This document shows, in pieces, positions 1 to 64,000 of a DNA stretch of 64,000 nt (positions are counted from its first letter, which is position 1; every line of letters begins with the position of its first letter). The position numbers were made by a program, and so were the translations under genes. Origin of the DNA: Eledone cirrhosa (Eukaryota); NCBI GenBank assembly GCA_964016885.1, contig OZ024741.1:404736001-404800000 (forward strand), read 5' to 3'. The notes beneath the pieces are model-generated. The model was not told the origin of the DNA. It was given only the letters and a program-made list of their open reading frames with translations, and made no database searches.

Positions 1-1304
1 AATTGGAATGACCAACGGAAACATTGTTTCCTCGGTTCGATTTGATGAAAGTCGATCGATGAATGAATGAATGAAGGTCGTCTGTTCCATACAAAGCTTG
101 AGTTCTTGCATTTTACGTCTTTTGCTTCGTGCCATGAGATCTCAAATGGCTTTTCAGTCCTGAACTACTTCCGCTACTAAAGCATCCATACATACGAGAT
201 ATTGAGAAGGCCTCTACGTGGTCACTCAACCTGTTAGAAATAGAAGCCAAATATATTTTTTTCCAAACGATATGTTAATCAGTACCAAAATAGTCTTCGT
301 GGAATCGGGTTTCATTTTAGTTTAAAATTCTTCTTCATGCCCCTTACACACACCCTCTCTTCCACTCTCTCTCTCCCCTCCCCCTCTCTCTCTCCTACTC
401 TCTATCTCCTCCCCCTCTCTCTCTCCTACTCTCTCTCTATATATATATCTATTTATCTATCTCACTCTTTCTCTCTCTCTCATTTTCTCTCAATCTCTCA
501 CTGATACTCGGTTTCTCTTTTCATCTCCCTTACTTATTCCCCCCCTCTCTCTCTCTATTTCTTTCTCCGTCTTACACACTCTATCTCACTCTCTCTTTCT
601 CTCTCACTCTATCTCTCTATCTCTCTCTCACTCATTCTCTCTCACTCTATCTCTCTCACTCACACATACACACACAGAACAGATACTTACACACACATTA
701 ACATTTCTGATAAAAAAAATCTATTTGGCAGAAAACTTAAATATTTTATGAATAATTAACTGTCTTTTGGGCTTTCAACAAGTTAAATATATTCGTTAAA
801 GAAAATGATATTCTTTTCTTTTTATCCTTTCTATCATTCACTTCCTCGTTCTTCTATTTCTTCTTTGTTTTCTATTTCTTTTTCGTTTTTATTCATTTGT
901 TAAGAAAGAAAGGAGATAAAGTCCCTCGTTAGTTTGAAGTTTGAAAATAACAAAACAATCAGACAAAATAAAATGAAGCAATTGTCCTGTAAATAATGTT
1001 AATGTCATAAATAAGGCATATATATTTTTTCTTCAATCGATGATTCTTTTTTTCACAAACATTTATTCCTGTATCCACGTGTCTGTGGAATGACTGTCAG
1101 AATATCTTGTGTATTTAGTTATGTACTCTTACGTAGACAGTGTGATATGTTTGTTTCAGCCAGAGCAGGACTTTCACCTGCTGAGGCCCCAAGTTATATA
1201 TTTGAGGCCCTCCTCTGAAAACAATTTCTGCTAAATAAAAAATTTAAATAATTATATATGTTTATAATTGTTCATATTAGTGTTAATGATAAAGAATAGA
1301 TTAT

Positions 1305-1352
<48 letters not shown>

Positions 1353-1570
1353 AGAATGAATAATAACAGGTAGACATCATAATTATTCATTCTTTATATA
1401 CAGGTAGACATCATTATTATTCATTCTTTATATACACTCCAGAATACTGAAGTATCAGGAACTAAGTTTCTTCAACAATTCTTCCTTAACTCGTAGAGTA
1501 ACCTCTTACCGTACGTCAACCATATGCAGTGTAGTAATTAACCATTACTACATCTTGGATAATCCTATAC

Positions 1571-1664
<94 letters not shown>

Positions 1665-2252
1665 TATAGGTTCAGGACACCGACGGCAGAGGTGGATAAC
1701 TGACGACAATGACGTCAAAGTTTCTAACGCTGGTCGTTATCAAGCCATTGCATCTTATCCTGCTTGGAAGGATTTCAAAATATTTATTCATAAACATACC
1801 GTATATCGCTAGACATACAAAATCACATGCCTCATACACACCCATGTATATGAATATATATATATATATATATGAAAGACGTAAATAAGAAAGTTATGAA
1901 AATTGACTTACTTACTAAAATTATTACGTAAAATTATTACGTAACTATATTTATCCCCTTACAGAAACTAATTAGTTGGAGTGAAATTTTAGTAAGTAAG
2001 TCAATTTTCATAACTTTCTTATTTACGTCTTTCATATAATTGTTCTGCATCCCCCTGCATAGAACCACAAAGTTACTAAGACAAAACATATATATTTGCT
2101 AGCATAATAGGTATGCATCTGTATACATATGTCGGTAGATATATTAATTCTTTATATATATATATATATGTATATTAGGTTTAGGATTATCCTAGATGTA
2201 GTAATGGTTAATTACTACGCTGGATAGAGTTGACGTACGGTGAGGGGTTACT

Positions 2253-2335
<83 letters not shown>

Positions 2336-2734
2336 TGTATGTATAGTATATTTGGCAATATATTGTATGTTTAATTAAAAACATTTAGAAGACCATACGC
2401 TATGAGTTTTAAAGTAGTGACTATGACATTTACTTATTCTCAGCAAAAACAACAGAGAGCGGCCGAGTGTTTATCAAAACCACACACTCAGTTGCCTTTG
2501 TCGAGAATTCTAGAGGCTGTATTCTTACAGAATTCCAGTAATAATCAGGAGCAGATTATACAGAGAGATTGCCGGCCCAGCAAAAATTAGGTATTAGTAT
2601 TGGTGCTTTGAAATAGCGATGTTTACGTGAATGTAGGTATAGTATATATTAATTAAACATACACTATATTGCCAAATATACTATACATACATTCATGTAT
2701 ACACTGCTATTTCAGAGCACCAATACTAATACCA

Positions 2735-2774
<40 letters not shown>

Positions 2775-3964
2775 GCATATATATAATGTTTGTTTGTTTT
2801 ATTATTTGATTTGTTTAGAGACTGTGTGACTGTGCTGTCATCTCGAGTTCTTCCTTTATTTCTGTCAATATTTCATAGAATAATTATTTCTTGTCTTCCT
2901 TTCATTTTCTTACATGCTTTTAGCTAACAATAACTTTAAATGGTTTCACGTTATGTCATTTTGGTCGCCATTATTGTCTGCTTTCGAATGCCACACGACA
3001 GCACGAAGTTCGCTTGTGCTATTACACACTGACATCACGTTTTCTTTGGTTTCTAGTTTTTTATTCTTACTTTATTTATTTCTGACGAATTTACCAATTA
3101 TTCATTGTATTCGGCTTCTTTGATCTGTTAAGGCATGTGGTTTAGTGGTTAGAGAATTGTATTCGCAAACTTGAGGTTGTGAGTTCGATACCCGAACGGG
3201 ACGATGCGTTATGTCATTGTTCAAATCAATTTATTTGACGTTGTACCTTCCGTTCCGATTTGGCGAGGTCCGTCCCACTAAGTAAGCAAATAGATTGGCA
3301 TCCTTCCTCGTTTTAATCTATTGATATTTTTTGGAGAAACAGACGTTTCCATATGAATGTTTTATTAACGTTTATACATTCATATACATATCAAATACTT
3401 TGTTTGTCTGTATATTAACACATTTATACAAACATTAGCTATAGATGTTCAGGCTTCTATAAACCAGCAGAGATGTTTGTGAGACTTTGAGTGTGCGCGT
3501 TTGTATGCTTGTGTATAAACATATATAGAAGCATGTATTGAAACCTGACTCTCACATACATTAGTCAATACATGTAGTACTATAACTGCATATTATGCGT
3601 CCTACAGATATCTCGGGGTTTCTAATATAAAACGAGTTTAAATATTTCCTTCCAGATAGAACATCGATTATTTACGTCTCTTGTAATATATACAGGTTTA
3701 TTCACTAAGGTATGCACTATAGAAAAAACACAACTGCGAGGGATGGTCACAAACACGCTCACATGATAAACATACGCATGCAGGAATGTATATATAAATG
3801 TTTGCGTATATAAATACATATATAGGTACACACAGAAACGTTACTTACATTCATTTACATATATAAGTGTATTTACAATTAGGTAATCGTATAAATATAA
3901 AAAGTAAACACACAGAGAGAAGACAACACACAAATATAGGCAGTGAGAACTATACAATTATACA

Positions 3965-4700
3965 CACAGAGACACATACATAGAGAGACATATACATATA
4001 TAGACATATACATAGATATATATATATAGACATATACATAGAGATATATAAATAGAGAGACATATACATAGAGACATATATATAGAGAGACATAGACATA
4101 GAGACATATACATAGAAAGACATATATATAGAGAGATATATATAGAGATATATAGATATATATATAGAGAGAGAGACATATACATAGATATATATATAGA
4201 GAGAAACATACACATAGAGAGACATACATAGAGAGACATATACATAGAGAGAGGTATGCATAGAGAGAGGTATACATAGAGAGAGGTATACATAGAGAGA
4301 GGTATATAGAGAGAGGTATACATAGAGAGACATATACATAGAGAGAGGTATACATAGAGAGACATATACATAGAGAGAGGTATACATAGAGAGAGTTATA
4401 CATAGAGAGAGACATATACATAGAGAGAGGTATACATAGAGAGAGTTATACATAGAGAGAAACATATACATAGAGAGAGGTATATAGAGAGAGACATACA
4501 CATAGAGAGACATATATAGAGAGAGATATATAGATATATATATACATAGATATAGATATATATAGAGAGAGACATAAACACAGGGACATAATCATGGAAA
4601 GACATATACACCCAGATACATATACATAGAGACATATACACCCAGATACATATACACCCAGAGGACATATACATACAGGGACATATACATACAGAAGACA
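3965..4700. repeat. Compound minisatellite (tatacatagagagagg-like ~16-18 bp units)
   Basis: Direct inspection. Confidence 0.85.
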
Positions 4701-6078
4701 TTAACACACAGAAACATAATCTATACTCCACAAGTTTTCATATCCTTTAAATCCTTTGAAGGAGATTTCCTACAGATTCGTCTGAAGCAAAACCTAAATA
4801 TATTTATAGACTCCAATAGACTGTCGGCTAAAACAGAAAACCACACAAACACACAACAAACCCTTCTCTTAAAGTATAATATACATAAAAAGTAGAAAAC
4901 ATCGCAGTACTTTCTCTTCAATATACCCAGAAGCTAAATCTTTAGCAACAGATGTAGGTATAAATAACTGTTTGAAAGCCTAGAATTCGACAGACTTCGC
5001 ATAATATTTAAAGATTATATACAAAATTCAGTCGATAATCCTACTAACCGGTTCTTAAATTCAACAATGACTGAAATCTGTAAAGTAATCTCGCTGGAGT
5101 TTAGTGGCATTGTGTTGTATCTTTCTCTAGCCGGAGCAGAGAAGATCCATGTCTGGATAAGTAGCCTAGCTCACCGCCATAGAATCAGTCACATCAGAAA
5201 TTATGGTGGTTAGAAGAGTTCTGTTCGAGGATCGGTGACGAAAGCATGTATTAAGCTCAAAATGTCAAAGTGTTTCATCGCCCAACCTGGAGAAGCAATA
5301 GGAGGGCAGCTCCTGTTGTTGGAACACGGATTGAGTTAAGGTGGTTGGTATTTTGGTGTGGCCCTGATTTCCAGGGGGATAAAATCTGGACAGACTTTGT
5401 GAACAAGATGATGAGTCTCACTCAAAAATGAGCTGATAGAATGTTGTTCTTAAAATGCCGGCAGAAATAGCGAACGGCCATATTAGTGCGGCAATGTATT
5501 ACCACCTGGAAATACCTACCCTGATTGGAATGTATGTTCTTTTGCTTCTTGTAAGGTATGTTCTTTTGCTTCTCCGCTAGCCTGGAGATCTATCCGCTGC
5601 CAACAGCCACTCCACAGGACTCGAGATATCGACACTAATCAAACACAGACATACATTGACACTGATACATCTGCAACAATTCCTAGGTCAAGCAGATTGG
5701 CAGTGTCGGTAGAGCGTCGGATACCCTGCTTCGTGATAGAGAGTTATGGCCATTTACCTTCTGATTTCAAATCCTGCCGAGGTTAGCTTTGCTTTTCATA
5801 TTTACTAAATTTGTTGGCCTTGTGCCTAAATCAGAAACCATTATTAGCGACAACAGAGACAACAGAAGTAGCAGCAACACCGTATTTAAATGATATCAAG
5901 CACAGTTGGGGCCACGACCCCCTCTCACGGCCATGTAATACTGACAGCACCCCCAACCCTATTTCCAGAGAAAACTGCCTACACACAAATTGTAAATAAT
6001 AAATAAAATCGTTAATTTATATATAATATAATATATACTATGTATAAATAAATATCATATATTTTTTCCTTTACTATA

Positions 6079-6133
<55 letters not shown>

Positions 6134-7183
6134 CAGCTCACACCTATGCAGGTTTAGCTGACTCTCCTCCAAAGTATCTCTCGTTGGAGGTGTCTTGGGT
6201 AATTTAATGATAGGGTCCCCAGTCCTATCATCTCATTTCTACAGCTGAGTAAACTGGAGCAACGTGAAATAAAGTGTCTTGCTCAAGGAAACAACACATC
6301 ACCCGGTCCGAGAATTGAACTCACAACCTTTCGATTGCAATATTTATATATATATATATATATATGTGTGTATCATTTGATATTTAATATACTATTGTAT
6401 CAACTCTAGCGCCCCCTTAGGCCCCAGCACCTTCTCAATGCCCACCTTGAGAAGCTGTGCTGTAAAATATGTCTTTAAATACAATTGCTCCACATTCCTG
6501 GCTATAACACGTGTTAATTTCCCAACAGAGTCATCCTATAACTATAGTTTATTACACGTTTTTTTTATTTTATATCTGCTGGACAACGAAGACATAACAT
6601 GTGAGAGGTGTCAAGTATGTCATAGAACCATCCGAGATAAAATGATATCTCCATATGTTCAAAGAGAATTATTAACGGACATTTTGGAAAATAATAAACG
6701 TAAAAGAGATAAAAAAAAAAGAAGAAAAATAGAACTTCCTTTTCCTGACACTAAAAAAACTATTTAAGCTTTGAGAGTTGTGAAGTTTCATTATTTTGTC
6801 TTCGGTATTATATATTTTCTTCTCTGTATAATTATAGGTAACCTTTCTGAAGCTTTCATTGGGGAACATAAAAGATTTGTGGCTGTCAGAAATATTTTTT
6901 TATTTTCCTCAGCACGAGCAATATATTTTTCTTTACCACTTTTTATATTCTCTTTATGCTAAAGAACAGGTTGAAATGAAATCATGTTGATTTCTTTTTC
7001 CGTTGTTCTTTCTATTGGTTCCGTTCTAGTGTGAATGTATATATATGGGAGTACTCAATACATGGGTAGATGAAGAGTGGGTATAGAGAGAGGTAAAATC
7101 ATGACAGCGGCCAAGAAGTGGCTTGCTGAACACGCAACCAGAGACCGGTTGGCGCCGTGGTCAGGGTTTTAATTCTCTCTCTG

Positions 7184-7238
<55 letters not shown>

Positions 7239-7467
7239 GAGTGCTCCAATCTGCATACTGAGGTGGTGGTATACAACCAACATATACTCAATATATATAT
7301 ATATATATCTATATATATATATATATATATATACACACCCATATATATATGTATATGTATATGTATATGTAGGTATAGATATAGATATTTTTTTATTTTG
7401 CTTAGATATTTTGCTTTCTTTGCTTTAACTGCATGCCCACATATGTACGGCAAAAACAAACGGGAGT

Positions 7468-7510
7468 AATCGACAGTCCTGTTTCTCGCTCGTTACCAAT
7501 TATCAAGACT
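7468..7510 (-). ncRNA. HHR with U3-A8 core in a dispersed relative of the 310-bp repeat
   Basis: agtc-TTGATAA-ttggt(aacg)agcga-GAAA-cag(ga)ctg-TC-gatt. Confidence 0.55.
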
Positions 7511-8509
7511 TCTCAGTCTTTAGCTTCTACCGAGAATTATAGAAGTTGGATTCTTATAGAATTCCAGCATTATTTTTTAATAGCTGATTAAACAGAGTGT
7601 TTGCGGATCCAGCAAAAATTAGGTATTAGTATTGGTGCTCTGAAATAGCGATGTATCTATAGTATATTTGATAATATACCGTATGTTTAATTTAAAAAAT
7701 GTTTTTGCCGAGAATAAATAAGTGGCATAGTCACTACTTTAAAATTCATAGTGAATGGTCTTTAAAATGTTTTTAATTAAACATACAGTATATTATCAAA
7801 TATACTATACCTACATTCATGTATATATATAAAATTTGGTCGTTTTGGAAGCCTCAACAATGCAGATGGGTAAATCTCCGGGTAACAGGATCCGGTAGTG
7901 AAGAGAGAGATGTAAGAGGAAATGTAGAATGAGATGTATAGTGTGTAGAAGGACGTAGGAAAGAGTGTAAAAAATAAAAATAACATGAGATAGAGTTACC
8001 TTGGGAAAGATTTAATTGTCCCTATATTTCGGATTTCGCATCCAGCAACTGGGGGGGGGGTTCCAAGGGGGAGAGTTATCTGTCAGAGAGTAACGGTACG
8101 TGGCCTCTGTTGTCCGTCGTTTGTGTGTAACTGAGATATTCTCTAGAGCGCACGTGCTACGGAAAAGTTGCGGTCAAGCAAAGGTCGAGGGAGCTCCTCT
8201 TTATTGTGGGAGTGGGACGGTGCTAGCTGTCAATCCATTGTACTACTTATGTGTACTAGTCTTTGTTACTGGCAGTGTAGTAGTCGCTCTCTATATATAT
8301 AATTGTTTCTACTTTAGGCACAAGGCCAGCAAATACCCAGTACATTACTGGTACTTTATTTTATCGACCCCGTAAGGATGAAAGGCAAAGTTAACCTTGG
8401 CGGTATTTGAACTCAGATAATGAAGTGTGGTAAGGAACCAGGTGGACCATAACGCACCAGAGTACTCGATACTTTGGGTAGCAGAGTGGGTAATAGGAAA
8501 AGGTTCAGG

Positions 8510-8604
8510 ACCCCGACGGCAGAGTTCAAGCCCTTTCGACGGCTATTTTTGGACTAAATTCAATTTTTAGCGTGGTAATGAAATAGCCGAGCTTTTCAAG
8601 GGGT
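8510..8604 (-). ncRNA. HHR with U3-A8 core and extended stems II and III
   Basis: acccc-TTGAAAA-gctcggctattt...aaatagccgtc-GAAA-gggc(ttgaactct)gccg-TC-ggggt. Sister copies (60747-60834) read GAAAcggc...gccgTC, giving a perfect stem III. Confidence 0.65.
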
Positions 8605-8779
8605 AATTCCATATATGGGCATGCGATAATCAGGTATTTCAAAAGGATTGGTCGAAGTTTCTTGTAAACACAGTTAAGTCTTTCATGGCGGTGGGTAAGA
8701 AAGACTTAACTGTGTTTACAAGAAACTCCGACCAAACGGCTTGAAACGGTTTGAGCTCTTCCGTCGAGGTCCTGAACCT

Positions 8780-8844
<65 letters not shown>

Positions 8845-8873
8845 GTGTATATATATATATATATATATATATA

Positions 8874-8955
<82 letters not shown>

Positions 8956-9081
8956 TATATATAATATATATATATATAATATATATATATATAATATATA
9001 TATATATTATATATATATATAATATATATATATATATATAATATATATATATAATATATATATATAATATATATATATAAT

Positions 9082-9143
<62 letters not shown>

Positions 9144-9773
9144 GATAAATCTACCAAAATGTACGGTAATGTCCAATCCGTATGAAGAACTCAATGTAAT
9201 CCGAATATCATGAAAAGAGAAGATGTTTTCGATGAAAAATACAGGAAAACAGAGTCAAGATAAATTAATAAAAATATTGAATAAACAAAGAAACAGTTCC
9301 TTATATAAAAAAATTCATCATTTTACGGTCGTTTCTAGGATATATATGTTAGTGTTGGTATGCATATCATATAGATCTAGGTAAAATTTTTACAAATTAT
9401 CAGAAGGAATATACATACCCACACATATATATGCTGTCTTCAGAAATAATTATATTTGTTCATTGAATAAAACCAACAAAGATTTAATATAATAGGTCTA
9501 AATTAAATCTTTGTTGGTTTTATTCAATGAACAAATATAATTATTTCTGAAGACAGCATATGACCTATTTCCATCCCTAAAATAATCTTTCATTCATAAT
9601 ATTCTTTCCATCCAAAACTGAAATTTACCTTCCTCTACCCCTAAATTAAGGTTCTATTACTAATATTTTACCATCTTGACCTTCAGTATCTTTCTATTGG
9701 TCAATTCAAAACCTGTTCCCAAACAGACCTATTGTATTAAATCTTTGTTGGGTTTTTTCAATAAACAAATATC

Positions 9774-9907
9774 ATTATTTCTGAAGACAGCATAATTATG
9801 TGTGGGTATGTATATTCCTTCTGATAGTTTGTAAAAATTTTACATAGATCTATATGATATGCATACCAACACTAACATATATATCCTAGAAACGATCGTA
9901 AAATGAT
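9774..9907 (+). ncRNA. HHR with ~100-nt stem-loop II; inverted copy at 9317-9450
   Basis: attattt-CTGAAGA-cag...tgtgggtatgtata...tatgcataccaaca...cta-GAAA-cgatcg-TA-aaatgat. Confidence 0.6.
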
Positions 9908-9960
9908 GAATTTTTTTATATAAAGAAGTTTCTTTGTTTATTCATTATTTTTATTAATTT

Positions 9961-10035
<75 letters not shown>

Positions 10036-10041
10036 TACATA

Positions 10042-10090
<49 letters not shown>

Positions 10091-10107
10091 TAATATATAT
10101 ATATAAT

Positions 10108-10168
<61 letters not shown>

Positions 10169-10246
10169 ATATATATATATATATAATATATATATATAAT
10201 ATATATATATATATATAATATATATATATATATATAATATATATAC

Positions 10247-10348
<102 letters not shown>

Positions 10349-10356
10349 ATATATAT

Positions 10357-10475
<119 letters not shown>

Positions 10476-10483
10476 ATATATAT

Positions 10484-10557
<74 letters not shown>

Positions 10558-10564
10558 TATATAT

Positions 10565-10621
<57 letters not shown>

Positions 10622-10666
10622 ATATATATATATATATAATATATATATATATATATAATATATAAT

Positions 10667-10717
10667 AGTTTCAGAAGATCCCGTTAAGGGTGAAAGCAGC
10701 GATTCTTTGCTTAAACT
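10667..10717 (+). ncRNA. HHR-like motif with CAGAAGA core; second copy at 24420-24470
   Basis: agttt-CAGAAGA-tccc(gttaa)gggt-GAAA-gcag(cgattct)ttgc-TT/TC-aaact. Confidence 0.6.
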
Positions 10718-10921
10718 TTAATCTGTTATTTTAATAAATATTTGCTCTTCGGTTCTTATATATTTGATATATATTTTCCTTATCGAGCCCTCTCTGGATT
10801 TTAGTCTTCAATTTTATTATTATTACTATATATATAATATATATATATATATAATATATATATATAATATATATATATATAATATATATATATAATATAT
10901 ATATATATATATAATATATAT

Positions 10922-10953
<32 letters not shown>

Positions 10954-11034
10954 ATATATATATATATATATAATATATATATATATATATAATATATATA
11001 TAATATATATATATATATAATATATATATAATAT

Positions 11035-11111
<77 letters not shown>

Positions 11112-11119
11112 ATATATAT

Positions 11120-11153
<34 letters not shown>

Positions 11154-11172
11154 ATATATATATATATATAAT

Positions 11173-11215
<43 letters not shown>

Positions 11216-11395
11216 TATATACTTAGCAGTATTAGTTATAGATGTTATCGCCACATTAGCGGGGTGGCAGAATCAGTGGTCGTTAGTTGCCAGTGTGGTA
11301 AGTGATAGTATCCTCGTTGGATTATCTTGTTGACATAGACGTGAGGGAAGGTCCCTCGATCTATTTACCATCTATTTACAATATTCCTTTCGTCA

Positions 11396-11774
11396 GGTCG
11401 CCAATTCCAGCAGCATGGATTAAAGTTGTTATTGAGACACGAGTAACATAATAACGACTTCAACCGCAGTAATTAGAGATGAAATGTTTGTTTATTTATA
11501 TGGTTGAAGTTACAGATAAAAACAGGTTACAAAAGGGAATGTGCCATTGCGCCGTTAAGCCGGCGAGGCTAGGGGTGCAATATCTCACTCTTACATTATG
11601 CGTGTTGCTGGCTTGAAGTTTCCGGTACAAGAGAGAGATTCTTCAAATCTTCGCGGGGAATTTCTTCCTCAGGGCGCGTAGGGATACATCCTCTTCTTCT
11701 GGCGCTGATTGGCTGAACTGAGCCAAATCACGCACAGAGAATGTATGTGAGCCCGCGGAATGTAGGTCACTACA
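11396..11774 (-). mobile_element. LTR-retrotransposon 5' LTR + PBS-like fragment
   Basis: Minus strand starts TGTAGTGACC, contains AATAAA and is followed by TGGCGACC. Homologous to 27433-27800. Confidence 0.55.
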
Positions 11775-11775
11775 T

Positions 11776-11807
<32 letters not shown>

Positions 11808-11846
11808 ATATATATATATATTATATATATTATATATAATATATAT

Positions 11847-11889
<43 letters not shown>

Positions 11890-11996
11890 TATATATTATA
11901 TATATTATATATAATATATATATATATAATATATATATATATATATAATATATATGTATATATATATAATATATATATATATAATATATATATATA

Positions 11997-14900
11997 TAGT
12001 ATTTCAGTATACATATATGGATGTACATCTTTGACTTAATTGTTTGAGCGTCAGTCATACAAAAGTGAGTTACAAACGAAACGAAATTTAATTTCGTTTC
12101 GTTATTTGTTTTTATCGTCTCCGTTGAACCGGTACTTACTCACACTCTATGCAAGTTGGTCTGCCCACTACTAATTTTCATAGAAAAAGCATATAGCGAT
12201 ATGTGCTTTTACGATTCTCTAGAGAGGCCGGAAGATAGGTAAATATTGCTGATGAGTTGTAACAACAACGAAACTAGTTCAATATTCCTTGTCTGGCTTT
12301 CTGGAGAATAGAGGAAAGGTGTTTCCTCAAAAACCAGTATGACTCTAAAAACCGGTTTGTCTGTGTGTTTACATACAGAATAGCTGGCCACTCACAGTAG
12401 AGTGATCAGTGAAAAAAAACTTGGTACATCTACATATGTATACGTGTGTGTATTCATATACATACTAGTATTTCAGTATACATATATGGATGTACATCTT
12501 TGACTTAATTGTTTGAGCGTCAGTCATACAAAAGTGAGTTACAAACGAAACGAAATTTAATTTCGTTTCGTTATTTGTTTTTATCGTCTCCGTTGAACCG
12601 GTACTTACTCACACTCTATGCAAGTTGGTCTGCCCACTACTAATTTTCATAGAAAAAGCATATAGCGATATGTGCTTTTACGATTCTCTAGAGAGGCCGG
12701 AAGATAGGTAAATATTGCTGATGAGTTGTAACAACAACGAAACTAGTTCAATATTCCTTGTCTGGCTTTCTGGAGAATAGAGGAAAGGTGTTTCCTCAAA
12801 AACCAGTATGACTCTAAAAACCGGTTTGTCTGTGTGTTTACATACAGAATAGCTGGCCACTCACAGTAGAGTGATCAGTGAAAAAAAAACTTGGTACATC
12901 TACATATGTATACGTGTGTGTATTCATATACATACTAGTATTTCAGTATACATATATGGATGTACATCTTTGACTTAATTGTTTGAGCGTCAGTCATACA
13001 AAAGTGAGTTACAAACGAAACGAAATTTAATTTCGTTTCGTTATTTGTTTTTATCGTCTCCGTTGAACCGGTACTTACTCACACTCTATGCAAGTTGGTC
13101 TGCCCACTACTAATTTTCATAGAAAAAGCATATAGCGATATGTGCTTTTACGATTCTCTAGAGAGGCCGGAAGATAGGTAAATATTGCTGATGAGTTGTA
13201 ACAACAACGAAACTAGTTCAATATTCCTTGTCTGGCTTTCTGGAGAATAGAGGAAAGGTGTTTCCTCAAAAACCAGTATGACTCTAAAAACCGGTTTGTC
13301 TGTGTGTTTACATACAGAATAGCTGGCCACTCACAGTAGAGTGATCAGTGAAAAAAAACTTGGTACATCTACATATGTATACGTGTGTGTATTCATATAC
13401 ATACTAGTATTTCAGTATACATATATGGATGTACATCTTTGACTTAATTGTTTGAGCGTCAGTCATACAAAAGTGAGTTACAAACGAAACGAAATTTAAT
13501 TTCGTTTCGTTATTTGTTTTTATCGTCTCCGTTGAACCGGTACTTACTCACACTCTATGCAAGTTGGTCTGCCCACTACTAATTTTCATAGAAAAAGCAT
13601 ATAGCGATATGTGCTTTTACGATTCTCTAGAGAGGCCGGAAGATAGGTAAATATTGCTGATGAGTTGTAACAACAACGAAACTAGTTCAATATTCCTTGT
13701 CTGGCTTTCTGGAGAATAGAGGAAAGGTGTTTCCTCAAAAACCAGTATGACTCTAAAAACCGGTTTGTCTGTGTGTTTACATACAGAATAGCTGGCCACT
13801 CACAGTAGAGTGATCAGTGAAAAAAAACTTGGTACATCTACATATGTATACGTGTGTGTATTCATATACATACTAGTATTTCAGTATACATATATGGATG
13901 TACATCTTTGACTTAATTGTTTGAGCGTCAGTCATACAAAAGTGAGTTACAAACGAAACGAAATTTAATTTCGTTTCGTTATTTGTTTTTATCGTCTCCG
14001 TTGAACCGGTACTTACTCACACTCTATGCAAGTTGGTCTGCCCACTACTAATTTTCATAGAAAAAGCATATAGCGATATGTGCTTTTACGATTCTCTAGA
14101 GAGGCCGGAAGATAGGTAAATATTGCTGATGAGTTGTAACAACAACGAAACTAGTTCAATATTCCTTGTCTGGCTTTCTGGAGAATAGAGGAAAGGTGTT
14201 TCCTCAAAAACCAGTATGACTCTAAAAACCGGTTTGTCTGTGTGTTTACATACAGAATAGCTGGCCACTCACAGTAGAGTGATCAGTGAAAAAAAACTTG
14301 GTACATCTACATATGTATACGTGTGTGTATTCATATACATACTAGTATTTCAGTATACATATATGGATGTACATCTTTGACTTAATTGTTTGAGCGTCAG
14401 TCATACAAAAGTGAGTTACAAACGAAACGAAATTTAATTTCGTTTCGTTATTTGTTTTTATCGTCTCCGTTGAACCGGTACTTACTCACACTCTATGCAA
14501 GTTGGTCTGCCCACTACTAATTTTCATAGAAAAAGCATATAGCGATATGTGCTTTTACGATTCTCTAGAGAGGCCGGAAGATAGGTAAATATTGCTGATG
14601 AGTTGTAACAACAACGAAACTAGTTCAATATTCCTTGTCTGGCTTTCTGGAGAATAGAGGAAAGGTGTTTCCTCAAAAACCAGTATGACTCTAAAAACCG
14701 GTTTGTCTGTGTGTTTACATACAGAATAGCTGGCCACTCACAGTAGAGTGATCAGTGAAAAAAAACTTGGTACATCTACATATGTATACGTGTGTGTATT
14801 CATATACATACTAGTATTTCAGTATACATATATGGATGTACATCTTTGACTTAATTGTTTGAGCGTCAGTCATACAAAAGTGAGTTACAAACGAAACGAA

Positions 14901-15865
14901 ATTTAATTTCGTTTCGTTATTTGTTTTTATCGTCTCCGTTGAACCGGTACTTACTCACACTCTATGCAAGTTGGTCTGCCCACTACTAATTTTCATAGAA
15001 AAAGCATATAGCGATATGTGCTTTTACGATTCTCTAGAGAGGCCGGAAGATAGGTAAATATTGCTGATGAGTTGTAACAACAACGAAACTAGTTCAATAT
15101 TCCTTGTCTGGCTTTCTGGAGAATAGAGGAAAGGTGTTTCCTCAAAAACCAGTATGACTCTAAAAACCGGTTTGTCTGTGTGTTTACATACAGAATAGCT
15201 GGCCACTCACAGTAGAGTGATCAGTGAAAAAAAACTTGGTACATCTACATATGTATACGTGTGTGTATTCATATACATACTAGTATTTCAGTATACATAT
15301 ATGGATGTACATCTTTGACTTAATTGTTTGAGCGTCAGTCATACAAAAGTGAGTTACAAACGAAACGAAATTTAATTTCGTTTCGTTATTTGTTTTTATC
15401 GTCTCCGTTGAACCGGTACTTACTCACACTCTATGCAAGTTGGTCTGCCCACTACTAATTTTCATAGAAAAAGCATATAGCGATATGTGCTTTTACGATT
15501 CTCTAGAGAGGCCGGAAGATAGGTAAATATTGCTGATGAGTTGTAACAACAACGAAACTAGTTCAATATTCCTTGTCTGGCTTTCTGGAGAATAGAGGAA
15601 AGGTGTTTCCTCAAAAACCAGTATGACTCTAAAAACCGGTTTGTCTGTGTGTTTACATACAGAATAGCTGGCCACTCACAGTAGAGTGATCAGTGAAAAA
15701 AAACTTGGTACATCTACATATGTATACGTGTGTGTATTCATATACATACTAGTATTTCAGTATACATATATGGATGTACATCTTTGACTTAATTGTTTGA
15801 GCGTCAGTCATACAAAAGTGAGTTACAAACGAAACGAAATTTAATTTCGTTTCGTTATTTGTTTT

Positions 15866-15868
<3 letters not shown>
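11997..15868 (+). mobile_element. 469-bp tandem array (~8.25 near-identical units), one type I hammerhead ribozyme per unit; retrozyme-like
   Basis: Period 469 (one 470 step from an A9 vs A8 run), visible from the repeated 60-aa pseudo-ORFs at 12209, 12678, 13148 ... 15493. Each unit holds aatattg-CTGATGA-gttg(taacaa)caac-GAAA-ctag-TT-caatatt. (TA)n on both sides. Confidence 0.88.
12242..12286 (+). ncRNA. Type I hammerhead ribozyme (first of 8; others start 12711, 13181, 13650, 14119, 14588, 15057, 15526)
   Basis: Canonical core CUGAUGA/GAAA. Stem I aatattg/caatatt (7 bp), stem II gttg/caac, short palindromic stem III ACTAGT. Predicted GUU cleavage after 12279. Confidence 0.9.
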
Positions 15869-17341
<1,473 letters not shown>

Positions 17342-18463
17342 GTTATACTTTGGGAGGGTCATGTTGCCAAAAAGAATCACACGCACTAGTCGCATTCACT
17401 TCAATTTATTATTATAATAAATTTATAATAAATTTATAAATTTATAAATTTCTGGTTGGTTGGTTCCACAACCAGATATTTGTTTATATATTGTCATAGT
17501 TCTTTCGTCACACACTCTGTGACCTCTTCAGTGACTGGGGATTCCTTTCTTTGTTTCTGTGCCTCTCCTTTGTTCTGCCCTACGCCATTTTGTTTCTGTG
17601 TGTGTGTTGTGTGCTCAGTCTGCGCCACATCCGGGTGTCTGTGTGTGTTTATGTTCATTTATTTATTTGTTTATTTACATGTTACTGGTTGGTTGTTTGT
17701 TCTATGTGTGTGTGTGTTTTCATTTTGTCCTTAATTGTAAGTTGTGATATTGCTGTTCCACTCATATTTTCTATTTAATTTTGGTTGTAATTCTTTTATG
17801 TTTATTGCCTCTGTAATTTGTCTAAACATTGCGTCTTTTCTGTGTGTAGATTCTATTTTTATTTCTATGTTCTCTAATTTAACCTTGTGTTCTATTTTAG
17901 CATGTTGGTAGAGTACAGACGATTCTTTACTATCTTGAAGGTCTCGCCAGTGTTCATTTATCCGTTCCCCTACACTACGAGCTGTCTTACCTATGTACAC
18001 TATATTTTTGTCTCTACATTGTCCTTATATGTATCTTATGCTATATGTATCTTATGCTATACACTACATTTCTAGTTTTACAGTTAATATGGGGGCTTAT
18101 TTTACAGGTTATACATTTCTTATCTATACATGAGGGTCTTTGAAAAGGGTATGTCTTGCTAATAAGTGTTTTTACGGAGGTACCTGGTATTTTTACTATC
18201 TTAATATTGAGTTTATGTTTATTTAGGGCGCTTCTAAATTTGTAAGCTAATTCACCTCTAGGGGTTGTATCGATGAACATTACGCTCTGGTATTTATTGC
18301 TATCAAACCATGAGTTTATTCTATTTGCCATGTTCCTAGTTCTTTCTATTCTATTCCAAAATTTGCTCCTATACAGGGGGCAGGACCCATTTATGTCATC
18401 ATTTATCATTTTTTCCCATTTGGTTCTGGCTCCTCGATACACTCTGATGTTATCTCTCTGATG

Positions 18464-18464
<1 letters not shown>
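17342..18464 (-). mobile_element. Penelope-like element 3' fragment (GIY-YIG end + 3' UTR + HHR)
   Basis: ORFs 18041-18442 (CIDKKCITC, CKTRNVVYSI) and 17731-18000 (YIGKTARSVGERINEH ... RQITEAINI ... LNRKYEW). Embedded in (TA)n. Confidence 0.85.
17493..17535 (-). ncRNA. Type I HHR in Penelope 3' UTR
   Basis: gtca-CTGAAGA-g-gtcaca(gagtg)tgtgac-GAAA-gaac-TA-tgac; one extra base before stem II. Confidence 0.65.
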
Positions 18465-18556
<92 letters not shown>

Positions 18557-18644
18557 ATATATATATATAATATATATATATATATTATATATATATATAA
18601 TATATATATATATAATATATATATATTATATATATATATAATAT

Positions 18645-18676
<32 letters not shown>

Positions 18677-18710
18677 ATATATATATATATAATATATATA
18701 TATATAATAT

Positions 18711-18753
<43 letters not shown>

Positions 18754-18765
18754 TATATATAATAT

Positions 18766-18799
<34 letters not shown>

Positions 18800-18852
18800 A
18801 TATGTATATATATAATATACATATATATATAATATATATATATATAATATAT

Positions 18853-18886
<34 letters not shown>

Positions 18887-18926
18887 ATATATATATATAT
18901 ATAATATATATATATATATAATATAT

Positions 18927-18998
<72 letters not shown>

Positions 18999-19009
18999 AA
19001 TATATATAT

Positions 19010-19072
<63 letters not shown>

Positions 19073-19219
19073 ATATATATATATATATATGTATAATATA
19101 TAAATATATATAATATATATATATATAATATATATATATATAATATATATATATATAATATATATATATATATAATATATATATAATATATATATATATA
19201 ATATATATATATATAATAT

Positions 19220-19262
<43 letters not shown>

Positions 19263-19379
19263 ATATGACTCCAGTTCCCCAGTGAATTAACAACCCAACA
19301 AGGAACTGGGCATATCAGAGTATTGACAATATCATACACCTAAACAACATATGTACTTGTCTATACCATACTAATTCAA

Positions 19380-19434
19380 ACTGCCTGAAGAGGTCACAGC
19401 CAAAGATGGCTGTCACTGAAATATATATAGCAGT
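19380..19434 (+). ncRNA. Type I HHR followed by AATAAA (Penelope pLTR-like fragment 19266-19580)
   Basis: actgc-CTGAAGA-ggtcacagcc(aaagat)ggctgtcact-GAAA-tatata-TA-gcagt-aataaa. Confidence 0.8.
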
Positions 19435-19651
19435 AATAAACGAAGTTAAATTTTAATCATTTGACTTTTATTTAACTTTATTTTACACTACTCCGGAGTA
19501 ACCAAACCAACCTGCGCACTTCGTCGAGTGCTCCAGCCTGCATACTAAGGTGTTGGTGTACAACCAACATAAACTCAAAAATATATATATATAATATATA
19601 TATATAATATATATATAATATATATATATATTATATATATATAATATATAT

Positions 19652-19708
<57 letters not shown>

Positions 19709-19752
19709 ATATATATATATATATATAATATATATATATATATAATATATAT

Positions 19753-19795
<43 letters not shown>

Positions 19796-20089
19796 TATAT
19801 ATAGGAGTCGATCGACTTTCGTCAAATCGGACAGAGGGAACAATGTTTCCGTTGGTCTTTCCAATTGCTAATACTATCTAACGGTCGCAACTCCAGGTAG
19901 AAGGAGCAACGTGAAATAAAGTGTCTTGCCCAAGGACATAACGCATCGCCTGGTCCAGGAATCGAACTCACAACCTTATGATTCCGAATCCAATTCTCTA
20001 ACCACTCAGCCACAGGCCTTCATATATATATAAATATTATATATATATAATATATATATATATATATAATATATATATATATAATATAT

Positions 20090-20120
<31 letters not shown>

Positions 20121-20159
20121 AATATATATATATATAATATATATATATATATAATATAT

Positions 20160-20191
<32 letters not shown>

Positions 20192-20237
20192 AATATATAT
20201 ATATATAATATATATATATATATAATATATAAAATAT

Positions 20238-20271
<34 letters not shown>

Positions 20272-20448
20272 AATATATATTTATATAATTGTTTCTACTT
20301 TAGGCACGAGGCCAGCAATTACCCAGTGCATTACTGGTACTTTATTTTATCGACCCCGTAAGGATGAAAGGCAAAGTCAACCTCGGCGGATTTGAACTCA
20401 GATCGTAAAGGGACGTAACTATGCTGGAAAGCATGGCGTCTGACTTTC

Positions 20449-20648
20449 NNNNNNNNNNNNNNNNNNNNNNNNNNNNNNNNNNNNNNNNNNNNNNNNNNNN
20501 NNNNNNNNNNNNNNNNNNNNNNNNNNNNNNNNNNNNNNNNNNNNNNNNNNNNNNNNNNNNNNNNNNNNNNNNNNNNNNNNNNNNNNNNNNNNNNNNNNNN
20601 NNNNNNNNNNNNNNNNNNNNNNNNNNNNNNNNNNNNNNNNNNNNNNNN
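20449..20648. other. Assembly gap (200 N)
   Basis: Run of N. Confidence 1.
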
Positions 20649-20975
20649 GTACTAAAATTTGTATATATACATATATATATATGTAAGTATGTTTTTGAGG
20701 TATATATATATATCAAGTAGGAATATTTTCGAAACAGCGAATTGGTTTGAAATTATTAGAAATGTAAGCTATCGCCGTATTTTGACTAAAGAAATTAAAG
20801 AAATTATTTAGCCTGATAGTGGGGTTAAGAACCCTCGGAGAAATGGAAACAGATGAGTATTGACGTACATGTACGTCAATACTCATCTTTTTCCATTTCT
20901 CCGAGGGTTCTTAACCCCACTATCAGGCTAAATAATTTCTTTAATTTCTTTAGTCAAAATACGGCGATAGCTTAC

Positions 20976-21023
<48 letters not shown>

Positions 21024-21286
21024 AGTATATGTTGGTTGTATACCAACACCTCAGTATGCAGATTGGAGCACTCAACGAAGTGCGCAGGTTGGTTTGGTTA
21101 CTCCGGAGTAATGTAAAATAAAATAAAATAAATAAGTCAAATGTTTAAAATTTGGCTTCGTTTATTACGGCCATATATATTTCGGTGACAGCCATCTTTG
21201 GCTGTGACCTCTTCAGGCAGTCCGAATCAGTGTGGGTTGTTATTTCACTGAGGAACTGTGTACTCGTCTCTAACACGCTAATTCGG

Positions 21287-21341
21287 ACTGCCTGAAGAGG
21301 TCACAGCCAAAGATGGCTGTCACCGAAATATATATAGCAGT
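21287..21341 (+). ncRNA. Type I HHR, same family as 19380; inverted mutated copy at 21167-21221
   Basis: actgc-CTGAAGA-ggtcacagcc(aaagat)ggctgtcacc-GAAA-tatata-TA-gcagt-aataaa inside fold-back 21118-21390. Confidence 0.8.
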
Positions 21342-21501
21342 AATAAACGAAGCCAAATTTTAAACACATTTGACTTATTTATTTTATTTTATATATATAT
21401 ATATATATATATCTGCCTCTCTCTCTATATATGTGTGTGTGTGTGTTTGTATCTATCTATCTATCTAACTAACTATTTATCAATATATTTGTCCCTCAAT
21501 A

Positions 21502-21690
21502 GGGGGCGGTGAATTGGCAGTATCGGTAGAGGGTCGGACGCCATGCTTTGACGCATAGAGTTACGGCCCTTGCCATTCTGAGTTCAAATCCCGCCGAGGT
21601 TAACTTTGCCTTTCATCCTTACTGGGTCGATAAAATAAAGTACCAGTAATGCACTGGGTATTTGCTGGCCTTGTGCCAAAAGTAGAAACA
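21502..21690 (+). mobile_element. Second tRNA-derived SINE family (other copies ~5690-5800, 8300-8420, 20288-20448, 50572-50730, 52445-52512, 52651-52790, 53358-53450)
   Basis: tggcagtatcgg A box, gagttcaaatccc B box, central gcctttcatcctta..gggtcgataaaataaagtaccag (resembles the Meta-SINE domain, from memory). Confidence 0.78.
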
Positions 21691-21703
21691 ATATTTGTCT
21701 GTC

Positions 21704-21734
<31 letters not shown>

Positions 21735-21744
21735 ATATATATAT

Positions 21745-21873
21745 CGCTGAAGCTCACGGAGGAGATGACGAAGGCCCGTGACAAGTGGAGAGATGCTGTG
21801 CTGAATAGGACCCGTCCCACCTTTGCAAGCAGGGAAAAGCGGACGTAAAATGATGATGATGATGATGATGATG
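21745..21873 (+). mobile_element. Short 3' fragment of the same RTE family
   Basis: Near-identical to the reverse complement of 58277-58405; ends in (GAT)n. Confidence 0.85.
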
Positions 21874-21964
21874 CTAGACCCCCTTCCTGCTATATCAAGC
21901 GTTAACCTAATATATCCCTTCCATATACTGTACCGATTGTGTTGTCATTTCTGTTACCTTTTAC

Positions 21965-22016
<52 letters not shown>

Positions 22017-22044
22017 CTTTCTATTTATCCATTTGTATGTATAT

Positions 22045-22113
<69 letters not shown>

Positions 22114-22447
22114 TGTGTGTGTGTGTGGATATATATAATATATAACGCAATGTTCGAATGTTTGCTTTGTATGTCAGTCCAGGTTTAACAGAAGATTTCA
22201 TATAATGCTGGTGCTGCTACTGCTGCTGCTATTGTTGTTGTTATTGTTACTGGTGCTGCTGCTGCTGATGATGATGATGAATGATGATGACATCTACGAG
22301 AAATTACGTATCACATATTAGATTCTAGCAAGAAATCAAATTGGATCGGTGTGAGTCCAAAATAATTCGTGATCAAAACGTAGTCTTCACTTTTATAAGA
22401 AATTCTCTACCCAGTCACCAATCTACTATATATATATATATATATAT

Positions 22448-23887
22448 AAATTGGAATAAATGCTCTGAAATAGCGATATATATGTGAATATAGACATAGA
22501 ATATTCGAAAATATTCTGTATGTTTATAATAAACATTTTGAAGACCTAATCGCTATAGAATAGAATACGTCACGTATTACAATTAGATTCTCGATAAAAG
22601 CAAGGGAAGTAATCTACGCGTTTCATTCTTTTTAGAAATCATCAGGACTACATATCCAGTGCTTTTATCGAGAATGACACAGCTAGAGACTTATAGAATA
22701 CTTAGCTGTGTACAGGAACTGGTTTGAAAGAGCGGTTGCCGGTCCGGCAGAAATTAGAAATTGGAATAAATGCTCTGAAATAGCGATATATATGTGAATA
22801 TAGACATAGAATATTCGAAAATATTCTGTATGTTTATAATAAACATTTTGAAGACCTAATCGCTATAGAATAGAATACGTCACGTATTACAATTAGATTC
22901 TCGATAAAAGCAAGGGAAGTAATCTACGCGTTTCATTCTTTTTAGAAATCATCAGGACTACATATCCAGTGCTTTTATCGAGAATGACACAGCTAGAGAC
23001 TTATAGAATACTTAGCTGTGTACAGGAACTGGTTTGAAAGAGCGGTTGCCGGTCCGGCAGAAATTAGAAATTGGAATAAATGCTCTGAAATAGCGATATA
23101 TATGTGAATATAGACATAGAATATTCGAAAATATTCTGTATGTTTATAATAAACATTTTGAAGACCTAATCGCTATAGAATAGAATACGTCACGTATTAC
23201 AATTAGATTCTCGATAAAAGCAAGGGAAGTAATCTACGCGTTTCATTCTTTTTAGAAATCATCAGGACTACATATCCAGTGCTTTTATCGAGAATGACAC
23301 AGCTAGAGACTTATAGAATACTTAGCTGTGTACAGGAACTGGTTTGAAAGAGCGGTTGCCGGTCCGGCAGAAATTAGAAATTGGAATAAATGCTCTGAAA
23401 TAGCGATATATATGTGAATATAGACATAGAATATTCGAAAATATTCTGTATGTTTATAATAAACATTTTGAAGACCTAATCGCTATAGAATAGAATACGT
23501 CACGTATTACAATTAGATTCTCGATAAAAGCAAGGGAAGTAATCTACGCGTTTCATTCTTTTTAGAAATCATATATATTCACATATATATCGCTATTTCA
23601 GAGCATTTATTCCAATTTCTAATTTCTGCCGGACCGGCAACCGCTCTTTCAAACCAGTTCCTGTACACAGCTAAGTATTCTATAAGTCTCTAGCTGTGTC
23701 ATTCTCGATAAAAGCACTGGATATGTAGTCCTGATGATTTCTAAAAAGAATGAAACGCGTAGATTACTTCCCTTGCTTTTATCGAGAATCTAATTGTAAT
23801 ACGTGACGTATTCTATTCTATAGCGATTAGGTCTTCAAAATGTTTATTATAAACATACAGAATATTTTCGAATATTCTATGTCTATA

Positions 23888-23892
<5 letters not shown>
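22448..23892 (-). mobile_element. 310-bp tandem array (~3.6 units, 22448-23572) followed by one inverted unit (23573-23892); one HHR per unit; retrozyme-like
   Basis: ttggaataaa recurs at 22451, 22761, 23071, 23381. The sequence after 23573 is the reverse complement of the unit. (TA)n on both sides. Confidence 0.85.
22609..22651 (-). ncRNA. Type I HHR (copies 22919-22961 and 23229-23271 on minus; 23725-23767 on plus)
   Basis: gtagtc-CTGATGA-tttct(aaaa)agaat-GAAA-cgcg-TA-gattac. Stem I 6 bp, palindromic stem III ACGCGT, U-U at base of stem II. Confidence 0.82.
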
Positions 23893-23923
<31 letters not shown>

Positions 23924-24268
23924 ATTAAATAAATGGAAACTATATTTATAAAACCATATTTAATATCATAAATATACTCCAAATACTTGTTGAGTGCTTT
24001 TATATCAGTTATAAATATTTACTCGTTGTTAACCCAACAATTTAAATATAACTTTCCATATATATATATATATATATTTATCAGGATTAAACCAGCTTTA
24101 AACTAGTTAGATCATTATTCAACAGAGTACGCGACACTTGGGAATTGGGATAGTAGAGTGTGGCTATATAAGAAAGAGTCGGTGCCCGACGGCTGAGCTC
24201 TTCTGTTTAAACAGCTAGTTCCATCTGGTGAAACGGCAAGGGCGAACTCAACCGTCGCACCCCAACTC

Positions 24269-24344
<76 letters not shown>

Positions 24345-24482
24345 ATAATAATAAATTTGAAGACTAAAATCCAACGTTTTTCGAAATATTTACTTCTGCG
24401 TTCACAGATTGATTCTTTTAGTTTCAGAAGATCCCGTTAAGGGTGAAAGCAGCGATTCTTTGCTCAAACTTTAATCTTTTAT

Positions 24483-24548
<66 letters not shown>

Positions 24549-24766
24549 AGGGAGTGTAACTTGGAGTTACTGTAGGTTCACCCGGGTGAGCACTCGATGT
24601 TTAGGTTCACTTCAGTGTCGAGATGTAGAGCTAGACAGAGTGTATTATAGTGAAATAAGATAACAAGGACGATTGGTTACTCCTTCATTATGTTTATTGG
24701 TGACGCGCGTTTCGTCACTGACCAGCTCAAGGCATGTATATTCATTTTTGCATTAGCATTACAAGG

Positions 24767-24851
24767 GGTCTGACGAGCCGCGAATTACAGAGTCGGGTCA
24801 GATCGATACAGATCGAACCTTGAGCTGATCAGTGGCAAAACGCGCGTCACC
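24767..24851 (+). ncRNA. HHR with long loop II (G12 mutated here; GAAA kept in the inverted partial copy ~24698-24732)
   Basis: ggt-CTGACGA-gcc...ggc-AAAA-cgcgcg-TC-acc...aataaa. Confidence 0.55.
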
Positions 24852-24952
24852 AACCAATAAACGTAATGAAGGAGTAACCAATCGTCCTTGTTATCTTATT
24901 TCACTATACATATATATATATATATTTATATTTAAAAGTTAAACAAGGTTCA

Positions 24953-25004
<52 letters not shown>

Positions 25005-25009
<5 letters not shown>

Positions 25010-27175
25010 TTAATAAAATAGATGTTCTTTTGATAAATTACATTTTATTATACATATTTCGGATGTACAACAGTACGTCCTCATCAGACAAAATATAATG
25101 ATACATGACATACCCTGACATGTTAAATGGTTAAGATTTAGTCAAGGTAGTGATTAACCTAAGAGAAAATTTAACATATATACTCTAATTATGAGAAAAT
25201 GCGAAAACGTAATAAATTCATTAGAGAATGTGTGAGTAAGAACAACGTTGCTTACTGTAACTGTTCTAGAGATTTTAAAATGTATGATACTACGATATAT
25301 CTAGGAAAACATCTCATGAATCATAACAGCCAGTGATAGCCACTGGAAAAGGATTTATAAAGAGGGAAAGATAAAGGGGGGGGGGGTGATATATGCAGAA
25401 GGAGATTTTTTCTGAAAGTTAAACGGTTAAATTTGAAAATATTTAATTTATAATATTAGGGTGAAGACTCCAGATTTCAGGATTATTTGCTGGTTATTTA
25501 TATATTAGTTTTATAAATTCGATAAGTGTGTTATCATTTCTAAGGTTCAGAATTTTACGAGGGTAACATTTAAAGCATTTAGCTGGCACATAAAGAATTA
25601 AATATTATACTGTTGATTAATTACCTAAATTTAAACTTTAACAAAGATACCAACATATTAGGTATGTAAAGCTTTTGAAGTACTTATTGTTATAAATATT
25701 TAAATAACGATTATGTATATAGGTATATATTAATGAGCCAGTATATTTTAGGTAAATAATAACGACGAAGATAAAAATAAAATAAGATAATAGATTGAGG
25801 TATGTTAAGGTTAAATGTACACCTATGTATAACTGGATGTAAATGCATTAATTATTCTTTAACCAAGATATCAACATATTAGGTATGTAAAGCTTCTGAA
25901 GTATTTATTGTTAGAAATATTTAAATAACGATTATGTATATAGATATATATTATTGATCCAGTATATTTTAGGTAAATGATAACGAAAATAAAAATAAAT
26001 TGAGGCATGTTACGGCAAAATATACACCTATATATAACGGGGTGTAAATGCATTAATTATTTTTAGTTCAGAGTGTACGTAATCAAGAAATTTAGAAGTT
26101 AAGTAAAAATTGCGTATAGGAAGATATAGGGAGGTATATATATAGATATATATTAGGTATTAGTGGTGTAGTATACTTTATGTAAATGATAACAGTTATA
26201 ATTTTATAAAGTAGAGTTCAACGTGTTACATTTAAATACATATATATATATAAGAGAAACAATAATGAGTGCATGGATAATTCAGAGTTCAAAGTAATGT
26301 CTATAATAATTTTTAGTTTGGATATTTTCTCTATATTTGAATCATATATATAGAAATGTGGTAGGTATATTTAAAAATATTTAAAAATATATAAAATATA
26401 ATAAAATATAATATATAACTACATACATATTATAATACATATTATAAATAAGAGATCAAAAGCGCAGCAAAAATTCACATTTATATATAAGTTTGAATCT
26501 GTTTCAATTTTTAGATTTTAAAGTGCAGTAAATATATTTAAAAAATATATACATATACTATATTATATTATACTATAAATAAGAGATCAAAAACTCATTA
26601 AACATTCACAGTTATAGATAAGTTCCGTAAATATGTATGGATTGGGTATTAAACTAAAATTTAAAAGAGATCAAAAATGCATTAAAAATTCACAGTTATA
26701 GATAAGTTCCGTAAATATGTAAGGATTGGGTATTAGACTAAATTATAAGCATAGATAGGAAGATAGATAGAGAAATAAAGAAATAAAGAAATGATGGTAT
26801 TGATCAAAGTTAATAAAATAATGTTATGTGTATCAATGTTCTGGCATGTTATTGAACAAGTGTCATTCATTCGAGCGTTATTTCTTCTTTAGATAGCTAT
26901 AATATAAAGCAATATTAAAGGCCATTAATGTTTTTCACTGTTGATTATATATTCCTGGTAACCAAGTTATTAATGGTTTGGTATTATTGTCTCTTTTTTT
27001 CTCGTTTTATGGGAGGCTAAAAATGTGGACGTAGCTTTATGGAGGCAACTAGAGAATAATTCACTTTTTTGTTAATTAGGGTCTCATAGTTATGAATAAT
27101 CAACAGGGTCTCCATTGTACAGAGTATAATAAAATGTAATTGATAAAAAGAACATCTATTTTATTAATATTTATA
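25005..27175 (-). mobile_element. Penelope-like 3' fragment with ~2-kb AT-rich 3' UTR, terminal HHR and inverted copy of its 3' tail at the truncation point
   Basis: Minus-strand remnant ETLINKK/ELFSSCLHK (~27035-27085) resembles the LNKRSEL..C.H end of PLE endonucleases. 25005-25050 is the inverse of 27125-27172. Confidence 0.6.
25042..25094 (-). ncRNA. Type I HHR
   Basis: attttgt-CTGATGA-ggacgtac(tgtt)gtacatcc-GAAA-tatgta-TA-ataaaat. Confidence 0.8.
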
Positions 27176-27432
27176 TTTATATTTTAATATTAATAACTGA
27201 GGAAAATAATTTTTTTCGTAGAGTGCTTCCAATCTACTGTAAAACTCATTATTTGACATAATCATTGAATATTGTTTAACACTTTAATATATTATATATA
27301 TATATATATTTAGGGAATTGGTCACAGGGTTATTTACTTTGGTAAACGCCACTGCAGGCCAACCACTAATTAAATTCGATACAGATATAATAAGGTTAAC
27401 AAACTTACTCGTGAGTGAACTGACCGAGAGCC

Positions 27433-27800
27433 GGTCGCCAAATAATCAGCATGGTAAATTAAATGTTATTGGGACACGAGTAACATAATAATGATGTCAA
27501 CAGCAGAAATTAGAGATGAAATGTATGTTTATTTTTGTTGTAGCACAAATAATGTTGGTTAACTTGTATGGTTGAAGTTACACATAAAAATGAGGTTACA
27601 AAAGGGAATGTGTCATTGCGCCCGAAAGTCGGAGGTTCGAAGTCCCAGGTGCGAGAGAGAGATTTTCTTCAAATCTTCGCGGGTAATTTCTCTCTCAGGA
27701 CGCGTAGGGATACATGCTCTTCTGCTGGCGCTGATTGGCTGAGCTGAGCCAAATCACGCACAGAGAATGTATGTGAGCCCGCGGAATGTAGGTCACTACA
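27433..27800 (-). mobile_element. Second copy of the LTR + PBS-like fragment
   Basis: Same terminus (…ggtcactaca) abutting (TA)n. Confidence 0.55.
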
Positions 27801-28010
27801 ATATATATATATATATTGAGAGTGTGAGAGGGGGGGGGGGCACTATTAAAGGAGGTACTCAATACGTTAATAGAGTATAAGCATCTTTATTATATATAGA
27901 GAGAAATGACTTCTACGGGACTAGAACTGTTTCCTTCGTAATATTCTCGCTGACAGAAAGACAGACAAGGAGGCAGATAGACAGGCATACAAGTAAATAA
28001 ATCAATAAAC

Positions 28011-28043
<33 letters not shown>

Positions 28044-28059
28044 TTGAATGAGAGTGAGT

Positions 28060-28386
28060 TGGATAGATAGATACAGACAGATAGATAGAGGTTGATTGGT
28101 TGATAAATAGAGAGAGGGGGAGTGAGAGGGAGCTGGATAGATACAGACAGAGGGATAGAGGTTGATTGATAGATAGCGAGAGAGAGAGGGGGAGTGAGAG
28201 GGAGCTGGATAGATACAGACAGAGGGATAGAGGTTGATTGATAGATAGCGAGAGAGAGAGGGGGGTGAGAGGGAGCTGGATAGATACAGACAGAGGGATA
28301 GAGGTTGATTGGTTGATAAATAGAGAGAGAGGGGTGAGAGGGAGCTGGATAGATACAGACAGAGGGAGAGAGGTTGATTGATAGAT

Positions 28387-28420
<34 letters not shown>
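28060..28420. repeat. ~60-bp minisatellite built from GA/GATA/GACA motifs
   Basis: gtgagagggagctggatagatacagacagaggga repeated 4 times, plus a partial first unit. Confidence 0.85.
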
Positions 28421-29236
28421 TTGGCTGAAGTGATAAAAATTCACGTAGGCGAGATTTTCAATCAGTTTGACTTTCTTCTGATCTGTTGGAGAATTATATA
28501 AGATGTTTATTTCAACTTAAGTCTCAACAAATCTATCCGGTTAAGATCCGACCATTTATTTGATCCTCTTTCATCGAAACTTTGGCTTAATTTTTTTGCT
28601 GGAAATTTGCCAAACATAATATTTATATATTTTTTTCAAATGTGTTTAACCACTCAAATTTTTTTAATGTTTTAATTAACAAATACAATCTATGATGTAG
28701 TAAAATATTGCTGACAAATCATTGATATTTTACCTCTACGTTAAGTCAATTCAGCATGGTCGTATTAACCTATTTTGTTTTTTAAATAGCAACATGGGGA
28801 GGGAAGGAGGGCAGGAGAGACGGAGGTGATGGCAGTGGGAGTTTGGTTGTCTTCGGACCTGGTGTATATATGTGATGAGGAGAGCAGGAGAGATGGAGAC
28901 AGTGACTGTGGGTGTTTGGTTCCTTTGTGTTCGGACCTGGTGTATATGTGTGTGCAATTAAAAAGGTTCTTAACCCACATACTTAAACAAACATAAACTT
29001 ACCGTTTGTCATGTTGGAAAAAAAAATATATTTCAAGAGTTGAAGAAATATCAAAACACTGACAGCGTGTCAAAATGAAATCAATGTTAGATGCGCATGA
29101 CAGGTTTTACATCGACCTTGTAAGATTGGAACTCAGAACATAGAGCTGCAGCAGTAAGTGGTAAAATACTGTAGAAAGATGGCGTGATGGATACTGACAG
29201 AATGACACAAAGGTAGATATATATATATACTGTATA

Positions 29237-29267
<31 letters not shown>

Positions 29268-29507
29268 ATAGATATAAATATTGGTAAAAGGAAAAGAAAA
29301 TGCTGACAAATTTTTCCCAGTGAAAAATAGTTTAATTAGGAATAAGTAAAAATTAGTAATAGTATTGGTTAGTATTCAGTTTTAGTTTTAAGTTTTTACC
29401 GGTTGCGCATTTCTAATGCTTTTCAAAAATAATTCTGAGATAGAGCGCCCGTGATGTTTGCTCTATTCAGATTAGAGCAAACATCACGGGCGCTCTATCT
29501 CAAAATT

Positions 29508-29545
29508 ATTTTTGAAAAGCATTAGAAATGCGCAACCGGTAAAAG
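29508..29545 (+). ncRNA. HHR-like motif TTGAAAA/GCAA inside fold-back 29279-29660; mirror copy ~29393-29429
   Basis: ttt-TTGAAAA-gcatt(aga)aatgc-GCAA-ccgg-TA-aaa. Confidence 0.5.
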
Positions 29546-29687
29546 CTTAAAACTAAAACTGAATACTAACCAATACTATTACTAATTTTTACTTATTCCT
29601 AATTAAACTATTTTTCACTGGGAACAATTTGTCAGCATTTTCTTTTCCTTTTACCAATATATCACAACTCGTGTGTTACACCTCTAT

Positions 29688-29757
<70 letters not shown>

Positions 29758-29800
29758 ATAGATAGATAGATAGATAAAGGGATATATCGAAAGATAGATA

Positions 29801-30037
29801 TGTTTCTTTATTTGCCACAAGGGCGCACAAGAAAATGGGACAATACAAAGAAATATGGCGGGGACCTTACATACAATCGTGTAAACAATTTAACATGCAA
29901 ATTCAACAAACGAAATCCCCAATAGGAGGGAGGCGTTACAAATTGGTTGTTTCATACCCCGTAGATAGAACAACCCTCAACTCCAGGAGCATGTTGTGCA
30001 AGTGCTCCTTTTTTCCTTTTGCACTCTTCTTCAACCT

Positions 30038-30039
<2 letters not shown>
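29801..30039 (-). mobile_element. 5'-truncated Tx1 copy (3' UTR only), most similar to copy B
   Basis: gaaatccccaatagg...gatagaacaaccctcaactc...gtgcaagtgctcctt matches 36126-36250. (GATA)n on both sides. Confidence 0.85.
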
Positions 30040-30080
<41 letters not shown>

Positions 30081-30321
30081 TGTTTCTTTATTAGCCACAG
30101 GGGCACAAAAGAAGGGGATAAATACAAAGGGGGAAGTTTACATACAATAAAAACGTGTAAAATGTTATCACAAATGGAATTTAAAAAGTTAGTCGATTTT
30201 CCCCAATAGAGGGAGACAGTTTATATGGGTAACACATACCCCCGAAAAAAAATGTGCAACCCTCATCTCCAGGAGTACGAAGAGTTTGTACTCCTTTCCT
30301 CTCCTCCTCCTTTTCCTCAAC

Positions 30322-33300
30322 CTACAGGCTGATATAGAGAGAAGGCCCATTCACTCGGGCCATTCTCGCCACTTTCACCCACCTTTCATAAAATTTGCTG
30401 GGGTACAGCACCTCTCTCTTCATCCTGATTCTTCTTCCAAAGTGGTATTTGAAAAAAAGAATCAGTTGTTGGCCGGAGAGAAAGGTGTCTGACCTCAGCC
30501 CTTTCAACCTTGTCCACCATACAACCTCTTTCGCCATAGCTATCACACAAAGGAAAACCGCCTCTCCTTCGTTTTTGAAGGAGGGTGGCGGTTTGATCAT
30601 GACAATGGACTCGGTGGTCAACTGGATTGGTCCCACCCGCGACAATAGTCGTTCTACATAGCCCCACAGGTCAGTGACGCCCGGGCAGTATATGAATGCG
30701 TGCGCGACGGTTTCTTCGTCTCGCACGCACCTCGGACAGATCTTTTTTGCAGGGTCCCTGCCCGGACGCCCATGTCTGTAGAGCTTGTCTCGAACTGGTA
30801 GAGCTCCTCGGTAGCACTGCCAGGCCAGGGACTTTTGGAAGTTGTCCATCGATCCCGGGCGGAAGGTCCTACCGAACAGACTGGCCAGTTCATCTTCCTC
30901 TACGCCTAGAGTTTCACCGAGCGCGTCGTCGCACTTGCTGCGGATCAACCCTCTATAGAATGACGAAGTGGAGTCTCCACTGATCGCCGGCTCCGCCTGC
31001 CAGAGGGCTGTGAGCGCCTGAGCACATTCGATGTGCCAGTCGCCCATTTTCCTCAGTCTTTGCTTGACCCAGGACTGCAGCTCGGTCAGCGAGACGAGTC
31101 GTGGGAAGGCTCGCCTCACGAACGGGGCCCACACCGGTTGTCCGATGAGGAATACGTAGAGATGCCGGAGCATGAGCGCGTGTTTGCGCATCGTCAACCA
31201 CGGCATCCCCAGCCCTCCGTTTGAAGGGTGTTGGCAGCAGATGGATCTTCTCACCAAAGGAGCCCGCCTCTTCCAAAGGAATCGGAAGAGCGCGCGTTCC
31301 ATTTTGGCGAGCGTTTTGGCTGGACAAGGCACGACGGTCAAGCGGTAGTAGATGGCGGACGCTATAAAAGTGTTCGCCACCTCCGCTCGACCTTTCAAGG
31401 ATAGTTTGCACTCGGCCCACTTCTGGGTGAGTGCAAACACCTTGGCCGTTACTTCGTTCCAGTTCTTCTCCACCTGGAGGTCCGGACCAAACCAGACCCC
31501 GAGCAGCTTTACCGGTCCTTCCGTCCAGCGTCCGACGACGCCATCGGAAGGCATCGGTTTGCCTCTCCACGATCCGAGTTGCAAACCGATGGACTTGTCC
31601 CGGTTCAGCTTCGCTCCTGTGAAACTTTCGTATTCCTTCAGTAAGGTGGCGACTTCCTCGATTTGCGAGGCGCTCGACACCATTACTGTCACGTCGTCGG
31701 CGTAGGCCGACGCCGCTTTCCGCAGTCCCGGTTCCAGAGGGATGCCCTGCAATAGCTCCAACTTCCGCAGTAGTGGCCCGAGAGTCAGTACGTACAGAAG
31801 GGAGGAGAGAGGGCATCCCTGTCGAATGGATCGTGTAATATGGAACGGCTCCGAGAGGTAGCCGTTCACCTTGACCCTTGAGCAGATGTTGCTGTTGTGC
31901 ATTGCAGCAATCCAGCCCCTGAACACGGGTCCGAAGCCTGCCGCCTCGAGCACCGCATCCAGGTAACGATGGTCAACCCTATCGAAAGCCTTAGACTGAT
32001 CCAAGTTGATCAGGGCCCCACCGAAGCCGGGTTTACACCCTACCCTCTCTATGATGTATCGCATGAGGTGGAGGTTGTCGTGTATGGACCTGGTCGGGAT
32101 TGCGCATGTCTGCGCTTCTCCCAACAGGTTCTCGACGACAAACGCCAGCCTCTTTGCCAACACCTTGGCCAAAATCTGTAACTCTGTGTTTAGCAGAGTT
32201 ATGGGCCGGAAGTTGCCTATGTCATTCCCCCTTATTCTCGTCCTTCCTGATTAGTGTGACCACGCCCCCGGTTACAGAACTGGGAATTCTCCCGTTCTGT
32301 TGCCAGTTGCAGTAGACCGCTTCCAGGAGACCGGAGAATAAGTCCGGCATTGTTACGTAAAATTCGTAGGGTAGACCGTTGAGACCTGGAGATTTGCGTT
32401 TGCCGCATTGGCTCAGCGCGTCCCCTATCTCAGTGGCTGAAATCGGCTTTTCGCAGAGCTTTGCCTCGCTGTCCGAGAGTCGCGGTAGGCCGTCGAGGTA
32501 TGGACCGAAATCCATAGTCTCTCCCCCCCCCCCTCCGAACAGCTGAGCAAAGTGCCGCTGAAAAGCCGCACACATCTGCTTCGGCTCACGTATGACGCGT
32601 CCGTTTTGGTCCTTCAAAGACCGAATCGTGGACTTGTTGCCACTTTTTGCCTCCGTCACTCGGGCCCAGCTAACAGCTTTGGCTCCCTCGTTTCCCAGAG
32701 CACGTATTTTGCTTCTGACAACGCAGCCCTCGTGCTTTGCGTCGAAGAACTGGTCCAAGGCCGTTCTCGTTGCTAGCACGCTGGCTACGTTGCCACTTCT
32801 AATTGCCTCTTCTACTTTATCTACCAGTTCCTTCTCGGTTCTATTTCTATCTAACGCTAATTCTTTACTAAAAACTATCGAGTCTAATCTAACTGCCCTC
32901 TTGAGAGAGTACCACCATCTGTTGTTGACAATGGCCCTGTCAAGTGCTGTTTAACTAAAGTGCTAATCCGTCTACTGTAGGCTTTGCTTGTCGGTAACGA
33001 CAAGTTCAGCTTCCGGTAGCCGGGTCCTTGTCTATGGGTTCTATCAAGGTTGGCCATGCAGGTCACTAGTTTGTGATCTGAATAGGCAACCATGAACATT
33101 TGTGGACAGCTTAACATGTCCCTATCCTTATTTCTAACTAGAACCCTATCTGGGTACGATATAGATGTTCCGCTACGATTACTCCACGTCCACAGTGGCG
33201 CAGTCAGAAAATCTAGTCGATATCTATCGGCCAGGTCAAATCGGTCGATTAACTGTTAGAGGCTGTTACACCCCCCGTTATCGGGACATGCTCCCACATA

Positions 33301-33753
33301 GTCCCAACGTGCATCTAGGATTCCATTCCAGTCCCCCACTAAAAGCAAGGAGCGGGACGTTCCCAGAAAAGTCTCTAGACGTTTGAAGAAGTCTGGCCGC
33401 GGTGTCCCGGATGGGGCATATGCGGCCACCAGCCTGAAGGCTCCACCTTCACTACCGTCAACGTCTAGGACCACCAGTCGACCCTCCGGGTCCAGATGTA
33501 CCGTCTGTGTTGCGAGGCCCAGGTGTTTCCGCAGCAAAACGGCAACTCCGCCCCCACCTTCCGGTTGACAGAGAGATGCGTAGATCTCAAAGTCGTCGAA
33601 GATGGGGGCCAGCTGTCGCTCGCTGTGGATCCTGGACTCGCAAATGGCTACCACATCCATACTGTGCGACCTGAGGTCGTTTAAGAGTTTAGCCTGTTTC
33701 CAGGGCATCCCCAGGCCGCGTACGTTCACACATCCAACTCTTATATTGGCCAT
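30322..33753 (-). pseudogene. Tx1 ORF2 (APE endonuclease + RT + zf-RVT), disrupted
   Basis: NVRGL, GDWN, SDHK, DQSKAFDRVDH, QGCPLS and YADD motifs spread over several frames. Confidence 0.9.
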
Positions 33754-33786
33754 GTTGGTGCTGAAAAGTTAAAAGAGGAAAAGAGA

Positions 33787-35694
33787 TCATTCACCCTTCG
33801 TCTCCTGGGGACCAGGCCGCACGATTTCCATGGGGGTGTTGGAGGGGTTGTCTGGATGGGTGGTGGTTTCCGGCGGGGTGGGGACGGAGATGTTTGGTGG
33901 GGTGGGGTCTGGTGGGATGGGGGTGTCTGGGGTGGGGAGACATTTGAGAAGGACGCGGTTGAGTGGTTTCACGCAGGAATTCCCCACATCCTTCTGAAAT
34001 ATTTTTTTTAGGGACCTATAAGTTTGTATAGGGACCCTAATCAGTTTTAGGTTCAGTTTTTTGCTATTTTTAATAGAGTGGGCGAAAGTTTTCCCTTCGG
34101 TTTTCACCGAAAGGTCGTTCTTGATGGTCTCCATTAGTGTTTTGTTTTCAGTGTTTATGTAAGTGTAAGTGTAATTTTCTTGTGTTGTGTTTGTTTTTGT
34201 CTGTAGTTCTTGTGTGTGCTTTCGTTTTCTTGTAGGTATTTTGTTTTCAGGAGGTGGGGGTTTTATTTGTGATGTTTTTGTTGTTTGTGTTGGTGGTTGT
34301 ATGTTTGTGGTAGTGTTTGCTGGTTTTTTGCTTTTGTGATGTCTTTTCTTTTTTTTCGAGCGATGGGGTTCTCCCTCATCTTCACTGGGTGATAGCGAGA
34401 TAGCCTCATCTGTTGTATCGTCTGTGTGATTGGGGAGGGGTATGTCTTGGGGAGCTGTTGTGTCTGTATGTGATTTTGCAGTGGTTTTAGGTGGAGTGGG
34501 GTTGGGTGGGACTGTGTTTATTGTGGTTATTTTTGTGTGTTGGTGTTGTTGTGGTGGTGTTGGTGGTTGTGTTGTTTTGATGGGTGTCGGCAGAAGAGCC
34601 TTTTTTTGGTTCATTAATTTAGGACAGGAAGCCCTCAGGTGACCCCTGCTAAAGCAATGGTAACATGAAGGCCGCCTACCCTCAACCGAAAAGTTTATGT
34701 AGGTGAGTCCGTCCAGGACTACACGTTGTGGGATCATAGCTATTCGCTCTGGGCTCATTTGCCCCAGAACTTCAATGCTAGTCCTATTGAATACATCTCT
34801 TGGGGACTTTCCTACTGACAGTATTCTGTCTTCATCAAAATTGATGAAGCCGCACAGTATCCACCATATGTTCACCTTTGGTGTGACACTCGTGATTCTG
34901 ATCTTTTGTGTTCTTTTTCCCATGTATGTAGGGAAAAAGGTGTACAGGTTGGATACAATTGGCGACACAGTAATTTTGGGCCATCAATTGATCCTTCATG
35001 AGTACCGAAATACTCCCAAAAAGTTTGCTTCTTTGAATGAATGCAATATCATTCATTGAATTTTTGAAAACCAGATCAATTTCTTTCTGTGACAATTGGA
35101 CTGGTTTTCGGGTAGAATTGGAAACTGTCCTAAAAACTATCGTTTTGAGAGCAGTTTCCTTGCGAATTTCTACCGGAGAATTGATGCTGAAAGCACCATT
35201 TTTTTCGAAAGTGACATATCTCCTAGCGTCCTTTAAAAGTTGTTCAGCATTTGTTATGTCGAGATATATCAATTCTTCCTTTTTTTTAACTTTCTCTGTA
35301 AAGGAGATTTTGGTTTCTTTGTGGAATCCGTGTTGTTGGTGTTGTCATTATTGTTGTTATTGTTGTTGTTATTCTTGTTGTCACCGATGTTGGTATTATT
35401 CGTATTTTCCTTGGTGTTGTTGTTGTCTTTGATGCTGGTGTTATTGGTGTTGTCTTTATTTTTTTCTTTGTTGTTGTTATCATTGTTGCTTTTATCATCA
35501 TTATTGGTGTTGCTGTTATTTTTGTTGTCATCGAATTGTTTGGTGTCATTTGTGTTGTTTGGATATGAATTCGTTTTTACATTTTCATTTCGTCTTTCCA
35601 TCTCTGTAGTATCTAGTGAAGAAGAGGTTGTTGACTGCGAGCTTTGTAGTCTTACCGCCTCTCCACCACCATTATCGTTGGACGCAGCGTTCAT
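33787..35694 (-). pseudogene. Tx1 ORF1 (zinc knuckle, N/T/P-rich low complexity), frameshifted
   Basis: Three overlapping ORFs. VEGRRPSCYHCFSRGHLRASC aligns with the equivalents in copies B and C. Confidence 0.82.
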
Positions 35695-35952
35695 AACGTA
35701 ATCAAAATTTTACAATATTTTTTCCAAGATCCTATGGAGAAAAAATTTTTCAAATGGATATTCCGCCCCTGTAGGGGCGAAAATGAGTTGACCCACCACC
35801 TTAAGGTCCAGACGGGGGGGGGGGGGTCAAGTTACATAATGATATAAAATTTAACTAAAAACTGACGTTTTTTTCTTACATAAATTAACGGAAACTTCTC
35901 CGCGAAGTTACACACGTCTGATAGAGAGAGAGAGAGAGAGAGAGATATAGAG

Positions 35953-36016
<64 letters not shown>

Positions 36017-36249
36017 TTCTTTATTAGCCACAAGAGCGCAACAAGAAAGGGGACAATACAAAGACATGCCGGGGATTTTACATACAGTCGTGTAAAAAAT
36101 ATAAAAACAAACAATTTCAACAATCGAAATCCCCAATAGGGGGGAGACGCTACAAATGGGTTGTTTAATACCCCGTCGATAGAACAACCCTCAACTCGAA
36201 GAGCGTGTTGTGCAAGTGCTCCTTTCTTTCTTTTGTTCTCTTCCTCAAC

Positions 36250-39200
36250 CTACAGGCTTATAAACAGAGAAGGCCCAATCACTCGGGCCATTTTCGCTTC
36301 ATTCACCCACCTTTCAGTAAATTTACTGGGGTGCAGTGCCTCTCTCTCCACCCTGATTCTCCTTCTAAAGTGATACTTAAAGAAGGGAATCAATTGTTGT
36401 CGGGAGAGAAAGGCATCTGTCCTCAGTCCTCTCAACCTCGTCCACCATATAACTTCTTTCACCATAGCCACCGTACAGAGGAAAACCGCTTCTCTTTCGT
36501 TTTTGAAAGAGTCTGGCGGTTTGATCCTTACTATGGACTCGGCAGTCAACTGTATTTGTCCCATACGCGACAGCAGTTGTTCTGCATAGTTCCACTGGTC
36601 GCTTACGCCCGGGCAGTGTACAATTGCGTGCAGAACTGTTTCAATGTCCTGCGCACATCTTGGACACGTCCTCTTGGAAGGATCCCTGCCAGGGCGTCCG
36701 TGCCTGTAGATCTTGTCACAAATCGGTAGAGCTCCTCGGTAGCACTGCCAGGCCAGGGACCTCTGGAAGTTGTCCATAGGTCCCGGGCGGAAAGTCCTAC
36801 CAAACAGACTGGTGAGCTCATCGTCTTCGACGCCCAGAGTCTCTCCGAGCACGTCGTCGCCCTTGTAACGTACAATCCCTCTATAGAATGTCGAGGTGGA
36901 GTCTCCACTGATTGCTGCGCCCGCTTGCCAGAGGACTGTGAGCGCCTGAGCGCATTCAATGTGCCAGGCGCCCATCGTTTTCGGTCTTTTCTTCACCCAG
37001 GACTGCAGCTCCGTTAGCGAGACGAGCTGTGGGAAAGCCTGTCTCACAAACGGTGCCCACACCGGTTGGGGGTCGCTGAGGAATACCTGGAGATGCCGCA
37101 GCCTCAGCGCATGTTTGCGCATCATCAGCCACAGCATTCCCAGCCCTCCGTTGGAAGGGTGCTGACAGCAGACGGATCTCCTCACCAGCGGAGCCTGCTT
37201 CTTCCACAGAAACTGGAAGAGCATGCGTTCCATCTTGGCGAGGTGTTCACGGGGACAAAGCACGACAGTCAAGCAGTAGTAGATGACGGACGCTATGAAA
37301 GTGTTCGCCACCTCCGCTCGACCTTTCAAGGACAGTTTGCACTCTGCCCACTTCTGAGTGAGTGCAAACACCTTGGCCGTGACCTCGTTCCAGTTTTTCT
37401 CCACCTGGAGGTCTGGACCGAACCAGACCCCGAGCAATTTCACCGGACCGTCCGTCCAGCGTCCAACGACGCTGTCGGATGTCATCGGTTTGCCTCTCCA
37501 CGTACCGAGTTGCAAACCGACAAACTTGTCTGGGTTTAGTTTTGCTCCCGCCAGCGTTTGGTATTCTTTCAGTATGTTGCAGATCACCCCGGTTTCCGAG
37601 GTGCTCGACACCATTACTGTCACGTCGTCGGCATAAGCCGACGCCGCTTTGCGCAGTCCCGGTTCTAGGGGGATGCCCTGCAACAGCTCCAATTTCCGCA
37701 GTAGTGGCTCTAGAGTCAATACATACAGAATGGAGGAGAGAGGGCATCCTTGTCGAATGGAACGCGTGATTGCGAACGGCTCCGATAGGTAGCCGTTCAC
37801 CTTGACCCTCGAGCAGATGCTGGTGTGCATCGCCTCGATCCATCCTCTGAACACGGGACCGAAACCGGCCGCCTTGAGAACCGCTTCCAAGTATCGATGG
37901 TCGACCCTATCGAATGCCTTAGACTGATCCAAGTTGATCAGAGCCTCACCGAAGCCGGGTTTACTACCCACCCTCTCTATGATGTATCGCATGAGGTGGA
38001 GGTTGTCGTGTATGGACCTGGTCGGGATTGCACACGTTTGCGCTTTCCCTACCAGGTTCTCGACGACAAGCGCCAACCTCGTCGCTAGCACCTTGGCCAA
38101 AATCTTTAACTCTGTGTTGAGCAGAGTTATGGGCCTGAAGTTGTTAATTTCGTCCCCCTTGTTCTCGTCTTTCCTGATCAGCGTTACTACGCCCTTGCCT
38201 GCAGAACTGGGAATTCTCCCGTTCTGCTGCCAATTGCAGTAGACGGCTTCGAGGACGCCAGAGAACAAGTCCGGCATGCCTATGTAAAATTCGTAGGGTA
38301 GACCATCTAGACCGGGTGACTTGCGTTTCCCGCAGCGGCCCAGAGCGTCCCGTATCTCAGTGTCCGTGATCGGTCTTTCGCAGAACTCGGCGTCCGTGTT
38401 CGAGAGACGCGGCAGGCCATCGAGGTATGAACTAAAGTCCATTGCCCCGTTCGGCTCACCGTCGTTCTGCTTAAACAGTCGCGCAAAGTGCCGCTGAAAG
38501 GGCGCGCACATTTGCTTGGGGTCAAGTAGCACGCGTCCGTTTTGGTCTTTCAAAGACCGAATCGTGGACTTGTTGCCACTTTTTGCCTCCGCCACTCGGG
38601 CCCAGCTGACAGCTTTCGCTCCTTCGTTTCCTAGAGCACGTGTTTTGCTTCTGACCACGCAGCCTTCGTGTTTCGCATCGAAGAACTGGTCCAGTGCCGT
38701 TCTCGACGCTAACACTCTAGCCGCGTTGCCACTTCTAAGTGCCTCCTCTACCTTGGCTACTCGTTCTCTTTCTATTCTGTTTTTCTCTAAGGCTAACTCT
38801 CTGCTATGCCCTATCGACTCTATTCTAATTGCTTTCTTGAGAGAGTACCACCATCTATTGTTGACGATGGCTCCCGTTAACTGTTGCTTGACTAGTCTAC
38901 TTATCCGTTCACTGTAAGCTTTACGTGCCGGCAACGACACGTTCAGCTTCCAGTATCCGGGACCCTGTCTATGTATTCTATCACGATTGACTAAGCAGAC
39001 GACTAACTTGTGATCTGAATAGGCAACCATGTGCATTCGTGGACAGCTTAACATCTCCTTGTCCCTTTCTCTAATGAAGAACCTATCTAAATACGATCTA
39101 GATGTCCCACTGCAGTTTACCCACGTCCACTGTGGTGCAGTCGGGAAATCCAGTCGATACCTATCGGCCAGTTGGAATTGGCCGATTAAAGTTTTGAGGC

Positions 39201-39696
39201 TGTTGCACCCCGCTCTACTGGGACATGCTCCCACATAGTCCCATCGTGCATCTAGGATACCATTCCAGTCCCCCACAAAAAGTAAGGAGCGAGACGTTCC
39301 CAGAAAAGACTCTAGACGCTTAAAGAAGTCTGGCCGTGATTGCGATTGCCCGGTCGGGGCATAAACGGCCACCAGTCTGAAGGCTCCACCTCCGATACTG
39401 TTCACGTCTAGGACTACCAGTCTACCCTCCGGGTCCAAGTGTACTTGCTGTACTCCGACGTCCAGGTTCTTCCCAAACATAACAGCCACTCCACCTCCAT
39501 CTCCTGGCTGACAGAGAGATGCGTAGATCTCAAAGTCGTCGAAGATGGGGGTTAGTTGCTGCCTGTTGTGGATTCTGGACTCGGTGATGGCTATCACATC
39601 CATACTGTGTGACCTAAGGTCGTTTAAAAGTTGGCCCTGTTTCCAGGGCATCCCTAGGCCACGCACATTCACGGTTCCAACTCGTAAACCAGCCAT
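36250..39696 (-). CDS. Tx1-type ORF2: APE endonuclease, reverse transcriptase, C-terminal zinc-binding domain (1148 aa)
   Basis: Uninterrupted ORF with VNVRGL, TES, YAP, GDWN, LDRF, SDH (APE); GPGYWKLN linker; KSPGLDG, FRPITLLN, DQSKAFDRV, QGCPLS, YADD, LLGV (RT); CPRC..H..HC. Confidence 0.95.
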   Translation of the reverse strand: MAGLRVGTVNVRGLGMPWKQGQLLNDLRSHSMDVIAITESRIHNRQQLTPIFDDFEIYASLCQPGDGGGVAVMFGKNLDVGVQQVHLDPEGRLVVLDVNSIGGGAFRLVAVYAPTGQSQSRPDFFKRLESFLGTSRSLLFVGDWNGILDARWDYVGACPSRAGCNSLKTLIGQFQLADRYRLDFPTAPQWTWVNCSGTSRSYLDRFFIRERDKEMLSCPRMHMVAYSDHKLVVCLVNRDRIHRQGPGYWKLNVSLPARKAYSERISRLVKQQLTGAIVNNRWWYSLKKAIRIESIGHSRELALEKNRIERERVAKVEEALRSGNAARVLASRTALDQFFDAKHEGCVVRSKTRALGNEGAKAVSWARVAEAKSGNKSTIRSLKDQNGRVLLDPKQMCAPFQRHFARLFKQNDGEPNGAMDFSSYLDGLPRLSNTDAEFCERPITDTEIRDALGRCGKRKSPGLDGLPYEFYIGMPDLFSGVLEAVYCNWQQNGRIPSSAGKGVVTLIRKDENKGDEINNFRPITLLNTELKILAKVLATRLALVVENLVGKAQTCAIPTRSIHDNLHLMRYIIERVGSKPGFGEALINLDQSKAFDRVDHRYLEAVLKAAGFGPVFRGWIEAMHTSICSRVKVNGYLSEPFAITRSIRQGCPLSSILYVLTLEPLLRKLELLQGIPLEPGLRKAASAYADDVTVMVSSTSETGVICNILKEYQTLAGAKLNPDKFVGLQLGTWRGKPMTSDSVVGRWTDGPVKLLGVWFGPDLQVEKNWNEVTAKVFALTQKWAECKLSLKGRAEVANTFIASVIYYCLTVVLCPREHLAKMERMLFQFLWKKQAPLVRRSVCCQHPSNGGLGMLWLMMRKHALRLRHLQVFLSDPQPVWAPFVRQAFPQLVSLTELQSWVKKRPKTMGAWHIECAQALTVLWQAGAAISGDSTSTFYRGIVRYKGDDVLGETLGVEDDELTSLFGRTFRPGPMDNFQRSLAWQCYRGALPICDKIYRHGRPGRDPSKRTCPRCAQDIETVLHAIVHCPGVSDQWNYAEQLLSRMGQIQLTAESIVRIKPPDSFKNEREAVFLCTVAMVKEVIWWTRLRGLRTDAFLSRQQLIPFFKYHFRRRIRVEREALHPSKFTERWVNEAKMARVIGPSLFISL

Positions 39697-39743
39697 GTTG
39701 GTGAAGAAAAGTTGGAGAAAAAGGACGAAAGGTGCACTTACCT

Positions 39744-41612
39744 TTACGTTTCCTGGAGATCGGGTTGTTCAATCTCCATTTGGGTGCTGGATGGGGTGTT
39801 GGGTGGGGCGGGGAAACCTTTCAACAGGACGCGGTTGATGGCTTTGTGGCAGGGGTTGCCCACGTCCTGTGAAAATTTAATTTTTAGGTCTTTATGGGTT
39901 TCCATAGAAACCCTTATAAGTTTAAGGTGTGGAGACGATTCTGCCTTGACGAAAGTTTTGCCCTCCGTCTCCACCTTGGGGTTTTGAGAGATGACCTCCA
40001 TCAAACTCTTGTTGTTTGTGTTGATGTATGCGTATTGTTGTTTGTGTTTTTGTTGTGTTGTTTTAGTTTGTTGTTCATCCGGGAGTTTTCTTTTTATGGT
40101 GGGTGCTTGTGTTTGGGGTGGTGTTGGTGCTGGTTTTGCTGATAGGGGGATGTTTGACTGTGGTGTTGTTTGTGTTGTTGTTTGTGTCTGTGGTTGTGTG
40201 TTGGTGTTGGTGATTGGAGTTTTGGGGGTTTTGTGGTGTTTCTTTTTTTGTTTTTTAGATTTCCGCGGTTCTCCCTCTTCTTCACTTAAAGAAGGAGAAG
40301 CAGCTGCATCCGTCGATGAATAATCATCGTTAGGTGTGTGGGGTAAGGGTATGTTGTGTGGTGGTGGTGGTGTTTCAGTATGTGTGTTTGTGGTAGTGTT
40401 TGATGGAGTGGGATGGAGTGGGGATGTGTTCTTCAGGGGTGTTGTCTCTGTTTTTTCTGTTGTTGTTGGTTGAGTGTCTGTTTGTTTTGGTGTGGTTGCT
40501 CGTTTCGTCTGTCGTTGTACTTGTGGTGGTGATTGTTTTGGTGTTGGTGTTGGTAATAGCGTTTTTTTAATGATGTTGTTGTTGTGTGTTTGTGGACAAG
40601 AGGTTTTTAAGTGAGATGTGCTACCACAGCGAAAGCAGTGAAATTTTCGTCCTTCCACCGAAATGTTTATTTTGTTGTTATTATCAATAACGACTCTTTC
40701 GGATATTTTGGAGATTCTCTCCGGTTTCATTTGCAACAGAATCTCCAAATCGGTGCCCGCCCACCTTTGTCGAATGGATTTTCGTATCGAAAGTATTATG
40801 TCTGTTTCTGGCTCTACGAAGCCAGCCAAGATCCACCCGATGTTAATGCTTGGAGGTATGTTTTTATTTTTATTTTTTGTGTCCTTTTCCCCATGTACGT
40901 AGGGAAAAAGGTCTATGCTTGTGACACTATTGGTGTCACAGAGTTTTTTGGGGCGAGTGCCTCGCTTTTAAACAGTACGGAAACACTTCCGTACTGTTTT
41001 CCTCGCTGGAGAAAATCGACATTTCCTAGAATCTCCTTGAAATAATCTTCTATATCTGCTTGATTAACAAATGTCGGTTTTCTTGACGAATTTGACACAG
41101 TCCTAAAAGTGACTGATCGGCGGTTTGTGTCTTCCTTTATTTCAAAGGGTGAGTTAATTCTAAACCCACCTCTTTCTTCGAAAGTTACACATTTTCTCCC
41201 TTGCTGGAGCATATCTCTTGCGTTGGAGATATCAAGATTTATATAATCTTGTTTCTTGTTGACTGTCTCAGCGAAAGTCATTTTCTTTTTTTTTTGTGGT
41301 ATTGTTGTTGATAATGATGTTATCGTTGTTGGAAATTCTATGTGTAGATGTATCTGTAGAGTTGTTGATGTCTTTTTCATGTGTATGTATGTCAATGGGT
41401 TTTTTTGCTGTGTTTTCCTGTGTGTTATTGTCATTTTTCTCCGCTTCGGCGGTAGAAATTGTAAAGTTTTCAAATGTTGATATATTTTTTTCTTTTGTGA
41501 CAGTTGTATCTATGGCAACGTCCATAGCAGCAGAAGCAGATATAACGTTAATATCTGCCTCTTTCTCTCTCTTTTCTCTATTAACGTTCTCCAGCGTTCT
41601 AGTGTTGCTCAA
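39744..41612 (-). pseudogene. Tx1 ORF1, frameshifted
   Basis: Overlapping ORFs homologous to copy A ORF1 (FRTVSNSSRKP, SVEGR, CCHC knuckle, DVGNPC). Confidence 0.82.
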
Positions 41613-42059
41613 GTTTTTTACTTTGTAAAATCTGATATTTTAAAACAAATATTTAAATAAAATGTTCGCCCCTACAGGGGCGAAAAATGGGATTACCACC
41701 CAGCTGACAATTCAGCTTGGGGGTTAATCTACAAAGTGTTGTATTTTTTTCAAACAATTAGATCGGTTTTTGCATAGAAATTAACAAAAAACTTACCGGC
41801 GATATTCCACACGTCAGACAGAAAGAGAGATAGATAGATATATTTCTTTATTTACCATAAAGGCATAAAAAGAAGGGACAAATACAAAGGGGGAGTTTAC
41901 ATACAATCGAGTAAAAAGGGTATAAAATGAAAATAATCGAAAATAACCTCAAAAGGGAGGGGACGTGATGGGGGTTGCACCCCCCCCCCCGAAAAAGTGT
42001 GCAATCCTTTGCCCGGGGAGCACATGGAGAAGGTGCTCCCCTCTCCTTTACTTCCTTAC

Positions 42060-45000
42060 CTACAGGATGGTATACAGAGAAGGCCCATTTACACGAGCCA
42101 TTCTCGCCACTATCACCCACCTTTCATAAAACTGCCTGTGGCCAAGCACCTCTCTCTCCATTCTTATCCTTCTTCCGAAGTGATATCGGAAGAAGTAGAC
42201 CAGACTATGGCCAGAGAGGAAGTTGCCTGACCTCAGACCTTTCAATCGTGTCCACCAAACAACCTCTTTCAGCATGGCTATTACGCACAGAAAAACCGCC
42301 TTTGCTTCCTTTGTGAAGAGGGGAGGCGGTTTGATTGTCATCACGGACTCGGCGGTCAATTGAATCGGCGCCACCCGCGACAGCAGTCGTTCGGCGTAGC
42401 CCCACAGATCAGCTACGCCCGGACATTGCACCAATGCGTGCGCAACGGTTTCTTTGTGACGCACGCATCTAGGGCAAATCTTTTTTGAGGGATCCCTGCC
42501 CGGACGCCCGTGTCTGTAGAGCCTCTCTCGAACGGGTAGAGCCCCCCGGTAACACTGCCAGGATAGTGATTTCTGGAAGTTGTCCATTGGTCCCGGGCCG
42601 AAAGTCTTACCGAACAGGCTGGCCAGTTCGTCCTCTTCCATGTCCAGCGACTCTCCAAGGGTGTCATCGCCCCTGCTAGCCACCAGCCCTCTATAGAATG
42701 ATGAGGTGGATTCTCCACCGACGGCCTGGCCCGCTTGCCAGAGAGCCCTGAGCGCCTGAGCACACTCAGTGTGCCAGTCTCCCAGTTTTCCGGATCTTTG
42801 CTTGACCCAGGACTGCAGTTCGGTGAGCGAGACGAGTCTCGGAAAGGCTCGTTTCACGAACGGAGCCCACACCGGTTGACCAGTGAGGAATACCTGTAGG
42901 TGCCGTAGCCTTAATGCGTGCCTACGCATCATCAACCACGGCATCCCCAGCCCTCCTTTCGAAGGTTGTTGGCAGCAGATGAATCTTCTCACCATAGGAG
43001 GGCGCTTCTTCCAAAGGAATTGGAAAAGCATGCGTTCCATGGTGGTGAGTGTTTCCTTAGGGCAAGGCACGACAGTCAGGCGGTAGTAAGTGACGGACGC
43101 TATGTAAATGTTCGCCACCTCCGCCCGCCCTTTTAGGGACAGCTTACACTTGGCCCATTTCTGGGTTAGTGCAAACACCTTGTTCGTAACCTCGTTCCAG
43201 TTCTTTTCCACCTGGAGGTCCGGTCCAAACCAGACCCCAAGCAACTTCACCGGGCCCTCCGTTCAGTGTCCGACGACACCGCCGGGAGGCATCGGTCTGC
43301 CTCTCCACGTTCCGAGTTGCAGCCCGATGGATTTTTCCTGGTTCAGTTTCGCTCCTGACAACCTTTCGTAATCCTCCAGTAAGTTACCGATCGCCTCGAT
43401 CTCCGAGTCGGTCGATACCATTACTGTTACGTCATCGGCGTAGGCCGACACCGCTTTGCTCAATCCTGGTTCCAGGGGGATACCCTGCAACAACTCCAAC
43501 TTCCTCAGTAAAGGCTCGAGAGTCAATACGTACAGAAGGGAGGAGAGAAAGCACCCCTGTCGAATGGATCGTGTGATTTCGAACGGTTTCGAAAGGTAGC
43601 CGTTCACCCTGATCCTAGAACAGATGTGGTTGCTATGTAAGGCAGTGATCCAGCCTCTGAAAACAGGACCGAACCCAGCCGGCGCTAGCACCGCATCCAG
43701 GTAACCATGGTCGACCCTATCGAAGGCCTTAGACTGATCCAAGTTGATCAGGGCCCCACCGAAGTCGGGTTTGTTGCCAACCCTCTCTATGATGTATCGC
43801 ATGAGGTGGAGGTTATCGTGAATGGACCTGGATGGGATAGCACATGTCTGCGCATCTCCCACCAGGCCACCCACGACAAGCGCCAACCTCTTTGCTAACT
43901 CCTTGGCCAAAATTTTTAACTCTGTGTTTAGCAGGGTTATGGACCGAAAATTATTTATACTATCTCCCCTGTTCTCGTCCTTCCTCACCAGCGTGACTAC
44001 GCCCTTGGCTATAGAACAAGGAATTCTCCCGTTCTGTTGCCAATTGCAGTAGACCGCTTCGGGGAGTTCGGAGAAGAAGACCGGCATTGCTAAATAAAGT
44101 TCGTAAGGTATACCATCGAGACCTGGAGATTTGCGTCTGCTGCATTGGCTCAGCGCATCTCCGATCTCATCAGCCGAGATTGGTCCCTCGCAGGACTCTG
44201 CCTCTTCGCTCGAGAGACGCGGCAGGCCGTCGAGGTATGGACCGAAATCCACGCCCCCGCCCGGACCCTCGCCTCCCCCGAACAATCGGGCAAAGTGCCT
44301 TTGAAAGGCCTCGCACATCTGCTTAGGCTCCCGGATCACCCGTCCATCCTCGTCTTGCAACGACCGGATGGTGGATCGATTTCCACTCTTAGCTTCTGTC
44401 ACGCGGGCCCAGCCAACGGCTTTGGCCCCCTCATTACCTAGAGCACGTATTTTACTTCGAATGACGCAGCCTTCGTGCTTTGCATCGAAAAACTGGTTCA
44501 AGGCCGTCCTCGATGCCAGCACTCTGGCCACATCTTCGCTCTTGATTGCCTCTTCTAATTTACCTGTTAATTCTTTCTCGTTTCTATTCCTATCGGCAGC
44601 TAACATCTTGCTATAACTTATTGATTCTGTTCTAATCTCTCTTTTGAGAGATGCCCACCATCGGTTGTTGACGATTGCACCCGTCAACCTCTCCTTAACT
44701 GATCTGCTAATCCGGTTTCTGTAAGTCTCTTTTGCCGGTAAAGACAAATTAAGTTTCCAGTAACCGGGACCCTGTTTATGTGTTTTCTCGAGATTGACTA
44801 CGCAGGTCACTAATTTGTGATCTGTGTAGACAACCGTGCACATTTCTGGACAGCTTAATATGTCCCTATCCTGACTTCTAACTAAGAATCTATCTAAGTA
44901 CGATCTAGATTGACCACTGTGGTTTCTCCAAGTCCAGGTAGGCACAGTTGGAAAATCTAGTCGATATCTATCGACCAAGTTAAAACGGTCGAGTAACCCC

Positions 45001-45497
45001 TTGAGGCTGTTACACCCCCCTCTATTAGGACATGCTCCTGCATAGTCCCAACGTGCATTTAGGATGTCATTCCAATCCCCCGCTAGAAGCAGGGAACGCG
45101 ACGTTCCCAGAAAAGTCTCCAAACGCTGGAAGAAGTCGGGCCGTTCAGCTCCGAAAGGGGAGTAGACGGCGACCAGTCTCAAGGCCGCACCTTCACTACT
45201 GCCAACGTCTAGCACCAACAAACGACCCTCCGGGTCCGAGTGCACAACCTGTACGGCAAGACCCAGGTGTTTTTGCAGCAGTACGACAACCCCACCTCCA
45301 CCTCCAGGTTGACAGAGAGATGCATGCACCTCAAAGTCATCGAAGGTAGGGGCCAGCTGCCGCACGACGCTGATTCGAGTCTCACAGATAACCATTACAT
45401 TTATACCACATGACCTGAGGTCATTTAGAAGCTTTGCTTGCTTCCAAGTTGAGCCCAGGCCACGTGCATTCAAACATCCTACTCTTAACAGATCCAT
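42060..45497 (-). pseudogene. Tx1 ORF2 with a single premature stop (GH*TEGP vs GRWTEGP in copy A)
   Basis: TGA in place of a Trp codon at 43263-43265; both halves are in frame. Confidence 0.9.
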
Positions 45498-45530
45498 GTG
45501 GGCGGCAAAGCCAAAGGAGAGTGTAGAGAC

Positions 45531-47506
45531 CTACCTTTCCGCTTCCCGGGGTTCGGGTCGCACGACTTCCATGGGGTCGGGGGTGTTGGGTGAAGGGGTG
45601 TCTTGTGATGGTGTGGGGTTGTCAGTGTGTGGTGGGGTTGGGGTGTTTGGAGTTGTGTTGGGGAGGGGAAGGGGAGCGGGAAAGCTTTTTAGTAGGAAAC
45701 GGTTTATGGGTTTGACAGAGGGTGGTCCTACGTCCTCCTTAAAATCCTTTTTTACTTTTTGGTAGAGGTTCATTGGGATCTTTATTAATTTTAAATGTGG
45801 GTAGTTTTCTGAAGAAACAAAGTTTACACCTTCGGTTTGTACCGAAGGATTATTGTATATGAGTTCATTTAATTTATTATTGTTTCTGTTGATGTAAGTA
45901 TAGTGTAATGTCTTTTTTTCGGATGGTGTGAGTGTTTCGAAGAGGGGAGGGACAGGTTTGGTTTTGTTTGTTGCTGGAGGGGTGTTTTCTGTTTTGTTGG
46001 ATTGTGTTGAGATTTGGGTGGGGGTTGTTTGGCCTTGTGTGTTTTGCACATGTTTTCTTTTTTTCCTTTTAATCTGTCTGAAGGACTCCGTTTCTTCCTC
46101 CGAATTCGTTGGGTTATCTTCAGTGTTGGAGGGAAGAGGTATGTTTGCTGGTAATGTTTCCGTGTTGGTTTTCTTTGTGGGGGAGATGGATGTCACTATG
46201 TTAGACTGTGTTGTGTGTTGTGTCTGCGGTGGTTGTGTTGTTTTATTGAGTGAGGGGTTGGGTGGGCCTGTATTTTGTTTTGGGGTAATGTGTTGTGACT
46301 GTTTGTGTTGTGGTGGTGGTGTAGATTTACTGAGGGACGGGTTGGGTGGGACTGAGTTTTGTTGTTTGTTTATCTGTTGTGGTGGTGGTGGTGGTGGAGC
46401 TGGTGTTGGTAGCAGGGTTTTCTTTTTGTTGAGTTGGGGACAAGCGGCCTTCAGGTGCCCTCTGCCTGCACAGATATGACAGGACGGCCTTCTCCCCTCC
46501 ACGCTAATTTTTATATACGCGTGGCCCTCTAATAGGATTCTGTCGGGTATTTGGGCGATGCGTTCAGGCTTCATTTGCACTACCAGCTCTATACCTGTTC
46601 CACTGAACGCATTGCCTGTGGTTTTCCCAATGGAAATTACGTTGTCATTCACTGGATCGATGAAGCCAGCTATGAGCCAGCAGTAGTCCACATCTGGCAT
46701 CATTGCATCCAGCCATATGCGTTGAGTTCTTTTACCCATATAAGATGGATAAAAGGTAAAATTTTTCGAACGAATCGGTGACAAAGCACATTTTTTTGCC
46801 GCCGATTCGTTCTTCATAATAATTGCTAGGCTTCCATACAGTCTGTCTTTTCTTATGAAAGTGGTTTCATTAAGTACTTCTGTGAGTAGTTTTGATATCT
46901 GCCTGAGTTGGCTGTTCAGGTTTTTTTGAAGTGTTGTTGATGGTGCGGAACACGACCGTTCTACTTTCAATGTCTTTGGTGAGTTCTTGAGGCATTTTTA
47001 CCGATAAAATACCATTCTCTCCTTCACTTATGTATTGTTTGGCGTCTGTGATTCTTCGTGCCACATCTGAAATATTTTCAGGTATATATGTCAAAGATTT
47101 CTTTGTTGTTTGTGCAAATGAAATCTTGTTGACTCTGTCGTCTGCTTTGCTTTCTGTTATGGTGTTATTTTCAAATGTTATTTTTGTGTTTGTTGTGTCT
47201 TTGTTTGTGGTATTAGTATTGTCATGCAATTTTTCAAATTATTTTTTTTTCGTTGTTGGAATCCAGATTTGTGTTTTCAAATCTTTTTTTTTCGTTGTTG
47301 GAATCCAGATTTGTGTTTTCGTCATTTTTCTCCGCAGATTCGTCTGTTTTTATTTTATTTTTTCCTTCCTTCTCTATGACGTTAGTTGGGAAGGAAGGGG
47401 GGACTAAAGCGTGCGAGCTTACAACTCTTACCGCTGTCCCCCCACCACTATTTTCGTTCGCTTCGTTTAACATTTCTGTCAGACGATTGAAATTTTTTTG
47501 CCACAA
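45531..47506 (-). pseudogene. Tx1 ORF1, frameshifted
   Basis: FYPSYMGKRTQRI, SVEGRRPSC and the CCHC knuckle match copy A. Confidence 0.82.
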
Positions 47507-48234
47507 AATTTTTTAAAACAGGTTTTTCACCTCTAGGAGGGGTAAAGATGAGCTGACCCACCGCCTGACAGTTCAGACGGGGGGTCAAGCTACACAATAA
47601 TATCAAAATTAAATTTGAACTCACAAAATTTCCGCAATAAATTTGAACAAAACTTCTGCGCGAAGTGAATTACATCCACACTGTAGAACAGACGACAGCT
47701 AGATTGAAAGATAGATAGATAGATAGATAGATTGACAATAAGATCCCAAGTTCACTCTCACAGCTTTGTACTTGGGGCAAATATCATTTAAAATATCCTG
47801 AGGTCGACCCTCACCCTGTGATTGAAGCCACAGCAACTTGGGCAAATGTCATTTAACATATCCTAGGCTCTACCATCACCTTTTCATTCAAACTATAATC
47901 TCTTGGGAAAATGTAATTTTTCATACCCAGGGGCCGAGCCTCACGTTATCATTGAAACTATAATCAATAACATCATTTACTCTTGTAGCTCTACAATCCC
48001 AATTCAAATTTTGCAAGGCCGATGTTGCTATTTAAATAAATATGTCAATTTAGTTGTATTTAGATTGTTGATAGATCAGTCCATTAGATATATCGACATT
48101 AGTTGAACTATTTTAAAATAATTCGAAGGTCAAACAATACATAGAAAGCTTATAGGAATTGTTTAACCTTCCAATCATTTCAAATTATTATACTGACACA
48201 ATGCTTTTAAAAGATGCCTCGAAATTCAATAATA

Positions 48235-48594
48235 TACGAGAGTTGTCTGAGTGGTTTATAGGCTGAATATGAAGGAGGGATGCTAGAGCTGTGAAATCTT
48301 GCATGCATTAATTTCAGCTTTTCTTATCTATAACTGCTTTGTTTCTTTCCAGGGACTATGTTGAAAAATAAACCTCATTTGGTCATTCCATGAGAGTATC
48401 TTGGTCAGCCTATGAAGGAGTGATGTTAGAGCTGTGAAATCTTGCATGCATTAATTTCAACTATTCTTATTAATAACTGCATTGATTCTTTCTAGAGAAT
48501 ATATTGAAAAATAAACCTCATTTGATCATTCCATGAGAGTATCTGAGTCAGCCTATGAATGTTTCAGCCTACGAAGTTTTCAGCCGACCCTCGT
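48235..48594. mobile_element. Mariner-like non-autonomous element with internal ~121-bp duplication; partial copy 50905-51022
   Basis: TIR-like tacgagggtcggatgaaaagttcatagg (50905) matches the inverse cctacgaagttttcagccgaccctcgt (48568-48594). Confidence 0.6.
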
Positions 48595-48651
48595 TTATTA
48601 AATTAACTATTAGTTTAATGTATGCGATCTTAATGTTGTTGTTGTTGTTGT

Positions 48652-48893
48652 TACAGCTCACACCTATGTAGGTTTAGCTGGCCTCCTCCATGGTATAACT
48701 CGTTGGAGGTGTCTTTGGTAATTTAATGATAGGGACCCCAGTCCTATGATCTCATTTCTACAGCTGAGTAAACTGGAGCGACGTGGAATAAAGTGTCTTG
48801 CTCAAGGAAACAACACATCACCCGGTCCAAGCATTGAACTCACAACCTTTCGATTGCAAGCCCAATCCTCTAACCACTAAGCCATGTACCTTC
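48652..48893 (-). mobile_element. tRNA-derived SINE with CORE-like domain (other copies 3132-3250 +, 6134-6340 -, 19900-20020 -)
   Basis: A box tggcttagtgg, B box agttcaatgc, then ccttgagcaagacactttat; (AAC)n tail. Confidence 0.78.
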
Positions 48894-49448
48894 ACTAATG
48901 AGTAATTAATATCGGGGTTTCATTCTTGTCGGTTGTCTTCTACATGTATAAACGCTTTACAAATTGTGTAGAACAATGTTCTCCTAATTAGAACAATGTT
49001 CTCCTAATTAGAAGCTCTCGTGAATTACTGTGAAGTATATCATCCACTGACGAAGTCCAATACAATAGAAGTATATCCGAAGTTATCTCCCATGCTTGCA
49101 GGAATTATTAATAACGTTGTCTTATCTTTTCCTCGTTGCAAACTAATCTCTAATTAGATATTGTTATCCTCAGTACATTAACAATGTTAATAACACTAAC
49201 TTTGCTATTGCTATTTATATTACCGAATCCGATGAAATAAGGGACCAATGAAATTCTAATTCCTAATCAATTAAGTAAATAGTAGCCATGTTGACTAAAT
49301 AAGACATCATTGTACTAAACAATAGACAGAAAAAATATCTCCCACTGCAGTTTAATAATGTATAAAACATTACACAATAGAAGGACTTGCTTTTCTAAAG
49401 GCATATTGACAAATTGGTCATAGGATAAAGTTTCATACATTAATGTAA

Positions 49449-49507
<59 letters not shown>

Positions 49508-50511
49508 TGTGTGTGTGTGTGTGCGCGCGTGTGCGTTTGTATATATATATATATATGAGTGTTTTTATTTGTACTCCCATGCGCATGTAACTATGAATAT
49601 ATACATGCATATATGTATACATATGTGTGTGGTGTATATATATGTATATATATATATATATACATATGTTATATTTAGATAGATTGATTCGATAAATAGA
49701 TGGATAGTTAGATAGATGGAGAGATAGAGAGATAAAGAGATATAGATATATGCATATGTATACATAGAAATATATAATTATATAAATACATATATATACA
49801 GAGAAAGAGAGTAAAAACAGAGTGATTAAGTTAGCTAGATAGATACATATATACATATATGTAGGATATATGTATATGTGTGTGTGCCTGCTTATGTATG
49901 TGTGTAAAGTGTATATCTATATAAACATATACGCATATTGGTGTATATGTGTGTGTGTTTGTGTACGTGATGAATATTGAATTGTATCTTTGTATACTAC
50001 AAATTCGGTCTATATGTATATGTATACAAACACAGACACACATATATATATATACATGCATACACACATGCATACATACACACATACATATATGCAAATC
50101 ATATATTCAAATCATACATTCATATATGCATACGTACATGCACGCATTGATGAATTCTTGCATACATGCTTACATATATATACACACATACATAGAAACA
50201 AACAAATATATAAACATACATACATACATACATACATACATACATACATACATACATACATACATACATACATACATACATACATTGCTATGTACATGCC
50301 AGACTCAATGCAGATCTGCTATTTGATTGAAAGGGGTGGAATGTGGGGTAGCAGATACGGATGGTTTGTGGTGGACGTGACCAAGAGAACTAATTTCATT
50401 ATCCTAGACATGACATCAGACTCTGCAGTATTGATTCCATCGACAATAATCAATTTGATTTTACCATCCTGATGAAAACTGCTGTATCAAGAGGATTTGA
50501 TATTTACCATT

Positions 50512-50571
<60 letters not shown>

Positions 50572-51659
50572 GTTTCTTATATAGGCACAAGGACAGCAAT
50601 TTTGCAGGAGGGGAAAGTCGATTAAATCTACCCCAGTACATTACTGGTACTTTATTTTATCGACCCCGTAAGGATGAAAGGCAAATTAACCTCGGCGGGA
50701 TTTGAACTCAGACCAAAAAGGGCCGTAATGTAATACTAATAATAATTTCTTATTTAGGACCGAGGCAAACAATTTGGAGAGAGGTAAGTCGATTAAATTG
50801 ACCCCAGTGTTCTTTGACAGCATTTGCATGGGTTGGGAAATATGTTTCTGTGCACACAAAATCGTCATTCAAGACCTAAATACATCCTCTTTCTTTCTGA
50901 CATATACGAGGGTCGGATGAAAAGTTCATAGGAGGACTATGACGGAGTGACGCTAGAGCTGTGAAATCTTGTCTCATTTGATCATTCCATCAGAGTATCT
51001 TGGTCTGCCTATGAACTTTTCATAAAGATCTTCTAAAATCTGTCTCAGAGATTTCAGTACTAAAAATAAATAGGTTGTACAGACTGTGAAAGTTATAAAA
51101 GAAAACCCCACACATACATTGGGTGGAAAATGTTGGCATATAATTCCTGCTGTTTTCTAACATGTTGACCCCGTTTATTGCTAATTTTCAAATACTGATA
51201 AATATTTGTAATGCGTTAATTTTCAATAATAGAGAGTAAGATAGTTGAAATTTAAGTCATTGAATCGTAAAATCTCACATCTATTCTCATTAAAGTCTTA
51301 ATATCTGCTAATTAAATTTGATAAGAAAATAGCATCTCTGTATTTGTCAGTGAAATGGTGCTGTCTAAAGAGAGTAATGATGTGTGTACATTCTTCTAGA
51401 ACAAGTAGATCCAGCACACACTCCTGAAACTGTTATTCTTCAACTCTTAAACGATTCCCAGCAAGACATGAAATAAGAATGTCTAGATTGGGGAAATCAA
51501 AACTAGATGAAAGATTGCAAAGATCAGTACAGATATTAGCATATATCGAAGTAAACATGACTGTGTGATTCAGAAGAACAGCTTGCTACAACAAAGTGTT
51601 ACCGAGTTCGATACCAAGGGGTGTCATATAGAGTATTTTCTAACATTTCTATGACTGTC

Positions 51660-51930
51660 TCATATCTTGAGCTATATTGGAGGTCTTCTACTACAGTATC
51701 GAGTCTACCCATGCCTCTCGCCAGTGTGTCTGTGTCTCACTCGTGCCTTGTGCTACATTAGGGGTCTTCTGCTATAGTCACTGGTCGACCCATGCCTCGC
51801 GCCTCATTGTGTGTCTTCTGCAATAATCTCGTGTCGACCCATGTCACGCGCCACATTGGATGTCTTCTACCTAGTCTAGGGTCGATCCATCTGTCGGGCC
51901 ACATCGAGTATCTTCTACCATAGCCTAGAG
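51660..51930 (+). repeat. Degenerate ~50-bp tandem repeat (gtcttctrctatag..gtcgacccatg)
   Basis: Motif recurs about 5 times. Confidence 0.55.
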
Positions 51931-53496
51931 ATGACTTATGCCTTCGGTATAACATAATGTGAGACCCAAAATTGTGACGAGGTCCGTCAGATTGACTGAA
52001 CCTGTTCTTACCTAGGTCACCTAACTTGTCACTCAGTTTTGGTCTCTTTTGGAATGTTTATGGATAAATCATTAAATGTGATTTCAACCACCATTTTCGT
52101 CACAAACGTGGAGTCTCCATATTACAGACAAAGAGGAACGCCCTTCATCGCCTGATTGAACATTAAAAAGAACTTTCAACAAACATTTACCGTTGGGTTC
52201 ATATGTTTCCGCCAGGATACAACAACGCAATATTCTAGACATGGAGAGAAGATAGTCCCAATATCATTATTCACTCACTCATCCTTGGGCTCAGAACCCT
52301 TAGTAGAATCGTAGAGGCATTCGTCAAGACATACAGCGTGTGGCGAACATTTAAAGACCGTAGAACCCATCCCCTCATCAGATCAGAACACATCCAATTT
52401 CTTCAAGAAAATTATAAAGAGAGGGGAGAGAAAGGAAGAATTTGACTGGTATTTTAATTATTGACTTCGAAAGGATGAAAAACAAATTCGACTTCGGTGG
52501 GATTTGAACTCACTTTGCCATTTTCACCGCCCTCTGTAGCATTATTCGAGACACAGAGTAATGTTTTGTAGTTCTATAATCTATCGTCTCCACCAAACAT
52601 GCTTGTTTTCTCCTCATTGAGAAATACTTCAAATGATTTAGTACAGGTGCTAGGCGCTGAATTGGTGGAGCTGTTGGAAAGTCTGATAGAATACTTCGTG
52701 GGGTTCGTTCTGGCTCTCTGTGTTCAAATCCCGCAAAGGTCGACTCTACCTTTCAAGATCGATAAAAAGTACCAGTGTAGTACTGGGGTAGAAACATCCT
52801 CTATATCTCTTTCTCACTTCAATTCCTTCACTCCCTATCCCTCCCAGGAAGAAACCTGTTATATTGAGACCTAGAGATGGGTTTCGCCAAGGTTTTTTTA
52901 ATGCCCTAAAAATACCGTATGTCATTACGGTGCCCCTACGACAGCACCAAGAGTTACTGCTACATAAGTACAGTTGTTGCAGCTCAATCGTTTTAACAGG
53001 TTGTACAGTTTGTAAATTATAATAAAACCACCAAATATAGATTGGATGAAAATTGTTATGATGACGTTTTTTCCGGTCGTTACCAACATTTTAGCCCCCC
53101 TGTATCTTATTGTATTGTTCATTGTCAGATTATTGCTCAATATAATTTGTAATTTGTCAAATCTCAGTGAACGAGTGCTGAAATAGATGAGAATCGGGTC
53201 AGTGAGCCATAAAATCTCGCATCTATTCTCATTAAAATCTTTAATATCTGCTAATTAAATTTGTTGATAAAACATCTCTATATTTCTCAAGTGAAACGAA
53301 GCAATCTAAAGAGAAAAGTTTCGATAAATATGTGATTTCTATATATGTATCTATACAAGGCGGGGGTGGAATCAGTAGAGCGTCAGACAGAATATCTTCC
53401 GCTACTCGTTCTAACTCTGGAATGAAATACGACCGAAGTCAACATTCCATGTTATCTCAGCAGAAGCGATAAATAAGGTCCAATATTGGTGCCGAG

Positions 53497-53582
<86 letters not shown>

Positions 53583-53658
53583 CTCTCGCTCTTTCACTCT
53601 CACTCACTCATTTCTCTCCCTCTCTCTGTATATATATATATATATATATATCCCTCTC

Positions 53659-53693
<35 letters not shown>

Positions 53694-53696
53694 CTC

Positions 53697-53755
<59 letters not shown>

Positions 53756-56700
53756 CGATGGGAAAAATCTTAAAATTGGTTCCTCAAATATGAAGAGGAC
53801 TTCAAAACAATGCATCACACAGATAACCCCTTTACAAAGAAATTTAACAAAACAGGAATCCCCTCAGCAACATACATACTTCCAACACCAACACACATAA
53901 ACCACAGACAAAACCCCACTCTACGCAGACCAAATACAACCAACTACAGCAGAAGAAACATACCTAACCACCACAACATAGGTACCCACAATAATATCCC
54001 CTACAGAAACCAACCCCTAAACAACATAGAACTAATCAGCAATACAAACACCATACACTCCAGAAGAAATCCACCCAGACCACATGAAATCCCAACAAAA
54101 CCTCTCCATATTAACAACTACAACAGGTATCACTCCCAACACTACAAGAAACAACCCCACAACATCAACACTGTGTATCCCAGAAGGAACCCACCCAGAC
54201 CACATGAACCCGCAACAGAACCCTTACACAATAACAACTACAACAGACACCACCCCCATCACCACATTAACTCTCATGAAAAAAACAAACTACAGACCCA
54301 TACAAAACAGACAAGCAGACTACAATTACAACCAAAACAACATTCCTTTCTTAGGAACAAGACTGAAATGCGAGGACACACGATGGCCCCCACTCATGAG
54401 AAGCCGAAAATAATTAACCTCTCAAAGATACCACTAATCAACACACAAATTAATATATTAAGACTGAAATTTACACCCACACCACAAAAATCTAACTTCC
54501 CCGAAATGAAAGATGACATCATGGAATTCTGCTGAAAACGTAGACTCATAGAATACTTCTCCAATGACAGCAACACTGAAGATGAATCAATAGTCAGAAA
54601 CAAAAGTGATTTCTGCCCACAGAAAGGGAGGGACACAACACTGGACACCTACTGCGAACGCACCATCAACTTTTCCTATGAACAAATCACAAATAAACAC
54701 ACGAAATCGAACCTCTCCAAACAAGAATGGAAAGAATTATTCACACTGAGAAACAACACTGAAATAACCATCAAAGAAGCTGATAAAGGGAGCACTGTAG
54801 TCATTATGGACACTGACTTCTATAGAGACCTGGCACTCAAGATCTTAGACAACAGATACTACGAAAAAACAGCAAACTACAAACAAACTAAAACTATAGG
54901 GAACCTCCTAGTATTACTGCAAAAATACCGCAGTAGCCTAACCACAAAGGAATTTAAATACATTTCAAATGTAATACAAGTGCTTTCTACGGCTTACCGA
55001 AGATTCATAAATGTAAACCCATAAGCAATGCATGCGACACCTCAAATAACAAATATGATACATACAATTAACACCACCAGAAGACTTAAAACTCAGACCA
55101 ATTATAGCAGGCCCTGCATGTGAAACCCACAGACTTAGCAACTTCCTGGACATCCTACAGAAGCCCTTTCTAAAACATATACAGAGCTACATACGAGATG
55201 ACCTGGATATGCTGAACCACCTACCCAAAACAGTAAGTGTAAACACTATTCTAGTCTCCTTTGACGTAATAACTCTCTACACTAACATACCCCATAACCA
55301 TGGAATAACAGCAATCCAGTACTGGCTAGATACTCACCAATCTGAAAAACCAACACGCATCAACAAAAACTTCATTATTGATGGACTCCGATTTATCTTA
55401 CAGAATAATTTCTTTACTTTCAATGACTCAACATACCGACAAATCTCAGGTACTGCAATGGGCACAAAGATAGCCCCACATACGCCAACTTAGTCATAGG
55501 ATTCCCCGAACAACAAATCTACAACCAATCCCTTCTATTATTCGGAGACTCTCTCCTTACGCATCTCAAAAACAACTGGAAGAGATACCTCGACGATTGC
55601 TTCATTCTATGGCAGGAAGACACAAATACACTCACCCTTTTCAAGAATATGATTAACAACATTAACAATAATATACAGTTCACAATGGGATTTAACTCCA
55701 AGGAATTAGCCTTCCTGGATATTCTCATTCTAAAAACAGATGGGAAAATAGAGACAGACATCTATTACAAACCCACGGACTCCAAACAGTACCTCCTATT
55801 CACATCAAATCACAAAGACACACAAACCTATCTACAACCTTACGGTAACAAAATGCGAAAGAACGAACTGTGGAACATGCCTATACTTAATTGAAGGGCA
55901 AAAAATCACGTTCAAAGATGGTCAATCTTTTACAGTGAAAAACAACTTCACTTGCAACTCGGAGAACCTAATCTATGTAATCACATGTGGTGGTTGTCAA
56001 CATAACTATATAGGACAGACGGAGTTTCATACGCAAAAGAATGACCATCCATCGCCAATAAATCCGAGACGTAAACACATTGCAGATTGTGCAGGAACGA
56101 CTCTCCCCAACTTTAAAATCTCCCCCTTTACAAGTGCTCCAATTCTTTCACTCAACAACAAAGAATAAATAAGGAAAAACTATTTAACAAATTTAAACCA
56201 AAACTAAATATGTAATCACCCTCATTAGTTTCCCCCCACACACGCGCGCACTGCAGTGTGCGTATGTGTGTGTGTGCATATATGTATATACATGGAGATA
56301 TATATATATGTATATATGTATGTGTGTATACACCACAAAGTACGAGGGTAAAAAATTACCCATTGCAAAAGCTAATGCCACTGATATTCTGGCCCTCTTC
56401 AAAGAAAGAGATTTTTTTGAGAAAGAAAAAATATTTTTTTCTAAAAGAATTTTTTTCTAATGTTTAAACTTTGGGATTCCGAGAATCCTTTAGCTCTTAG
56501 CCTTTAACTTTTGACAATTTTCGGAATTTTGTAGAAAAAAATGTTACTTAATTCCCTCTGTGTATATATTTATTTATTTATTTATTCAATCATTTATATA
56601 TACACGCACTGTGTCTCGTTTTGAAAAGATTTTTTAAGATCTTTTAATTTAAAAAAAAATGATTTTTTAGAGAGAAAGATTTTTTTAAGAGTTTCTTTTG

Positions 56701-57380
56701 AAAAGTATTTTTTGAAGTTTTTTGGAAGAATTTTCTTAACTTTTTTAACTCCTTTAATTTTTAAATTTTTTGGATTCTGGTAATCGTTTGGATTTTAGCT
56801 CTTAACTTTTGACAACTTTCTGAATTTTGGAGAGAAAAGAATGTTTTCTTAGTTCCCCTCCACAAAAGTAACTTTAACAGACAGACTAAAAAAACACACA
56901 CGCAGCAACCCCACATACACACACGTGTTTATCCATACATATACGCACACACTCACATGTGTGTACTGTTGTATATACACCCTCACACTCTCTCTATACA
57001 TATGTGTATACGGGTATATATATGTGTGTGTGTAAGTATATACACATACCAACCTACCACAGAATTCAGTTCTTACAACCCCCTATCCCCTTTAGAACTA
57101 TTGACCACTAGATTAAAGAATACATTCACAGCATATTTTTCACATCAACAGCTTCCTCTCTTACAAGTAAACAACTTGTTCTCATTTCCAACCAACTTTT
57201 CAGGAAGCAGGATGGAAGAAAAATTAAACATTCGATTTTGATTTTAATTTTAAACATTTCTTTTTTTACTCCTATCAACTCTTTTTAATTAACTTCTTAC
57301 ACTACATTTGACAAGATTGATCTTAATACATCGAAACCAGTAATTTTCTCATATACTTTATATACTTCATAAAAGAAAAA
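53756..57380 (+). mobile_element. Penelope-like element (RT + GIY-YIG), decayed, near full length
   Basis: KEADKG (~54773-54790), LRPIIAG, LVSFDVITLYTNIP, GTAMGTKIAP, RYLDD (~55580), FLDILI, YYKPTDS; Cys linker CERTNCGTC; NLIYVITC..C..NYIGQT. Many frameshifts. Starts directly after (TA)n; degenerate HHR near the 3' end. Confidence 0.9.
57305..57345 (+). ncRNA. Degenerate HHR (U3-A8 core) at the 3' end of the Penelope-like element
   Basis: cat-TTGACAA-gat..atc-GAAA-ccag-TA-att; stems imperfect. Confidence 0.45.
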
Positions 57381-57519
57381 AAAAAAGAATTGTCCCCCTC
57401 TTCTTTTAATAACATCTTTTTAATAACACTATCTTTTCAATAATGTCACTTTGACGAATCAAAAAAGTAAAACAGACTCTTAAATATATCTCCCGTGCTA
57501 TTTCCAACTTCATCTTTTC

Positions 57520-57569
<50 letters not shown>

Positions 57570-57952
57570 AGTATGTATACGTACATACATATATGTATAC
57601 TGACGTACAGTAGTATGTATATATATATATATACATACATGCACACATATTTATATGTATGTATGGATTCACCGAACATTTATTATAATGCTCGGTGTGT
57701 TTGTAAACAAACATCCCGAATTAAGCCGTAGTGTCTAGCAACCATCGTTGCTCATTTATTGAACACTGACAAAGGAACGCTGTACTACTTTCAAGCATAT
57801 TAGCTATCGTCAGCAACGTATAACTTCCTGCCAGATGATTGAACGTCTGAAAGTATATACTTCCCTTATGCATATTAACGGCTGAGCAGCCTAATTTGCA
57901 TATCGAGTGAGTTAATTTGCATATCAGGCGTTCAATCATCTGGCAGGAAGGT

Positions 57953-57995
57953 ATGTTGCTGACGATAACTAATAAGCTTGAAACTAGTACAGCGT
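57953..57995 (+). ncRNA. Type I HHR inside fold-back 57660-58115; mirror copy 57777-57819
   Basis: atgttg-CTGACGA-taact(aata)agctt-GAAA-ctag-TA-cagcgt. Confidence 0.72.
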
Positions 57996-58276
57996 TCCTT
58001 TGTCAGTGTTGAACAAATGAGCAACGATGGTTGTTAGACACTGTACGGCTTAATTCGGGATGTTTGTTTACAAACACACCGAGCATTATAATAAATGTTC
58101 GGTGAATCCATACGTACATATATATATATATGTGTGCATGTATGTATATATATATACATACTACTGTACGTCTGTATACATATATGTATGTACGTATACA
58201 TACTTATATTTTAGTAACAGCCGTACTAAGAGTGAGAAATGAAATTTCGTTTCATTTATTCCGTTTATATATATAT

Positions 58277-58930
58277 ATCATCATCATCATCATCATCATT
58301 TTACGTCTGCTTTTCCCTGCTTGCAAGGGTGGGACGGGTCCTATTCAGCACAGCATCTCTCCACTTGTCACGGTCCTTCGTCATCTCTACCGTGAGCCTC
58401 AGCGATCTGAGGTCTGTTCTCACCACCTCCGCCCATGTTTTTCGTGGTCTACCTCTACCACGTCTTCCTTCAACTGGCATTTCTTGGCACTTCTTCACCC
58501 ATCGGTCATCCTCCATGCACATCACATGTCTATACCACCTCAGTCTCCTCTCCCGTACACTACATGCTATCCCTCTCAGACACAGTTTCTCTCTCAACTC
58601 ATCCATGCTGGGTCGTTCACACACATTGACAATGCACATCCAACGGAGCATGCTTGCCTCATTTCTCTCTAGCCGTCGCATATCCTCTGCAGTTGCTGCC
58701 CATGTCTCACTACCATGCAGCAGCGCCTCCTCACACAGGCATCATATAACCGGTCTTTCGTACGCAGGGAGAAACCCTTCTTCGTCAGCAGAGGAAGCAG
58801 CTCCCTAAACTTCTTCCAACCCGTCCTTATTCTAGATACTATGGCCTCGGAACACCCCCCCCCCTCCCATGCTAATCTGATCACCTAGGTACCGGAAGCT
58901 ATCCACCACTTCTGTATCACCCACCTGTAT
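58277..58930 (-). mobile_element. RTE-clade LINE 3' fragment with (GAT)n tail
   Basis: ORFs 58669-58884 (SRIRTGWKKFREL) and 58301-58681 (MLRWMC, RRLRWYRHV, RGRGRPRKTW). Tail reads (CAT)n on plus. Confidence 0.88.
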
Positions 58931-59092
58931 TTGAAAGATGTCTATCACTGCGACTTCTTCTGTCTAATGTCCCTCTACATCTCCTGCACGTATCTCTCCT
59001 TACCTCTTACTTTGTCTGCTATCCCACTACATAAATATATCCCCCTCTCACACTCTCTCATTCACTCCCTCTATATATATATACATATATAC

Positions 59093-59128
<36 letters not shown>

Positions 59129-59173
59129 ATCCCTCTCTCTCCTTCGTCCTACCCCTCATACTTTCACTTTTCT

Positions 59174-59210
<37 letters not shown>

Positions 59211-59304
59211 CTCCATCTAGTTCTTCCTTTCTCTATTTTCTATATCGTACCTGTAATTAATTGCCCACCTTATCATACGATATCTCACTGATTTGTCCGT
59301 AATA

Positions 59305-59940
59305 AGGGTTTCTTATTTTGGGGGAAGAGAAAGTCGATTAAATCAATCCCCAGTATGTTACTGGTACTTTATTATATCAACCACGTAAGGATGAAAGGCA
59401 AAATCAACCTCGGTGGGATTTTAACTAAGAATATAAAGCGCCGTAACTACATGCCACACAGCATGTTGTCTGACGCTCTACCGATACTGCCAATTCACCA
59501 CAATAAATAGGTTTAGGTACAAGGCCAACAATTTCGGGGAAAGGGAGCGTCATTTAAATCAACCCTAGTGCATTACTGGTACTTTATTTTGTCGACCTCG
59601 TAAGGATGTAAGTTAACATCGGTGGGATTTGAACTCAGAACGTAAAGGGCTGTATCTGCATGCCACGAAGCCTTTTGTCCGACGCTCTACCGATACTGCC
59701 AAACCATCGCCCTTAATAATAGTTTCTGAGTAAGGCACAGGGCCAACAATTTGAAGGGGAGGGGAAAGTCGATTAAATCGACATCAATGCATTACTGGTA
59801 CTTTATTTTATCGACCCCGTAAGGATGAAAGGCAAAGTTAACCTCGGCGGGATTTGAACTCAGATCATAAAGGGCCGTAACTCTATGCTGCAAAGCATGG
59901 CGTCCGACCCTCTACCGATACTGCCAATCCACCGCCCTTA
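59305..59940 (-). mobile_element. Three tandem copies of the second SINE family
   Basis: ttactggtactttat...ctctaccgatactgccaa repeated three times at ~215-225 bp spacing. Confidence 0.8.
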
Positions 59941-60925
59941 ATAATAAAAGGAGACTGGACTGCATGAGATCAGTTCAAAATATTTAAGAAACCATCATTT
60001 GTCTTTCAATTACTGATAATACCTTCTGCCAGGAGTTGTTACTGTCAGGGAAAAGGGTTAAAGGACTTCGTGGAAGTTTCCTAGTCACGTGGAATTTCAC
60101 ATTTTACTGAGAAATAATTAAATGTTGGCACGAGATATCAGAAAAGTTGTAGATATAGCATGCTAGCTTCATAAAATCTATAGACCCCTGCAATAAATAC
60201 TTGGGAAAGTCAAATTGATTGATATGCCTTACAAAGGAGGAGAAAGTAGTTTTTCATCTCCTGCATAAAAACAAATTACAGTTGTGTATTACTAGAGATA
60301 TTTATCATGGTTTTCTTTTAAAAGGGAAAACGAAAAAGAAATTAAGAACTAAAGTATTGATCCACACATACAAACACACGCACGCACACACACATACGTA
60401 CGCACACATACATACACACACACATACATAAACATACACATATACACACACATTCTGTGATTATGTGTCAGTGAAGATGTACGTCTGTAAATGTGAAGAT
60501 ATAGAACAAGACTAACATAAAAAGAAGTTTATTTTCCAGCAACGAGCAAAAACAAATTTCTTGGGATGTCGATTTAGATACAAATCTCAAAGTTATATAC
60601 ATATGTGTATGTAAGTATGCATTTATTTCATGTATATATATATATGTGTGTATGCGCATGTCTGTGAGTATGTATGCATGCAGGTAGATATGTGTATATA
60701 TATGTATGCACATACATATATATATATATATATAGGAAAAAGTATGACCCCGACGGCAGAGCTCAAGCCGTTTCGACGGCTATTTCTGAGTCTAGAAATA
60801 GCCGTCGAAACGGCTTGAGCTCTGCCGTCGGGGTCATGCTTTTTCCTATTACCCACTCTACTACCCTAAGTATTGAGTACTCTGGTGGGTTATGGTCCAT
60901 CTGGTTCCTTACCACAATTCATTTG

Positions 60926-60958
<33 letters not shown>

Positions 60959-61083
60959 TTATTCCAAGTTCAATCGGGGGTAACCACAGTAAGTAAGGTA
61001 CTCAATACATGGCAGAGTATAAATGCTTTAATATAGAAAAGCTTCAACAGGACCAGAATTGTTTCATTCGTGATAAATCTTCA

Positions 61084-61128
61084 TTCCTGATGATTTCTCA
61101 CGAATGAAACAGTTCTAGTCCTGTAGAA
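61084..61128 (+). ncRNA. Type I HHR; same family on minus strand at 63160-63204
   Basis: ttc-CTGATGA-tttc(tcac)gaat-GAAA-cag(ttctagtc)ctg-TA-gaa. Confidence 0.7.
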
Positions 61129-61415
61129 GCTTATATATATATCACCAGTTGAAAGATAATAAAATTGTTCAGCACTCTATGCTTTTAAGTGAATTAGATA
61201 TTCAGTTTTAAAAGTGTATTTTATCGTAATATGTTCAATGTTTATATTAAGCGTTCGAAGTTTCAGTTTAATATGTTTTATTTGTAATCTCGTATAACGC
61301 ATTCTTTTTTGGAATAGCCACATCTGAGCCATGAACTATTACAATCAGCGGTTTGATTTCTTCATCATGCCTTTAGGGTCCTAAGCAGGTCATTTGTGAA
61401 ACATGTATACGGCGT

Positions 61416-61471
<56 letters not shown>

Positions 61472-61556
61472 CGAAGGAAGTGTGATAAGGAACCAGTTGG
61501 ACCATAACGTACCAGAGTACTCAATACTGAGGGTAGTAGAGTGGGTAATACTACTA

Positions 61557-61593
<37 letters not shown>

Positions 61594-61877
61594 AGGAGGT
61601 TATAGTTCACTTTTACGATTAGACCTATCTTCCCACACTCACACACACCCACATACCTACACCTTCATGCTTTCTCCCACACACATATACAGGCACGCAT
61701 ATAAAATTTAAAAAAAAAAAAAAAACACAACAAAAACATAAACAAACCCCTCTTAAAGGGAGACTACTCTTTACCCACCTAATTTTAATTCTTTGATATT
61801 AAAGTTAGAACTCTATACTATTTCCGGTCAGCATGGCTTCATTGGAAATTTAGACGCTGGTCTGAGACTTTTACTTC

Positions 61878-61912
61878 CCTCCGAAGAAGAGATATTATCT
61901 CGAAAATTAAGG
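61878..61912 (+). ncRNA. Possible minimal HHR, core CCGAAGA
   Basis: cct-CCGAAGA-a-gagat(att)atctc-GAAA-at-TA-agg, then aataaa; weak. Confidence 0.35.
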
Positions 61913-62026
61913 ACATTTAAATAAATTCAAGGTGAAAGACGAATTCTCATCAATATCTCTCACTATTGCATTCTTTTTTCTATGTCCATATCTGCATTGT
62001 CTTGGCCTTATTACACATATTCTAAC

Positions 62027-62102
<76 letters not shown>

Positions 62103-62686
62103 AAAAAGAGATGAAATCGAAAATGCAACTGAAGTCTTATTTTTTTAAAAAATATATATATTTATTTGGTTCCTTTACCGGTTTCGCAGTTCTTCTGCTT
62201 TTCAAAAGGTGAGTTGAGATGGAGGGTCTGTGGTTTTTCTCACATCTGGTTGGTCTCTGAATGTTACTTGTTTTATATGGAAAAAGTGGCTCGAAATTCC
62301 AGGTTTTTCGAGAAGTAATTTGATTGGTTTGTCAATAATTATAATAAATTTCGCGCCAGTTCGCGTTACAATAGTTCTTCAAATAAGAGAGTGTGGGGGG
62401 GGGGGGGGGTCACAGGTTGTTTTTTCATATATGAGCCTCCTTTTTTCAAGTAAAAAGAAATTCAAACACTCATATATGAAAAAACAACCTGTGACAACCC
62501 CCCCCCCCTCTCTTATTTGAAGAACTATTGTAACGCGAACTGGCGCGAAATTTATTATAATTATTGACAAACCAATCAAATTACTTCTCGAAAAACCTGG
62601 AATTTCGAGCCACTTCCATATAAAACAAGTAACATTCAGAGACCAACCAGATGTGAGAAAAACCACAGACCCTCCATCTCAACTCA

Positions 62687-62724
62687 CCTTTTGAAAAGCA
62701 GAAGAACTGCGAAACCGGTAAAGG
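62687..62724 (+). ncRNA. Minimal HHR with U3-A8 core inside fold-back 62097-62800; mirror copy 62172-62209
   Basis: cctt-TTGAAAA-gcag(aagaa)ctgc-GAAA-ccgg-TA-aagg, then aataaa. Confidence 0.75.
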
Positions 62725-62855
62725 AACCAAATAAATATATATTTTTTTTTTAAAAATAAGACTTCAGTTGCATTTTCGATTTCATCTCTTTTTCTTTATA
62801 CTTTCACTCGTGTAGGACACCTCGGTTATTTTTCATTTTGTAAAAAAAACCTCAC

Positions 62856-62895
<40 letters not shown>

Positions 62896-62965
62896 ATAAT
62901 AAATGTGAAGACTAACATCCGAAGACGGCTCGATAAGGATGCAACTACTGATATACTCATGTTTG

Positions 62966-63015
62966 TAGGCTCTGAGGATTCCTGCCATGGTGTATGGATG
63001 AAACACTGTTAGCTA
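62966..63015 (+). ncRNA. Type I HHR followed by AATAAA
   Basis: taggct-CTGAGGA-ttcc...ggat-GAAA-cactg-TT-agcta. Confidence 0.6.
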
Positions 63016-63259
63016 ATAAAACAATGTATTTCTAAGCACTCTTTGGTTATTCCTATAACTATATATAAATATATATATATACCGGGTTCAATCGGGGGCA
63101 ACCACGGTAAGTAAGGTACTCAATACAAGGCAGAGTATAAATATTTAATATAGAAAGGCTTCTACAGGACTAGAACTGTTTCATTCGGGAGAAATCATCA
63201 GGAAACCTGATGATTTCTCCCGAATACAATAGAGTGTGTGTATATATATATATATACTC

Positions 63260-63298
<39 letters not shown>

Positions 63299-63373
63299 TC
63301 TACTTTCCTAAGTATCGAGTACTTAGCTGAACATGGTCTCACTAGTCTAAACTGGTAACCCCCAATATCTCAC

Positions 63374-63464
<91 letters not shown>

Positions 63465-63872
63465 ATATATAAAGATGAACTTTCCTTTCAACCATGTTGT
63501 ATCAACTGTGAGTTTTATCTCTTCTATTAAAGATGTTTACAGTTCTTAGTAAATGATTTATGTTCAATTTAGCTGTTACGATCCAAACATCAGAATTAGA
63601 TATATAAATGTATTTATGTTTAAGTAAATGTGCATGTGCGTGTGTGTGTGTATGTATGTGTGTGTGTGTCTGTGTGTGCCTATGTTAGTGTGTGTCTGTG
63701 TGTGTGTGTGAATGTCTATTTGCCTCAATCCAAGTATTGTTATATATGTGCAAAATTTCTTAAGCGAGAGAATTGAGAATCAAAATACATTTAAATTTAT
63801 CAGATGAGTTTTGATAAATATATAGAAATAGAAATAGAAGTTATGGAAATGGGTATCATGTATAGAGGTTAG

Positions 63873-63927
<55 letters not shown>

Positions 63928-64000
63928 TCTACGTGCGAATATATAGGTCAATATTGGTTTTCTGAGAATATGAGTATATATCGTGCTGAATATATCGATT

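Follow-up and report, generated by a model that had tools for sequence, protein, structure and literature searches.

The insertion at 22,448-23,891 of the window (the whole 64,000-nt stretch of DNA analysed here) was probably made in one step by the enzyme of a Penelope-like element (PLE), with reverse transcriptase (RT) and GIY-YIG endonuclease, which would have used a circular RNA as template to extend the two cut strands, leaving two head-to-head arms in (TA)n; we give this reading a probability of about 0.68. The involvement of a PLE, taken by itself, is held with high confidence. The inserted element is best classed as a standard non-LTR retrozyme with a predicted type I hammerhead. An earlier note on this DNA had proposed that one event captured both multimeric copying and the 5' inversion of the Penelope type, and this holds and is general across the family. 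The proposal bears on the route by which retrozymes of animals enter the genome and on the origin of the tails and inversions of Penelope elements, and its footprint is countable: one arm per start site at 40/40 loci, one haplotype in both arms, and a target duplication (TSD) of ~12 nt. The 310-nt unit is also a substrate for a direct test of the PLE enzyme.

Layout of the insertion and its predicted ribozyme

In the assembled contig, the units starting at 22,448, 22,758 and 23,068 were identical to each other at 310/310 nt by sequence comparison, and a fourth unit matched for 195 nt and then stopped at 23,572. TRF gave a period of 310, 3.6 copies and 100% for the array, in agreement with the ~3.6 identical units of the earlier note. 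Base 23,573 is an A that belongs to neither arm. The following 318 nt (23,574-23,891, plus strand), or 1.03 units, are the exact reverse complement of the array, as expected from the one complete inverted unit that had been described before (TA)n resumes. The whole insertion is flanked by (TA)n on both sides, the two halves of the target lying at 22,427-22,447 and at 23,892-23,920 (sequence; for the right half also TRF). The left unique flank is single-copy, the 35-mer across the junction occurs once genome-wide, and no empty-site allele of the insertion was found in the assembly. The insertion is without private variant, without junction microhomology and without measurable TSD; the 'atata' microhomology claimed for the junction is absent, the overlap of the arms being -1, that is, one inserted base.

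Positions in the unit are given as r numbers in the RNA sense, with r1 at 23,762, the first base past the predicted ribozyme cut. The long, distal arm (22,448-23,572, minus strand, 3.63 units, no variant) runs from r283 at 23,572 to r167 at 22,448, and the short, proximal arm runs from r123 round to r130 on the plus strand. Thus numbered, the arms meet 5' to 5' and each 3' end faces the target. The outer end of the distal arm, and of that arm only, carries a 37-nt 'tail' (r131-r167; 22,448-22,484, minus strand), with the same offset in 25/25 resolved two-armed loci.

The unit is 310 nt long, non-coding (longest ATG-started frame 30 codons) and has a GC content of 0.339, which places it within the metazoan retrozyme range of ~170-400 nt, GC <45% and non-coding. 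A hammerhead is predicted on the plus strand at 23,725-23,767 from the Rfam HH9 model, folding and motif reading: helix I of 6 bp (23,725-23,730/23,762-23,767), CUGAUGA at 23,731-23,737, a GUA triplet with the cut after 23,761, a U-U at the base of helix II, and a palindromic helix III. The core, the helices and the GUA triplet are present in every complete unit, and the three units of the array carry the predicted hammerhead on the minus strand, as claimed, at 22,595-22,660, 22,905-22,970 and 23,215-23,280. The break at 23,572 does fall inside the ribozyme core, at A6 of CUGA. No Rfam match to the unit reached the gathering score; the best support, HH9 on unit 1, was weak (21.2 bits, E 0.28), as were the HH9 matches on units 2 and 3. 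Folding of 23,695-23,795 gave z = -5.25 and was better than 200/200 shuffles. A predicted long stem of ~16 bp (23,701-23,790, plus strand) surrounds the ribozyme and, once a monomer is cut, would hold its two ends together by base pairing. Seven kinds of substitution were found in the ribozyme across copies (A2G, A276G, G277A, T284A, T287A, A294C/T, A295G); on our reading they leave the core untouched and either preserve pairs or create new ones, and one insertion among the copies bulges helix I. The substitution pattern may hint at selection on folding.

These features resemble those described for metazoan non-LTR retrozymes in the available text of PMC7229834 and of bioRxiv 10.64898/2026.07.22.740005, namely tandem non-coding units (310 nt, 34% GC here) with one type I hammerhead each, a short palindromic helix III, and co-occurrence with autonomous PLEs; the U-U at the helix II base is shared with axolotl HHR_Amex2 (PMC7229834). 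In the accounts given there, however, the repeats are direct and tandem, with no mention of the head-to-head arrangement, the pair of fixed 3' ends, the TSDs or the (TA)n targeting found here; expression and cleavage are shown there, whereas the element here is known from sequence alone.

Two head-to-head arms with separate fixed 3' ends

An invariant 33-mer of the unit had 16,375 exact matches in the 3.0-Gb assembly, and the first 100 of these by position made up 18 loci, from which a family of ~2,700-2,900 loci was extrapolated. A small family of 13 loci, as first considered, was rejected, since the query that gave it carried a rare allele. The loci are dispersed multicopy arrays, with no LTR-like frame in 32 loci, and the locus at 22,448-23,891 is itself ordinary among the ~2,700-2,900. 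Of the 18 position-ordered loci, 14 were two-armed and head-to-head, 3 were one-armed and 1 ended in a gap. Among the 13 loci with the allele of the window, 11 were two-armed (one running off its contig), 1 was one-armed and 1 was gapped. Inversion is therefore the family norm, with two separate fixed 3' ends.

The outer ends were compared in 25 resolved two-armed loci, comprising those of both locus sets and L058, which was met by accident. All 25 have one arm ending within r124-139 and its partner within r160-172, and a 30-40-nt tail is present at one end. The proximal end is mostly r130, or r139 within a target-like AT tract, and the distal end is mostly r165. Both arms exceed 1 unit in 20/25 loci, and arm length reaches 9.9 units. 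Thus, of the claim that the array ends in one inverted unit, the inversion stands, while the structure is actually one of two arms with separate fixed 3' ends.

A second hammerhead family, with a 469-nt unit, behaved similarly. It was two-armed in 16/21 loci, 20 of which were hand-picked among the matches listed and are biased to long two-strand arrays, and 15/15 resolved two-armed loci ended at r304 and r225-234, an offset of ~72 nt, about twice that of the 310 family. Its array in the window (11,988-15,868) has 8.3 laps, is one-armed and has its 3' end at r304. One arm per site was the rule in 40/40 loci of both families, for which an independent even choice gives 2^-40; one-armed copies use either site. 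Flanks of the (TA)n type were found at nearly all of the 40 loci. In a public sequencing run (X1), contigs leave the unit for (TA)n at 23,621 and 23,889, which are the same two end sites. Target duplications of 12-15 nt were found at four informative loci (L059, L126, L047 and L036); duplications in degenerate microsatellites (9/13 tested), for which there is no null, were left out of this count.

At L031, L032 and L058, and at 11,774-11,998 and 15,866-17,340 of the window, the flanking microsatellites show long periodic imperfections, which are repeated on either side of an insertion over as much as 1.5 kb. They may stem from slippage, from repeated copying of the target or from sequencing error.

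Template, junctions and the proposed mechanism

The 18 loci represented 13 haplotypes (sum of squared frequencies 0.105). Among the within-locus variant columns of the 310 family, 46 were fixed in all laps, 8 were singletons, one was present in 1 of 2 laps, and 0 were intermediate. No two-armed locus of the 18 showed a fixed arm-to-arm difference. Non-reference alleles were common to both arms in 13/14 two-armed loci, the 14th being without informative overlap, and 10 such alleles were common to the arms of L114. Since the laps are fixed per locus and the arms are alike, a monomer-to-multimer step and a common template are needed, and a circle supplies both. The haplotype sharing could equally reflect one molecule or one dominant transcript per cell, which these data do not separate.

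Deviant laps were found at L039/L043, a mosaic in which the outermost lap differs at three sites, and at L042, in which one lap carries another allele, these loci having come from a query that selected for such laps. Unless the assembly is in error at these loci, 'one molecule per event' does not hold universally. A statement drawn from the first locus set, that all private variants are in every lap, was wrong and is contradicted by these loci. The lap at L043:451-1082, which is the outermost of the distal arm and lies on a 19-kb contig with its different three-site haplotype, may be a template switch between two RNAs, a conversion or an assembly chimera.

The 52 inner junction ends were scattered round the unit, with 0 within 5 nt of the cut site, and the break in the ribozyme core at 23,572 therefore looks like chance. 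When each locus was scored against its own unit, 3/25 junctions were dropped for want of a full unit and 22 were scorable. Inserted bases were present at 6/22, and 11/16 non-insertion junctions overlapped by at least 2 nt, compared to 18% in a null of random joins. Junction microhomology, which the earlier note wished to see checked, is thus absent at 23,572/23,574 but present family-wide. Junctions at r250 recur in L115, L126 and L121 though their haplotypes differ; the long stem of the unit is itself formed by r13-28 and r250-265, and this is therefore the likely place for cDNA ends to anneal. At L110:2843-3020, the same r65/r29 junction is present two times, separated by pieces of 129 nt and 43 nt.

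In the reading we prefer, array transcripts would self-cleave at the hammerhead and the monomers would be circularised, as the available text of PMC7229834 suggests. The endonuclease would make a staggered cut in TA-rich DNA with ~12-nt 3' overhangs, and cDNA would start at ~r165 from one 3' end and at ~r130 from the other, the two sites defining the tail. Each RT would circle the RNA for a variable number of laps (3.63 and 1.03 at 22,448-23,891). The two cDNA 3' ends would be joined by 1-3 nt of microhomology or by a few added bases, such as the one A at 23,573, and the second strands would then be filled in. In a stricter form, to which we give an even chance, a PLE RT dimer would have to bind a single circular RNA at two fixed positions, each serving one of the cut DNA strands, with both subunits then rolling round it. 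If this is true, the 'optional' tail of Penelope elements simply reflects how far apart the two positions lie, and animal retrozyme satellites come into being complete, already two-armed and multimeric, in a single step, of which the thousands of loci are a direct record.

The PLE enzyme might instead have primed from two ends, as in twin priming, on an uncut linear multimer from a homogeneous source array, without any circle. We consider this rather unlikely, although several points agree with it. According to the available text of PMC11167929, unprocessed RNA is the main substrate in vitro and hammerhead mutants did not block insertion. The U-U in helix II and a helix III of 2 bp predict weak cleavage of the monomer, and a similar axolotl motif was 22% cleaved as a monomer (PMC7229834, in the text at hand). 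Homogeneous source arms would also yield the same haplotype sharing. Nevertheless, 13 haplotypes, each fixed in all laps, would still need a monomer-to-multimer step, and the arms reach 9.9 units, a length that copying of a linear template could reduce but never extend. When laps were counted from the 3' end, a minor allele was shared by the two arms at equal lap number in 0/27 cases, a weak comparison in that many minor alleles may be later mutations or errors.

It is improbable that one arm was copied from RNA and the second arose by fold-back or self-priming, with endonuclease trimming of the intermediate giving the second end. Such a course would likewise give identical haplotypes in both arms, and palindromic junctions are found at L033, L113, L114, L064 and the autonomous PLE-like copy L100, whose junction is a near-perfect hairpin and therefore suits fold-back. 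However, the longer arm may be either one (distal in 14 and proximal in 11 of the 25 loci), only 6/26 junctions link positions at most 20 nt apart (13% expected, p = 0.12), the positions joined at 23,572/23,574 lie 150 nt apart, and the tail corresponds to two RT start sites in vitro in the available text of PMC11167929.

Growth of the arrays after a short PLE-type insertion (a monomer and an inverted piece) by unequal crossing-over, in line with the local amplification favoured in the available text of bioRxiv 10.64898/2026.07.22.740005 (Li, Clavereau and Pollet 2026), is very improbable for the 310 family. A two-lap variant in L047 and a two-unit duplication in L051 speak for it, and the latter accounts for two of 5 intermediate columns in the 469 family, which show some local amplification. 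On the other hand, the 18 loci of the 310 family have no intermediate-frequency variant, both arms are multimeric and unit-identical, and many arms are shorter than 2 units. A fold-back read chimera or an assembly artefact is hardly credible, since the flanks differ on the two sides, the arms are asymmetric, the two-site rule for outer ends holds in 40/40 loci, duplications flank the informative copies, and run X1 shows both ends.

Penelope-like elements, precedents and relatives

The footprint described above matches accounts of PLEs. In the available text of PMC8557442, PLE copies come with an inverted, 5'-truncated copy and, at one end, a tail of 30-40 nt; in that of PMC3846280, they have a head-to-head inversion, a 31-nt tail on one inverted pLTR and an 8-10-bp TSD. 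A self-priming model was proposed for the insertion in the latter and an EN-mediated tail in the former. As far as the text of PMC11167929 at hand goes, purified PLE protein cuts AT-rich DNA and extends both strands, and the RT starts in vitro at two internal positions of the RNA, between which the tail lies. Start sites did not differ between strands there, which tells against the mechanism preferred here, and steps past priming were left unvalidated by this 2024 study. The available text of PMC9977147 held nothing on PLE insertion structure. With EN+ PLEs as described in the accessible parts of PMC3846280, PMC8557442, PMC11167929 and PMC4209133, the 310 family thus shares the head-to-head 5'-truncated inverted copy, the 30-40-nt tail, the TA-rich target, the short TSD, a hammerhead upstream of the 3' ends and two internal RT starts. 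It differs from those accounts in that the element lacks an ORF, each arm is a multimer of a single small unit, and the tail, 'optional' there, is found in every two-armed copy and always on one arm only; the 469-nt family further differs in its offset of ~72 nt, and no local pLTR sequence link was found.

The genome holds ORFs with RT and GIY-YIG of up to 1096 codons stop-to-stop. The local ORFs with RT and C-terminal GIY-YIG carry a CxxxxCxxC linker and would be of the Neptune/Nematis type by the description in the available text of PMC8557442. Of 10,595 GIY-YIG candidates, 150 were scored, and among 45 GIY-YIG loci (43 distinct places) from these candidates, neither a PLE sharing sequence with the unit nor a unit match next to an ORF, as in a pLTR, was found. 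The 310-nt element itself contains no ORF with RT and GIY-YIG, and no ORF at all. The link to PLE reverse transcription drawn in the earlier note is an inference from the footprint. Some of the ORFs have a related hammerhead family (r226-305, 74%) nearby, whose copies, in the four that were read, are short and contain no ORF. The copy L100 is two-armed, lies in (TA)n and has a hammerhead with the same U-U; its arms end ~127 and ~172 nt past its own hammerhead cut, compared with 130 and 165 in the retrozyme. At the distal 3' end of the PLEs L093/L100, 14 nt (L100:6557-6570) are complementary to the 5' side of the hammerhead stem of the 469 family (12,235-12,248 of the window), which may be chance.

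In L1 twin priming, each of the two target 3' ends primes on the RNA, and the outcome is a 5' inversion whose junction shows microhomology. Here, unlike in L1, there is no poly(A) priming, and the starts are internal, fixed and ~35 nt apart, and therefore both arms copy the same sequence, whereas L1 arms copy adjacent segments. Three tandem LINE copies (APE endonuclease, RT, zf-RVT) lie at 30,322-46,997 of the window on the minus strand, one ORF measuring 1172 codons stop-to-stop; these LINE ORFs were rejected as related machinery, the family being without poly(A) or a LINE-type 3' end.

Tandem cDNA templated by a circle and mobilisation by PLEs have already been proposed (PMC4209133, PMC7229834, PMC7761336 and bioRxiv 10.64898/2026.07.22.740005, in their available text), PLEs being named only as likely retrozyme partners in what is available of Cervera and de la Pena 2020 (PMC7229834) and of the 2026 bioRxiv paper. 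In the main texts of the papers searched, all outside subscription journals, neither two-armed retrozyme insertions nor the one-arm-per-site rule were found described.

The unit is present in 20 runs with 18 organism labels from 17 studies, and no RNA run is among these listed holders. Horizontal transfer, which the 20 holder runs first suggested, was set aside: all four runs in which the SINE-like repeat of the window was compared (X9, X4, X5 and X7, 4 of the 20) share that repeat too, and carry-over of lineage DNA, or kinship, is therefore the simpler reading. Two raw-read runs under the label of X4 gave 0 reads with the unit in the 1-2% of reads sampled, a result that carries no weight as a test. 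In X1, the depth summed over the unit is ~4 x 10^5, which would agree with a genome having as many copies as extrapolated above.

At 2,323-2,719 and ~7,440-7,828, also head-to-head and in TA-rich DNA, are relatives that are 70-80% identical and whose ribozyme has decayed, and the retrozyme lineage is therefore old in this host. In both, the long stem is retained and the hammerhead is decayed or replaced. Among the 53 segments between TA runs in the window, 15 contain inverted repeats, including 9,140-9,959, 20,713-20,978, 21,021-21,389, 24,546-24,910, 29,251-29,692, 57,634-58,118, 60,735-60,926, 60,957-61,131, 62,100-62,862 and 63,082-63,240; many of these resemble short two-armed insertions, with hammerhead-like cores in several.
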